Below, piece after piece: positions 1-64,000 of a DNA stretch of 64,000 bases. Every line of letters starts with the position of its first letter. The first letter of the stretch is position 1. The DNA is from Amphiscolops sp. MND2022 (taxonomy: Eukaryota), in contig OZ076409.1 of NCBI GenBank assembly GCA_964187785.1, positions 65,722,001 to 65,786,000 of the forward strand, given 5' to 3'. The position numbers were made by a program, and so were the translations under genes. The notes below the pieces were generated by a model. That model saw only the letters and a list, made by a program, of their open reading frames with translations. It did no database searches and had not been told where the DNA came from.

Positions 1-119
1 CTCTTTGTTACTTTTTGATCCTGTGGAACTGATGAGGTTTGTTAATGATTGTGGAGAAGTCCTTTGTTCCAGCTTTTTTGGCTCTGTGCGTCTTTTTCCG
101 AAACCTTCATTTGGTACCA

Positions 120-367
120 CCCTCGCTTTCATAGATGATTTCGGCCTAAGAAAAAGTTTTGCGAGCTGAGAGACTTTTTCAAAAAAACCCTGAAAAATTT
201 CAAAAATTGGATTTTTTGTTTCGAGTTCGGAAAAAGTGGTTTGCGAGTCTTATGCGTATTCCTCGGGGGTATTTTTTGGCACTGAGAAATTGATAATAGT
301 TTTTAAAAAGTATCCGTTGCTTTAAGAAGCTTGAGCGGGGCGCTGACTTGAACCGGTCCCGGCTTGC
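120..367 (+). mobile_element. Partial Helentron-associated (HINE/DINE-1-like) non-autonomous element, 3' end
   Basis: Ends GCGCTGACTTGAACCGGTCCCGGCTTG, a variant of the subTIR+hairpin+CTTGTT end at 3350-3380. Start position uncertain. Confidence 0.45.
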
Positions 368-894
368 TATTCATAATCGGCGCTTTTAGTTAAATAAAAT
401 AATGAGAATGTCACTGTTACTTTTTTTCAAGACAGAAACGAAAGTGAAGAAACGGATACCGCGGACGCGGAAATGAAAATTGCTCGCGAGTTTTCAGTTC
501 GAATAGTATTCAGTATTCTGGCTTCCGAAACAAGAAAACGAAGTTCGAATTTTACTAGTGTCCAATTTTTCGCGCTTTTCTTTAGAGCTGGTCTCGGCTC
601 ATTATACATCGATATCACAATCAACATCAATGAGACAGAAATTCAATTATACTTTTGAAAAAGATTCCAATGTGTCACTTCAGCATGTAGCGATTCCCAT
701 TTTCCATATTAAGTGGTCAATGCTTTTTTCCAATTCCGTTGCAAAATTATTCCATTTTTATGATACGTTTTTTAGCTTTACCACCTTCATCAAACAAAGT
801 ATTTTATGAAGCAATCAACCTTCTGACAGTTCTATGTCTTCGCACTATGGTGGTTAGATTTTGCTCCAATGATTACAACAGACATGATACCTAG

Positions 895-1002
<108 letters not shown>

Positions 1003-2730
1003 TCTTTTTTCATTTTAAGATAGGTCTTATGAAAGAGTTATTAAAATCGATTCCACGGCAGAATGATTTCCAATTTTTGCGTGAAAACTAGTAAAATTTT
1101 GTATGAGAACAATAAAACTAATTGAAAACATCAAATTTCTTTTCAATAGAGTAGATGCACAAATTTTCAATTCACTGAAAATTGATTCCTGAAAAGTTCA
1201 AACTAATCGACGAGTTTACAGGATGTTGATTTCCAGCGGCGATCAATACATAAATTTTGAGTGTTGGTCGAGAATGAAGCCTAAGCTATTAATGTTTTTA
1301 ATTGCTGGAAATTGTCAATGCTTTCATACTCTATCGATTCGTTCTGAATATGAATGTTTAAAAATGTTTTCTTACGAAATGAACTTCCATCAACTTTATT
1401 ATACGGTTTAAATTTGAAGCTTTTAAAATCACTTCTCTACTTGTTTTTTTTTAATTTTCTAAAAATGACTTTTTCAAACAATTCTCATTCGAACTTCAAA
1501 TTTTGTCATCAGTCGTGGCGACGATAAACACATTTTCATCTGACTTCTTTGTTTCAATCGCAGTCGTTAAAGGTGATAGAAATGCGTATAGAAAACAATG
1601 AAAAGCCAATGCAAGATCTAATTTAACCGTTAAAACTTAGTCTGATTATACTGATAAAAATTGTTCAATCACAAAACCTGCTTCCCAAATTATACAAAAA
1701 CCTCGATGATCATTTAAGTCTCCTACAGTTGCATAAAAATGATCGATTGTTCACGTAGTGAAAAAACAATGACTGATATAAAAGACTGTATAAGGGCCAC
1801 TCTTGAATATAGTGGATCTGCACGAAGCTCCACGGGGTATTTTCTCGGGTTAATCTCCGGGTTTTTGTCTAGCCGGAAATTACCCTGACACTGATCTCAC
1901 GGTACCTACTGATTTTGAAAGCCTTTAGGTCATAACTCAGTCCCATCAAAAAACCCCATGCTACCGAAATTTTCAGTGAAAATCAACCAAACTAGCATTT
2001 TTTCAGTTTCCTTACTTTTTGCGACCGAATCGCCCATAAAGTTCATAATCTACAAATTTTTTTAAACAAAAGTGACGTTTCTTTTCAGTCATCCAAACCG
2101 TGATTGACATGAATAGGTTTTCCTTTGGGCCCATAATAAATGAGAAGTAGGCTTGAATAAAGATTGTTCTGTTCCTGAATTGATTGAACCATAGATTGCA
2201 ATTTCCGTGAGAGGATATTAGTTCAGATGCCAAATGCTTTTTCATGGGTAGGGAAGTTGCGGTACTTGTTTGATCCTCAAATATTTTAGACATAACCTAT
2301 CGATTACTGCAAAGTGGAAAGTTCACCCGAACAATTGAAGATGACTCGTAGAAATTATAATGCAAGAATGAGACGGATTTTCCAAAAATCAAACTGCCAT
2401 TCATTCCATTTCCGTGAATTGTAATCAAAGAAAGTAGTTCGAATTTCAGGGAATTCTTCCTGTATACACAAAAGGTAATTTTTAAATAATGCATCAACTT
2501 TAAAAGTTTTAAAAGGTTTAAACATTTAATATACAGATCAGAAATGGGAATGCATACTTTTTCCCAAATACAGAAACGTCGACATAGAAATTTTCCAAAT
2601 TTTCTTTTGCGCAGTTTCACAAGCATCTTAAAATATAATTTGCTTTAGCCAGCAAAGAAGATTTCCATGTCGAAATTTCTGTGTTTGCGAAAAAGTATGC
2701 ATTCCCAACATGACTTTTAACTTTGATATT

Positions 2731-3380
2731 TTTAGTCGGCGCTTCATGAAGTGAAACGCGACTATTATAGTGACTCTTTTTTTTCTATCCACACGAACTG
2801 ACCAAAATAGTTCTTAAAAGTTCTACAAAATATTATGGTGTCAAATTGCACCATTTGGCCTAGCGAACTGGACCAAAATGGTTTTACCTGTTTCTCCGCG
2901 TAACATACCATATCGGGCGAGACCAAAGAGTCCCCCCTTTCATTTTTTTTCGGCACTGCGAGACATTTTTTTTTCGGATTTTTTTTCGAAATCTTTTTTC
3001 CTCAAAGGGTCCCCCTGCATTTTTTTTGATGTTTTGCGACAGAATGGATGTTGGAAAATCCCAAAGGGCTCCTCCTTTCAGTTTTTTTTCGGCATTGTGA
3101 GATTTTTTCCCGAAGATAAAAAAAATTTTTTCTTCAATTTTTTCATGTTTTGCGACAGAATGGATGTTGAAAAACCTCAAAGGGTCCCCCTTTCAGTTTT
3201 TCGGCATTGTGAGACGTTAGCGCGCCAGTCGGTCCATTTTTTTAGTATGTAATTTTTTCAAAAAAAATTCGAAAAATTTTTGATTTTCGACTACTGTAAA
3301 AGAATACTTGACACTTGGAAGTCTTTTTGCTATTTTTGAGCCTTGGATATGGCGCCGACTTGGGCCGGTCCCGGCTTGTT
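2731..3380 (+). mobile_element. Helentron-associated (HINE/DINE-1-like) non-autonomous element, complete
   Basis: Starts TTTAGTCGGCGC in an imperfect palindrome (AGTCGGCGCTTCATGAAGTGAAACGCGACT). Ends with the inverted subterminal copy GCGCCGACT, a GCCGG-TC-CCGGC hairpin and CTTGTT. Internal AAAGGGTCCCCC/TTTTTCGGCA subrepeats. Confidence 0.7.
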
Positions 3381-3390
3381 CCTTTTTTGA

Positions 3391-3600
3391 TTGCATCGGA
3401 GCGATGGAAGGAAAATTCCGCGATAATGAAATAATGAAACTTCAGGATGTGGTTAAATCGTAGTTATCGTTAAGAAGCGTCCAACGGACGGGCTAACGTC
3501 CGTTTAACGTCATTTAGCGATAACTGGGATTTAACCATTTCCTGAAGTTTCATTATCTTCCAGAATCACTGAAATTTCCTTTCATAGCCCTCATGCAATT
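3391..3600. repeat. Decayed foldback/MITE-like inverted repeat
   Basis: ATAATGAAACTTCAGGA..GGTTAAATC..AACGGACG pairs with CGTCCGTT..GATTTAACC..TCCTGAAGTTTCATTAT. Confidence 0.7.
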
Positions 3601-5330
3601 TTTAAAAAATCTGAAAATAAAAAGTTATCCTCATGTTCAGAAACCTATACCGGGACGTCAGTTCAAAAAAGCCAAAGTGGTTTTATAGTTCAAGTTTTTC
3701 TCTACAAACATTTGCCTTAAGCGTTTTCAATGATTCGTTTTGAACTGAAAATTTTTTAATGGGAAATTCGCGATATTTTCAGGAATGCCTCAAGTTTGAG
3801 AAAAATAGCTGGTTGATAGTTCAGACAAATTCAGAGAATAGTTCGAGACATTAAGTTCTTTTACATGGCGTCACGAACATGCCTGCATCTCTTCAGAATG
3901 AAAGAAAAAAAACATTTTCGAAAAGTTTCATTTTACAAGCTTCATTTCTACAGCATAGAAAAATCTTACTGACTGAGCTTGCAGTTTTAAAAATTGATCA
4001 GAAATTTTGGGAAAGCCCCCAAACGGAGAATTTAACCTTTTCAGCAAAACCACCGCCTATGGTTTTGGCTTTGTATCGAATTTTCCCTTGAAAACCATTT
4101 CCAAGCTTTTAGATATGAGTATGAGCGGAAAACTCGAGTACGTTTACTTTGAGGATTGAAAAAAATCTAGTAAGATGCGAAATTCATCAAGTCATCAATT
4201 TTTTATCACTCAATCACAGCAATTTTTCCATAGGTAAATTGCAGTAATTTTGGGAATGGATACTACAAAGAGAATAGGGGAAAATTGATTTTTTATAATG
4301 ACTCTAAAAGAAACCCGCGCGGACTAAATTAAAACGCTGCTTTTCATGAATTTAAGAAGCATAAAGACGCCAACAAAAAGACATTTCCTTTCTAGTTTTT
4401 AATCAATTGCTAGTAATTGATCAATCGGTGCGCGGTATTTTAATTTGGGGATAGAACTTGCGAGAAGAAAAGAATGAAAACATTTCGAAGAAAGAGATAT
4501 CGGAATGGCAACATGTAAGAATATTGCTTTTCTTGCTAAACTTGAAACTGGTCGATTGAAATATTTTGGTTACATTCGTCCTTTAATTACATTTCAGAAA
4601 TGTATAATTGAAGCAGACTGTATATTTTTTCTCTTGAAGCGGGAGTAATTCACAATGCATATATCACGCATAAGATGTCATTAAAAAGATTGAAATTCAA
4701 CACTGAGCGATAAACTGCACTATGGCGAACGTATTTACTTGTAACTGTACCATACGAAATATATGATTCAAAAAGATTTAGACGGGAAATAGGAATCGCT
4801 TTTTGATTAGTTTTCAGAGGGTGAGAAACTTGAGTGACACACGTCCAAGAAATGAGTTATGAAGTTTTCATTTTTCAGACTTGCGTGCGCAATTAATAAT
4901 TCGGAATAGATTGCCAGCCAAATTGGTCAATTGATAAGATACGTTAATCACAAATGAATACTTAATCACTTCCTTTACGTTTTTGGGAAATGTTAAAACA
5001 ATACATCTGGGGTTGATTACTTGTCATGTGGAATATTTTGAGACAGTGCAAAGGAATTCTCGTGAAATGAATCTATTTTTTTTCGAATCCCATTTTGAAG
5101 TCATCAAAAGAACATTTTTTCCGAGAAGAATGGTTCGAACAATACTGAGGGGGAGCATAATGTAGTGATTAGAGCATTCAGCAAGTCTTGGAGGGATGTA
5201 TGAGGTGAATGCAACTCTTTGAAAGCACCGTCGTTGGGCCATAAGAGAGTTCATCATCCATAGCTTAGTGGTGTCATGAAAGACAAGAACCAACTTTTCG
5301 GCGCAGAAAAATATAGACAGGCGCCACTAT

Positions 5331-5950
5331 TTTTAGTCGGCGCATTTTAGTAGAAAAAAAGGCCCGATTTTTCAGTGGCTAGTTTTTGTCGTCCGATAAC
5401 GGAATGTATGTGTAGTGAACACTTTTTACAGAAACTGCTAAACCACTTGGAAATGCCACCAAGTCAGGCCAGCGGAAATGCATCGAAGTAAGTGCAAAAG
5501 GTTCCCCCTTTGATGTTTTCCTTTTTTAACGTAACATGCAAAACCGGATTAAAGGGCCCGTTTTATTTTTTTTCGGCCCTGTGCGACTTTTGTTCGACAA
5601 TTTTTTAATGTCTCCAAAAGGACCCTTCAATTTTCGGGATAGTTTGCAACAGAATGGGTGTCGAAAATGTTCCCTCTTACATTTTTCGGCACTATGAGAC
5701 AAAATTCTCACTTTTTGTCTGATATTAGATTTTCTATCCAACAATAATTTTTTTCAATACCTTCCGGAGTTTTAGCGTTATTTCCGAAGCAAATTGCGTT
5801 TCACTAAAGAGGAGGACGATGTTCGGAAAAAGCGCGCCCATGTGGCCCAGCACCCTTTATACGAACTTCTAAACACTTTTTTATCAGTTTACCATTCAAC
5901 AAAAAAGTCTTATTCAAAATTTGCTTCCGAAAAAATTTTCAAAAAAAGTC
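5331..5950 (+). mobile_element. HINE-like element, 3'-truncated
   Basis: TTTTAGTCGGCGC 5' subTIR followed by family-type internal subrepeats. No hairpin/CTTGTT end seen, so the end is approximate. Confidence 0.5.
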
Positions 5951-6092
5951 TCGTAGGACAAACAAAAGAGTAGGTCTGTTTCACTATTATAGAGAAAACT
6001 CTCTTCAGTTCCCCAGTGGCAAAAATATTCAATGAGGTCACCCTTAAGACTCGGAAAAGGGTTTTCATTAAAGAAAACCCCAAAACAAAACT

Positions 6093-7180
6093 AACAAGCC
6101 GGGAGCAGCCCATATCGGCACCATATCTAAGGCTCAAAAATAGCAAACTTCAAAGTGTAAAAGTATTGGTGAATTGGGGACCCTTTTATAAAAAAGATTT
6201 TGAAAAAAGACTCACAATGCCGAAAAAACTGAAAGGGGGGACCTTTGGTCTCGTCCGGTATTGTATGTTACGAGGGAAACCTTTGTGGTTCAGTTCCTTG
6301 GGCCAACGGGTACAACTTTGGGGTAGAACTATTTTGGTCACTTCAGGTGCATCGAAAATTTTTTTTAAAAACACTGACGAAAAGCCATGACTATGGTCGA
6401 TTCTTTTCTCTAGAGAAGCGCCAACCAAAAATAATTTGGAAAAATCTCACAATGCCGAAAATAGTAAAAGGGGCTTTGGGGCTTTTGAAAATCTAACTTG
6501 ATGCGAAATATAAAAAAGAATTGAAGGGGGACCCTTTGGAGAGAATAAAATTTTTTCGAAAAAAAAACGAAAAATGAGAATTTGGAACAGTCACAGTGTC
6601 AAAAAATGTAATAAGGGGACCCTTTGGGATTTTTCGAACATCCATTCTGTTGCAAAATATCAAAAAGTTGAAGGGGTACTCTTTGGAGACTTTGAAAAAT
6701 TTTCGCAAAAAAAGTCGCATAAAGCCGAAATAACGAGCACAAAAAAGTGCGAGGCTCGAACCCAAACCTTAAAATTCCTGATTAACCTCGTGGCAGTAGA
6801 AGTTACAAGTTTAATGTGGCAGTAATTAGTAGAAGGAACAGCCTATAAAACTTATTGTATTTGAACTAAAAAACGCTTATCAACACAAACGCTACAAGAC
6901 CACTGTGAACCACATATCAAAAGTTGGACTTTTAGTGGGATAAAAATTCACAGAAAATGCCGCACAGTTTCAAAAGCCCAAAGAGGGGACTTTTCGGGCC
7001 ATTCAATTCAGATAAAAACGTAAACTAATCAAAGATGGACTTGTTGCCCCCTTTTATTAGATTCCCTCTAGATCTTGAGCTAAAAGAGCTCAAAAATTCA
7101 CGGTGAGGTCGGTGGTCTGGCGAAATAAGGTTGCTAATGTGAAAGTTGGTCACTTTTCCTTAAAAAATGCGCCAACTAAG
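6093..7180 (-). mobile_element. Compound HINE-like element(s)
   Basis: AACAAGCCGGG...ATCGGCACCATATCTAAGGCTCAAAAATAGC end at 6093. Two subTIR-type ends: GCGCCAACC at ~6426 and GCGCCAACT at ~7177. Confidence 0.6.
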
Positions 7181-7308
7181 AACACATCAAATAAACGCGG
7201 AGTTCATCAGAGGTGAAATTTGAAGTCGGTCAAGTTTTTACTGGTGCTAGAATTGAAGGGGTGAGCTTGCTATGTTATATAGACAAGTTGGGTCGTTGTA
7301 TACTTTCA

Positions 7309-7752
7309 AAACAAGCCGGGAACGGCATCAGTCGGCGCCATATCTAATGCTCAAAAATAGCAAAATGACTTCAAAGTGTCAAGTATTCTTTTACAGTACC
7401 TGAAAAGCCTGACCCCTGGCGCTCTAAAAGGGGGACCCTTTCGGATTTTTCAACATTTCTGTCGCAAAACATCAAAAAAATTGAGGGGGCACCCTTTGGG
7501 GAAAATAAGTTTTTTTTCGAAAAAAGTCAATGTCAAAAAAAACTGAACAGGGGGATCATTTAGTGTCGCCCGGTATCGTATGTTACGGTGAAAAAAGGAA
7601 AAACCTTTTTGGGTCAGTTCGCTATTTCAAATGGTTCAATTTGGCACCATAAAATTTCGTAGAACTTTGTAGAACTTTTTTCGTCAGTTCGTGTGGATTG
7701 AAAATAGAGTGACTATAATAGCCGCGTTTCACTTCATGAAGCGCCGACTAAA
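7309..7752 (-). mobile_element. HINE-like element, complete
   Basis: AACAAGCCGGG..AGTCGGCGCCATATC at one end and CGCGTTTCACTTCATGAAGCGCCGACTAAAA at the other. Reverse-complement relative of 2731-3380. Confidence 0.7.
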
Positions 7753-7840
7753 AATAGTTGTAACTCCTCAATTTTATCCCTAAAACCTCAAAATACTAAG
7801 ATTTTTAACCGTTGTACCTTTGGGACACATTAATTTAAAT

Positions 7841-8202
7841 TGTTGCGTTCACAATAAGATTAAAATTGAACTGACCAATAACAAGGCGCTATGGCGAAAT
7901 AGGTTAGTGCGCTTTATTCTAAAGCCGTAGATCGCGGGTTCGAATCCCGGTAACTGAAAATATTTAGTACTTACAAAAATAGAAAAAATAAATGTTTTTC
8001 TATTCATTACTCATTTGCTATCTCGAAGTTATGTTTATTAATATTTGTCAACAACTGTATGCTCATTTATCAGTTTTGTCATTTTGTACAGATTAACTGT
8101 TTCGTCATTGTGGGCCGATAATACATTGAGAAATAGAGTGTTGCCTTTTTCCTATTTTTCAAATAGAGAAGACGAGATAACTGCCGAATGTTATTTCTTT
8201 TA
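7841..8202 (+). repeat. BEL/Pao 5' LTR (362 bp, TG...TA)
   Basis: Direct repeat of 16920-17280. Differences seen: one A indel and GAGAAG vs GAAGAG. Confidence 0.95.
7885..7956 (+). ncRNA. tRNA-derived module with Pol III A and B boxes inside the 5' LTR
   Basis: GGCGCTA TGGCGAAATAGGTTAGTGCG ... AGATC GCGGG TTCGAAT CCCGG with canonical tRNA spacing. Acceptor and anticodon stems do not pair canonically. First T5 run at 7995-7999. Confidence 0.7.
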
Positions 8203-8219
8203 TGGTGGCCATAGAGAGG
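8203..8219 (+). promoter_or_regulatory. Primer binding site of BEL element (possibly tRNA-Ile type)
   Basis: TGGTGGCCATAGAGAGG directly after the LTR. Its complement ends GGCCACCA like eukaryotic tRNA-Ile(AAU); the isotype is inferred. Confidence 0.85.
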
Positions 8220-9203
8220 CATTATCAAAAACCCATTTATGTTCAAAAATTCTTGTTCTTGTTTTCAATTTGCGTGAAACCTGGTTCAATGATTCCTCAA
8301 CCTGTGATATAACTTTCAGTGAATAATAATTAAGAAATTATAAGTTTGCATCTAGTCGACATTGCAGAAGGACTTTACTTTATTTCACTTGAAATGTGTA
8401 CCTGTTCTGTTCCCTCCAGTTGAATAATCCCTCAAGTGACCCAAATTATTTCTACTTTACTTACTGAGAATGACGAAAGCGGATCTGTTCTCACGCCATG
8501 CAAGGTGTCTTATCATTGGAACAACACGAAACAAATCCTTCAGCTTTCACTTGAATTTCAATCGGTGTTCCCTATATTTTGATTATTAGAGAAAAGCGTT
8601 ATCTTTGGCGTTGCCCCAAATCCTGGACAATTGAAAGATTCCCAACCGTCGCAGCCGCTGCCTGCGAACCAGAGGTCCCGGGATCGTTCCCTGGCGTCGA
8701 CGCCAAACGACGAAGCCACAGCAGCACTGGATCCAGTGGTATTTTTCCAAGGCCTCTTCAATCAAAGTGATCTTCAATCAAATCTGGATCCTTTTAACCA
8801 GTGACCACCGAAGCCCGACGGTAACCCTCGAAGGCTCGAAGGTGCCCCCGAACCCTGACGGTGCCCTCGGAACCCCCTCCGAAAGTACCCTAGAAGCCCC
8901 CGGTCGTGAGTAACTGAGAAAACTTGAAAAACTTAGCCCTTATATTATTTTAAAGTTCATTTTCGAGATAGCAAAACTTTCAGAATGAATTTCTAGGTAC
9001 AGGTACTCAATCTGTCCAAACAGTTGTTATAGATAAACTGTTCTATTGTCTGAATAGCGCACCAGAGTAAACCAGTTTTTCGAAAAAGTTTTCGAAAAAA
9101 CAAGTTTTCAAAAAAACAGTTTTTAGAAAGGAAAACATTTTGTCAATTTTCTAACGCTGCGCATTTTTCCTATAAGCGAAAGCAATCGATAAGGAAAAAA
9201 CAC

Positions 9204-9950
9204 ATGGTTTTCATATTAGCAGCTAGTTCTTTAAATCATGCTTTGGAAACATTAAGCACCGAAGAAAAAACTCGATATGACGACAAAATTTTTTCAATCC
9301 CGGGCCTGAGTCTGAACAAAAACACCAAAAATCCGAGAAAAATTGTTCAAAATTTGCTTTCCAAAGATCTGAAAGAGAAAAACAATATTGTTATATGGCA
9401 TGATGTTTTAAATAACAGCATTTCTCGACATGAAAGCAACAATTTTCAAGCACTAACTGCGTCACAATTGATTGATGAGTTGAAAGGCCTTCAGAACAAG
9501 CTCAGTGCTCTGGTTTATTGCCAACGACATCGCACGCCGAACATTTTTGAGGATTTGAATGTTTTGAAAACCGATCATAACATTGAAGTATTCAGCATCG
9601 TGGAGGATTTCATTTCGTCGAAAAAACAAAAGAATCCGGAACTTTTGAAAAAATATAAGGCTTTACACCAGAGTCCTGAACTCGATCTGAAAAGTCTTGA
9701 TTTCATTCTACGGAAAGAAAATCAACTATCCGCCATCACCGACAAAAGCCGTCAAAGAGGCCTAGCAAGCGTGCCCGCAACGCTGCAAAAAGGGCTTCCC
9801 CGAACACTTCTCAGTGAACACCGCCCCCCCCATACCTTGTTAACCGTTGTAGAGACAGTGTCCAAACTTAATTGTTTGGTTGAAATCTCTACTCGCAATC
9901 CTTCGTCTTCAGGGTTGTGTCCAGTCTTCATTGACTGGTTGATACCTTGA
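9204..9950 (+). CDS. Accessory ORF of BEL element, SGNH/GDSL-hydrolase-like fold (3' end possibly frameshifted)
   Basis: ATG-initiated ORF between PBS and gag. VFILAASSL, SIPGLSL, IVIWHDVLNNSI and KALHQSPE occur in the order and spacing of SGNH blocks I, II, III, V. Confidence 0.65.
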   Translation: MVFILAASSLNHALETLSTEEKTRYDDKIFSIPGLSLNKNTKNPRKIVQNLLSKDLKEKNNIVIWHDVLNNSISRHESNNFQALTASQLIDELKGLQNKLSALVYCQRHRTPNIFEDLNVLKTDHNIEVFSIVEDFISSKKQKNPELLKKYKALHQSPELDLKSLDFILRKENQLSAITDKSRQRGLASVPATLQKGLPRTLLSEHRPPHTLLTVVETVSKLNCLVEISTRNPSSSGLCPVFIDWLIP

Positions 9951-10246
9951 AAACTCAGTCTTCGCCTTCCTCGACTGTCAGAATAGTGTCCGGACTTAAT
10001 TGACCGGTTGAAATCCTGGCAGTACCGTTCCCCTCTCACCTTTCCCACTGAGTTAGCGCCTTCAGCGCACCTTTAAGTCCTTTGTCTTCGTCCTCGTAGT
10101 CCCAGACTACTTTTAACCCAAACAAAAAAATCTTCCACGCTTCGTGCAGAAGCACTACTGTCAACCGTTACATTACTGGTAACAAAAGCCCCCTTTTTCG
10201 GATACTGATCCTTTTGGACTGTGTCCAGACTTAACTGTTTGGTTGA
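9858..10246 (+). promoter_or_regulatory. Four copies of a 26-nt hairpin motif upstream of gag
   Basis: GTGT-[6-bp stem]-TT(A/C)A(T/C)T-[stem]-TTGA at 9858, 9917, 9986 and 10221, with compensatory stem changes. Confidence 0.75.
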
Positions 10247-10306
10247 CGCCCAAAAAGATTCTGTTCCAATTTTGATTGAAGTTGTTTGACTAATTTCCGA
10301 TTAACG

Positions 10307-13300
10307 ATGACCGACCCCATGTTAGAGAAGGTTCAGAAGCTCCACGAAAGCCGTTTAAAGATCGAAACAGAGTTGAAAAAGTTCCAGAAAGATATCATCG
10401 ATGCCGTGAACAATTCTGAACGACGCGTTCGCGTTGAAAGATTAGTGACATATTGCAACGAAACAATGACTAAAGCCTTTGCGAAGAACGAGCAGCTGTT
10501 AGAGCTCGCAAAGAAGTCAAACGACCCAGTAACTATAACTGACGACCTAGAGAAGTGGTTAGATGATGTCACCGTGGAAAATGACAGAATACTGCAGAAA
10601 GCAAGGGAGTACATCGATCAATGTCCGCAATCCGAAAAGTCCTCCCAAACTTCACGGAAGGCAGCTACTGTCAAAACTAAATCTAGCAAAGTCTCAAGTT
10701 CTAAAATGTCCAAAACATCGAGTCAACGGCAACGAGATCTCGTTATTGCTCAGCAAAGACGTGCGGAGATTGAAAAGCAGAACGAAGCCGCACTACGTCT
10801 GTCAAAGCAAAAACAACAACTCGAACTTGAGCAACAAGAACTGGAACTGGTAAAACTCCGAAAGGAACAAGCTTTGAGAGTTGAGGAATTGGAAGAAGAA
10901 AACCGTCGAAAACTAGCAGAAGCAACTTTGACAGAAATGGCACTTCGAGACGATTTGTCCGATTCAAACACAGACTTTCACGAAACTCTGTCGCGCTTGA
11001 GCGCTTCTAGCAGAGGAAAGGAAACAGAGCGAATAAGCGATTGGATCAACAATTCGTCCAATGTTACTGAAGCTAACGCTCCACCTCCAGTCACCACTAC
11101 TACGACATCAGCTTCAAACAATGCTGTTACTAGCACAGCATCACTGCAATTCGTTGAGAACGGAACTGCTTGTCAGGTAGGCATAGCAAGTCAAGATCCT
11201 GCAGCTGTTTACGGCCCAGTTACTAGTGTTCCACCACCACTTCCGAATATTACACTTGTTCAGCAACCGGCTGCTTCTGTTTCACTTCAAAGCAACCCCA
11301 TGAATGTTATACCTTCCGTACCAATGACTGTTCAACCTCCCGTACCAACATTGAATCCGATGATAACAACAACGGCAACAATCACAACCAGTCCAGCCGT
11401 TCCACCAACGATTCCTGCACCTTTCAACCCAATTGTCAATGTGCCAGTGAGTCATGTAATTCCAAATCTGACCGCATGGACGTTTCCTCACGTACCTGTT
11501 ATTCCCTCTGTACAAACAAGTAGGCCACTACCGCAAAGTCAACCGACCCCAATCGCAGCAACAACCGCCTCTTTGGGTAGTACACCTCTACCGACAACAG
11601 TACCTATCTTGCCTGTCACGTGTGGAGGAACTGTTTATTACTTACCGCCACCAGTTGTAGCTACTCCAGCTGTTGCTAGTACATCAACTCAGCCGTCATC
11701 ACTGTTCCCCAGTGCGAATGCAACACCATTTGTGCCATCTTCAACAACTTCCGTGACCCAAACCAGTGTACCGAGCTTTACAATCCAAGACGTTGCACAA
11801 ATACTGGCTTCAACGAAGAAAGACCACCTACCAGAGTGGAAACTGTCTCAATATAGCGGCGACCCTATTCAATGGCATGAATGGTATGGACAGTTTAAGA
11901 GCGCCATTGACTCTGCCCCTCTGACAGATGATGTCAAGCTGACATATCTGAAAACATTGGTGACTGGGAAAGCTAAGGTCGCAATTGCCGAATTCGCCTA
12001 CTGTGGGGCCATGTACAAAGATGCCCTCAAGACACTTGAGCGCAAATTTGGACAACCTCAAGCAGTAGTGACTGCATACTTGGATAAACTTGCAAATGTA
12101 CCCCCGGTGAAAATGCACAACAGCGAGAGTATCATAAGCTACTCTGCAACTGTCAGTTCGTTAGTTGGCGTATTTCGATCGCTCAACTACAACCAAGACC
12201 TGTCAAGTGCATCACTACTCGGTCAAGCAGTGCAAAAGCTCCCACCAAACATGAAGGAGGCTTGGTCGATGCACACCGTTAAGCGTAGTTTAGATCGACC
12301 AACACTAATTGACTTCAATGAGTGGTTGAAAGATAAAGCTGAAGCTCATGAACGAATGAAGACTGCATCGGGCAAACCAAAGTCGGACGAAAATCCCCAA
12401 CCAAGTGTCAACAAAACCAAGACAACTTCGAAAGTGTTCGCGGCAACGACATCAAACAACCAACAAAACAGCACATTAAAACCAAAGTCCGACAGACTGC
12501 CAAATTGTGTGGCGTGTAAAGAGAAACATCCTCTGTGGAGATGTCCGGTGTTCCGTAAGAAAACTCCCACAGAGAGAGCAAAGTTAGTTGCCGACAACAA
12601 GCTTTGCTTCTCTTGTTTCAATCCCAATCATTCCTTCCGACAATGCCCGCAACCCCGCAAATGTACTAAAGAGAACTGTGAAAGCACTCACAACACGTTT
12701 TTACATGGGGCCGACCGGATCTTTCCGAATAAGAACCAAGTAACGAAACCACGAAATCCTGAATCTTCTACCTGTGTCGGAGCAACAAAGATAAGCGAGC
12801 AGTTAGAAACAACCTCAGGCCTACCTTCCGTCACGGACGTTAAGGGTCTTCTGCAGATAACGGAAGTCGAATTGCATTCTACAGCCGCCTCTGAAAAGGT
12901 TTTAGCGCTGTGCGATTCAGCCTGTAGCCATTCATGGATTTCTGCGAGATTGGCAAATAGATTGAAAGTTCAAGGCGTATCGACGAAACTTACTGTACAT
13001 GGGATTAACTCCCATCAAGTCATAAGTACGGAGATGGTGGAGCTCAAGTTGACACCGGTTCATTCGGGTGGCTCTTGCTCCCCTTCCACCAACAACCCAT
13101 ACGTCCGAGAAAATCTGAACGTGGGAACCGACACGATCGACGTGAACTACCTGAAAACTAAGTACCCACACTTGGAACCAATATCTTTGCAGAAGTACAG
13201 CTATGCCGACGTCGACATGATCCTAGGTCAGGACGTGTTTCACTTTATCCGCCCGCTGGAGTATTTCGATTTCGACCGTAAGAATACCCCAGTTGCCGTT

Positions 13301-16300
13301 CGTATACCGTTGGGCTGGGTATTGAGTGGACCTCTTCCATCAACTTCTGGATTTTATTCGACATGTTTTAAGGCTGTTTCTACTAAAAAAGACGTTGATT
13401 CAGAATTAGCTGACCAACTCCGTAGCTGGTATGATATGGAATCATACGGAGCATTCAAACAGGTAGACTCCCGCTCCGCTGCCGATGCGAGAGCGGAGAA
13501 GATACTTGACGACAAGACATACCACGACGGGTCCCGATACCAGGTGGGTATGCTTTGGGCTGAGGACGATAGTAGTTTACCGAACAACTACTTTTCGGCA
13601 CTCGTCCAGCTCAAGTCGCTAGAACGCCGTCTCGCGAAAGACGTAGATTTGAAAGAGCGATACTCCAAAACGATTCAGGACGACTTTTCAAAGGGGTACA
13701 TTGTGAACGTCGACAAAGGCGATTGTTTCAAAGTGAATGAAGTCCGCGAGTGGTACCTTCCGCACCACCCTGTAGTTCATCCCCACAAATCAGGCAAAGT
13801 TCGACGAGTGTTGAACGGCGCCGCCAGGTTTCAAGGGCAGTCCTTAAACAATTTGCTCTTAACCGGACCAGATTTATTACAGAATCTGATCCACATTTTG
13901 ATTCGATTCCGCCAACATCCACACGCTGTATCGGCTGACATTGAAGGAATGTTTTTACAAGTCGGTGTCATTCCAGACAATAGGCCTTCACTTCGTTTTC
14001 TGTGGCGCAAAGATCCAGCATCCGAAGTTGCTGTTTTTCAATATGTTCGTCACATCTTCGGATCCAAGGACTCCCCCACATGTGCGAACTATGCCCTGAG
14101 ACGAACAGCAACCGATAATGCATCACAGTTTCCCGAAGCCGCCCAAAGCGTCATCAACAATTTCTACATGGATGACTACTTGGAATCCAGCCCAACCGCA
14201 GAAGCTACCCGGAAAGCTAAAGATCTAGTGAATTTGCTTTCATTAGGTGGCTTTAAGCTAACGAAGTTCGTCTCAAACGTGTCTACCATTCCGCCACAGC
14301 TGGAAGCTGACCCCACATCACCAACCGAAGGTAAAGAAATCCCGAGCACCGAAAACTCGTCACATGTGTTGGGACTAAAGTGGAACCACAGTACCGACAC
14401 CCTCGTAGTCAGTCGTGGTACGAACCCTGAAGTCAAGCCAAAAGTAACTCAAAGGATCGTTCTGAGTTTAGTCTCTTCAGTGTACGACCCGATTGGACTT
14501 GTCGCACCGTATACCGTCAAAGCACGACTACTGCTAAAGGACATCTGGAGGCTAAGCGGACAACAATGGGATGACGACTTACCACCTGAAGTTGTAACCA
14601 AGTTCCTTGAATGGAGTGAAGAACTACCAGGCTTAAGCGACATTGTCATTCCACGAGCTTATTTCCAGGGAAAAGTCGAAACATTGGAACTTCACCTGTT
14701 TGGTGATAGTTCCCAAGACCTGTTCAGCGCTGTCGCGTTCCTACGTGCCAAGGTTGTCAAGAATGAAAACCAAGAACAAACACAACTCGCCTTTGTATTC
14801 GGAAAGGCCAGAGTCGCACCCATGAAAGCCTTGACAATTCCAAAACTTGAACTACAGGCTTCGTTACTAGCAGCAAGGCTTAGAAAAGAAATTGAGAAAG
14901 CCCTGTCACTGGAGATAAGTAAGACTTTCAAGTGGTCCGACAGCACAACTGTTCTGCAGTGGATACACTCTCTGGATAAGCAGCCAGTCTTCGTTGCGAA
15001 CCGCGTGGCGGAGATTTTGGACCTTACAACGACCGACGAGTGGAACTACGTAAAATCTAGCGAAAACCCTGCAGATGCAGGCACGCGAGGCCTGTCAGCG
15101 AAATCATTAGTGAGCAGCAGTTGGTTAAATGGACCGGAGTTTCTGAAAACGTCCGAGTGGCCGTTCAAACCATCGGAACCGCCAAAATTTAAACTGAAAC
15201 CTGACCTTAACGACCAAAGTACAGAAAAGCCTTCCCCCAAAAATGAGATTGTTCTCAGTTCCAATGTGGACATCAACACATCAACTTTCGAGTGGCATAA
15301 GTATAGCTCTTCCGAGAAACTTTTGCGTGTTGTTGCCTACCTGATGCGTCTCATTCCAAAAAATGAGGCCTACCGCTCCGAAACGGGTACCATTACAGAC
15401 CCAAGTGAACTTGAGAACGCACAAATGAAGCTTTCCTACCTGGCTCAATTGGAATCTTTCCCTATAGAAAAGAAGCTACTGCTGAAGAACTTCCCGCTCA
15501 GCAGATCCTCTAAACTTTTACAGTTCTCCCCCTTTGTTGGACCCAACGGTTTACTTCGAGCAACTGGTAGAACAAAGCAACTTGATGTATCTAGTTTTGA
15601 CGCAAAGCATCCCGTCTTACTGGACAGTCGCCATCCAGTTACACGTTTATTCCTCGAACAATTACACCGAGCTCATTGTCACCAAGGCGTGGACTACCTG
15701 AGAGCGTTGGTGCAGCAACAGTTTGCCATCGTCAAGCTTAGAACCGCCTTGAGATCAATAGTTCAAAGATGTGTAACTTGTCGAGCTGAGACTATCAGTC
15801 CGATGATGGCCGACCTTCCACGAGAAAGACTTGCATTCAAAGAACCTCCATTTACCAACACTGGCGTAGATTACTTTGGTCCTTTCTACGTTGCCGTGAG
15901 AAGATCGACTGAAAAAAGATGGGGATTCCTATTTACTTGTTTGACTACACGAGCTGTACACTTCGAAGTTGTGCCTTCCATGGACACTAGCAGCTGCATA
16001 ATGGGAATCGAGAGGTTTACAGCCCGCCGGGGTACCCCATCAGTTTTATGGTCGGACAACGGAACCAACTTTATAGCCAGTGAAAAAGAACTCCTACAGA
16101 ACATTTCCAGGTGGAACCAACAATTCTTATCTGAAAAACTTGTCAAGAAACGTATACTCTGGAAGTTCAAACCACCTAGTGCCCCTCACCATGGAGGCAT
16201 CTGGGAACGAGTGGTTAGAAGTTTTAAGCACGTTTTCTACGCAATTCTCGGAAACAGACGCTTAACTGATGAGATCTTGATAACCACGTTTTGCCTTGTT

Positions 16301-16720
16301 GAAAAAAGTCTGAACGCACGACCGTTAGTTCCAGCTAGCCCTGATGCCACAGATTTGGACGCTTTGACCTCAAACCACTTTTTGTTAGGAACTGCGGGTT
16401 CCGTTTTACCGTCGCATCAGCGTGCTGAAATTGACCATCGAAAACGCTATGTGCGGGAACAAGCCTATTCTGACGCCATATGGTATCGATGGTTGAAAGA
16501 GTATGTGCCTACGCTTAACAGACGTCCGAAATGGTCCAACCAGCCAGAGAGACAACTCAAGACCGGAGACCTAGTTTGGATCGTCGAGCCAACGAGTCCA
16601 AGAGGACATTATCCACTAGGTCAAGTTGTTAAATTGAATTTCGGCAGCGATGCCGTTGCGCGTTCTGCTGAAGTAAAGACCAGTACCGGTTGTCTTGTTC
16701 GTCCCGTTGTGAAGTTATGA
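10307..16720 (+). CDS. BEL/Pao gag-pol polyprotein
   Basis: First ATG at 10307. Gag core (YSGDPIQWHEWYGQF), three Cys/His knuckles (CVAC..H..C, CFSC..H..C, C..C..H..H), protease LCDSACS, RT (ADIEGMFLQV, YMDD), Pao RNase H (LHLFGDSS, KARVAP) and integrase (H..H..CVTC, DYFG, SDNG, WER). The terminal TGA may be slightly premature (VVKL*SVLP). Confidence 0.96.
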   Translation: MTDPMLEKVQKLHESRLKIETELKKFQKDIIDAVNNSERRVRVERLVTYCNETMTKAFAKNEQLLELAKKSNDPVTITDDLEKWLDDVTVENDRILQKAREYIDQCPQSEKSSQTSRKAATVKTKSSKVSSSKMSKTSSQRQRDLVIAQQRRAEIEKQNEAALRLSKQKQQLELEQQELELVKLRKEQALRVEELEEENRRKLAEATLTEMALRDDLSDSNTDFHETLSRLSASSRGKETERISDWINNSSNVTEANAPPPVTTTTTSASNNAVTSTASLQFVENGTACQVGIASQDPAAVYGPVTSVPPPLPNITLVQQPAASVSLQSNPMNVIPSVPMTVQPPVPTLNPMITTTATITTSPAVPPTIPAPFNPIVNVPVSHVIPNLTAWTFPHVPVIPSVQTSRPLPQSQPTPIAATTASLGSTPLPTTVPILPVTCGGTVYYLPPPVVATPAVASTSTQPSSLFPSANATPFVPSSTTSVTQTSVPSFTIQDVAQILASTKKDHLPEWKLSQYSGDPIQWHEWYGQFKSAIDSAPLTDDVKLTYLKTLVTGKAKVAIAEFAYCGAMYKDALKTLERKFGQPQAVVTAYLDKLANVPPVKMHNSESIISYSATVSSLVGVFRSLNYNQDLSSASLLGQAVQKLPPNMKEAWSMHTVKRSLDRPTLIDFNEWLKDKAEAHERMKTASGKPKSDENPQPSVNKTKTTSKVFAATTSNNQQNSTLKPKSDRLPNCVACKEKHPLWRCPVFRKKTPTERAKLVADNKLCFSCFNPNHSFRQCPQPRKCTKENCESTHNTFLHGADRIFPNKNQVTKPRNPESSTCVGATKISEQLETTSGLPSVTDVKGLLQITEVELHSTAASEKVLALCDSACSHSWISARLANRLKVQGVSTKLTVHGINSHQVISTEMVELKLTPVHSGGSCSPSTNNPYVRENLNVGTDTIDVNYLKTKYPHLEPISLQKYSYADVDMILGQDVFHFIRPLEYFDFDRKNTPVAVRIPLGWVLSGPLPSTSGFYSTCFKAVSTKKDVDSELADQLRSWYDMESYGAFKQVDSRSAADARAEKILDDKTYHDGSRYQVGMLWAEDDSSLPNNYFSALVQLKSLERRLAKDVDLKERYSKTIQDDFSKGYIVNVDKGDCFKVNEVREWYLPHHPVVHPHKSGKVRRVLNGAARFQGQSLNNLLLTGPDLLQNLIHILIRFRQHPHAVSADIEGMFLQVGVIPDNRPSLRFLWRKDPASEVAVFQYVRHIFGSKDSPTCANYALRRTATDNASQFPEAAQSVINNFYMDDYLESSPTAEATRKAKDLVNLLSLGGFKLTKFVSNVSTIPPQLEADPTSPTEGKEIPSTENSSHVLGLKWNHSTDTLVVSRGTNPEVKPKVTQRIVLSLVSSVYDPIGLVAPYTVKARLLLKDIWRLSGQQWDDDLPPEVVTKFLEWSEELPGLSDIVIPRAYFQGKVETLELHLFGDSSQDLFSAVAFLRAKVVKNENQEQTQLAFVFGKARVAPMKALTIPKLELQASLLAARLRKEIEKALSLEISKTFKWSDSTTVLQWIHSLDKQPVFVANRVAEILDLTTTDEWNYVKSSENPADAGTRGLSAKSLVSSSWLNGPEFLKTSEWPFKPSEPPKFKLKPDLNDQSTEKPSPKNEIVLSSNVDINTSTFEWHKYSSSEKLLRVVAYLMRLIPKNEAYRSETGTITDPSELENAQMKLSYLAQLESFPIEKKLLLKNFPLSRSSKLLQFSPFVGPNGLLRATGRTKQLDVSSFDAKHPVLLDSRHPVTRLFLEQLHRAHCHQGVDYLRALVQQQFAIVKLRTALRSIVQRCVTCRAETISPMMADLPRERLAFKEPPFTNTGVDYFGPFYVAVRRSTEKRWGFLFTCLTTRAVHFEVVPSMDTSSCIMGIERFTARRGTPSVLWSDNGTNFIASEKELLQNISRWNQQFLSEKLVKKRILWKFKPPSAPHHGGIWERVVRSFKHVFYAILGNRRLTDEILITTFCLVEKSLNARPLVPASPDATDLDALTSNHFLLGTAGSVLPSHQRAEIDHRKRYVREQAYSDAIWYRWLKEYVPTLNRRPKWSNQPERQLKTGDLVWIVEPTSPRGHYPLGQVVKLNFGSDAVARSAEVKTSTGCLVRPVVKL

Positions 16721-16919
16721 TCCGTCCTACCAGTTCCCGATTCCGAATCCTATTAGTTTCATTATTCGATCCCGAAAATTTGATTGTATTTATTTAACAT
16801 TAATCACTGAAACGAATAACATTTAACATGTAATCTGAACATCCACGTAAGTAAACCTTTTTGTGCAAAAAAAGTTATTTTTGTTTTAAAAAAAATCTCA
16901 TCTTCTCGAGCCCGGAGGA

Positions 16920-17280
16920 TGTTGCGTTCACAATAAGATTAAAATTGAACTGACCAATAACAAGGCGCTATGGCGAAATAGGTTAGTGCGCTTTATTCTA
17001 AAGCCGTAGATCGCGGGTTCGAATCCCGGTAACTGAAAATATTTAGTACTTACAAAAATAGAAAAAATAATGTTTTTCTATTCATTACTCATTTGCTATC
17101 TCGAAGTTATGTTTATTAATATTTGTCAACAACTGTATGCTCATTTATCAGTTTTGTCATTTTGTACAGATTAACTGTTTCGTCATTGTGGGCCGATAAT
17201 ACATTGAGAAATAGAGTGTTGCCTTTTTCCTATTTTTCAAATAGAAGAGACGAGATAACTGCCGAATGTTATTTCTTTTA
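16920..17280 (+). repeat. BEL/Pao 3' LTR (361 bp)
   Basis: Copy of 7841-8202, preceded by a short PPT-like CCCGGAGGA and followed by TSD TAAAT. Confidence 0.95.
16964..17035 (+). ncRNA. tRNA-derived A/B-box module in the 3' LTR
   Basis: Same sequence as 7885-7956. Confidence 0.7.
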
Positions 17281-18171
17281 TAAATGCTGGTTGACGAAAA
17301 ACTCTAATTTAGAATTCTGTTTTAAAGTTTATATGGCCTTGAGACGCACTGCAGAGATATTACCGTGTGCCTGGTTTGGCAAAATATGCGCACCGTAGCA
17401 CAATAAATATTCCTGGTTTGTATTCCGATGAGATAGTGTTCAGCAAGTGAGACATCCTACGTCTCATAAACTTGATAGCCCCTCCCGGAGTTATAGCAAA
17501 GGGAGCTGATAAAAAATTCAGGGCTGTTCTTTTATGTTGAATGATTGACTACTACCGCTGGCGAGTTATAGATTTCCAGTTTCCATCGTTTCATTAATTC
17601 ATGCCTAATTTTCTTTTGTGAAACTGGTCACATATTACAGGTGACCAAATGGAAAAAATATAATCTAGACGCGTGATGAAAAGCCCAAAAATTACACAAA
17701 TCACAAAATCATACTTCAAAATTTACAAAATCATTGAGAGTTTTTCATTTGGCACCGATTGAGAGATATTGAAAATAACAAAGCTCTTTGATTTCAAGAA
17801 CCGAAAAAGGTAAACGACAAAAAAGCCTCGCATTGTGTTTTATGAAAAAATATTAGAGCACGATATTCCCCAGCCGTACTTCTGAACAAGAAGAAGAATA
17901 AAAGGCTTGCAAATATGCTGGAAAGCCTCACTTAATTGAGTTTATGGCTGAAGAAACTTTATGGTATTAGGAGGGACGCCCCTATCAGTTTACTTTACAT
18001 CAATTTCATCAGAAATTATAAAATTCAGCGACAACGTGGTTCTTGTTGTAATAGTGAACTTAATATTGTACTTGGGAAGAGGTTATGGAAGAGTTTATGG
18101 GTGCATTTAAGCCAGCACTTGTATAGTTTTGAATAAATGGTCTTTAGACCTTGAGAAAATCGAGATATATG

Positions 18172-18262
18172 TATGTGGCGAACATATATGGTGGCTAAAT
18201 TAAATATGGCTAAGATTTACGGGCTAACTTATATGTGGCGAACTTAAAAGTGGCGAACTTAA
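18172..18262. repeat. Degenerate ~16-bp tandem repeat (GTGGCGAACTTA core)
   Basis: About six copies of (G)TGGC(G/T)AA(C)TTA-like units. Confidence 0.7.
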
Positions 18263-18270
18263 ACGGACAC

Positions 18271-18654
18271 GATTTCGTCCCATTTTTGACAGATTTTGTC
18301 CCGGATTACGGAAAAATATTCTATACTATACACAAAATTAAGCGCTAATCGGTATAATCTATTCGGTGATTCTTCATTCGGTGCTGTTACAGCCAATATG
18401 TATGGAACTTGATTTTTTTGAAGAAGTCAGCATCTTTGTTGTATGGCAACATTGAGGTATGGCCATATGGCACGTCGCTCCGCTTCGCTTCGCTCTTGCA
18501 TTTAGGGCACTAGGGGTATGTGAACATAGCTGACTACGTTATAATAATTATTTGGGACGAAATCTGTCAAAAATGGGACGAAATCTGTGTGGGACGAAAT
18601 TTGTCAAAATTCCACGTGGGACGAAATCTGTTTGGGACGATATCTATCACTCCC
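18271..18654. mobile_element. MITE-like element with inverted ends built of TGGGACGAAATCTG subrepeats
   Basis: GATTTCGTCCCATTTTTGACAGATTTTGTCCC at 18271 is inverted relative to GGGACGAAATCTGTCAAAAATGGGACGAAATC at ~18554. Five subrepeats on the right. Confidence 0.65.
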
Positions 18655-20432
18655 CTCTCAAATATTTGTAATGATTTGTAATGGAAAGCAATACCCACAG
18701 AAGACCGACTTAAGTGACGAAACATTCTAAATAAAGTTCACTTTTAGCGACATTCTCTATTGACTTCCAGTGGGTTACTGCTTTTAATCAAGTGTATGAG
18801 TTGGAACAAAAGCACCACTTAACTAGGCGTAGAATTCGGTACCATAGAAAATGTAAGCGTTTTTCAAACAATCTCTGAGTTAGAACATATACAGCTTACA
18901 GAGCAAGGAATTTCACAAGGCGGTTTTGGTTTAAATTAAAAATTTCTAATTAGGTGAATAAAAAAACGCAAATATTCCACCCTTGAAAATTTATACTGTT
19001 AACAAGGAGCTAAAACTCATTCAATTTTGCTTCCGAACCAATTTGGATTTGAACTCTCAAAAACAGCTTCGAATAGAATTGGGTAAGAATTTCCGTGCCT
19101 GTCGATTACCTTTGCGGTTGTAGCTACCTACCAATACGGTCACTTGACGCGTGAACGTTTTTACCATCGAGAAGTTTTTAAACCAGCAAGTAGATGAGAG
19201 AATTGACAATTTTTCCAGTACAATTTTCATTTTGCAATGACAAAAGTTTATAGTTTTTAGTTTATTGCGTATTAATAAAATCCCATTACTTTGGCGCACA
19301 GCTCAGACTACGGACGGAACCTTGTTTATCACGTTCCTAGACCGTCAAAATAGTAAAAGCAGCTTAAAAAGCTGACAATAGCGTTTTTTGTTAAGGTCTA
19401 TTTGGCAAACTCGGTAATTACTTAGTAGATAAATTTACTTAGTAATTTTTTCACCACCTACCTATAGATACTTTTCACCACCTAACTATAGATTAGAATT
19501 AGATAAAGCGATGTAATTGTTCGGATCCATTAGGATAAAGTTGATTTCTTAGAGCGAATTTTACTAAATTTCACTTTTAGGCGAAAATATTCTAAGACCC
19601 GATACTGGGAGCTGGAATATTGAATCCTTCCAGTGGCTAAACTGTGGATCTCGATCTTTATTTTACTTGATTGATAGTTATAAATAGTCGATTTGATCAT
19701 CATTTATCAAAGTAATTGGATTGTCAAGTTTCTCTCGTGTCGATCAACCGAGTGGAGCCGAAGAGCATATCGGAGAGAAAACTAGCCAAGCTAGTTAGTT
19801 TAGCAAAACCTTAGTCGCCAAATAAAAAACTTTTCTGATAGAGTTAAATTCTTGGGAAAACCCCTCCGTCCCCAAAATCTGAATATTCTACAAAGAGACA
19901 TCAAGTTGTCATTTGTGGGAAAGCTTTGTAGAAGCAACTTTGTGAAATTAAAAAGATAATTCATTTTTTTGCAATCAAGCAACTTTTCAACTTACGATGA
20001 CTGTTATTCGAAACAAATTTGGCAATAGTTCCCTATCAAGGTCGAAAATGGTAATGTTGATTTTGGAATTCGTTGATCCAAGGGCATATTTTCAAGTTCT
20101 GGTGTCGTCTAGAAGGTTTCTATAGAACATTTTGCCAAAAACGAATGTAAGAAGTTTCAACAAAAGACGAACAATAGTCTTTGAATTAAAATATGCTATT
20201 CTGAAAGTGATTAAAATTCTCTTATTGTGTTTGTTTTGGCCCGCTACATAAAACGCAAAGTCTTCCAAATATATGCAGAGGGTTTTTAGGAAAAACATCT
20301 AGAATGTAAAAGTACCAAAATTTATCCTTCAGGCTCCGAAAACGCTTTTCTACAACTCAAAACATCAAAACACTGGGATTGGTGAAAAAATCCAAGGTTT
20401 TATTCCAAAGAAGCTTCAGTGCCAACAAAGCA

Positions 20433-20783
20433 AACAAGACGAGAACGTCTAAAATCGGCGCTATATCTAAGGCTTAAAACACGTAAAACATTTTTTTTTG
20501 AAAAAAATCTTGATCTTTTCGAATTTTTTCTTTCGGAAAATGTCGCACAGTGCCGAAAAAATCCAAAGGGGGACCCTTTAGATTTTTTCGGCTTTGTAGG
20601 CTACGTTTAAAAAGTAAAAAACCAAAGGGGGACCTTTGGAATAACTTAGATGCGTTTCCCGGGGATTTGTTTAGTTTCTTTAGTTGAACGTTAACGTTCG
20701 TCGCTTCGAGTCTGTCTTTAAAAAAAGAAAAAAACGAGTGAATGTAATAGTCGGGCTCTTTTATTAATAAAAGCGCCGTCTAA
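20433..20783 (-). mobile_element. Diverged HINE-like element
   Basis: AACAAGACGAG..ATCGGCGCTATATCTAAGGCT at one end and TTTTATTAATAAAAGCGCCGTCTAAAA at the other. Confidence 0.6.
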
Positions 20784-22910
20784 AAAGAATCCATGATAAT
20801 CTGGCTTCACGAGCATGAAATCCAGAATGAGTTGCCTTTTAAGGTGTGAACAAATTGTCAGTTTGAATGATTGACAAGCGGAATGGCAGCGCTCAGATCT
20901 GTTTAAAAACAATTCTTGTTAACTTTTTGAAAAAATTGAGAGCTCGAAAATTTTTATTCAATGTTTTTTTGGTTCTCCTAGTAAAAGGTGACCTGGCTAA
21001 AAAGGTCACGTCAACATTTCACATATTTCAATTACAAATGGTTGTCAACAAGTAGTCAATTGTTTTTTTTGCTGGCCAATAATTTAATTTATTTACTAAA
21101 ATCATTTATTGGGCAATATCGATTCCGAGGACAACATCGGACTCAAGAAATCGTTGTCTTTTCGGGCAAAGAAATAACGATTACTGAACTTCAAAAAACA
21201 GAACTCAGCCAACTTTCACTTTTCTAAATAGTATGCCTTGCAGATAATCATTCAAATCGGAGCTCTTATTTCGTAACGTGATCACAATTTCAACTAGCAA
21301 TGATTCAAACCTTTAAAAAGGTTTAGGCAACTATACCAGTTCTTTCTTTCAGACTTCTGATGTTTTTTGCATCAATGACAAAAAATAGTCAGTAGACGAG
21401 CGGAACAGCAGTATTCAAATAGGTTTGAAATCTTCTCAAGTTTTCGAAATTTGAAAACTCGAAAATTTTTATGCGTTCCGCTTTTTTCTCATAGTAGCGA
21501 AGGCTACATTTCTGAACTTCGACAGCTTAAAATGCTTTTCGCACATTTGGATTGACAATTTAATTCCGACTAACATTTGAGACGTCTTTGCACTTTAGGG
21601 TGTGTTGCACTCATCTAATGAAATCTAGGGATTCAGGTCTAACTTTTCACATCTTTTCCCTCAATTGATTAAACATTTTTAACTGGCCAACAATTTATTA
21701 TCCGGTTAACCGGTTTACTGGTCCAAGCTGTACTCTGACGCTTGACTTGCGTGAAGTAAACAACTGATATGCTCAGCAACACGTCATTGCCTGATACAAC
21801 ATTTTTGTGATGAATTCAAAATTTGTAAACATGGTTACGGCAGCGATTGTCGTTAGAAACACTGCAGAAAGATTTGCACATTTTTCTCAATAATCTCTAT
21901 ACGGGTAGCGGAAGAATTATGTTCAGAAAGAAAGCTGAAAAAACTATAAAAACTATAGTTTTTTTCTTGAATAATGTTAAGTTTTATTGTCTAACATGTC
22001 CTATTTTTATGCTGATAACATATGAATAGAAATGAACATGTTTTCATTTTTTACAAGGTGTTATGAATGGAAAGATTTTTTGTAATTTATAACGTTTTCG
22101 ATTTATAGAGAACACACCAACAATGTCGCTGGTAAAATTACAGATCCGTAGCAATAATTAACATAACATTAAGTATAAAAAATATGGTAGTTTTTTTAAA
22201 ATGTTATTACTTTCTTTTTTCAAAGTGAAGTAAAAGAATCCTCAATTTTTTTTGCAACATGAAATTCAAGCAAATTAAGACCATTATCCGTTGTCAACTT
22301 CCTGAAACTTCATTTTTAAAAGACCGAAGGAATTTGAACAGATGACCAAAAAACATCCGTTCCAATTTGAGAACAAATACAGTGATTGTTCATCGTTTGA
22401 TTTCTCCACAAAGTAAAACGGAAACCGAATAAATTGAAAACGGGATGAATTAGAAGACAAACCGCCATTTTTAATAAAACCGAAAACAGTCAAGGGAATT
22501 CAAAGAGGAAAAACTCATAAATCAATTAGATACAAAGGTACCTACAAAGAAACGGAGACCTGATAATGCTTTTATGAAAAAGGGAATTAAAGGGAAGGGA
22601 ATTATTGTTGGTTTTATTCGAAAGGTTTGTGGAAATAAATGAATTAAGTAGGTATCGTTAAGAAGAGTTGATAGATTTCTTTTGTTGCTCCTAGAGATTT
22701 GAAGATGGAAATTAAGATTAAATTATGTTGGGGCAGTCGTGTAATGCTTGGATATTTTTATCAAGGTTATTTCCAAGAGAACACGGAGCTGACCTTTAAG
22801 CCGACCCATTTTCAATTTGAGAGCCCTCATTTTTACTCCGCCCTCATTTAGAAAAGCTGTCCGTTTTGTTCACGTGGAGTTATGTTTTTATATTCAGTAT
22901 ATTTAAGCAG

Positions 22911-23340
22911 ATTACCAGAAATTTCGTCGTCAGAAATTTCGTCCGCAGAAATTTCGTAGTCCCAAATTTCGTCGCCAAAAACTACGCCGCCAGAAATTTC
23001 GTCGTCAGTAATTACGTTTTATGAAATTTTGTGGCATTTTAGGTTGTCTTTTAGGAATTGAAAGTCTTCTTATTGCCTCTCAGTGAGTCTACTTATCTGA
23101 ATAATTATCGTTAATTGAGCAATAGTTTCTATCATTGAATACCATTATTTCTATTTCGAAAAAAATTTCAAACATAATTTTAACTATTCAAAGAATTTTT
23201 TTGCACCAGGCGTTTTTTACATATATTACACGCATATTGACACTTTTCTGTGCACTTTTCTGTGAAAATTTTCTTGTATGTATGTTGGTAATTCTAATCA
23301 ATACGACGGAATTTCTGACGGCGAGATTTCTGGACCTCCC
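22911..23340. mobile_element. MITE-like element with 15-bp AGAAATTTCGTCGTC subrepeats in inverted ends
   Basis: About seven tandem units at 22915-23030 and inverted copies CGACGGAATTTCTGACGGCGAGATTTCTGG at ~23304-23333. Confidence 0.6.
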
Positions 23341-24304
23341 TTATAATCAGTATTATAATCTTTAGTTATAACTTGATGTATCGCTTTAGTACTCTACTCC
23401 AGGGGGAAAATGGAGGAAAATTTATTTCTCAAAAGATATTCCCCTTACGAATTGTGAATTTTGTCAGGACATTAGAAAATTTTAGAAAACTATGCTAGTC
23501 CTAACAGAACACTGGAAAGTTTAATCCTAGAATCTATGATTCCTAACTTTACACAATGCTACCAGGTGCGCTACTGGTTTTTTTCCAGATCTCAGCAAGA
23601 TAAAAACCTCGATTTTTTACTCGAATAATTATTTTAATTACGATTTTCATGTTCAAAATTAATTTCAGAGCGTTTTTTGATGAATAACACTCAATGTGTT
23701 TTAAAATTGGCTGCATTTGCACATCACAAAATTAATTTACTCAAATAGAATCTGCTAAATTAGCTCGTCGTAACTCAACTGCTAAAAATAGTAAGAGTTT
23801 GTTTCTGAAATCAACAAATTCACAAAAATATATATCTTTTTCCTGCACCAAATTTCCGTCCATGTGTAAATGCAACATCAAAAAATACCAAGCAAAATAA
23901 GGGAACAACTCAAGCAAAAATGAAAGCACAAATCTTATTCTTTCGTTTGATCTTACAACAACTGCGTAAGAGAAATAATTTATCGAAAATGTTAGCTTCT
24001 AATTACGAAACGAAACATCTTCAATTAGCGATCAGCTGCTTGAGATACCATTTACGGTTGCCTATGCTATTTTGTATACTCATGTAATCTCTTGTGCTAC
24101 AAAAAGCTACTACTAACGTAGTTTCCTGATTTATATCTGTAAAAATAATGTCAATTTAGAGCAATATGGCAAAGCCTTTGTATAAAAGAATTAGGCCTAC
24201 TAAAACATATTTTGTAAATTTTTGAGCAAACAGAGACCTGTTGAGCATCGGGACATTTCAACATCATGCCCACAGAAATATCCAAATGTTATATACCAAT
24301 TGCA

Positions 24305-25045
24305 AACAAGCTGGGAACGGCCAAAGTCGGCACCCCGCTCAATTAAAAAACAAAGTGTTTTCAATATGCAAAGGCACAGCATTGTGAGCATCCTAATCGA
24401 ATTTACAGTACCAAAAAATACCCGAAGGGATACCCATTGGACTCAAAAACAGCTTTTTCACAAACTGAAAACATCAAAACGAATTTTTCGAAACTGTTTT
24501 TCCGAATTTTTTGCTTCGGAAAAAGTCTTTTAATGCCGGAAGATGAACGTTCAAGCCAAAAACAATTTATGAAACTCCAAGGGGTACACTTTGATCAAAT
24601 GAATTGTTTTCCAGAAAAATTGCACCTAACACAATTTTTGAAAAAAATATTTCGACATTTTCTCTCCTGAAAAAGTCTCACAGTGACAAAAAACCCAATA
24701 TGAGACCCTATTTTTTCGCAAAACGCAATTTAGCGTGCTGGACCACATGCGAGCGTTTTTTTGAAACTTAGGTTCTTCGCCAGCCAAGCCCAATTTACTT
24801 CGGATATCACGTCAAAGTTCGGATATAGCGCAATGCTATTGAACATGCGCCTCCTCCTTAATAAAACGCAATAAAGTTGGGATATAACTTCAAAAAAATG
24901 AATATAGCGCATGGCTAGGACAACCGGTCGTTACCGTTTGAATAACATTTGCTCCTTGTTCTCCGTAAAAGTGGACGGATCAAAACTATTGGAGAAACAA
25001 ACTAGACACCGAGAGTCTTGCTTTTTCTCCGAAAACGCCGAGTAA
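24305..25045 (-). mobile_element. Diverged HINE-like element
   Basis: AACAAGCTGGGAACGGCCAAAGTCGGCACCCCGCTC at one end and TTTTTCTCCGAAAACGCCGAGTAAAA at the other. Confidence 0.55.
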
Positions 25046-26118
25046 AAACAGTGTAAAATTGAGAGAAAGGAGGAAGTTTACTTTTCCGGTTGCTACAGTT
25101 TCTGCCTTTCTATGTCAATGCACGTTTCAGATATTATCTCTCCAACTTAAGCTAAGTTACCATATTTGCAGCGAAGGTGTCAAGCCATGTCCGATTTGGA
25201 ACTGTGGTTTCGAAGTGCCTTCTTTAAAGTCTTAAAGGTTGCTCATTCCATTTCTGATTTCTCCGACATTTGAGTTTTTAGTTTTGACCATTTTCTAAGC
25301 TGGGTACGAAGGATCTGCTGAAATCCCAAAGATCACGAGGTGACTGATTTTTGGTGATACCGAACGGATACAGGTCTAGTGTTCCAAAAACTAAACTATA
25401 ATACTAATAACTCAAAACAATTGTTCTCTAAACAAAAGTTTGCTTAGTAGCTATATTGTTTAATTTCCATATCTCGAGATCCTATCATCGGAATCGGAAA
25501 CATCGAAAAATGAAAAAAACTATGAAAAAACGAAAAAATTGACCTTGCTTGGTTCAATTTAGGCATTTTTTTCCAAATACAGTTCCAATATTTTCCACAA
25601 AATAATGCTAAGGAGCCACAAAATTCATTCTTGAATAAGCATTCAAAAACTGCTGAAGAAGGATCAAAACTGGGAATGTTTCGTCATTTTCGTCCACTTT
25701 GATGCCATTTCGAGGCAATTTTTGTAGCCAGCATTAAAAAGTTGCCACTTTTCTCCGCAAATGCATAAGGTACGGTACGTATATGCGTTTATGATAGTTG
25801 AATTTTGTGTCGGAACCGCTATCATTTGAAGATAAAACTGGAATATGGCCAAGTGCCTCACAAGTGTTTGTATCCAGGGAACCTAACTCTTCAAAAAATA
25901 CTCAGTTTCTGTCAGTAGTAGCAGTCTATGCTGGAATGCTTATCCAATATTCTATTTTGACGAATGAATAGCTTTTAATTCAACTTCTTTTAAAATTTGT
26001 ATTTTAGGGTCTGCCTCTAAGAAAAGTTTTTTCTGGGAGTCCTGTTTGAAGTCTGATTTGAATAATGTTTGTGTATCTCTGCACTGACTGAATATGTGAT
26101 TTCAAGCTTTTTTCCAAA

Positions 26119-26826
26119 TGTAACGTCCGGCTAGCGGCGCACATCTAGGAAGAGGGATAATGCCTAGGATGCTTAAACAGGAGACCGTTGTCTTACTACA
26201 TACCTAGACACTAGTTTTTCATCCCAAAATGGTCTCCATGGGGGACTTTTCTAACGTCTAAGGAGACTCCTCTAATTAGAGCTCCGAGGCAACGCGCCGG
26301 CACTCTCAAAGTCCGGACACGCCCCACAAGCCTGTAAAAACGTATCCTAAGGTTTTAGCGCGTTCCTGCCATCTCCTACATACTTCCGAGGTCCAAAAGG
26401 GTGTTTATCCGAAAATTGTCATTTCAACAGTCATGGGCATGAAATGCCGACCTAGAAGGTCAGGCATGGGAAAAATAGCAAAATACATTAACATAAATCA
26501 ACAAAATCAAGGGGATAAGCCCCGAGTGGGAATGGAGTTACTGTTTGTGGGTTCTCGGGGATCCGATCATGTAGTTCTGGAGTGGCTCTGCTCTCCCAGG
26601 GAGGACACAGCACCGGGTAACGTTCTTTGAATTCTATCCCATGGATCTTCATGTCGTCAGTCGTCTACTTCTTTTTCTTCTTCTGTCTTTCTTCTTGTTC
26701 ACTCGTTCTCTCTTTCTTTTTTATGGGCTTTAAGGACCTGCCAGGTCGGCCATTTTGATTCGCACCTTTTTTGGTTCTTGAACGAATTTTTCAACGAAAA
26801 TTTGGTATTGACTGGTGGACGTTACA
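26119..26826 (-). repeat. Gypsy 3' LTR (708 bp)
   Basis: TGTAACGTCC...GGACGTTACA perfect 10-bp terminal inverted repeat. No differences from 44462-45169 seen by eye. Confidence 0.97.
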
Positions 26827-26840
26827 TCCTCCCCGGGCCG
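26827..26840 (-). promoter_or_regulatory. Polypurine-tract-like plus-strand primer site
   Basis: Minus strand CGGCCCGGGGAGGA immediately before the TGTAAC of the 3' LTR. Confidence 0.65.
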
Positions 26841-27410
26841 TAGTTTGTCGTCCTCGGCAAACGAGAGGATGCTCGCACCCAAAGGGTACTCTGAGGTCCA
26901 CAGAAAAGGTCTTATGTCAAAGTTACGTTGATATCACACTATTATTCTTTTCGCCTCACTACTACATGTCTAGCACCTTAAAGCCATCGAATTCAAAAAG
27001 CACTGATTTTTAAATTAAAAATTTTGCAGTCGGATTCTTTCTTTAAAAGGTTTTTTCACTAACTACTCAGTTCAAGTTAAAATTTCTTTTTCTAAAATAG
27101 GGCCCCTGCGCGGCCAGATGAGTAATAACAACTTTTGGGCTTGGTAGAAGTTTCCAATTCAAATCAAAACGGGAGGGCACCGAGCCGGGACCCACCCAGA
27201 GGATGTAACTATATTGCATTGTTACAATGGTAGCAAAGTATAATATACATCAAACAAAACTCAGGAATTAAGGTTTATTGCACTGAAAGTTTTCAGCACC
27301 AGTAAGATGGTATAGCACAACTAAAATCAAGAATTGGCATTAATATATTGACGACAGGGTCCTTTATGCTCAATTATGTTCTAACAGTCTTGAGGGTCCA
27401 GAGGACTCCT

Positions 27411-30400
27411 TTATTCCAGCAGTTGATCCTGTGGGGTTTCTTGGACTGAGGTGTTGCCCATGGCATCCACTGTGTTCTGATACTCTTCGTCTATTGTCAG
27501 CAGATTATTGAGCTCTGACTCTATGTCCGCTGCCTCCAAGTTCGAGATATTGGTTTCCACTTCATCTCTTACAGGAGTGGTGGCGTCAGAGAACGTGAAG
27601 TTATTACCAGTCATAGGTTCCCCTGATGGTGGCATGACGTCTGGCACATCATCTTGTGCTCTTTCCACCAATATTTCATTGGAGTCTTGACTCACGTGGG
27701 GTGTGGGGAAGGCGGTGCGAGAGCTGCCAGAGGCAGCTTCGCTCAAATCGCTAATTCCCGGGATAGCTTCGAGTGATTCCAAGTTCGGCAAACCGTCCGC
27801 TAATTCTTGGTGGCCATATTGGATGAACAGCTGCCTGAACGTTCGTATTCCCCTAGCGTACTCTTCGCCCACTGCTCGAGTACGTTCTCGTTGGAGACCA
27901 TGCAGGCGCACGAATATCTCTAGTGCCATACGCGGATTGCTGGGAACGTCAGTGTTCACGGGCAAATCTTTCTTGCTTGGTTCCTTGGCTACTGTCGGAA
28001 TAGTTGTCGGCAGCTGTTGGAAGGTCTGGTGTATAGCGAGGTCCACGAGCTCCGGCTGGGCCCAACACGTAATGGTATTCAAGATTCTGGCGGTGTGCTC
28101 GCGGGGCTCTGTCCTCGCACAATATATTCTGGAAGTGTCACACGCATAGGGATACAATAACCTAGTAGGTTCTTCTCCTTTTCGACGACCACCCAATCTT
28201 TGGATAATTGTTCTCAAGATACGCAGGACAACTGGCACGTCCCACCCTTCGAATGTCGCCACTGCTCCATTATTTGGATCAATAGGGGTGTGCAGCCAAA
28301 CTACAGGATGGATTTCCATCGGCAAAGGGAGCGAGCTACGTGCTCTCGCCTTGATCAAGGAGAGATAGTTGTGTTCCACTTGTTGGCGGTCTTTGATTAC
28401 GGTATACGCCATGGGAGGTCGCAAGTTGGCAAAGCTGTGTATCACTGATTGATAGGTGGGACCCTGAAGGGGCCCATCAGAGGTCACGAAATGTAGAATC
28501 GAGAGGGAAGGGCTCACTGCTGCCACTCGCAGGGTTTGCGTTGGATAGCGTAGGGCCATGACTGCGCCGAAGATGGGCCAGACTATCGGAGCAATGAGGG
28601 GCATTAGGTCCTCTGTTTCTACGAGCATTAGTGTTGCAACTTGTGTAGGGAACAGGAACCCAGGAAGTTGATTGGGGTCTCGGTTAATAGCTGGGCACTC
28701 ATCCAGAGGATGCATAACGCCCGAGACATTGACCCAGGTGGAATAAATCCACACTAGCAGTGCTTGAACGTTTAAGTCCAGCTGCGTCTTTAATTTCAAG
28801 GAACCCGCTGGGTCTAGGGTTTCAATGAGCGCAGATATCCAACCTCTTTGATTCTGCGAGAAGACTAGGAAGCTGAACAGGGCTGAGCCTCCCTTGTTGA
28901 GCACGAACTTTTGTATGAGGGCCGATGGTCCTCTGTACATCATGGTTAACCCCACGGCCATCAGGTACGCTAGTAGTTCACTAACGGTCGCTCTTTCCAT
29001 GGCCTCCATGTAGAGTCGCATTCGCTGCTCATCTAGGCCGTACTCGGCTTGTACTAAGGAAGGAAGCCAGAAGGGAGAGATGTTGTGGAGAAATACGGGA
29101 AATGTTATACCCAGTCGGTCCGCGACTTGGCCCAAAGGTTCTCGTAGTTGATCGTGCCATGTTTGGTACGTGTGTGTCGGCTCTTGAATATTCTTTTGTA
29201 CAACGTCTCGAGCCAGTATCAACAGCATGGCCAATGTCGGCGATCTTTGCCCAGGTTCAACATCTAATGATATTTGAGCCATGGGGAAGATGGAGGAATT
29301 CTTTCTATCACCCAGAACCGTCTCGGTTTCTTTCATTAGCTTTGTGAGTTCCTTGTGAAACTTGGGTTCGTGTGTTTTTTCGTCTACAGTTGACTCGTCC
29401 CGGCGTTCAAACCAGAGGTTATCCACCAGGTTATTGCGCTCACTTTCGTTTGGGTCGTTTACGATTCTGTCTCCACGTTCATTCAATGATCGGCGAGCCA
29501 TTTCCATCCCGTAGTCGAATGCTGCTGCTTCATCCACTACCATTTGGGAGTTTCCACGGTAACCGACGTATGATTGAAGGGCCTTTGAGACTTCAGCAAT
29601 GAAGGCTGGGTAAGAGGCTTCACAAGGGCGCCAGCTATTATTGCTGATGCGTAAATTGGGGGCCACAATGTAAAAGGCCAGATCTCTTGCGTACGCTGCC
29701 TCCATTACTAGGTATAAGAATTGCTGAAGGGTCCGAGGAAGGTGCATGTAGCCTGGAGGCGACATAAATACCGTTCCAGTGACAGCTTTCCTTCTGCGCA
29801 TAATTTGGGCAATATTCGCCATTGTCTCCACGTAGTTGGTCACTTCGTCGGTGACGAACCCCTCAGTAAATCTTTCGTGGTCTGGTCGGAAAAATTCCAA
29901 GGTCCCTCGCAAAGCGAGGTGATCTATAACATTTGAATATACCAGCAACGGAGGTAATGGGATGGTCTCTGTTCCCGCTTGGGTGAATACTTTGTCGGTC
30001 ACTTCTGCCATTTCGTTCAGTGTTGTACAGGGCATGTTCATTATTCTGACATCCATAAGGGTGTTGTGAGAGTTGAATGAAGACTTCATCGTCGAGTCGA
30101 CGAAGAAGGCTATTCTGGTTTTCTGCAAGAGATCCTTTCCCATGGGCAGGATTGTAATGGGGTCCCTCGCATAGTTTTTTGTTCGCAAGCGGTCTTCGTC
30201 GAAGCGGCCAGGGCGCTGTCGGAGGAAGTTGTCAGGAATACGCATGTATGTCGAGTTCACTCTCTCCAATTCTGCTCGCATGCGATTGAACCATGGGGGG
30301 CATCCATCTTGAGTGAACACTGGTTTCTTGACGGGACGATTGTAGAGTACTCCCACTGTGGCTTTTTCTATTTTCTGCCTTGTGGCGTAGTCCCCAGTTC

Positions 30401-31505
30401 CCGTTGAGGTCTCGAATTTCTGTCGTAGAGGGTCTTCTGGTGGCGTTGTGGTTGGTATTTCCCGCTGCAGACGCAGTGCGTCGCGTGCAGTGATATCCAG
30501 CTGCCGTTTTTCCGAATGTGTTAGGAGTTCGTGTGTTATTCTCGGTCTCCTTGTTTCTGGTTGCGTAGGTGAGGCAGACAAGGGTTGCGGGGCACTGGTC
30601 GAGCTCGATTGTTTGCTTTGCATGGTCGCCTCTCTGGCTCGCTTTCCAGCTTTTATTTTCTCCCGGAGGTCTACCACAGTGTTGGCTGCCTTACTTTCTG
30701 CTTTTTGTTGTTCTCGCTGACGTTCTCGGAATTGTGGGTCCATTTGGAAGCCTACTAGGCTAGCTGGTTCTGAGGCTTGTGGAGGTTCCGAGACTTGAGA
30801 TTCGGTTCTGGAAGACGTCTGAGTTAATTCTTCATATGAATCTTTGAACGTCACCGTTCTCCTGGGCTGTTCTTCGCTCAGGGTAGCACTTGCTGTATTG
30901 TCTACTTGCACCCCTCCCCCCTGAAAGGTAGATGGAGGCATGAAGGTAGAGGATGGGGTGGTCAGTAGGCGAATGCCTTCCGATGCCAGGGGCATGGGCG
31001 GTGTTAGTACTGGGGGTGGCACGATTGGCAAAGTGCAGCTGAACTGCACCGGGTGCGGTGAGGGCAACGGGGTCGTAGTTTGCGTCTGTAATGTCTGTAG
31101 TGCTGACTGTGAAATACGGAGTGATCGTTCTTGATCCATGGGAGGCCTGGTAGGTTCTCCATAGACTACGTGAGAGCGAGGGTCTATGAGGCTATGGGTC
31201 AAGTCATACCCTTGCCAGGTGCCGTCGCGAAAAGTGGCGGAGCGTTCTATCGGGCCGACTCGGCTGGTGATAGTGAAGCTAATATCAGGGTACTCAGCTT
31301 GAGCTTGGGTTTGGGCGATGATCATGGCAAAGCCAGTAATCATTGTAGGTGTCGCTCCGTTTAGAAGGGTGTCTTGGACGAGGGCTAGCTGGTCGACTCG
31401 ACCATCTATCTCGCTCATCATTGGAGGTGGGTCGTTCCTAGTGGATGGTTGGGCACGCGCAGCGTTCTGGGGTGCAGGCAGGCGGTGTCGCGCAGATGGG
31501 TCCAT
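27411..31505 (-). CDS. Env-position accessory protein (1364 aa from first ATG) with central SGNH-like domain
   Basis: Intact ORF between pol and the 3' LTR. Low-complexity P/S/T N-terminus; RIAFFVDST, MNMPCTTL, LLVYSNVID, VFMSPPG, SWRPCEASYPAFIAEVSKAL (about 29575-30120); then a helical/hydrophobic region and an acidic tail. No signal peptide. The ORF is certain; the domain call is by eye. Confidence 0.85.
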   Translation of the reverse strand: MDPSARHRLPAPQNAARAQPSTRNDPPPMMSEIDGRVDQLALVQDTLLNGATPTMITGFAMIIAQTQAQAEYPDISFTITSRVGPIERSATFRDGTWQGYDLTHSLIDPRSHVVYGEPTRPPMDQERSLRISQSALQTLQTQTTTPLPSPHPVQFSCTLPIVPPPVLTPPMPLASEGIRLLTTPSSTFMPPSTFQGGGVQVDNTASATLSEEQPRRTVTFKDSYEELTQTSSRTESQVSEPPQASEPASLVGFQMDPQFRERQREQQKAESKAANTVVDLREKIKAGKRAREATMQSKQSSSTSAPQPLSASPTQPETRRPRITHELLTHSEKRQLDITARDALRLQREIPTTTPPEDPLRQKFETSTGTGDYATRQKIEKATVGVLYNRPVKKPVFTQDGCPPWFNRMRAELERVNSTYMRIPDNFLRQRPGRFDEDRLRTKNYARDPITILPMGKDLLQKTRIAFFVDSTMKSSFNSHNTLMDVRIMNMPCTTLNEMAEVTDKVFTQAGTETIPLPPLLVYSNVIDHLALRGTLEFFRPDHERFTEGFVTDEVTNYVETMANIAQIMRRRKAVTGTVFMSPPGYMHLPRTLQQFLYLVMEAAYARDLAFYIVAPNLRISNNSWRPCEASYPAFIAEVSKALQSYVGYRGNSQMVVDEAAAFDYGMEMARRSLNERGDRIVNDPNESERNNLVDNLWFERRDESTVDEKTHEPKFHKELTKLMKETETVLGDRKNSSIFPMAQISLDVEPGQRSPTLAMLLILARDVVQKNIQEPTHTYQTWHDQLREPLGQVADRLGITFPVFLHNISPFWLPSLVQAEYGLDEQRMRLYMEAMERATVSELLAYLMAVGLTMMYRGPSALIQKFVLNKGGSALFSFLVFSQNQRGWISALIETLDPAGSLKLKTQLDLNVQALLVWIYSTWVNVSGVMHPLDECPAINRDPNQLPGFLFPTQVATLMLVETEDLMPLIAPIVWPIFGAVMALRYPTQTLRVAAVSPSLSILHFVTSDGPLQGPTYQSVIHSFANLRPPMAYTVIKDRQQVEHNYLSLIKARARSSLPLPMEIHPVVWLHTPIDPNNGAVATFEGWDVPVVLRILRTIIQRLGGRRKGEEPTRLLYPYACDTSRIYCARTEPREHTARILNTITCWAQPELVDLAIHQTFQQLPTTIPTVAKEPSKKDLPVNTDVPSNPRMALEIFVRLHGLQRERTRAVGEEYARGIRTFRQLFIQYGHQELADGLPNLESLEAIPGISDLSEAASGSSRTAFPTPHVSQDSNEILVERAQDDVPDVMPPSGEPMTGNNFTFSDATTPVRDEVETNISNLEAADIESELNNLLTIDEEYQNTVDAMGNTSVQETPQDQLLE

Positions 31506-31835
31506 TGGAAACGATAATAAAGGGATGTTTAGCACCGAAGATTGTGATGGCAAGACTGATTTGGCGTGATAAGTATGGGGGCCGCGCAGAGGCGAGGCAA
31601 CAGGACAAAACTGAAAAACAGGTCACAGTTGGAGATAAGACATCACATAGACGGGTGGGCAGTTAAGCTCTTTAGGACGAACACACAAACATAAGGTTAA
31701 AAAGTTACAGTGGTTAGTATTAAAATTTGCGCTTGTCGGCGCGGTTTTGTTAAAATTTTAAAGTGCTTCGAATCAACTACAGGCAGTGCAAAAGGCCAGT
31801 GGCCTGATATGCCAAGTAGAGGGCGAGACGTGCTC

Positions 31836-34800
31836 TTAACTACCGCCAAAGTTGGCAGAGGTAATCGACGCTATTGTGACATAGACGCGATCGTGCAAGA
31901 CTATTGTTATGTTGTGATCTGCAAAGTGGTCGCGTAGGGTGGCGTACCAGGCTGGGAGGAGGTTCATCGATCGCTCAGGATCATAGATGGGCAAGTGGAT
32001 TCTGGTAATGTGGTTTCGATGGAGTTGAGTTATCAAATTCGTCAAACACGCATGTAATACCTCATGTAAGAGCGGATGCTTGTTTGATGCTCTGGTACAC
32101 AGAAGGAAGATTTCGTTATTCCAGGGTGCAGTTGGCGAGCGGGTTAAGCGAATTGCGGTGCCAACTGATGGTCTTAGACGAAATATGTTTTCTTGACCGT
32201 ATTCGCGAATGACGTAACGGATCGTAGCCGAGTAAGAGAACAAATCCGCAGGGCAGCATAATATTACGGTGCCAGGTGCCTGCAGGATATCTGTGTCGTC
32301 ATAGCTTATCCAAGGTAAGTAATTCGGTCTGGTTTTAGGCTGGGTTATGAGCCATTTGCCGGTGGTTCTGCTCTGATCATCGGTGGGTCGGGGTGTCAAA
32401 TGCTGCAAGATTGCTTTTCGGTCTTCCCAGACGGTTCGTCGTAGAGGTCTATCTCCCAAGTTTGTGGATGACCAATCGTGTACTATTGAGAGTGCTTCGC
32501 TAATTGTCACGGGTTTTTCTGGTGTATAAGATTGTCGATCCAGGAAGTGTATCTTCGCCTGCCGGCAAAAGACTACCGCTATTAACTGTAGCCAGTGTTG
32601 GCTTAGGAACTTGCCACGATAAATATCGGCCATGTGGAAACAAAGCGTGTTCTCAGGTTCGGTTACCGTACGTAAACTTTCTAAGCACATCAGTAAAGTT
32701 GTTGGAGATACCAATGTCGTTGCGTCTAGAGAGGTGACAAGTAGCCACCATCCATTGGTGGGCTGATATATGTCTCCCGGCGGGGAGGCAATGTGATATT
32801 TCTCCCACAGTTGGTGTGCAGTGATACAGCGAATCATCTCCGGGCTACTATCCTCTTTTGCTAGCTCGCCGAACGTCATCGATGGTGGCAAAGGTGGTAT
32901 GATGGCATGTAGGGTGAATTCTAGACCGCCCCGATGGGGAAGTGTCCATTCTTTGAATCGGTAAGTCGGGCAGTCAGAGGGAGATGTCGCGTGCATCGCT
33001 TTGAGTGTTTCTTCCAGTGGTGGTATCGCTTCTCGTTCCACACTGGTGAAAGTTTTTTCTACCGTGATGACCAAATGGTGCACTAGCGGGGGTGTCTCCA
33101 CCTTTTCTCGTTGGGCTTGCACGGCTAAGATCTCATGTTGTGGGTGACAATGTGTCCTAGCCATAAAGAGATCCCTGGCAGGGACTACTGCTCCCCGGGC
33201 CAATCGGTCGTCCGGTGACTGGCGAGTCAGATGCTTGACGCAACTACAGTTGCGGGAACCACAGGTTCCACACTTGTAACGTGGTGCTCTGTTAGCTCGC
33301 AGTTGATATCGTGATGTTCGCGATGATGGTCTTGATTCTGAATCCTGGACATCTGGTGGTTGTTGGCTTTCGGGTATTTCTGGTAGAGTCATCGCTCGGT
33401 CTAGTTTTCGAGGGGGTGCACGAGTGCTCGTTCTTGCTCTGGGGCCTCTTCTGGGTCGTGCGGTTTGGGTTCGTGACGATGTTGTGGTTCTAGTAGATGG
33501 TATAGCGCGGGATTTTCCTCTACCCGGTGGTCGGCCTCGAGGCCGTCCTCTACTATTCGTGGTATTGGGTTGCGTTGAGCAATGGCTTGGACTGCGATGG
33601 GTTGTCTCTTCCTCATTCTCAGTTTCTGACTTTGGTTTATTTTCTATCGGGTCGATCGGGTTCTCTAGTTGGGGGCCAAACAAGGGAAAGTTACTCAGGG
33701 TGTCTGTTAGGGACGGATTGGATAGTAGGGGGGCTGAGGTCCCTGAGGGTGATGGTATCAGACTTGTAGGTACGGCCGGCTGAATTTCCTCCTGGTCGGA
33801 GTACAGTGGTTCCAGGTCGTCTAAGTCGGGGAACACTACTGGCGGTGGTGGGCTCTGAATCGGTGGTTCATTTTCCTCTGTTTCGGAATCTGAGTTGGAG
33901 GGGTACCCGAAGTGGCTGAATCTTCTTCTGGGTATTCCTTGTTCGAGTGCCGTTTGGGTACGAGTCTGAATGGTACGAGGTGGAATCGATCCTGTCGGTT
34001 CCATTTCGAAGGATGCTTCCGGAAGTTGTTCCGGTAGGAAAGAGTCTTGGGAGATGTCGGACGCTATCTCTTCATTGCTTTCTTCTACGTACGGATCAGC
34101 AATAATGGCTACGTTTTGATTCGGCCCAAAGGGCTGGTGTGCGGCCCAGTCCCAAGGGGCAGGCACATGCTTTTTCAATCTTTCGTAGTGGACCTTTTGG
34201 CCAGTGTCTAGTACGTATAATCGTCCGTCCTGCAACACGTCGGTTACCTTGTGGGGTCCGCGCCATGCGCGAATCAGCTTGCGGGTGCCACCCTTGGGTA
34301 TGATATGGCAGAACACCCACACCGCATCGCCTACAGCATGCGCTTTGGCCTTCAGGTGGCGGTCAAACTTCAGCTTCTGGCGTAGCTGTGCTTGGTGTGT
34401 ATTTCTTCTGACGAGTTCATGGATTTCTTGCTGTCTGGCTAGAAGATGTTCTACGAATTCTTCTTTGGAATCGAATCCTCGGGCAGCAAATTCTGGGTAG
34501 ATGAATGACAGGGGAATTGATTTCTCGGCTCCGTGTTGGAGCATATAGGGAGAGAATCCAGTGGTTGCGTGTCTAGTTGAATTGTACGCACCGAGGATTC
34601 CATCAATATGCTCATCCCAATCCTGCATTCGTCGAGAAGTGTAGACTCTCAGCAGTGTGAGTAACGTTCGGTTCTGCCTTTCCACGAGTCCATTCCCTCG
34701 AGGATGCGCTGGAGTGGATGTCACTTTAGTGACTTGCGAGGCTTTCATTAGCTCCTGTGCGATTTCAGCTGTGAAATTCGTGGCATTGTCGGATTGCATC

Positions 34801-37800
34801 CGTGCTGGGGTGCCGTGCCTGGCAAACCATTTGTTAAGGATGATTTTAGCTGTGGTTTGGGCATCATATTCGTCGTGGGCACATGGAATGGCCTCGGCAA
34901 ATTTCGTGAAGTGGTCTATCATGACTAAGAGACCGGTGTTTCCCGAGTCGGTTTTGCAAAGTTTGAGGTGGTCGAATTGTACTAGGTCGTTGAAATTGCT
35001 ACTGTTGATGTTCTGCAAGGGGTAGCAGGGGTTCCCGGCGGGGTGTTTTGTTTGCTGGCAGGTCAAGCAGTGCTTGATGTGATTGACTATGTCACGCTTG
35101 ATGCCCGGCCAGGTGTGCCGTTCTTGTACTCTCGCTAGCACCTTCCCTACGCCCTGATGTCCCGATTCGTCGTGTGCCCTATACAGAATCTCGTGCTGGT
35201 ATAGTTGTGGCATGACTATCATACACGGTCGCACGTGCAGCGCACGTTGTTGCGGAACGTAGTTGACGCAGAGAATGTCGTCTGGGTTCAGGAAGAGCAG
35301 GTCTTTCTTTTGATGGAAGTAGCGTCGTGCGAAGTCCTGTACGTCGTCGGGGAACATCGTTTCCTCCAGTGGTTCGCCTTTCATGAGTTTCCTCAACGCT
35401 AGGAGGTGTACGTCCCTATTTTGTGCTAGGTGCAGGTCTTTGAGGCCACGTCTAGTCAAAAAGTGTTCATGCAGCTCTGTCCCAACTGTTCTAAGGGCGT
35501 TGGCTTGTGTTTGGCATTCGGGTGGCATCTCTTCAAGCACAGGATCAGGTTTTTCAGTGTCTAGGCGTGCCGGTGGCACTTTGGTCGTGATGCTGAGGAT
35601 GTGAGTGGGTCGGTGATCCTCATCTGTGGTAGGTGTCGCCTCCCACTGTACTTGAGGATACCATGGGGCACCATTCACCGGGGGCTCTTGCAGGCTCGTT
35701 TTGGGTCTTTTTCCCAAGATATACAGCAGTGGGAGTTGGGCTCGAGCTTCCGGCGGGAGCTCTGGGTGGTTTGGTATTGGGCGTCCGTGTTTGTCGAAGT
35801 ATGGTACGGTGGGGAGCGCTTCATAGTCTTCTTTGGTCATGAAGTTGAATCCTTCACTCACTTCCGGTAACTTCTCGAGGATTTTCTCCCGGTGCACGTA
35901 GTCGTTGGTTCGTTTGCTGAGGCCGTCTACGTTTCGATGCTGTGTGCGAGGTCGGTGGATCGTCTTGAAGTTGTATTGATCTAGACGGGCTATCCAGCGA
36001 CCTATCATGGCTTGGTCCATGGAGTACGTTTTAAGCCATGACAGGGCCTGATTGTCCACACGGAGCGTGAACTCTCGGCCTGCGAGATATGAATGGAATT
36101 TCTCGATGAAGTAAAATACTGCGTACATTTCCAACTTGGGTGCTCCATAGTTTAGCTGTGTCTTCGTCAGGGATTTGCTCCCGAAGACTATTGGCCGCAA
36201 AATAGTCTTCCCATTGTGTTCTTGTTCCTGGTGCAGGATTCCAGCTATCGCTACTGCGCTAGCATCAGTATCGAGCACGAATCGTCCGTCTTCATTTGGG
36301 GCTGCCAAGGCGGTCGCGTTTGCCAGTGCTTCCTTTACTGCATCGAAGGCTTCTTGGTGTTTCGTTTCCCAGTGGAAATGCTGACTTTTCTTGAGCAACT
36401 CTTGCAGGGGTTGCACTTTGGCTGCATGAAACGGTACAAAGTCCCTGTAATAGTTTGCAAACCCCAGGAAGCTCTGAAGCTCCTCTTTGTTTCTCGGGGG
36501 CATCCATTCTTGGATTTTAACTATAGCTTCGGGGTCTGGTCTGATGCCCTCCGAGGATACCACTCGCCCCAGGTACTTCGTCTCCGTGCGCATGAAATCA
36601 CACTTCTCGGCGCGCATCTTGAATCCAGCCTCTCGGAGACACTCGAATACTTCCTTGATTCGTACGATGTGGTCTTCTATGGTTTCCGTGGCGATAACTA
36701 TGTCGTCAATGTAAGCCATGACGACACTCCCGTGCCGCTGCTGGATCCGTTGCAGGGCCCGTGTAATAGAGCGCTGAAATGTGGCCGATGCATTGCATAG
36801 CCCAAAGGGCATGCGCCGCCATTCGAACAATCCCAGTTCACAGGCAAATGCTGTTTTCCTTCTATCGCGCTTCTTTAGCGGTATCTGCCAGAAGGCCCAC
36901 GCTAGGTCGATACTTGTGAAGATTTTCGCATTGCCTATCCGGGATAGACTTTCATCAATCCTGGGCAATGGGAACGCGTCCTTGACCGTTACGTCATTGA
37001 GCGGTCGAAAGTCACAACAGAAGCGAAGTTCGCCTGTTTTCTTTTTGACCATGACTATTCCGCTTGCCCACGGTGAATAGGAGGGTTGAATTAGGCCAAG
37101 GGCCAGTAGATTCCGTACCTCTTGATTAGCCTTTGCTGCCTTATCCGGGGACATGCGCCGAGCGCCTTCTCTATGCGGGATAGCTTCCGGCTCTAGTTCT
37201 ATGCGGTGTTTTGCTATTTTGCACCTCCCTATGTCGGCTTTATGTTTCATAAAAAGGTCATCGTACTCGCTCAGAACGCTTGCTAGTTGATCTCTCGCTC
37301 CCTCCCCCCACGAAGAAAGGACGGAAGAAAGGTCTGGACCTGGTATAGGTTTTAGCAATTGTGGGTCAGTCTTAGCACGCTTTTCGCTTTCCGATAATCC
37401 TTCTTCAGACATCTCAGTAGAGGACAAGAAGTTTTGAGCAAAAGAACTATATTCTGAACTCGTTTCGTTTAACCACTCTTCGGTATAAACTTTATTAACT
37501 TGTTCAAACAAAGATTTATCAACTTCGGTTGCCGTGTCGGCAGCCACAGGTTGCAACACAAATTTTGTAGTTTCTGCCTTACCGAGGACAGTTTTGGTTT
37601 GAATGGTTACGTTTTCAGAGGGGGTAGTGTTTCGTAGGGCTATGAAGACAATGCCTTCATCTCCAACAGACGTCAATGTATCTTCTGAAACAAAGGGGGA
37701 TCGTTTAGATGTCCCCTGGGGGCGAATCATTACGTTTCGGAAAAGGTACTCGTTGTGCTTTTGAGAAATGATTTGGGCTCGTACTAGCCTACGCTCATAG

Positions 37801-40800
37801 GGGCCTAGAACTACTTTTTCGGTGGATATCACTAGGGATGGCTCATGATCACTTACCTCATGGACGGGTTTGAAGTGGCGTGGCGCTTTGGGGTCTCGTA
37901 TAGTGACCCTCATGGCCGTCAGGTCCACGAGAACATTGTAGGTGCGCAAGAAGTTTCTGCCAAGTAGGAAGTCTTCCGCGCCTAGGTGATCGGCAATGAC
38001 TATGAAATTGGTTCGGAGGGTGTATCCGCCCAACTGGAAGCTAACATTTTCGGCGATTCCAATGGTGTTGATGGTTTTACCGTTGGCGGCATACAGTTGG
38101 ATGTCATACGGTAGGAGGCTCAAGGCGTGGGGTGATGCAATTTTTTGATAGGCTTTGAGGGAGAGAATGGAGACACCGGAACCGGTGTCTATCATCCCGT
38201 ACAAGGGTATTGGTTCCTGGATAGTGTTGCCAAAGGCAACCACCAGGGATGCCCTTTCGTCAATACGAGCCTCCCCCTGGGCATCTTGCACTCCGATGTT
38301 ATAACATCGTAACTCCTGGCGGCCCAAATACAATCCCTGAGGGAAGTGGCCTTCTAAGACTACAATAGCATCAAATTTCATGTCTACACCGTCTACGTTA
38401 ATGGCTACCGGCACCGGAGAAACGGTTTTAACTTTCTGTATTGGGGCCAGTTTCGTTTCGTCTTCTCGCGCAAAATGTGGGAGCGGTCGGGCTGCGATGG
38501 TATACTTCACGTTTCTGCATAATTCTTCCTTTAGTTGCGAGAGCGTCAGCGTGGGTCGCGTTTTCTGTTCGGCCGAGAGTAGCAAGTGTATTGAGATAAG
38601 TGTCTCTGTGCAATCTGGGGCGGGTGCCTCTAGTGTGGTGAGTACTTGTTTCTCGCCACAAGTGACTACTACAGGTCGGGAGGGACCTCCGTCTTCCGCT
38701 ACTGATATTACCCGGACTTGGTCGTCTTGACTCAGGCCATCGAATTGACTTGGTGAAGGAGCATACCAAGCTGCACGGATTTGTTCTTCGTGACCCATCT
38801 GTTCCGAGGCCATGCATTCTGACGCCGAGTGTTCAGTACGGCCGCAATTAATGCAAAAGGCAACAGTGCCTTGGGTTGGTAGGGATGCTGGGAACACATC
38901 ATAGTTTAAGCCGTGTGGCTGGGAGGGGCACATCCAACTACCCGTCGGGTTCGTGTGACAGGAGTTCACCTGCTGTTGTACTGGCTTCCGTGCACGGTCT
39001 TTCAGGGGGCAGTCTACCACAAAATGCGATGGGTCTCCGCAGTTGAAGCACGCTCTTTGGGGTTGCGGTCGATAGGCTGCCGGTGGCATTGGTTGTTGTT
39101 GGTATGCTGCTGGTTGAGGAGGCTGTTGTTGTGGCACTTTTTGGGCAGGTGCGGGTGCTACTGGGGACTGATTTGGTTGTTGGATATTGGCTTGTTGTTG
39201 TGGAGGAGGCATCATTGGGTAGTTGTCCGAACGGGTCGAGCCTCGCATGCGTAAGTATTGTTGCACTGTGAAGCGGAGGGCTTCCACAGTTGGCGGGGTT
39301 TCCACGTATTGTTCCGGTGCATACATTAGCGCGAGGTTTCTTTTTAGTTCGAAGTTGCGTACTCCCTCAATGAATCTTTGCATGATTTCGTATCGACGAA
39401 CTGTCACCTCTTCATTGGGGTAACCTTGACTACGCAGGCCTTCGAGGGCATCAAGGTATTGCATGTAGTCTTCATCGCTATTCTGGTTGCGGGTTCTAAA
39501 TTGCTGTTGGATGTGGATTTTGCTGGAACCTGTCCCGAAGCGACGCGCTAATAATGCGAATACTTTTTCGTCAGTGTCCCTCTCTGCTTCGGACTTATTC
39601 GTGATGTAATCCCTGGCTTCATGCTCTAGATACTCGATTATTGTCCACGCCTTATCGAGGGGGGTTGCCTTAGGGTGTGCTTTTTCCAAATGGCGTTTCA
39701 TTAACATCATCCATCCATCTGCGTTTCCGTCTCGGGTTCCTCTGTATTTCGTGGGCTTGTTTTTGGATTCCTTGGCGGCGAGCAACGGCTCTAAGCCTTT
39801 AGACATGGCCGTAGATATTGCTTCCGCCAGTGCTTGTCGTTGGGTAGTTCTCGGCGTGTCTGGAGTCTCTTCTGCTATTGAGGGCATTTCTTCGATGTCG
39901 CTGTGTTCGCCTTTGCCTTGTTCTAAATTCCGCTTGTTTGTCATTTTGCGCTGCGTACTGGTGGCCACTGGCCGCGGAACGAAGTCTCTGAACGTTTGCG
40001 TTCGCGCAGGTGGGCGGAATGCTGCGCTTGAATCGGCCGTGTAGTAGCTGGTCCTGCGGGCGTTCGTCTCGTCGGCGGCGGAATAAAAATCGCCGGAGGT
40101 CGATGTTCCGCGAGCGTACTGGTCGAGCGACGGCGGGTCAGTCATTGGATCCGTACCTGCGTCTCGTGATTCCGTGTGGGTCACTTTAGCCATCTTGCTA
40201 GCTTTAGACAGGTCACGCCTGTACGTTGCGGGTGGCATTAGTTTTGGAGGCCTAGGAGGTTCTACTGTGTGTTGTGCCACCGTTCTATAATGAGGTTGGG
40301 GAGCTTCGCTTGTAGATGGTATTTCGGTCTGTTGATATTTTTGGGGAATCCGCGGCGCCGTTTGTGCTTGCTGCGCGGGGGTTTGCGACACGATTGCTTT
40401 CACTCCCAATGTCAGATCTTGCATTGCCATCATCAAGTCCGCCATGCGGACATTGGAGTCTATGTCGCGACGCTGCATCGTGTTGGTCATTGCTTTCATG
40501 CGCTCATCTGCTTGGCGGTCCCTTTCTCTCATTATTGCAGACATCTCGGCCATGCGAGCGTCCGCTGTAGTTTCTCTCTGTTTAATCAGATCATTGAGAG
40601 ATGCCATTGACGCTTCCAGTCGACCTTGATTTTGTCGCCCTTCCGCTTGCATTTCCAACAGACCTTTTCGTAGCTCGTCCATGTCCCTCATTATCATGTC
40701 GGCGCGCATCTCATGTTCGTTGTTTTCTCTCGCCAGCCTCGTCTGGACTTGAGCTAATTGCGCCAGACTACTCTGAAAGTCTTCTCGAACCGTTTGCACT

Positions 40801-41495
40801 TCCTTTCTCGCTTTGGTTATTGTTGAGTCGAGATTGGTGTCGGCGCTAGCTTGAGAGTCTGGTGTGTGAGACGTTCGACTCGCATTCGCATAGTTGATTT
40901 TTGGTGTCACCGAGGGTGGCGTTCGAAAAACATATCTTAACGGATTCTCGGTTATGTTCGTCTTCGAGTTTTTCGCTGGTCCGTTCGACGTTTTGGTCGG
41001 TGCTTCCGATAGCGCATATCCGCTTCGGAAGGGATTTCCGCCTATGCTATTGATCATCTCTTGGGAACCCAGGGGGTTCCTTTCGACTTGTGCCATCCTT
41101 GGGTCCGCCCGCGGAGTGTCATTTTGTTCGTTGGCGGTACCAACAATGCTGAGCTCACTGATGGGCCCTTGGTTGGAGTTTGGCCAGTTTTCCAAGCTGT
41201 AGTCAGTGACTTCCAGCGGAGGCCGTGTGTCTCTTTGCGTGTTGTTCTCAGCATCATCCGGTAGATTGGTGCTATCGGGGGAGGCTCGCGAGGAGTTGGG
41301 CTGGGTATTGGCAGCGGCTATTTCCGCGTTTTGTTCCTGGCTCGGTACGAAGTCAGACATAGCTTCTGAAATTACGGCTGCTATGGCTGAATCTAATCTA
41401 CATTCGTTTTGTTCGGTTGTGGTTTCCGTTCTTCTTCCGAAAGGGTTGGTGGCATGGAAGTCGCTAATGATGGCGTTAGTCTCGCGTCGTTCCAT
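31836..41495 (-). CDS. Gypsy gag-pol polyprotein (3219 aa) with extra protease-like, dUTPase-like and macrodomain-like regions
   Basis: ATG in GCCATGG at 41495. Coiled coil, capsid-like region (KYRGTRDGNADGW), two CCHC knuckles, protease IDTGSG (DTG at 38181-38189), RT YIDD (36702-36713), RNase H TDASA, integrase H..H..CLTC / FDHL / SDNA / VER, GPY/F-like WRGPH, then a long C-terminal extension. Confidence 0.97.
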   Translation of the reverse strand: MERRETNAIISDFHATNPFGRRTETTTEQNECRLDSAIAAVISEAMSDFVPSQEQNAEIAAANTQPNSSRASPDSTNLPDDAENNTQRDTRPPLEVTDYSLENWPNSNQGPISELSIVGTANEQNDTPRADPRMAQVERNPLGSQEMINSIGGNPFRSGYALSEAPTKTSNGPAKNSKTNITENPLRYVFRTPPSVTPKINYANASRTSHTPDSQASADTNLDSTITKARKEVQTVREDFQSSLAQLAQVQTRLARENNEHEMRADMIMRDMDELRKGLLEMQAEGRQNQGRLEASMASLNDLIKQRETTADARMAEMSAIMRERDRQADERMKAMTNTMQRRDIDSNVRMADLMMAMQDLTLGVKAIVSQTPAQQAQTAPRIPQKYQQTEIPSTSEAPQPHYRTVAQHTVEPPRPPKLMPPATYRRDLSKASKMAKVTHTESRDAGTDPMTDPPSLDQYARGTSTSGDFYSAADETNARRTSYYTADSSAAFRPPARTQTFRDFVPRPVATSTQRKMTNKRNLEQGKGEHSDIEEMPSIAEETPDTPRTTQRQALAEAISTAMSKGLEPLLAAKESKNKPTKYRGTRDGNADGWMMLMKRHLEKAHPKATPLDKAWTIIEYLEHEARDYITNKSEAERDTDEKVFALLARRFGTGSSKIHIQQQFRTRNQNSDEDYMQYLDALEGLRSQGYPNEEVTVRRYEIMQRFIEGVRNFELKRNLALMYAPEQYVETPPTVEALRFTVQQYLRMRGSTRSDNYPMMPPPQQQANIQQPNQSPVAPAPAQKVPQQQPPQPAAYQQQPMPPAAYRPQPQRACFNCGDPSHFVVDCPLKDRARKPVQQQVNSCHTNPTGSWMCPSQPHGLNYDVFPASLPTQGTVAFCINCGRTEHSASECMASEQMGHEEQIRAAWYAPSPSQFDGLSQDDQVRVISVAEDGGPSRPVVVTCGEKQVLTTLEAPAPDCTETLISIHLLLSAEQKTRPTLTLSQLKEELCRNVKYTIAARPLPHFAREDETKLAPIQKVKTVSPVPVAINVDGVDMKFDAIVVLEGHFPQGLYLGRQELRCYNIGVQDAQGEARIDERASLVVAFGNTIQEPIPLYGMIDTGSGVSILSLKAYQKIASPHALSLLPYDIQLYAANGKTINTIGIAENVSFQLGGYTLRTNFIVIADHLGAEDFLLGRNFLRTYNVLVDLTAMRVTIRDPKAPRHFKPVHEVSDHEPSLVISTEKVVLGPYERRLVRAQIISQKHNEYLFRNVMIRPQGTSKRSPFVSEDTLTSVGDEGIVFIALRNTTPSENVTIQTKTVLGKAETTKFVLQPVAADTATEVDKSLFEQVNKVYTEEWLNETSSEYSSFAQNFLSSTEMSEEGLSESEKRAKTDPQLLKPIPGPDLSSVLSSWGEGARDQLASVLSEYDDLFMKHKADIGRCKIAKHRIELEPEAIPHREGARRMSPDKAAKANQEVRNLLALGLIQPSYSPWASGIVMVKKKTGELRFCCDFRPLNDVTVKDAFPLPRIDESLSRIGNAKIFTSIDLAWAFWQIPLKKRDRRKTAFACELGLFEWRRMPFGLCNASATFQRSITRALQRIQQRHGSVVMAYIDDIVIATETIEDHIVRIKEVFECLREAGFKMRAEKCDFMRTETKYLGRVVSSEGIRPDPEAIVKIQEWMPPRNKEELQSFLGFANYYRDFVPFHAAKVQPLQELLKKSQHFHWETKHQEAFDAVKEALANATALAAPNEDGRFVLDTDASAVAIAGILHQEQEHNGKTILRPIVFGSKSLTKTQLNYGAPKLEMYAVFYFIEKFHSYLAGREFTLRVDNQALSWLKTYSMDQAMIGRWIARLDQYNFKTIHRPRTQHRNVDGLSKRTNDYVHREKILEKLPEVSEGFNFMTKEDYEALPTVPYFDKHGRPIPNHPELPPEARAQLPLLYILGKRPKTSLQEPPVNGAPWYPQVQWEATPTTDEDHRPTHILSITTKVPPARLDTEKPDPVLEEMPPECQTQANALRTVGTELHEHFLTRRGLKDLHLAQNRDVHLLALRKLMKGEPLEETMFPDDVQDFARRYFHQKKDLLFLNPDDILCVNYVPQQRALHVRPCMIVMPQLYQHEILYRAHDESGHQGVGKVLARVQERHTWPGIKRDIVNHIKHCLTCQQTKHPAGNPCYPLQNINSSNFNDLVQFDHLKLCKTDSGNTGLLVMIDHFTKFAEAIPCAHDEYDAQTTAKIILNKWFARHGTPARMQSDNATNFTAEIAQELMKASQVTKVTSTPAHPRGNGLVERQNRTLLTLLRVYTSRRMQDWDEHIDGILGAYNSTRHATTGFSPYMLQHGAEKSIPLSFIYPEFAARGFDSKEEFVEHLLARQQEIHELVRRNTHQAQLRQKLKFDRHLKAKAHAVGDAVWVFCHIIPKGGTRKLIRAWRGPHKVTDVLQDGRLYVLDTGQKVHYERLKKHVPAPWDWAAHQPFGPNQNVAIIADPYVEESNEEIASDISQDSFLPEQLPEASFEMEPTGSIPPRTIQTRTQTALEQGIPRRRFSHFGYPSNSDSETEENEPPIQSPPPPVVFPDLDDLEPLYSDQEEIQPAVPTSLIPSPSGTSAPLLSNPSLTDTLSNFPLFGPQLENPIDPIENKPKSETENEEETTHRSPSHCSTQPNTTNSRGRPRGRPPGRGKSRAIPSTRTTTSSRTQTARPRRGPRARTSTRAPPRKLDRAMTLPEIPESQQPPDVQDSESRPSSRTSRYQLRANRAPRYKCGTCGSRNCSCVKHLTRQSPDDRLARGAVVPARDLFMARTHCHPQHEILAVQAQREKVETPPLVHHLVITVEKTFTSVEREAIPPLEETLKAMHATSPSDCPTYRFKEWTLPHRGGLEFTLHAIIPPLPPSMTFGELAKEDSSPEMIRCITAHQLWEKYHIASPPGDIYQPTNGWWLLVTSLDATTLVSPTTLLMCLESLRTVTEPENTLCFHMADIYRGKFLSQHWLQLIAVVFCRQAKIHFLDRQSYTPEKPVTISEALSIVHDWSSTNLGDRPLRRTVWEDRKAILQHLTPRPTDDQSRTTGKWLITQPKTRPNYLPWISYDDTDILQAPGTVILCCPADLFSYSATIRYVIREYGQENIFRLRPSVGTAIRLTRSPTAPWNNEIFLLCTRASNKHPLLHEVLHACLTNLITQLHRNHITRIHLPIYDPERSMNLLPAWYATLRDHFADHNITIVLHDRVYVTIASITSANFGGS

Positions 41496-44428
41496 GGCCA
41501 CTAAATGTAATGTTTTAGTTGATAAAATCAAAGATAACAAAAAAAATTTTTTTTTTTTTGGCTTTTCTCTACTTCCTTCCCCCCCACAAAACAAATGGCA
41601 GGTGAAGGAAAGAGGAGGGTTTGCTTCTACTAAATAACTCAAAAGGCTGTTATCTAAACTGCACTGAACAGCTGACTGACTAGGCCGTTTAGCGCGCTCT
41701 GTCACTCGTTTTTCTCGAATTGGGGTAAAGGTTTGCTAAATGGGCTTGAACTGCTTCTTACTTTCGTGGAGTGCACTAAGTACACTACCGCTGGTTTGGT
41801 TAACTAAAGTTACCTCTACTTTCTTCTCACCTAGAAGGTTTGACTTTCTTCAAAAAAATTTTTTTTTTTTTTTTTTTGATGAGGCTGAAAACAATGGGTG
41901 GGCTGATTCCGGGACAATGGGTGGACAATGGACTGGGAATGATCTGGGCTTTGATTGGGAACAAGTGGGTTGAGTATCGAGTGATGACCTGGTTTATGGC
42001 TTTTTGGGTCGTGGGTGAAGGGGTTACAATGATGCGAGTGATCTTCCCTGTGCTCGTTCTAGTTTCTCTGCGCGTTGCGTAAACCTGGTTTGTGATTGTT
42101 TCGATATTCTCAGGCGTACTCTAGTACCCTCAGGGTATGCGAGGCGTAGGTTTAAGGTGGTTATGGCGAATAGATTCCACCTAGGCGAGCTTAGCGGCGG
42201 GGAAGAAACGAATTTCGAATTTTGGAGTTTACTTTCTTTTGATCTCGTGGAGGGCTTAGTGGAAGATCGTTGATTTTGGGGCTAACTTTACATGGATTTT
42301 ATAGGTTCGGTAAGGCGTGTGGGACTTGCTCAATGCGTTAAATAGATGACTCCAGCCTTGAATGGGGTGTGTCAGGATTGGGAATGCTCGGGTTTTCTAT
42401 TAATTTTTTCTCAAAATCTCGTTATTCTCATTAAGTAGTACCTCCGGGGAAGACGAAAATCACTTCTAGTGGTGCTAGCGACCTGAAAATTTCACACCGT
42501 CTAGTACACTAGCTGAATCGTGGGGAATGAGCTTCCGATTGCGTTAAAATTGATTCTGCGTGTGTCACGGCCACTTAACAATGTTCACTGAGAAATTGGC
42601 TATGTCGCGGATTTCGCAAAAATTGGTTAAACTCGCCTTCTAGGCGTCCTAGCTACCTGAAATTTTGTATGCGAGCGTGAATTACGCCCACGTAACAGAA
42701 AAATGAGTTAGCGGGGTGCCCAGGTCAATATTTCGCAATCCGAGTCGACAAAACTATGATGTACCCTGTATGTCACTTTCAGGGGCTAAAACTCACAAAA
42801 TTGTCAATTTCTCCAAGTTGGACAGTAGCAAGCTGCTCAAAATGTACAAATCGTCGGGATCTAGCGCCGTATATACGAAAATGCAAGAATTTTAGTGCTG
42901 GGATACCCGCAAGGTGTAGCACTATGCTCAACTAAAATTCAATTTTTTCGACATTTTCGGATCATTTTTGAGCAAAACTGCGGCTAAGATTTCTCAATCA
43001 CTAGTAATGGTAGCGCTATGAAAATTACACCACTAACGTAACTTTTTATGGTCTACACGATGGTGCAATCCGTTTTGGGCTACTCCTGCTAGGAGAGATT
43101 TCGACCTGTACTGGAAGCACTACTCTGGTGTTCCGAAAATGTCACAAAAATAACACGTTTTTGGCTATTTCTCGGTAACCACTGGTTGGAATCACTCGCG
43201 GTTTTCGGCGTTGGTAATCTAGTACTCTCTACTAACAGAAAGTAGGCGAGCGAAACCTGGCAGGTTCCAGCTAGGGTCTCTCAATATTGGTTTTAGGTCA
43301 CACCTTGGACACTCTGGGAACACCTATGAAAAACACGTATTTTCCCTAGGAACTTGTTATTCTTCGGTTCCCAGAGGTTAAAGGTGGTTTCAACGGTACA
43401 GTAGGAAGGTGTAACTGCTTTATTTAGGGGAGTGGGGTTCTTTCAATTATTATTTTTGATGTTATAGCTCTCAGGTCTATGGGGTCCTCTACTCAGGTCT
43501 ATTTTAATGAAAGAAAAGTGATGTTAAAACTTCAATTTATATTGGGGATGTTCAAAAACCGTCTTGGTAGTAGTATTGCGTACTACCAAGCACAACAACA
43601 AAAATTTTGGGCCTTTCAAGAGGCTTGGGAGCAAACACCCAAGGCTTCGCCCTCGTCAAAATTGGTCAAAATGGCCAATTTTGCCTATTTTTGAACAAAA
43701 ATTGCTGAAATTTTCAGGTTTTCTAGAAAAACAGCCCAACAAAATTATTTGTTCTCGACCTGGTAGGTCCGATAGAACGTTTTTCAGGTATTCCCTCAGG
43801 CCGTAGACAGTTCTATAAAATTTTGGCTTTCAAAACGGGAAATTTCGATATTTGAGCTGTTTTTACTGTCTTTTTTGGCGTTTTCGAGCTCAAGTCCTTA
43901 AAATAACTGATGTAAATACCCTGTGGGTATTATTCACAGTTAATTTATGCAAAAACAGGCCTGGGAATACTAATTTGGGGCTAGAAAACGTAAGGGGAAC
44001 GAAATAACCCAGCTATCTTCGGTGAATTGGCATCAAGTGGGGAGGAAGAGGCTATGACGTGAAGCACCTGCAGCCCTGCACTCAGCTAGTTCGGGTCTTC
44101 ACCAATCGTCCTCGCAGTCCCTGTACATTGCTAATTAGCTGAAAAGAAGCTGGAAAACCCGTTAAAACACGTTCCGGATAAGCCGGAATAGCTTTTTTAA
44201 TGAGTACAGATAAGGCACAAGGGGGTACACTGTTTCAAACTGTCTTTTTCAGGCTGGGAACCTCGGAAACATGCAGGAAACGCAGGAAAAACACTAATAC
44301 GAGGCCCAAAGGGCTAGAACAAAGCAATAAAAACAATCTAGGACTCTCCTAAAAGCTTCTCCTAGATCCGGACCTTTCAGGGCCGGAAAGCAGGAGTTGC
44401 TCCTCGCAGGACGCGGTTAGGAAAAATA

Positions 44429-44445
44429 TCCCTCTGTGGTCGCCA
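44429..44445 (-). promoter_or_regulatory. Primer binding site (tRNA-Arg type), 16 nt from the LTR
   Basis: Minus strand TGGCGACCACAGAGGGA. Its complement ..GTGGTCGCCA resembles tRNA-Arg 3' ends; the isotype is inferred. Confidence 0.75.
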
Positions 44446-44461
44446 TAAAAACTATTCCAGA

Positions 44462-45169
44462 TGTAACGTCCGGCTAGCGGCGCACATCTAGGAAGAGGGA
44501 TAATGCCTAGGATGCTTAAACAGGAGACCGTTGTCTTACTACATACCTAGACACTAGTTTTTCATCCCAAAATGGTCTCCATGGGGGACTTTTCTAACGT
44601 CTAAGGAGACTCCTCTAATTAGAGCTCCGAGGCAACGCGCCGGCACTCTCAAAGTCCGGACACGCCCCACAAGCCTGTAAAAACGTATCCTAAGGTTTTA
44701 GCGCGTTCCTGCCATCTCCTACATACTTCCGAGGTCCAAAAGGGTGTTTATCCGAAAATTGTCATTTCAACAGTCATGGGCATGAAATGCCGACCTAGAA
44801 GGTCAGGCATGGGAAAAATAGCAAAATACATTAACATAAATCAACAAAATCAAGGGGATAAGCCCCGAGTGGGAATGGAGTTACTGTTTGTGGGTTCTCG
44901 GGGATCCGATCATGTAGTTCTGGAGTGGCTCTGCTCTCCCAGGGAGGACACAGCACCGGGTAACGTTCTTTGAATTCTATCCCATGGATCTTCATGTCGT
45001 CAGTCGTCTACTTCTTTTTCTTCTTCTGTCTTTCTTCTTGTTCACTCGTTCTCTCTTTCTTTTTTATGGGCTTTAAGGACCTGCCAGGTCGGCCATTTTG
45101 ATTCGCACCTTTTTTGGTTCTTGAACGAATTTTTCAACGAAAATTTGGTATTGACTGGTGGACGTTACA
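44462..45169 (-). repeat. Gypsy 5' LTR (708 bp)
   Basis: Direct repeat of 26119-26826. Confidence 0.97.
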
Positions 45170-45416
45170 AAATTAGGCAATAGTTCCAAAAACGTTAGGT
45201 TATCTCATACAACAAATTTGCTACCAATAAAAATTTACAGAACTTGAAATTAATGGATCACTTCTATGCAATAACGTAACCAATTAGAATTATACATTAA
45301 GAACATCAGGAAGTTTTGAAACATAGTTGTTGGCAAAACTTATGGCAGTTTAACTGAAGATTCTGATAAAGTTTTAGGTTTATCAAATGTAAGGTTGAGG
45401 GTTACCTCAACTAAAA

Positions 45417-45586
45417 CTGTCAACTAAAACTTACAGTTGCTCCAATCTCAAACGACGTTCCTCGTGAAATACAATCGTCAAAACACACAATTGGTTACAT
45501 ATATGTAACCAATTATGTGTTTTGACGATTGTATTTCACGAGGAACGTCGTTTGAGATTGGAGCAACTGTAAGTTTTAGTTGACAG
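45417..45586. repeat. 170-bp spacerless palindrome
   Basis: 85-bp arms centred on TACATA|TATGTA (45501/45502), one mismatch seen. Confidence 0.95.
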
Positions 45587-46449
45587 ATACTTTGCGTTCT
45601 CCGTGTGTTAACATTCGACGGAATGTAGTTAATGGGTTCAAAATTGAACAGCGATAAATTTTTAATGCACTGTTGGGATATTTCGTGTTTTCTCTATGTT
45701 TTTCTACTTTCAATCTTATCAATATTAGTCTTGGCAGTACCGCCAGATACATTAAACCATGCCAAATAGTTCTTCCGAAGAACTTCTATCTGTAGGGTGC
45801 GAAATTGGAAATTGACAAAATTAGTTTGTAAATGTTCATTTTCCTTTCTTTCGTTTCTTTTGAATTTTTCTTCGACACAAATTAGCGAATTCGCTTCATT
45901 CACAGAAGGTTTGCGAAATATAAAATGCTATTACCAGAAAAAGATTTTTTGTTAATGGAAGTCTTTTTCTCGGCTTTTTGGACTGTCTGTTACGGTGATA
46001 GTTAGGCATTCATTAAGTTTAATGGCATCGCATTTTTACTTAATTGCCGTTTGTCAACAATGGAAGCTGTTGGTAAATATCGATGCTTACAAAAAGACAG
46101 CAAGAAACAATTAATGGTAAAATGGACAATTGGTTCCCGGGGGAATAAGCGGCAAAAGTCTTGACGGGAAGGTTTTTGTGACAGTTTGAGTAATTAACTG
46201 GTTTTTATATTCAAATTGTTCTTTTTTCGGCGTGAACATTTTCAAAATTTAAGTCACTGTTCAACAAATTTGTTTAAATTAAATTTACGATGGTGGCGAA
46301 TGAGGCTTATGAATTTCCAAGCAGGAAATTTTTGAAATTGAATGCGGTTCGTATAATTGTTTCTTCTTTTAGTTTTCTTTATATAGTTAGAAATAATATT
46401 CTATATAAGAAAAATTATGAGAATGAGAAGAAAAAAGAGAACATAAATA

Positions 46450-46458
<9 letters not shown>

Positions 46459-46488
<30 letters not shown>
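46459..46488. repeat. (GA)n microsatellite after an A run
   Basis: Directly visible. Confidence 0.95.
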
Positions 46489-46492
<4 letters not shown>

Positions 46493-48921
46493 ACTTTAAT
46501 TAAAAAGTCATCGGACCATGTTTCTTATTCCCCCCAAGCGGCTGCGGGGAAATAAGAAACAAGGTTCAAATACCATTATGTCGACATCGTTAGCGATGAA
46601 ATTTAGGTCGACTGATATAATTGATGTCGACATAATCCTCTTTATTACATTAACTCACAGTTAAAAGATTCTAATAATATTTTATGGCGGAGAAAATTTG
46701 CGTTCCAAACAGGCCTTCATATGCGATTTTGGCCTGTTCAAGTCGCGATAATATCAAAAATCATTGTAAGTTTTGCTGGAAGTGTCAAAACAGCTGTAGA
46801 GACAATCCTCTAAATATTTGTAACCATATAAAAATTCTTTTATCCGTTAAATATATATCTTTTTCAAGAATAAAATGCGCTTTCGGATTGGGGTTATCGA
46901 AAAAAAGTGTATCTGGGGGGAATAACAAACATGGTCCAAGTCATCGTTTAATTATGTTTAATAAACCCTCATTAATATCAAATTTCAACCCTTCGAGCAA
47001 TGAAAAGTTTTCCTAATGAAAGTAATTTTAACGGCAAAGATTTCCCTGCTCTACCATAATTCACTTTTGCTTCTCGAAATGCATAACGCATGTGACAAAT
47101 TGAAATTGGAAGTTTCGAAGCACGCAATGATGGAAAAACATATTATCTTGTCTGAAATATTTAACTACATTCCAAGATTTATAAACATAGACTACATTGC
47201 CTTTAGAAATTTCTAAAGTTTCCAATTTGGTTCAAGTTAACCACTGAGAGTATATTGAAGAACAAATTCGTTGCTCCAGGTAAACCTATAAACATCTCGT
47301 GTTTTCGTGTTTTTTTTTAAAATATATATCAAAATCACAATTCAGTTTCTTCTTCGTCAGCTCCAATGTTTGCTTTCACTAGTTATACAAATCGTGAAAA
47401 AATACTAAGCGTTACTTCGTTTCTTCATCGGTGTTGTCTGAAAGAATATTATAAATTTTATAATGTAATAGACTTTCTATGATTGATGTAGCTCGGAGCT
47501 TGGATGAACCATTTGGCCCAGGCGTAATAGCTACGCTATTTGGTTGAAAATGTTTAGTCCTAATTATTTAGTTGAATGTAAAATCAAACTTTAAAATCTG
47601 AAAGGTTCAATTGAACTACATAAAAAGAGGAAAATTTCAATAGAACTTTCAAGACTCGGTAACGAGAAGCTTTTCCATTGGCGAAAAGTGGACTATGACG
47701 CGCGAGGTTATACATATATGGGTGGCTTGGTAGCAAAAAACAGTCAGTTGACAAACGGCAGGCAATTGAGCGGGTTATAGCCGCTCGAGAGTATTTAGTG
47801 TGCATCTTTTTTTTTCACTTCCATTCAATTTTAATGACCAATTTAAGCTATTATATAATAGTTTCCCAAAAATTTCCTTCCTGAAATCAATAACAATCGA
47901 AATTCAACCTTCAATATCACGCTACAGCAAAACTATTCATCAAATATTCCATTCCCAGTTCAATAGCAGGGAGCAAAAAACCAATCACACGAAGCCAAAA
48001 ATGATTTCATAGTAAACGTGTTTAGACCCTTATTATCCGTTTTCTGAATTAGAAAACAGAAAACAAACACCTCAATTATATTGGAACAGGTGAACAGCCT
48101 GCGAACAGTGGTTTAATTTAACTTAACTGTCTGAGAGTTCACCATTTTCGATTCGAACACTTAACTTCGTTTAGCTTATTGCTTCAGCGGTGTTGCTTCT
48201 CAAAATTAGTTACACCACTGTGATTAAGAAATTATCCCACCGGCGATTTTAGATTGAATTTTATGGAAATTGGTTGAAAATTTTAACGAACATCAGAGAT
48301 GAAAGTTTCTTAGACTTTCATCTAATTGACATTAGTAATTTCAAAAATTCTGAAAAAAATCCGAAAGATATAAATAGCTGGGACTTTTTTGCCATTTTTC
48401 CCATTTTTGTTTGTTTTACCTGCAACTTTTATGGCAACATTAATACTCGATTAGTTCCCCAAATCTACGAAGGCCATGGATATATTTTGATTTCAAAAAT
48501 GATCAAACGCTTTCGAAAAATCAGGCCAGGAAGGTGAAGTTTCCTCGATTTACATGTATTAAAATGGGAAATTGGGTTTGCGCGTTGAAATCATTGCATT
48601 TAGAATGTTTACGTCACAAAAAATACCATTTTCTCTCGAGTGTGTTTACATCTTCATTTCCCATTTTGTGGACCAATACAACGGAATACTTCCATTCTGC
48701 TTACTGTTTTTTGAAAAAAAAATATATTGGAATCAATGGTTATTTCATTTTTTCCACTCTCTATAACAGTTGATAAGAAGTAGTCGCTACAATAGCAGAA
48801 TTTTAATATATCCAAACTATAATTTTGAAGAATTTGCGAGCAATCATTTTCATTTGAAGTGACCGCTTGTAAAAGCTATAGCATTACTATTACATATATG
48901 TAATAGTATAAGCGGGGAGCA

Positions 48922-49080
48922 GGAGTAACGTCTAAGGAATAACGTCTAATTGAAAAACGGGAATAACGTCTAAAGCCAAGTCATGCTCATTCGCTATATT
49001 AAAAAATTGAATTTTGAACGTTATTCTTTTAGACGTTATTCCCGAATCACACTAAGACGTTATTCCTTAGACGTTATTCG
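48922..49080. mobile_element. Small foldback/MITE with GAATAACGTCTAA subrepeats
   Basis: Three G(A)ATAACGTCTAA-type units on the left and inverted AGACGTTATTC units on the right. Confidence 0.7.
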
Positions 49081-51464
49081 CGCTATTAAGTATAAGCACC
49101 CAAAGTTCACAGTTGTTTATTTTGTCACGTCACTTCTGTTTTTCAATGAGACCACAAGAGAATAAATGTACAAATGAATAAAAAAAGTTTTCCTATTAGG
49201 CCATCCAGTATGTTAGGATCCCCGAGTCGGTACACCATCTGTATAGTCAGTAGAACATGCAACGTGGAGGTTCTGAAGGCACGACATGCATCCTAACAAG
49301 CGACAAAAATTGTATTACTAACATGGAAATTTTGAGCTAATTATTTTTTCTTCAGATAGATGAATGAAAATTATGAGGTGAAGAGAGCGATACACATGCA
49401 AATCGGCATATTGGGCATTAGAGCTAGGACGTTTATGTGAATACATATTTAGTATGTAAAAAACAATTCAAGCAAGTGAGGGACGTATATACATATGGGA
49501 TATCGTTGCAGAACATATTTTGCAGGATATTTTTTCTGATTATAAGCGAACAAGTTTAACGTGCGAAACTTTATATCAATCAAATCTGTTATATTTCAGA
49601 GAGCATAGATTGAATCAGATTCGGCTTCTATACCAGACTGACCATCATGGCTCATTTTTGGCTTTTCATCCATAATGATGACCAGATTTTGATGGCATTA
49701 CATTCATAGCATAGGAATCATGGCTAATCATCCATGATCATGACTCTTTTGAGAACCCATGATATGATTCATTCCTAAAGATTCATGACAGAAAGTGAAA
49801 CTTTGAAAAAAAGTTCGTTGAAGTCAAGATGTTGAGTAAGATTCATAACGTCACAATTTATAAAACAAAATTTGGTAAGATTCAACATTTCGTCTTTTTC
49901 AGACGTGGAACTACTAGCTACAGCTCACCAATTTTCTATTTTAGTGGTGTTTGAGCGTAAAGAGACAATTCCTCGCGAGCGTCAATTTGACCTATTTTGA
50001 AAATGCAACGATTCGTCCCAAACAGTGAAAGCTCCAACTCGTCCCCAATCGAATTGCCGATTTTTACAATTTGAGTCAAATTCCAACAAAAAACACAACT
50101 TAATAGGGCCCACTTTGGCAAACTGTATAATCTCTTTTCACATTCTTTTGTATTTCAACACTAGTACGCTTTGAACGTTTATTTTTTTCTTATGCAATGT
50201 CAATTTGTATTTGTTGTTGGTTACAACCATTTCATCCTATTCAATTTCAAACGGCTATAATTTCGAGCTATTTTAACTAGTTCGAGGTCGTTGCGGACTT
50301 TTCGACCGTCCTAAACCTAATTAAAAAAATCAATGCGTGGCAAAATAAAAGCACACCAACTGTGAAGACGCATAATATAAACGCATTCAAATTGTTTTTT
50401 TTTCATCAGTGAAAGCTGAGTGCATATTCGTCTCGTCCGAGTATCGCCAGGCTACCATTTCGAGATGTCCGGTGTGCAGCATAGGTGAACAGATCAACCT
50501 CCTTCACCTGATCTCATAAAAAAGCCTGAAGACATGTAGAAACTACCAGCCACATCCGAACATCATGAACAATCAAACTTCTCTATAAACTCATTTGTTT
50601 GTTTCAAATAATTGTTCTGAAGGTTGATATGTCCTTTGACGTTAATTGGTTGAAGATTTTTATAATATCAATCTGAAAAACGTTGATGTTTTGTTTGTTC
50701 TTACTTGGAGGTTAATTTTGTTATTGTTAGTCTTAAAAAGGAGAAACAGAATTGTTCGATTTTAAAAACTAGTCTAAAAGTAACAATTGGTTACTTGACT
50801 CGAATCAAACCCTCGTCAAATTACCCAATTTCACGACGTGAGGTTGTATTCTATGAATTTACAATTTCCTTGCTGTAATAAAACGATTATAACACAATTA
50901 TGCAGAAAATGCTTGAAAACGGCATGCTGATTAACTCAGAAAGCAGCTTCATGAATCTGTACGCATTTGTGCTTGCCATTTATACTGTCATTTGCGGTTT
51001 GTAGAAAATAGCATATGCGGAAAAACAGCAAATGCGATCTTATTGTCAAAACAGCATATGCGGTTTTGTTGATAAAACAGTATATTCAGTATTATGATTG
51101 AAACAGCATGGGCGGAAATTCAAATGAAACAGCATGATGTTCAGACAAAAAAACAGCATATTAAACACCAGCGAAGCAGCGCTAGTGAATTAAAATGAAT
51201 TATGCTGTTTCCGTAATGCAGTATATGCGGAGTTATGACAATAAATCCGATAATTTGCAGTTTATTCCGCTTTACTCTGGCGCTACCACGACGCTATGTT
51301 TAGACTTTATGGGGATGTGTTGTTAAGTTTTGTTTTTGATTTTTGAGCCTAGAAACAACGTTTTGATGATTTCAATAAAAGTGGTGGTCATGCTATTAAA
51401 AATACCGCCCGATAAGATCATTTCAGAAGAGACCTTTTAAACCATTTTCCCCCCCACAACCATT

Positions 51465-53704
51465 CAACAAAAACACTCATACAAGACAGTAACTCCTAAA
51501 TTGTCAGACGATGTCGCAGTTTGTATATTTTACAGTTTTTTCTGTAAGATATCTGCGAATTCATTTCACTCTATCTCTTTGAAATTCAAGTTTTCCGCGC
51601 CCAGCACGGTTTCCATCATGGGAAACAAAAGAATTAGACGCTCGAGAAGAGTAGAATCTCAGTCTCCAGGCAGAGACGAAAACCCTTCAGAAACAATCTT
51701 CACACGAGTTAATGCAACTTTGGTTGATGTTTCTGAAAATGTTAACATATTTTGCAGGAACTCAGGCACTGAACTAACAGAACCCTCACGAACTAGCAAC
51801 GAAATAGAAGTTATTTCTCGTAACTTGAAGTTGGTTGAGCAAACAACACTAAAAAATGTCACGGATTGAAGAACAACTAAACAGCAAATTTGAGGAAATA
51901 CCCAAAGAAATCAGGCAAATAGAAACAATAACCATCCAATTGAAGAGGAGGATACCGAGAACTTCATTCACATTGCAATCGAAAGAGTCTATTTCATGCG
52001 TGTGAGTGTCTTTCAATTTACCATGTTCTGCATTGTCTGTAAAATGGTGGGGCAGTCAATTGAATAATACTTCGTGTATTTCCCTTGAATGCAACTCGAA
52101 GTGACATTTTAGATTGTAACAGTAACTGTTAAATTTTGCGATGTTGTCCTTTCTATTTGAAATATTGGTTTGAATTAACTTGTTTTGAGTTTCAACGTTA
52201 TTGGACTTGCTGTTTCGAATGCTTTCATTTCAGTTGACTCCGCAACTTATACTACGAAAACATTCAAAGTATTTTTTAAATTTCATCAAATGAAAGATAA
52301 TTGTTAGTTGCTGGATCCTTGTAATAGTATTCCTATCTAAAACAAAGGTTTTCATAGTTAGCACTGTTAGCTCTTACTGTTTGAGAGTAATTAGGTGGAA
52401 GTGTTATGAATCGAAATTACAAAATGTTGAAAGTGTGAACAATGCCCAACAAAAAACACTCATACAAGACAGTCACTCCTATTTTGCCAAACAAAGTCGC
52501 AGTCTCTATGTTTTACTGTTTTTTCTATATGACACCTCCCAATTCATTTCACTCTATCTTTTTCATATTCAATGTTTTCCGCGCCCAACACCGTTTTCAT
52601 CATGGGAAACAAAAGAATTAGACGATCAAGAAGAGTAGAATCTCAGTCTTCAGAGAGAGACGAAAACGCCTCAGAAACAAGCTTCACACGAGGTAATGCG
52701 ACTATAGGTGATGTTTTCGAAAACGTTAACATTTTTGACAGGAACTTAGGCAGTGAACTAACAGAACCCTCACGAACTAGCAACGAATTGGAATCTCTTT
52801 TTCTCAAAATTTAGCTGAGCAAAAGGACACTAAAATGTCACGGATTGAAGAACATTTAACATCAAATTTAAGGAGATACCTAAAGAAATCAGAGCAAATA
52901 GAAACAAAAACCTTACAATTGATGAAGAGGATACCGAGAACATCAGGCCTGGTCCTTCTAACTCAGAAAACGAACTCTCAGGAGAAAACACGCATCGAAT
53001 ATTGAAATTGACAAAAACAAAAGTCAGGATAATCACTTCCACCTCCAAAAACGAACACACTAAGACTACCATCAACTCCACTGGGAGTTGTGAATGAGAC
53101 TTTAGACGAAACCATCATCATTAATGGAAAGAGACCGGAAGCCAATTATCGCACCGAGATTATGGAACTTTCACAGGCTATAGCTAAAGTTGGTGTTAAT
53201 GCCTCTGATTTTTGCCTAATTTGGTTGAGAACTTCTTTCACCTTGCGCTCAGGAGGGTCTTTTTCATGCGTGTGACTGTCTTTCAATTCACCATGTTCTG
53301 CTTTGTCTGCAAAACGGCGGGGCACTTAATTGAATAATACTTCGTGTATCTCCAATGAATGCAACTCGAGATGATTTTTTTTCGATAGTAACAGTAACTG
53401 TTATGTACTGCATTTATGCCCCCTCTATTTGATTTAATGGTTTGAATTAACAAGTTTTGATTTTCAACGTTATTGAACTTGCTGTGTTGAATGCTTACGT
53501 TTCAGTTGACTTCGCTTCTTATACTACGAAAACTTTCCAAGTAGTTTTTGAAATTTCATCGTGTGAAAGATTATTGTTAGTTGCTGGATTCTTGTGATAG
53601 TATTACTTACTACTATAATGGTTTCCATAGTTGGCACTGTTTGAGAGTAATTAAGTGGTAGTGGTATAGGCCGAACTTGCAAAAAATTGAAAGTATGAAC
53701 AATG
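51465..53704 (+). repeat. Diverged head-to-tail duplication (51465-52444 and 52446-53704) containing a decayed ORF start MGNKRIRRSRRVESQS
   Basis: Both units start CAACAAAAA(A)CACTCATACAAGACAGT and end GAAAGT(G/A)TGAACAATG. The first unit lacks about 290 bp present in the second. Confidence 0.85.
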
Positions 53705-56700
53705 GTCTGTAAAGAGCTGGGATAGTAATAGGCCTTTCATTTTTACAATTGCGTATGAATGTATTTCAAAATGATTGTTGAATTTTCACTTATTGTTGTT
53801 ATTAATTTATACTGGTCTCACAACAGAATTCCGCCTGTCAAACATACACATAGTAAAAATTGGAACGTTTTACGAAGTCACAGTTTAAAGACAGAAGACA
53901 TAACTTTGATGATGGACTGAAAGAAACCATGGATTTTCAATTTTGAGGTAATATGTGGAAGAAGGTTGAAAAACACGGCCTGTGGATTAAGGTTGAAAAA
54001 TTCATTTTTGGTCACATACTTTCCAAATATTTTGAGTGTTTTTAGCACGTTTTATATGCATTAAAGACTCTTTTTAAATGACACTGAAGTCGTTTTTCTA
54101 TTGGGCAGTGGCATGGTTGAGAGATGCAGGTTGAGAAAAGTTAATTACCTTTAATCAACCTGCATCATTTAAGTTATGCACATTCGAAACAATTTTGTGA
54201 TCATTCGAATGGATCGCAGTCTAAATATCGATTAGAATAGCGAACTCAACGTTTCACATGATGAAACTTCATAGATTCAATATATCGGAACTTTGCAGCC
54301 ATGCCTCAACAATTCAATGAATAATTTTTTGATTTGAGGAACTTTCGAACGAGGAAACGTACGTTTATTCAAATGTATATTGATTAAAGTTACACTTTTT
54401 GAAGCAAAAAATCGCCTTAAACCATAGCTGAAGGACTGCTTCCAGAGATACCAATAGACCAAATGCGTCATAAATCAAGTATCTGAATTGCACCCTTAAT
54501 AATAGCCAATACTTTTTGCAGTACACTGTTGTTTTAATTCAAGTTTTGAATTATTGAACTGGAATTATGTTGACATTTAGTGCCAATATTGCTATGTTTT
54601 TATTGGATTCAGAAACAAGACGCCCGACGGAAGAAACATTTCCGCCCCAAAATTTTCCACAACGAAATAAACTTGCGGCTCAAGAGCAGCAAATGCACTA
54701 TAAACATGCTAAGAAAGTCGAAGAAAAGAAAGTTTTGATTCATCTTAGCCCATTTTAAAAGAAAAGGCCTAAATTTTAAACACGCTAAGTACCTGATTGT
54801 TGTGTTGTTGAACTTGTGGATACAAGTACTTAACGAAACAAATTTCTGAATTTCTGCACAAAACGTCACCAAAACTTTAAAAAAAATTAGCAAGTTTTGA
54901 TACTTTTGACAATGTTGGGGTCATTTTGAGTTACATTTTCAACAAAAACATACTGGGTACCGAGTTCAGTCGTTGTTGAATGTTTACACCATTCTAATCC
55001 ACGAAATAGCTCTAAAATTTCACACAAAATTGCACAAAAAGGTCGTTTTGTTAATTTTCGGGTCATTCTGAGGTTTTCTTTCTATGTGGGAAACTGCAAA
55101 ATGCATTCCTTTTGAAGACGTACTGTATAGCTAATGACTTCGCTTGGAGCTTATTGAGTATATAATATTTGACAAATAAGGTCGAAAAAAGTATTTTACG
55201 TTTTCCAGTGTAAAATGTTTTCCAGTATTTTATTTTCCAGTTTTTAAAACGCGTTTCCAGTGTTTTCCAGTATTTAATGTTTAAAAAAATATTCAAATAT
55301 TGCACCAATTTTTTCAGCAAATAGTTTTAACATGCTCAGACATCCATGATTGCCACTATGTGAATTGATCTCGCTTGAGACCCCTGTGTGTCCTCATAAA
55401 CAATTACAACTTTCATACATAGATCCCCAGAATTGCACCTACTATTACGTCATTAGGGGAGGTCTTGTAGGCTTGATAAATTGTAATATCAGTAGAGATA
55501 ATTACATCGGGAAGGAAAAGAAGACTTGGACAGGAAGGTGTTAGAAGAAGATGATGATTCTTGAAAAATTCCCTAAAAGGTGAATGACATATTTGATGAA
55601 CCAAGAAGGAAGTTTTAAGGAGGGGAAACTAACGAAGCAGGAGAAGCAGAAGCAGCAAGCGGTTTTCTGAGCAGCGGAAACGATCTGTGACTCTGCTGCA
55701 GGGGCGATGATGCAGAAGAAAGAGGAGCAAATCGAGGGAATTGAAGGCTAGGATAACTCAAGTGGAAACTGCAACTGTTCAAGAAATTGTTTTGCAACAG
55801 AAAACTATTTGCAGAGACTTTACACAACAATATCTCAGTTGCTGATAAAATTATATGGGAATGTCTTCTAACAACTCGAGGTTGATCCTCACAGCACTAA
55901 AATGTTCTCCATGGTTTTTCGTACTGTAAATTCGTACTGTAAAAAATAATGTAGTGTAACATATTTATGTTTTTCATTTCACTAAAATTTTTCAGGGCTT
56001 CTATTTCTGCGACACCGTTTCTTGTAACTTCGAGCAAACTTCGATTGATCATAAATCATATGAGAAACTTGAAATTGGTCAAAAACGGTGTTTCATCTGA
56101 AGTTTTTTGTTTGAATTTTGTTCAAATTGTGATACTTGAGAGTGCGGCACTGTCACTTTTCTGACCTTTTCTTATCGCTCACAAATCATACTGGTTCTTT
56201 CCAAGGTAGTTTATCGAGTTGCTGACGGCATATGCCAATTGCTTCACGAACTTTGACGTTATCATAGTTCGTAATTTTTTTGGCGTTATCGTGACATGAC
56301 TGAACTATGAATGTACTACGAATTGCAGAGTTTCAACCCGGGAAGTGATTACTTCTTTTACTTGAAGTTCACTACGGGGTATATCACGTTATAAATTGAA
56401 GATTCTGCAAAAAACTCAGATAACTTTAAATTTCATTCATTTCCTATTCGAATTTCTAATCAACTTGAACCAATTTGACCTACTTTTTTTAAAAAAAACA
56501 GCGAGTAGTTTGTTTCTCCAGACCACAGATCTCTTACAGTAAGGTGCTTGTGTGTTGTGTTCTAGGATTATGATAAAACGAGAGGTTTACTGAAATGTTC
56601 AATTAACACTAAGCCATCTCTATTGTGAAATGTATTCAACTAACGGTATTATTCTCTACAAACCGATGATCGCCAGACTGTGATTAATGCTAATTGGGGT

Positions 56701-56870
56701 ACCGGTCTCAAGAACGGCAGAGTTAAATACAGTTCATTTTTTAACCATACAACTACGTTTCACAGACTTTACGCCTAGGATCTAAAGCGCAGCTAAAATA
56801 TACTCCAGGAGCCTTTTTGGAGTATTACGCATTTTTACAGTTAAGTCACATTTTTACAGTTATATACATG

Positions 56871-57060
56871 TATATCTTTTTGCGTGATTGTTGAAAATCC
56901 ATGAATACTTGGTTTTCACATGAATTCTCGTTTCTAGTTAAAAGCAAATCTGCTCGGTTTGACAAGACTGAAGTGCAGATTTGCTCTTAACTAGAAACAA
57001 AAATTCATGTGAGAACCAAGTATTCATGGATTTTCAACAATCACGCAAAAAAAAGATATA
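56871..57060. repeat. Long hairpin / MITE-like inverted repeat
   Basis: About 83-bp arms (TATATCTTTTTGCGTGATTGTTGAAAATCCATG...AGCAAATCTGC) with a few mismatches around a ~21-nt spacer. TA-rich flanks. Confidence 0.9.
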
Positions 57061-57576
57061 TAGTCTTTAATGTCGCATAAATTAAGAAGAGATGTGTTTT
57101 CGAGAAAAAAGCTTTCGCAGAAAATCTCTGGAAATTTCTGGCTAAAAGCAGTTTTTTTATAGAAAAAATATTTCTAATAACTCTTGAGTCTGGTGTAATT
57201 TCCAAGACGTAATTCAAAATTCATTTAATGTTTTATGAAGTGTCAGTATTAAAAAGATAGATTTTTCGCAGGATGCTACATGAAAATAGATAATTCCTGT
57301 CCTTATTTGTGTCAGGATTTTGAATAAAAAATTCCCAGGCCAAAGAAAAGTACTCGTTTCCTTTTTCAAGCATCTTAAAACGAACTGAAGTGGTTGGCAT
57401 CGTTCCCCCTGATTACAAACACGAATATTCCCAATATTGTTAACATCCCAAGTATGATAAAAATTCGTCATTTTAGACATTTAAAGCCACCCTCAGGAAA
57501 ATAATTTATTATGGGAATGCACACGGGTTAATCAACTGAGAACAGTTCAAGTTGAAATCCGCAGAAGTTCACGAGG

Positions 57577-57845
57577 TGTTATAGGGTTTCTTTATACTCA
57601 GTAACTTGTATTTCTTTTTAGATTACAAAGAGGAGAGCAGAGCAAGAATCTATTCATTAACTAGACCATGTGGTGAAATGGTTCACCGTTTCTTTTAGTG
57701 ATCTACGATTCTGCTGGTACTATTGACAATGTTGATAAATATATAAATAGACAACACAGTTTTGATAATTGAACATACTATGATTGACAGTTGTATATAT
57801 GTTTCAATTAAAGTTTCTTTTAGTCTTTTTGTCAACCCTGTCACA
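57577..57845 (-). repeat. 3' LTR (269 bp)
   Basis: TGTTATAGGGTT...AACCCTGTCACA, repeat of 62685-62953. Confidence 0.96.
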
Positions 57846-57937
57846 CTCCTCCTTCTTTGCTTTCTTGGCCATCTCTGTTCGGGTATATGTTAACACAAAA
57901 ATTTAGGGTTGTAGTTCGTTAGATGTTGTTTGTAGTT

Positions 57938-60900
57938 TTATCGTATACTATCTTCGCTTGACGAGATGTTAATGATTTCGGTTTTGTCCATTGTTGTGGA
58001 TTTTTCTACATCGCAGATCATTACGGTGTCTCCGTAATATTGTGGTGCTCTTCTACTTCTTTGGGATCTTCTTTCTCCCGTCGATGTACTCGGTTCGTTG
58101 TCCGTGTCGATGTTTTGTTCTTCATTTGTTTCTGTGGGTTCTATTTTTGTAGTCCCCTAGTTTACCGTGGCTTTTATGGCGTTTGGAGTAGTTTTACGTT
58201 TTTGTATTGTCTCCTCTTCATCTTCCGATTCGAAGAAAATATCTTGCCAATTAGCGAGTCTTTTGAATTCCGTTGGAATTTTCTTACTTAGCTTCTTCTT
58301 TGGTGAAGTTGGGGAGTTGCTTTTCTTTGGTCGCGCAGTTTTATTTGGTTCATCAATGTTGGCGTCTTGTGATTGGTTGTTGGTTTGTGCTGTTTGGTAT
58401 AGATTGGCCAGTTTGTGTGAAGTAGCCACTTCACGCTTACTCAATAGTGTTGGCAGTGATTTGCCTCTTTCTTTTATTTTGAGCGTGTGTGGTGTTTCGT
58501 TGATGATTCGGCCTTTCTTCTTCTTGTATGTTGCCTCCAGTTTTGAACCTCTGGCACGTTCTCTCACCAGAATTTCTGAGTCCTGGTCCGCCGGGAAATC
58601 ACTCATCTCCAGTTCGAAGTTGCTGTCTTTGTCTGAAACATTGTAGTTTGGTTGTGGTTTAGTAGTTATTATATCTTTGACAGTAGTAAATTTTCGATTT
58701 GTATGTAGTTCCGCTGGTGACAATTTATTTTCTTTGGGGGCAGTTCGCAGTGCGTATAGTAGTTCAGATAATCCGGTGTTTTCTTTATCCAGTACTATTG
58801 TTTTATTTGTCCTTAATCGTTCGTTTATAGTGCGGATTAATCTTTCTACTTTGCCATTGCCCCTGTGATCGTAGATCGGGCAGATAATGTGTTCAATGAA
58901 ATATTTACGACAAAAATTTTGGAATTTTTCGCTTTTAAATGCTGTTCCCGGGTCTGTACGAATTCGTCGTGGTATTCCATTATTTGCTATATAGTTAGTT
59001 AAAAATTCTATTACTTTGGAGGTGGTTGGGGCGCGGAGAAATTTTGCGTCAGGCCAACTTGATTTACTATCTACCGAGACTATGAGATATTTCTTTGAGC
59101 TACGGGCGATTTTGAACGGTCCCGCGAAGTCGATTGCTATTTCTTCATTTATTGTTATTGGAGTTGGGAGTTTACCGAATTGTTTTTGTTTTAAAAGAGG
59201 TTTAATCGACTTACCCGCATTTTGACATTCCAAGCACGATTTTGTAAGAAGTGTGATATCTCGGTGGATACGTGGCCACCATATATCCGAAATTTGACGT
59301 AACATTTGGTCGCGGCCAGGGTGTCCCCAATGTAATGAATTTTTGATCGGGGTTTGTAATACTTTTGGGATTATGAGACGGTCATCTAAGTATAAGAGAT
59401 CGTTTTCATCTAGTGAAAGAGAAGTAAAACGTTCACGCCACGGGCTGTCGAGTGCTTTTATTTTAGCTTTTGTGGGATTCTTGACTAGATTGATGATTTT
59501 TTGTAAATTTTCATCATCCTTGTAATTGGCGATTAGTAAGTTTTCACCAATTTTATTGGCAATTGGTAATTTTGACTCAAATTTTTGGGAAATTGAATTA
59601 CCTGCAATCGTATTGATTGAGTTTGTTTGTCCCATTTTGTTGTCGTTGTTGAATTGCAATGTATTGCGTGCTTTGAATGAATCGCGAATGCTTTCACTTT
59701 TACTGCGTTCATCGTCACGTCTCAATTTGATCCAATGGCGGCCTCTGATTGGTCCGTTGAATTCTTCAGCTAAAATGCTATTTACATTATTTACATGATT
59801 CACTGTGAACCAGTTGTTCCACAATTCTTCTGCTTTCACGCTTGTACCTTCTATTGGGGATGGGTGTCTTGACAAGTAATCTGCAATTCCGATCGTTCTG
59901 CCTGGAGCATGGAAGATTTCAAAATCGAGAGGAAGTAGACGATCAACCCATCTTGTGAGTCGGCTTGAGTATGTTTTATTACCTTTGTTACTTTTTAAAA
60001 CGGTGGCTAGTGCTTTGTGATCGGATACGACTTGGAATTTTATCCCGTAAAGATAGTTTTTGAAGTGCTCGACTGCCCAGACAACTGCCAATAACTCAAG
60101 TTCATTAATTGAGTATTTTTCTTCTAATGGTGTGAGGAAACGTGAAGCGAAGTGGATTGGTCTCCAACCAATTTCTTCTTGCTGTTGTAGTACAGCACCT
60201 ACACCTGCTTTACTGGCGTCGCAAATAATTCTTATTTTTCCGCTTTTCTTGAAGTGACCTACTTCTTGACTTGTTTAATTATTTCTTCGAAGGCTTTGTC
60301 ATGACTTTCGGTCCAACACCATACTTTGTCTTGTTTCAACAATGGGCGTAATTTAAAGCATAGTTGTGCCAAATTGGGTATGAACCTGTTTAGTTGATTC
60401 ACTGCGCCCAAATATGACCTTAGTTCTTTTAAATTTTTTGGTTTAAGCTTGTCAGTTATCGCTTGAATTTTTGTGTTGATTGGTTTTATTTCTGTTTGTG
60501 TTAGGTGGTACCCTAACTATTCTATTTCGCTTTGTGCGAATTTGCATTTCTCCCATTTTAGCCGTATGTTCGCTTTATCTAGTTTTTCTAGTACGTGTTT
60601 TACCCTTTCGTAATGGTCTGCTTGGCTTCCTTTTGTTACTATTAGTATGTCATCCAAAAAGACATACGTATTTGCACTGTTGGATAATTTTTTATCCATA
60701 ACTTTCTGGAACTCGGTATGCATCACTGTGAGTCCATAGAATCCAGTGATGAAGCGATATGTTCCCGTTGCTTTGCCGCCTATTATTTGGAAATTGCAGT
60801 GGCGTGCCGTTTCCTCATCTAATGGTATTTGACCATAAGCATATCGCATATCTAACGAAGTGTACCACGCTTGTCCGCTTTTGTTATTATCTAGCTGTTC

Positions 60901-62685
60901 TGCTACCATGTCTACGAGATGTTCTAAATTCGGCATTTGATATTTGTCTTTAATTAATTCGTTGTTTAGCGCGCGTGCGTCTAGTGCGATTTTCACGCTT
61001 TTATCTCGCTTTACTGTTATTACGACCGGTTGAATAAATTGTTTATCTGTTATATCTGTTACTCGTTCAATATGTCCTTCATTTAATAGTCTTTCAATTT
61101 CTTCTTGGACCGCGTCTTGTAATTGGATAGGTACTCGTCTACCTTTCTGTTGCGTTATTTTAGCTTCTGGTTTGAATTCAATTTTTACAGTATGATCACG
61201 AATTTGTCCTTGTTTTGTGAACAGGGAAGAAAATTGGTTTTGTAGTTTAATCTTTTCGTTATTGTTATCATTATCGTTCCAAGTTTTTGGTTTAGTCTGT
61301 TCACTTGGTTGCGCTGTTTTATTTGGTTGTTTAATAATTTGTTTAATTGTGTAAATAGCTTTGTTACCTTCGTCTTTTGTTGGAGATACGAATTTGTAGT
61401 TGAATGCATTCAACCAATCACGTCCAATTAGTGACTTCGCGCCTTTGTCTGCAATCAATATTCGGGCTTTGTTTAGTTTGCTATCACCCACTTCTAGATG
61501 ACAGAATATGTAGCCCAATAGTTGTAGCTTCCGTTTGTTGAAGTCCACATATTCCTCGTCTGCTGGTAGTTCTCTGATGAATAATGTTTTGCGCTTCATT
61601 ATTTGTTTTATTTCGTCGATAGCAAATATTGTCACGGGTGATCCAGAGTCTACCATTGTTTGGAATGGATTTCCGTTTATTTTTCCTTTCATGGTGAATT
61701 GTCCTTTGTTATCGCCCTCGATTGTGAGTACTACCTTCCCGTCATCCACTATTGAATCTTCGCTGCTTTCACTCCACTCATCAATACGTTGAATATTTTG
61801 AGGAGGTTTTGCTACTTTGCGATTTTTCGCAAATGTTCCGGCTCCTCTAGTTTGGCAACATCGGGCAAAATGTCCTTTCTTCCCGCATTTCATGCAAGTG
61901 ACGCCCAAAGCTTTACACTCTTTTAAATGTTGTGGTGTGAATACTCCTTCACATCTGAAGCACTTTTTGGTTGGTCCCCATCGTTTATTGGTTTGGTTAA
62001 TATTATTCACGTCAGTTACTTCAGTTTTTATGTTTGGCTTGTCTAATGTGCCAAATGATTGTTGTCTCAATGTGCCTTCTTCATACGCAACTGCAAATTG
62101 AATTGTTTCAGCCGCTGTTGGTTTTGGTTCTGTGCACAGTTTTTGTTGAATTTCTTGATTTATCATGTTCACAGTGAAAACATCTTTCACTAAACTATCT
62201 GTTATTGCGCCAAAGTTGCACTTTGCGGCTAACCCATTTAGTTCGTTCCAGAAGTTCTTCAATGATTCGCCTTCTTTTTGCTTTCTGGATAGAAATTTGA
62301 AACGATCAAGAGTTTCATTTTTCGGCTTCTCGAAGCAGTCTTTGCAGTTCTTTAACAGATCGGGGAGTGATATGGTTGCTATGTTGGTGGTGGGAAACTT
62401 GTCAGCGATTGATTTGCGTCCTGCTGATCCCAGTGCAAGGTAAAGTATACTGATAGCTTGCTTGGTAGCTGGTATTTCGTCGAGATCTCCCATTAAACTT
62501 TTTTCTTTATTTCCCGTTTTGATCAATTCTGCGATTGATATGTTGTTTTTGGCCATTAATGCCACTTCGAATAGATCTCGCCATTTTTCCCATTCTAGTG
62601 TAGGGTTTTTGGAGGCATCTTGCCAATAAGTTGGAAGTCCTGCTATTGCCTGGGTTCCCGTAGAAAGTTCGGCTCGCAGCGCCAT
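57938..62685 (-). pseudogene. Disrupted gag-pol of Mag-like Gypsy element
   Basis: Gag with CFRC..H..C and CMKCGKKGHFARCC, protease VDSGS, RT FLDD, RNase H CDAS, integrase HWGH..CLEC/IDFA/TDPG/VER. Lesions: TAG at 60517-60519 (IE*LGY), frameshift near 60265, TAG at 58157-58159. After the last, the frame continues (RRSQRSRRAPQYYGD) to TAA at 57938. Confidence 0.93.
62672..62684 (-). promoter_or_regulatory. Primer binding site (tRNA-Ser type)
   Basis: Minus strand TGGCGCTGCGAGC directly after the LTR. Its complement GCTCGCAGCGCCA resembles tRNA-Ser(CGA/UGA) 3' ends. Confidence 0.8.
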
Positions 62686-62953
62686 GTTATAGGGTTTCTT
62701 TATACTCAGTAACTTGTATTTCTTTTTAGATTACAAAGAGGAGAGCAGAGCAAGAATCTATTCATTAACTAGACCATGTGATGAAATGGTTCACCGTTTC
62801 TTTTGGTGGTCTACGATTCTGCTGGTACTATTGACAATGTTGATAAATATATAAATAGACAACACAGTTTTGATAATTGAACATACTATGATTGACAGTT
62901 GTATATATGTTTCAAATAAAGTTTCTTTTAGTCTTTTTGTCAACCCTGTCACA
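62685..62953 (-). repeat. 5' LTR (269 bp)
   Basis: Repeat of 57577-57845. Confidence 0.96.
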
Positions 62954-64000
62954 CGAGGAAGAACCATTAAATTTCGCGCTAATTTCACGCATTTTCTTGT
63001 CCAAAATTTGAAAAACTTTTTCGTTCGGCTTTGACATACAAAAAGAACATTTTTTTTCAGAGTTGCTAAATCTAAATATTGACTCAGTTATTTCACGCTT
63101 TTATCTTCGGTCATAATAATACCACATAATTGATCTAACTTAACATCGTTTTGCATTTTTTTTCAGTTTTCTGAGAAATTCGACAACTTTCATTTCCTCG
63201 AGACATTTATTTCATCGATGATCATTTAAAAATCAATCATTTTTCTGCTGTTGCAGCCATAATGTCTCATTCTATGCATGCTCTTAAACTGAAGCTGAGT
63301 TTCACCATTAATATTTTTTCCTAAAGCTTTCCTTTCTCACTTGAAATTTTATCCACGCGCTTACTTTCTCATTGTTTGTATTCCTTTTACGTCGAAACAG
63401 TGGAAAAAACTTGAATAGGCTGCCATTATGTCAAAAAGCGATGACTGCTTTAAGATGAAAGAAAATCAAATTCAATAACTTAATAAGTCAGAAAAACGTT
63501 AGTAAGAGAGTTTTAAAATTTCAGAGCCGTGATTTTTCAGGGGCCTTAGATCTACTCAAAACTGACTGCGCTTGGGGGAAATCCTTCAGCCTAATTGCGT
63601 TTTCAATATAAGACTTATAATACATTGAAAATACAGAACAAGCGCTTAAGTAAAATTTAAGAGTTTTCTTAGATTAATCTAACAATATTTTCATTGTTTC
63701 ATCAGGGAAGACGAAACTAGAATTTTCCATGATGAACTGTGTAAGTAATCTAACGCTGGTAATCCGCAGGTGGTAACCGTCCCCAGTAAATATTTAAATT
63801 TAAAAAATCATGGTGCCGATATTCTGCAAAAAATCAAAACTTTCTTTTTATTTCAACCCAATAATCCTATAACAAGAACAATGTTTCGATGAATAATCTT
63901 TTTACATATAAATCGAATACTTTTATTATGCTCTTTGCTACGATGCTTGCAACAAATCCAAAAAGTTTCGAAGAAATAGCAAAAAAAGTGTTTTAATAGC

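Follow-up and report, generated by a model that had tools for sequence, protein, structure and literature searches.

The closest known family to the element described here is Helenus (Kojima 2024, PMC10886601), a group of non-coding TRIMs with a length of 311–1263 bp. According to that paper, each of the two LTRs of Helenus and TRIMp3 contains a tRNA-derived sequence equipped with boxes A and B, conservation is centred on these boxes, and the unit is usually neither a functional tRNA nor the primer; in bivalve Helenus-3 it starts at LTR position 45 (PMC10886601 supplement). Helenus presumably relies on Pol III for its transcription and on Gypsy or Copia for its mobilisation; the paper states that the autonomous partners have to use Pol II, and that 'not a few' LTRs in Repbase resemble tRNA, the study itself being confined to TRIMs (PMC10886601). 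As its screen retained TRIMs only, autonomous cases may sit unreported in Repbase. Two further systems come close in other respects. Foamy virus, an autonomous retroelement that uses Pol II for its genomic RNA, has units of A box, B box and terminator within its LTR, and experiments have shown that these units produce hairpin miRNA precursors (PMC3993851). The tDNA/TFIIIC barrier insulators have intact A and B boxes beside a Pol II promoter, the known cases being host loci (PMC10530723).

In the window, which means the whole stretch of 64 kb analysed here, a tRNA-derived cassette was found in both LTRs of a young BEL/Pao retrotransposon. The layout of the LTR, including the start of the unit at position 45, the conservation centred on the boxes and the absence of a tRNA or primer function, is that of Helenus. 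Helenus elements, in contrast, are defined as non-autonomous and non-coding, with a length of up to about 1.3 kb, which does not describe an element of 9.4 kb with an ORF of 2146 aa. Template RNA made by Pol III is a further trait of Helenus. Here the coding strand carries 19 runs of five or more T and 59 of four or more, the first at 110 nt, so that, judged by the sequence, the genomic RNA cannot be a Pol III product. Also in contrast to Helenus, the cassette is optional and exchanged between relatives. Whereas the foamy virus units give rise to hairpin precursors, the cassette is tRNA-derived and has no conserved hairpin; its relation to barrier insulators is putative. A literature search, in which most subscription papers lay outside coverage, found no description of such a cassette in BEL or other autonomous elements.

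The Host Element

The retrotransposon occupies positions 7841–17280 of the window, and the following features were assigned to it and its borders.

7836–7840 (+): 5′ target-site duplication TAAAT
7841–8202 (+): 5′ LTR, 362 bp, TG...TA
8203–8220 (+): primer-binding site (PBS), pairing with host tRNA-Ile(AAT) at its 3′ end
9054–9950 (+): extra ORF of 298 aa (stop to stop), conserved across the clade and GDSL/SGNH-like according to language-model features
10280–16720 (+): gag-pol ORF, 2146 aa, with DUF1759, Peptidase_A17, Integrase_H2C2 and DUF5641
16908–16919 (+): polypurine tract (PPT)
16920–17280 (+): 3′ LTR, 361 bp
17281–17285 (+): 3′ target-site duplication TAAAT

The earlier note had recognised an autonomous-type BEL element, and this assignment was confirmed by the combination of Peptidase_A17, DUF1759 and DUF5641 within one gag-pol frame with an LTR pair, a 5-bp target-site duplication, a tRNA PBS and a PPT, all of which are shared with BEL/Pao (Belpaoviridae). 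Peculiar in comparison with that family are the LTR cassette, the TG...TA end in many copies and the extra ORF. One indel and two mismatches separate the two LTRs. The PBS and host tRNA-Ile(AAT) are complementary over 18 nt; the tRNA-Ile T-arm/acceptor pattern matching it occurred 528 times in the genome, as compared to 0 for the control, and the array carrying this pattern was named tRNA-Ile by ARAGORN. Priming is therefore canonical. Inside the clade the PBS switches, independently of cassette type, to two other tRNA-type sites (L143–L147, L149, L150, L160, L166; L020). Language-model look-alikes of the extra ORF were GDSL/SGNH-like clusters (0.91–0.92) with Lipase_GDSL_2 in 30–46% of their members, and an ORF of this type was present in 40/40 clade elements, in 20/20 further clade or sister elements and in 1/20 distant BELs.

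Other repeats in the window include two Gypsy elements on the minus strand. The larger one (26112–44754, 18.6 kb) has identical LTRs of 300 bp, a gag-pol frame of 3299 aa and a second frame of 1403 aa without Pfam match, while the smaller one (57577–62954, 5.4 kb) has 270-bp LTRs which are 99% identical and a pol split in two frames. Near-perfect long hairpins with arms of 85 nt and 77 nt lie at 45417–45586 and 56877–57051.

The Cassette

7882–7885 (+): CAAG motif, its G corresponding to +1 of the tRNA; candidate Pol III start region
7885–7957 (+): tRNA-derived cassette, cloverleaf mostly lost
7892–7903 (+): A box TGGCGAAATAGG
7937–7948 (+): B box GGTTCGAATCCC
7995–7999 (+): first T5 run TTTTT, 109–110 nt from +1; candidate Pol III terminator, not distinctive
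8015–8027 (+): conserved LTR core motif TTGCTATCTCGAA; candidate Pol II core or R start
16964–17036 (+): second cassette copy, with A box at 16971–16982, B box at 17016–17027 and T5 run at 17073–17077

An A box and a B box at tRNA spacing, duplicated in the second LTR, had been reported before and were found as described: the distance between the boxes is 45 nt, as compared to 44 nt in a host tRNA-Arg gene, and a box-pair regular expression run over the 64-kb window hit exactly two sites, which are the two BEL LTR cassettes, the LTRs of both Gypsy elements being free of it. Against an A/B box consensus the window cassette scored 17/17, a value reached by 0/150 dinucleotide shuffles when the full LTR was shuffled and by 0/1000 when its first 200 nt were. 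The TTTTT run pointed out in the earlier note is present, but as a terminator it does not stand out, the LTRs being AT-rich, with A4 runs equally close and T4 runs kept in LTRs that lack the module.

Comparison with tRNA sequences established the cassette as tRNA-derived. For the window type itself the likeness is faint. ARAGORN called no tRNA gene in it, Rfam gave a weak match to the T arm and nothing more, its fold was no better than that of shuffles (z −0.27), and its acceptor stem has 3/7 pairs; a functional tRNA gene is thereby ruled out. The tRNA-likeness asserted in the earlier note was borne out for a sibling LTR type, which passed the Rfam RF00005 cut-off in 3/7 tested loci (L242, 41.1 bits; L241, 37.9 bits; L239, 35.2 bits). 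Two of these were also recovered by a genome-wide RF00005 search, and ARAGORN called a tRNA in 2/30 loci of this type; a relaxed ARAGORN threshold yielded noise. L241 contains 26 consecutive bases identical to host tRNA-Lys(TTT), from the D arm to the anticodon loop, and the D arm of L256 is Arg-like. The best global identity of cassettes to the three host tRNA types compared was 56–71%. The window cassette reached a weak 70% with tRNA-Arg(TCT), barely above the 56–66% of other pairings with these three types, and its isotype is therefore uncertain. Host tRNA genes are clustered in large tandem arrays, each with a single isotype (Ile, Lys, Arg; G000:C3:50.9 Mb, C7:5.2–5.3 Mb, C8:47.9 Mb).

Distribution in the Clade and Beyond

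Relatives of the element were sampled in two ways. Forty were picked by pol similarity among 150 listed, long frames being preferred, and their 3′ LTRs contained a full cassette in 25 cases, a partly deleted one in one and none in 13; the remaining one was interrupted. A census anchored only on the PPT covered 62 of the first 64 distinct sites, a few of which overlap with the pol-selected set. It yielded 40 3′ LTRs with a box score of 15–17 and 22 with a score of 13 or less, none scoring 14. The earlier note had proposed to check whether all LTRs of the family have the cassette; 40/62 carry it, and the remaining 22/62 lack it. Genome-wide the PPT pattern had 285 forward-strand matches, which would correspond to roughly 570 3′ LTRs. 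In 34 of the 40 cassette-bearing census LTRs the A box falls at LTR position 51–61, and the spacing from A to B is 42–45 nt in 37. CAAG or TAAG precedes the +1 G, which is kept too, in 32/40, and a T4 run follows the B box within 70 nt in 39/40. In sequence the cassettes are diverse: at 85% identity the 40 fall into 23 types.

A quick maximum-likelihood tree with outgroups supported the clade with a value of 100. The cassette was present in 5/5 sampled members of its earliest branch, and cassette-less rows were nested at several places. Distant BEL lineages (about 31% Pol identity) had no cassette in the 14/20 with a readable LTR pair. Among nine sister-lineage elements at 55–61%, a tRNA-like unit was found in one, L351, where it is located at LTR position 97 and has a better acceptor stem; this is a young family with about 40 hits, and 30/30 of the hits read lie in LTRs. 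Of nine metagenome loci, L357 (57% Pol identity) was the only close relative with an LTR readable across the cassette region, that of L359 being cut at 87 nt. The L357 boxes, at LTR positions 52 and 95, are placed like those of the clade and have a score of 15 that was reached anywhere by 3/1000 shuffles; L358 (34%) had no cassette. Rfam and ARAGORN made no call in L351 or L357, and two ENA relatives at 62–65% identity had no close copy in this genome.

A pattern of CAAG, A box and B box matched 2523 times in the genome and 11 times in the control, a number which is not usable as an LTR count because it includes a non-LTR tandem array. This array (L200–L216, G000:C1:15.31–15.46 Mb) lies outside LTRs and consists of degenerate tRNA-like units, repeated every 610 bp, that combine CAAG and both boxes with an immediate T run; ARAGORN made no call in it. 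A 300-bp tandem repeat at G000:C1:99.34 Mb (L217) is built from the 5′ part of a clade LTR, cassette included. At four further loci on C1 (L218, L219, L234, L236) a clade-like LTR leader with cassette is contained in another repeat with near-identical flanks and no coding match nearby.

Conservation, Exchange, and Loss

The conservation of the boxes across the family, on which the earlier note's reading depended, was seen in an alignment of 13 LTR types built without box information. The share of the commonest letter was 0.97 in key box columns and 0.59 in the other cassette columns (permutation p 5e-5), as compared to 0.70 upstream and 0.63 downstream of the cassette. Within four groups of the same origin, which were picked by eye, 38/44 key box columns were constant versus 101/195 of the others (p 1.6e-5; single groups p 0.006–0.18). 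The acceptor stem retains at most 3/7 pairs in 16/23 cassette types. Box bases are thus selectively kept and the cloverleaf is mostly lost, a pattern expected of a DNA promoter rather than of a folded RNA. Part of the conservation could stem from repeated captures involving different tRNAs, as several variants of the A half resemble different host tRNAs (Lys, Arg).

The earlier note made no mention of the hypervariability of the cassette, of its exchange between relatives or of its dispensability. L348 and L349 are 99.2% identical in pol DNA and 66% in their cassettes, and the window element and L128 share 94% of pol and 60% of the cassette; conversely, L127 and L160 have 72% identity in pol and 92% in the cassette. 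This disagreement between the histories of cassette and pol indicates exchange between relatives. In L137 and L138 (pol 99.1%) the rest of the LTR is common, and the difference is the presence of the whole 96-nt cassette. Cassette-less LTRs form 11 types by their first 110 nt. Elements with and without cassette have a median LTR identity of 99.4% and 99.6%, and an ORF of at least 2000 aa is found in 15/26 of the former and 9/13 of the latter. As cassette-less copies are equally young and intact, the cassette is optional, and any benefit from it should be small or conditional.

Possible Function

The boxes are fixed while the rest drifts, is swapped or is often lost, which suggests an aid to the element's own promoter rather than the production of a working tRNA. 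The explanation preferred here, to which an even chance is given, is that a captured tRNA gene cut down to its promoter boxes binds TFIIIC/Pol III upstream of the Pol II promoter and acts on chromatin in cis. An old tRNA gene would have been captured into the LTR of an autonomous BEL/Pao clade and reduced to its internal promoter boxes. TFIIIC and TFIIIB would bind these boxes, a Pol III RNA of 95–125 nt may arise as a by-product, and the bound cassette would probably hold the adjoining Pol II promoter open or shield it from flanking silent chromatin. A TTGCTAT core motif is found about 110–155 nt past +1 in cassette-bearing LTRs and at LTR position 54–72 in cassette-less ones; as this downstream motif is also kept where the cassette is missing, the cassette is placed in U3 by inference. 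LTR sequence is copied to both ends in each round, and reverse-transcription recombination moves LTR parts between subfamilies; from its location the cassette would be replicated at both ends and passed on between subfamilies in the same way. Ty3 and TRE5 insert beside host tRNA genes. For the elements studied here, no credible tRNA gene was detected in the flanks of 220 LTR or element loci, where only three long-intron calls were made. TFIIIC-bound tRNA genes are known barriers (PMC10530723). A barrier needs mainly the B box, and transcription would account no less well for the retention of A box, +1 G and CAAG.

That the product matters in trans, as a Pol III RNA of about 95–125 nt or a fragment of it serving as small regulator or decoy, with rapid change between the boxes reflecting changing targets or an escape from sequence-specific silencing, is rather unlikely. 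It would agree with the retention of A box, B box, +1 G and upstream CAAG or TAAG together, with the T4 run in 39/40 LTRs, with the 23 types and with the precedent of the Pol III miRNA genes in foamy virus LTRs (PMC3993851). The types have, however, no sequence in common between the boxes and no conserved hairpin, stems being erratic and the window fold unstable, and T runs are not above the AT-rich background. Slightly less probable still is a mere passenger, that is, pieces of tRNA captured again and again, for instance by template switches onto packaged tRNAs, and then left to decay, with boxes that are common to all tRNAs. The frequent complete loss without visible cost, the D-arm halves resembling different host tRNAs in L241 and L256, and the different placement and better acceptor stem of the L351 unit would be accounted for in this way. 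Decay does not explain why columns outside the boxes are far more variable than key box columns within groups sharing derived features, why different types have non-tRNA flanks in common, or why the same LTR position is used in L357 at 57% Pol identity, and the 56–71% best identity to the three host tRNAs compared also speaks against it.

The remaining alternatives are far less probable. Genomic RNA made by Pol III from the cassette, as in the Cassandra and Helenus TRIMs, is suggested by the architecture, down to the unit start at LTR position 45 of bivalve Helenus-3 (PMC10886601 supplement), but is nearly refuted by the T runs, the need for a translatable mRNA and the transposition of cassette-less relatives; the alternative promoter considered in the earlier note, if meant for genomic RNA, is unsupported on account of the same 19 T runs. 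The idea that cassette RNA is a self-made primer of reverse transcription starts from a perfect 7-nt pairing of the window cassette with its own PBS. This pairing shrinks to just 4 nt in three other elements read, the PBS switches without a matching change of the cassette, and the 18-nt match to tRNA-Ile(AAT) contradicts the idea, which was rejected as highly improbable. Least credible of all is a recently inserted SINE confined to this copy or its subfamily, refuted for the window copy by the clade-wide position of the cassette: the SINE-like head is the one point in its favour, and the cassette occurs at the same place in 40/62 sampled clade 3′ LTRs. LTR sequence adjoined at least one side of 28/30 window-cassette hits, the other 2/30 having an LTR-like leader and being cut by another repeat, and 30/30 L351-type hits lay in LTRs. 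A free SINE source, which the earlier note had entertained, was not seen: among the 30 + 30 best-scoring loci there was no tRNA-derived SINE copy with its own TSD and tail outside LTRs. An ancient SINE is a possible first source of the cassette.

Significance

Returning to the cis-acting TFIIIC/Pol III site, a tentative extension would be that a long-lived autonomous BEL lineage carries a portable 'safe harbour' of this kind in place of insertion next to host tRNA genes, escapes sequence-specific silencing by varying the stretch between the boxes and acts as a source of Helenus-type TRIMs. Such TRIMs may then originate by internal deletion and not by SINE insertion. LTR cassettes are also a caution about false tRNA calls. 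Promoters derived from small RNAs were previously known in LTRs of non-coding TRIMs and were not expected to be common to autonomous elements; here such a cassette seems to be under selection, in coding elements that number in the hundreds. As near-identical natural pairs with, without or with different cassettes are present in one genome, the effect of a Pol III site on a Pol II retroelement promoter should be directly testable.

Follow-up and report, generated by a model that had tools for sequence, protein, structure and literature searches.

A recently active Gypsy element of about 19 kb carries, downstream of gag-pol, a third gene (ORF3) that splicing appears to fuse in frame onto Gag and protease (Gag-PR). 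The element lies in the window, by which we mean the whole stretch of 64,000 nucleotides analyzed here. ORF3 is old and selected, and it contains a domain of the SGNH hydrolase fold that, judged from its residues, is probably a pseudo-esterase. We favor, with somewhat better than even confidence, a model in which the spliced RNA gives rise to Gag-PR-ORF3 and the pseudo-esterase is borne in the particle.

The element and its third gene

An earlier note on this DNA had described an intact ORF of 1364 aa between integrase and the 3' LTR of an element with identical LTRs, and both observations hold (Table 1). Pfam finds RT, RNase H, integrase, CCHC and protease domains in gag-pol. The C-terminal tail of gag-pol, which we had taken to resemble two degenerate macro domains, had no match in the Pfam or PDB profile searches, and that reading was dropped.

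Table 1. Features of the element, in window positions
Feature	Position	Strand	Remarks
gag-pol-ORF3 Gypsy element		-	~19 kb
TSD, left copy	45170..45172	-	TTT, 3 bp
5' LTR	44462..45169	-	708 bp, TG..CA ends
PBS-LTR spacer	44446-44461	-	16 nt, separates PBS from LTR end
PBS	44429..44445	-	17 nt, complementary to host tRNA-Arg(TCG) 3' end + CCA
gag-pol	31836..41495	-	single ORF, 3219 aa
gag-pol knuckles	aa 816, aa 881		CX2CX4HX4C, two
gag-pol protease	aa ~1098-1191
gag-pol after protease			RT, RNase H, integrase, GPY/F-type motif (WRGPH)
gag-pol C-terminal tail			~430 aa, conserved
Splice donor (predicted)	37851..37859	-	GAG/GTAAGT, phase 0; last exon base 37857, after Glu1213
Predicted intron	31611..37856	-	6246 nt, carries RT, RNase H, integrase
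Splice acceptor region (predicted)	31506..31620	-	acceptor AG ends at 31611
Codons from acceptor to ORF3 ATG	31610-31506	-	35, in frame
ORF3	27411..31505	-	1364 aa from ATG; between gag-pol and 3' LTR
ORF3 N-terminal domain	31116..31418	-	aa ~30-130, small, conserved
ORF3 SGNH-fold domain	29526..30266	-	aa ~414-660, core 452-660
SGNH-domain key residues			D470-S471-T472, D528-H529, R626-P627
ORF3 helical region	28206..29258	-	aa ~750-1100, conserved
ORF3 hydrophobic helix	28551-28607	-	aa 967-985, proline-rich
PPT-like run	directly before 3' LTR	-	purine-rich
3' LTR	26119..26826	-	708 bp, 100% identical to 5' LTR
TSD, right copy	26116..26118	-	TTT, 3 bp

ORF3 is not a chance ORF, because 103 of the 131 matches scored (94-100% identity; counts tallied by hand over the best-scoring candidates listed) keep a full-length open frame of 1396-1412 aa. 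It is under purifying selection. We obtained a dN/dS of 0.114 for the whole of ORF3, 0.072 for the SGNH region and 0.07 for the N-terminal domain, with values of 0.08-0.12 across three family pairs. ORF3 occupies the same position in all seven elements examined, at identities down to 27-30%, and the ORF3 and integrase trees have the same deep split (support 100/100). Some homologs are not from this genome, in which their best match is 30-34% identical. Retroelements do pick up host ORFs downstream of pol (PMC6431247), but together the shared position, the congruent trees, the distant homologs and the selection already refute the idea that ORF3 is a functionless host gene acquired only recently, to which we assign practically no weight.

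Neither Pfam, searched with the protein and 41 homologs, nor PDB sequence profiles gave ORF3 a family name. The best ESM Atlas scores, 0.80 and 0.84, were to helical scaffolds and are at chance level. Scans of viral and metagenome contigs confirmed no locus for the other-genome homologs P0013/P0169, P0067 and P0170.

A predicted SGNH fold lacking most of its catalytic residues

The five peptide motifs from which the earlier note read an SGNH domain are all present, at aa 464-643 (30116-29577), and structure prediction bears out the fold. The predicted model of the domain (aa ~452-660; pLDDT 84.5, pTM 0.85) is a three-layer alpha/beta/alpha structure with five strands alternating with helices. 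The top VIA match of this domain-only model was 3p94 (Z 13.2, rmsd 3.3, 169 aligned), with 1bwp at Z 12.8, and all 50 matches listed read as SGNH-type. Foldseek with the same model gave E values of 2e-4 to 7e-4 for the best five chains and matched the ZfL2-1 structure 4c1b at 1.8e-3; with an 830-aa model (aa 401-1230) it returned nothing at E<=0.001. Sequence profiles did not detect the domain: Pfam yielded 0 families for ORF3 and no GDSL family among the 41 homologs, and hhalign against canonical SGNH domains of the same genome gave probabilities of 0.2-0.3%, which are not significant and come from shallow, small alignments.

Residues were assigned to the SGNH blocks by motif order and secondary structure, as opposed to a printed superposition. 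D470 (118/123) and S471 (119/123) are conserved directly after strand 1. Block II, assigned by motif order, reads M-P-C/L and has no Gly, and the oxyanion-Asn position before D528 is hydrophobic (I/L/F). D528 is conserved in 138/147 and H529 in 132/145. In block V, canonically DxxH, the Asp position, 623, is variable, and the His position is taken by R626 in 120 of 128 sequences, with His in 2. The retention of Ser and the exchange of the block-V His for Arg were seen correctly at the outset. Given a conserved Arg where the His would be, and the absence of the catalytic Asp and of the oxyanion Gly and Asn, we read the domain as probably a pseudo-esterase.

It is conceivable, though we think it quite unlikely, that the domain is instead an active non-canonical hydrolase or acyl-transferase, with S471 activated by H529, the neighbor of the block-III Asp, or helped by R626, working on lipids or acylated proteins. 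The joint conservation of S471, D528, H529 and R626 would suit such an enzyme, as would the low-turnover activity of known retroelement SGNH domains (PMC3905857). Against it stand the missing oxyanion and block-V residues and the replacement of H529 in the most distant homologs, by D in P0170 and by Y in P0067; moreover, D-S-T can persist for structural reasons, as an Asx motif (PMC10792757).

The remainder of ORF3 bears on whether the element might have an extracellular stage, with this protein as its unrecognized envelope or fusogen. Its place where env would lie, its splice acceptor and its one hydrophobic helix (aa 967-985) would fit, but nothing supports an envelope role, and we consider it very improbable. 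By hydropathy there is no hydrophobic N-terminal stretch, in agreement with the earlier claims that ORF3 lacks a signal peptide and is no envelope. A C-terminal anchor is absent in 9/9 ORF3 homologs, whose hydropathy peaks of 1.6-2.2 compare with 2.96 for an env-like ORF that belongs to a different family of this genome; that ORF has 17 cysteines, whereas ORF3 has 8 in 1364 aa. By hydropathy and cysteine counts, then, the traits of an Env glycoprotein (signal peptide, C-terminal TM anchor, Cys-rich ectodomain) are not found. No fusogen is among the 50 BFVD matches listed for the model of aa 401-1230, the C-terminal half of which has low pLDDT, and the predicted splice would link ORF3 to cytoplasmic Gag. 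The downstream region that had been called hydrophobic and helical is helical in the model, but does not appear to span a membrane several times: the proline-rich helix is the single KD19 peak above 1.4.

A predicted, conserved splice junction between protease and ORF3

Across gag-pol, the window element (W) and elements D and C share only one G/GTRRG at an aligned position, and it is in phase 0. A donor of the form AG/GT(A/T/G)(A/G)G(T/C) is present in 40 of the 41 natural copies that cover the site (50 loci were given, of which 42 matched), including the weaker GTTAGT of the F family in 10/41. The donor bases are kept while the residues they encode vary between E and Q and between S and G; as a control, in 24 neighboring conserved degenerate columns the most frequent third base accounts for a fraction of 0.32-0.82. 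The candidate acceptor TTTTTCAG ends at 31611, where the earlier note had placed it, and phase-0 support extends across loci. Among the 40 loci whose upstream DNA reaches far enough, the best-scoring YAG is in ORF3 phase 0 at 37 and is open to the ORF3 N-terminal domain at 34, as against 99/351 for all YAGs; the loci are related, with 20 from one family. The phase-0 donor and acceptor are both conserved across families that share 30% ORF3 identity.

One natural locus has the layout that the spliced RNA would have. L189 follows element B up to the predicted last exon base and resumes, in frame, at the first base of the next exon. The two LTRs of this processed copy (L189/L190-L191) are 99.5% identical; a 3-bp TSD flanks it, and nothing in it matches RT/RH/IN. 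It is a single, degenerate, intron-less and LTR-flanked copy from a sister family. Exact patterns recovered no intron-less copies in the window's own W/F/D clade (0 matches and 3 non-junction matches), where 379 unspliced acceptors were counted. None of the scored ORF3 matches has an open frame longer than 1451 aa, and a search for a fused protein of 2388-5000 aa, a weak test, found none. From these genomic signals, splicing appears to fuse ORF3 onto Gag-PR, and the evidence points to this in-frame join instead of the separate subgenomic ORF3 product that had been anticipated.

A different use of the same locus would have ORF3 act mainly as a free accessory protein, translated from its own ATG on another spliced or an internal transcript and directed at the host, where it might counter piRNA or other RNA silencing, as RNA-binding proteins resembling OSK could. 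The Gag-PR splice could then be real but minor, or its product cleaved at once, leaving ORF3 outside the particle. We regard this as unlikely, although several observations lean toward it: the ATG is kept in most copies, 6-105 nt past the acceptor; ORF3 diverges more quickly than RT/IN (50% vs 94-96% identity between W and D), as conflict genes do; and the OSK structure 5a4a is a structural neighbor (Z 7.6, rank 47/50) in the search with the larger model, though not among the 50 best matches when the domain alone was searched. However, no alternative donor is conserved or shared among the ~3-kb leaders, and the codons that link acceptor and ATG remain in frame and show synonymous changes. The ATG is also lost in L033, L037 and L038, which may be dead copies, and dN/dS is <=0.30 in every ORF3 region when W is compared with A2 or with F. 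A leader donor, TAG/GTGAGA near 41831, was rejected because that stretch is missing from sister A2.

In the Gag-PR-ORF3 model that we prefer, this Gypsy lineage would combine a single long gag-pol frame with alternative splicing. Unspliced RNA would be translated into Gag-PR-RT-RH-IN, and RNA spliced from the protease end to just before ORF3 would encode Gag-PR-ORF3, predicted in the window element at 1213+35+1364 = 2612 aa. The spliced RNA would supply the Gag excess that an element without a frameshift needs, so ORF3 would be made with Gag and enter the virus-like particle, and the element's own protease may free it. The pseudo-esterase, with its Ser/Asx nest kept and Arg in place of the catalytic His, might suit an anionic ligand, at a guess RNA phosphate or the head group of a phospholipid; binding of this kind could tether the assembling particle to membranes or RNP granules. 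Ogre works the other way round: its intron lies between PR and RT, and splicing it out links Gag-PR with RT.

Related elements, the 3-bp target duplication and implications

The PR-RT-RH-IN order, CX2CX4HX4C knuckle, GPY/F motif and TG..CA LTRs, together with Ty3 as the best PDB match of the RT (E 3e-74; Ty3-like RT), assign the element to Ty3/Gypsy by domain order, motifs and RT match as opposed to an RT tree with reference clades. Its lineage nevertheless departs from the 4-6 bp TSD of Ty3/Gypsy: the TSD is 3 bp in 16/18 elements, the ends being TG..CA, and 0/10 sister copies match at 4-7 bp. According to the available text of Kojima 2025 (PMC12440569), no LTR group besides Troyka makes a 3-bp TSD. 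Troyka shares that length with the window element but has CG..CG ends, LTRs of 100-400 bp, an internal part of up to 7.7 kb and a CX2CX8-10HX4C finger, and lacks a GPY/F motif (PMC12440569). The window element has none of these traits, and membership was rejected on its TG..CA ends, its two CX2CX4HX4C knuckles with no longer finger, and its WRGPH. PwRn1/CsRn1, considered as another precedent, has a TSD of 4 bp.

The earlier note knew of no SGNH architecture in Gypsy elements, but bdelloid rotifer Vesta LTR elements carry GDSL/SGNH ORF3s (Rodriguez et al. 2017, PMC5408684), so the domain in a Gypsy ORF3 is not new. Vesta is likewise Gypsy-like: an SGNH-fold ORF3 follows pol where env would be, and a role in membrane passage was proposed for it. 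Compared by description, Vesta ORF3s are short (~1.3-kb amplicons), retain S, G, N and H and are regarded as units of their own. The window ORF3 has 1364 aa and several domains, lacks all four of G, N, D and H, and appears to be joined in frame to Gag-PR. The available text of the Vesta paper describes dead GDSL derivatives only in Athena-L (Penelope-like) elements and leaves the catalytic activity of ORF3 untested (PMC5408684).

Other systems offer partial parallels. ZfL2-1 ORF1p and the CR1/RTEX/Penelope esterases also place SGNH in a structural, RNP-forming retroelement protein, and the ZfL2-1-type esterase binds anionic phospholipids even with its active-site residues mutated; that type, however, is non-LTR, in ORF1 position and active, and ours is a probable pseudo-enzyme in an LTR element (PMC3905857). 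The OSK domain of Oskar is a non-catalytic SGNH fold serving binding, as ORF3 may be, but it has lost the Ser (Asp instead) where ORF3 has kept Ser and lost His (PMC10792757). EVADE, a Ty1/Copia element, has a single gag-pol frame and a spliced RNA giving excess Gag, yet that RNA ends in premature termination and encodes GAG only (PMC8892269); the predicted spliced RNA here would retain protease and append a third gene of ~1400 aa. Like this element, the Gypsy elements Burro and Ogre are very large and carry accessory domains, but Burro has env in frame between gag and pol and its accessory domains in one continuous ORF, and the available text on the two mentions no SGNH domain (PMC6431247). 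The literature that we searched, with most subscription papers and Repbase Reports lying outside it, yielded no paper describing either a Gag-PR-ORF3 fusion made by splicing or a Gypsy element that has TG..CA ends and a 3-bp TSD. What seems new here is the apparent route of ORF3 expression through a Gag-PR splice.

More tentatively, at a little short of even confidence, we propose that this is an undescribed ~19-kb Gypsy lineage that switches by splicing between Gag-PR-Pol and Gag-PR-ORF3. Its particles would carry a 150-kDa protein containing the SGNH pseudo-esterase at Gag-like amounts, as a non-envelope module for membrane or RNP targeting and perhaps a cell-to-cell route, and the lineage would have independently evolved a 3-bp integration stagger and a PBS displaced by 16 nt. 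The published rule confines 3-bp TSDs to Troyka; finding them next to the usual TG..CA ends goes against it, and LTR finders that demand 4-6 bp would miss elements of this lineage.

ORF3 is an old, selected third gene of the non-env kind that occurs in hundreds of young copies. Its route of expression appears readable from the genome: a splice that would swap the replication enzymes for ORF3 behind Gag-protease. This model is concrete and testable, and the fusion would place ORF3 in the virus-like particle. The parallel with the esterase in non-LTR ORF1 proteins suggests that retroelements repeatedly attach SGNH domains to structural proteins.

The element and its third gene

The Gypsy element W ends in 708-bp LTRs that are identical to each other, and behind its gag-pol lies ORF3, a 1364-aa frame that contains all five of the peptide motifs from which the earlier note had proposed an SGNH pseudo-esterase. 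A Pfam search of ORF3 returned zero matches. Hydropathy reveals a single hydrophobic peak (aa 967-985), and 8 of the 1364 residues are cysteines. We consider an envelope role for ORF3 unlikely.

Features of the window, by position
Feature	Position	Strand	Details
Bel/Pao element	7841-17281	+	2137-aa ORF; LTRs ~98% identical
Bel/Pao small ORF	9204-9950		248 aa, upstream of gag; weak Pfam hints only
LTR element W	26119-45169	-	19,051 bp
ORF3	27411-31505	-	between gag-pol and 3' LTR
Pol tail	31839-33128	-	~430 aa, conserved, behind integrase; dN/dS 0.06-0.10
Protease-RT interval	~37150-37850	-	inside the predicted intron, would be spliced out
Consensus donor GAG/GTAAGT	37857/37856	-	exactly after codon 1213, directly behind protease
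Conserved leader	42450-44460	-	~2 kb of the 3-kb non-coding leader; 76-80% identity between families
Primer-site spacer	44446-44461	-	15-16 nt, LTR end to tRNA-Arg primer site
Palindrome	45417-45586		near-perfect; 85-nt arms, no spacer
Palindrome	56877-57051		near-perfect; 77-nt arms
Small Gypsy element	57577-62954	-	270-bp LTRs 99% identical; pol broken

Bel/Pao elements are not known outside animals, and finding one in the window makes the host probably an animal. In W, the pol tail matched neither Pfam nor PDB profiles, and we take it to resemble two degenerate macro-type domains; the protease-RT interval presumably resembles a beta-rich, dUTPase-like remnant. The families that share the conserved leader are saturated at coding synonymous sites, and the leader's sequence conservation suggests that its RNA folds into a maintained structure, for instance a packaging signal.

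The target duplication is 3 bp in 16/18 elements: that of the window, 9/10 sisters, 5/6 others (by eye) and the processed copy L189. PMC12440569 describes this length as peculiar to Troyka, a group from which the present lineage is excluded by its larger size, its different LTR termini and zinc finger, and its possession of a GPY/F motif. The primer site of W complements host tRNA-Arg(TCG) and, in the elements inspected, begins 15-16 nt past the LTR. The cDNA end would therefore bear extra bases for integrase processing, and the spacer is possibly linked to the 3-bp cut. The host genome (G000) has a tandem tRNA-Arg gene array with a ~173-bp period (contig C9 from 57537788, loci L186-L188) and 254 forward matches to the primer tRNA end.

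An old SGNH-fold protein with an altered active site

Sequence comparison indicates that ORF3 is an old gene under selection. With its SGNH region as query, the 1.07-Gb host genome yielded 131 scored matches (94-100% identical), and in 103 of these the frame is full length. Six more elements examined end to end all have the same gene order, with ORF3s 27-93% identical to that of W. Against the related element A2, dN/dS is 0.114 for whole ORF3 and 0.072 for the SGNH region; it is 0.116 for W against F and 0.081 for C against B, element pairs further apart being saturated. Integrase and ORF3 trees of seven elements have a single strongly supported split in common. When four distant homologous proteins were searched back against the host genome, P0062 and P0133 proved to be encoded there. 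P0013 and P0067 are not from it (best match 30-34%), so the ORF3 family reaches other genomes.

A predicted model of aa 401-1230 is confident at aa 401-690, and large parts of its C-terminal half are poor. The 50 highest-ranking wide structural matches to this model are SGNH proteins by name (top Z 11.0). A domain-only model (aa 452-660; pLDDT 84.5, pTM 0.85) matches 3p94 (Z 13.2, rmsd 3.3, 169 aligned) and the PAF-acetylhydrolase 1bwp (Z 12.8). Foldseek places its five best chains at E 2e-4 to 7e-4 and the ZfL2-1 esterase at 1.8e-3; the chain ranked first is a designed scaffold, and another design related to it weakly resembles a canonical SGNH domain in sequence. Pfam, PDB profiles and profile-profile comparison with canonical SGNH did not detect the relation, and it is the structural matches that bear out the proposed fold.

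Residues were assigned to the SGNH blocks defined in PMC10792757 by motif order and secondary structure, not by an inspected superposition, and conservation was counted in an alignment of 203 homolog rows. Of the 123 rows that cover the block I motif, 118 have D470, 119 have S471 and 114 have T472. Block II is without Gly, a hydrophobic residue occupies the oxyanion-Asn position, D528 (138/147 rows) and H529 come next, and block V has R626 (120/128) with no Asp three residues earlier. By this mapping onto a predicted domain, 4/5 catalytic residues are absent, and the pseudo-enzyme call holds. The conservation of H529 (132/145 rows) leaves a small chance that it belongs to a rearranged active site, against which stands its substitution in two distant homologs. 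Hidden activity of the domain is possible.

Proposed splicing of Gag-PR to ORF3

The acceptor that the earlier note had placed near 31611 is in the ORF3 frame. It lies 105 nt upstream of the ATG in W, A2 and D; the distance is 93 nt for F and 12 or 6 nt for B, C and E. At 37/40 loci the best acceptor has phase 0, compared with 99/351 of all YAGs, a count that omits 20 more ORF3 loci and near-identical sisters whose upstream DNA was too short (the sisters were covered separately). An in-frame, phase-0 acceptor led us to suspect that the upstream exon is coding. The consensus donor is the sole such site across gag-pol common to three distant elements. The donor sequence of 41 natural copies is GTAGGT (18), GTAAGT (10), GTTAGT (10), GTAAGC (1) or GTGAGT (1), with one mutated; the encoded amino acids vary while the splice signal persists.

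A spliced RNA would still carry its two ends as well as the primer site and the purine tract, so copies without the intron could exist, and a pattern scan found one, L189. Its match to element B stops at the last base of the predicted upstream exon and restarts, in frame, at the first base of the predicted downstream exon. Flanked by two LTRs 99.5% identical and a 3-bp duplication, L189 contains gag and protease along with a decayed ORF3; RT, RNase H and integrase have no match in it. Chance deletion is unlikely, since both boundaries are splice sites predicted before the scan. For the window's clade (W, F and D), one exact-pattern scan had 0 matches and another had 3, none of them at the junction, while unspliced acceptors numbered 379. 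With no intron-less copy found in this clade, we infer splicing there from the conserved sites. Poor packaging of spliced RNA may explain the scarcity of such copies.

Known systems and a proposed role

PMC5408684 describes bdelloid Vesta LTR elements whose ORF3s are of the GDSL/SGNH type and keep their catalytic residues; it also reports dead derivatives from Athena-L elements. An SGNH protein encoded where a Gypsy-type element would have env is thus already on record, an architecture of which the earlier note knew no Gypsy example. What appears new, from sequence and models, is a large SGNH pseudo-enzyme spliced onto Gag-PR in place of Pol by a lineage whose target duplications are 3 bp long; we found no account of this combination in the accessible literature.

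Another Gypsy family of this host (L119, L120, L141; G000:C2:52981001-53001000 and C7:67141001-67161000) has 1.7-kb LTRs and a 5-bp duplication. Directly behind its integrase sits a canonical SGNH domain whose GDSI/GTND/DGIH blocks are intact; next comes an env-like ORF of ~700 aa that has 17 Cys and a hydrophobic anchor at its C-terminus. Further repeated SGNH domains, in ~300-aa ORFs with long ORFs behind them (L125-L127, L129, L133-L136), are probably ORF1 esterases of non-LTR elements.

The splice sites, one processed copy, the predicted fold and the selection are shown here; a role for ORF3 in host defence is possible. The mechanism that we propose is particle assembly. With gag and pol joined without a frameshift, the spliced RNA would supply surplus Gag, much as excess Gag comes from spliced RNA in Ty1/Copia elements according to PMC8892269; unlike those described there, it would retain protease and append ORF3. 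ORF3 would thus be built into particles and perhaps then freed by protease cleavage. By analogy with the ZfL2-1 esterase, whose anionic-lipid binding is independent of its active site (PMC3905857), the pseudo-esterase may bind phospholipid or RNA and so position assembly.
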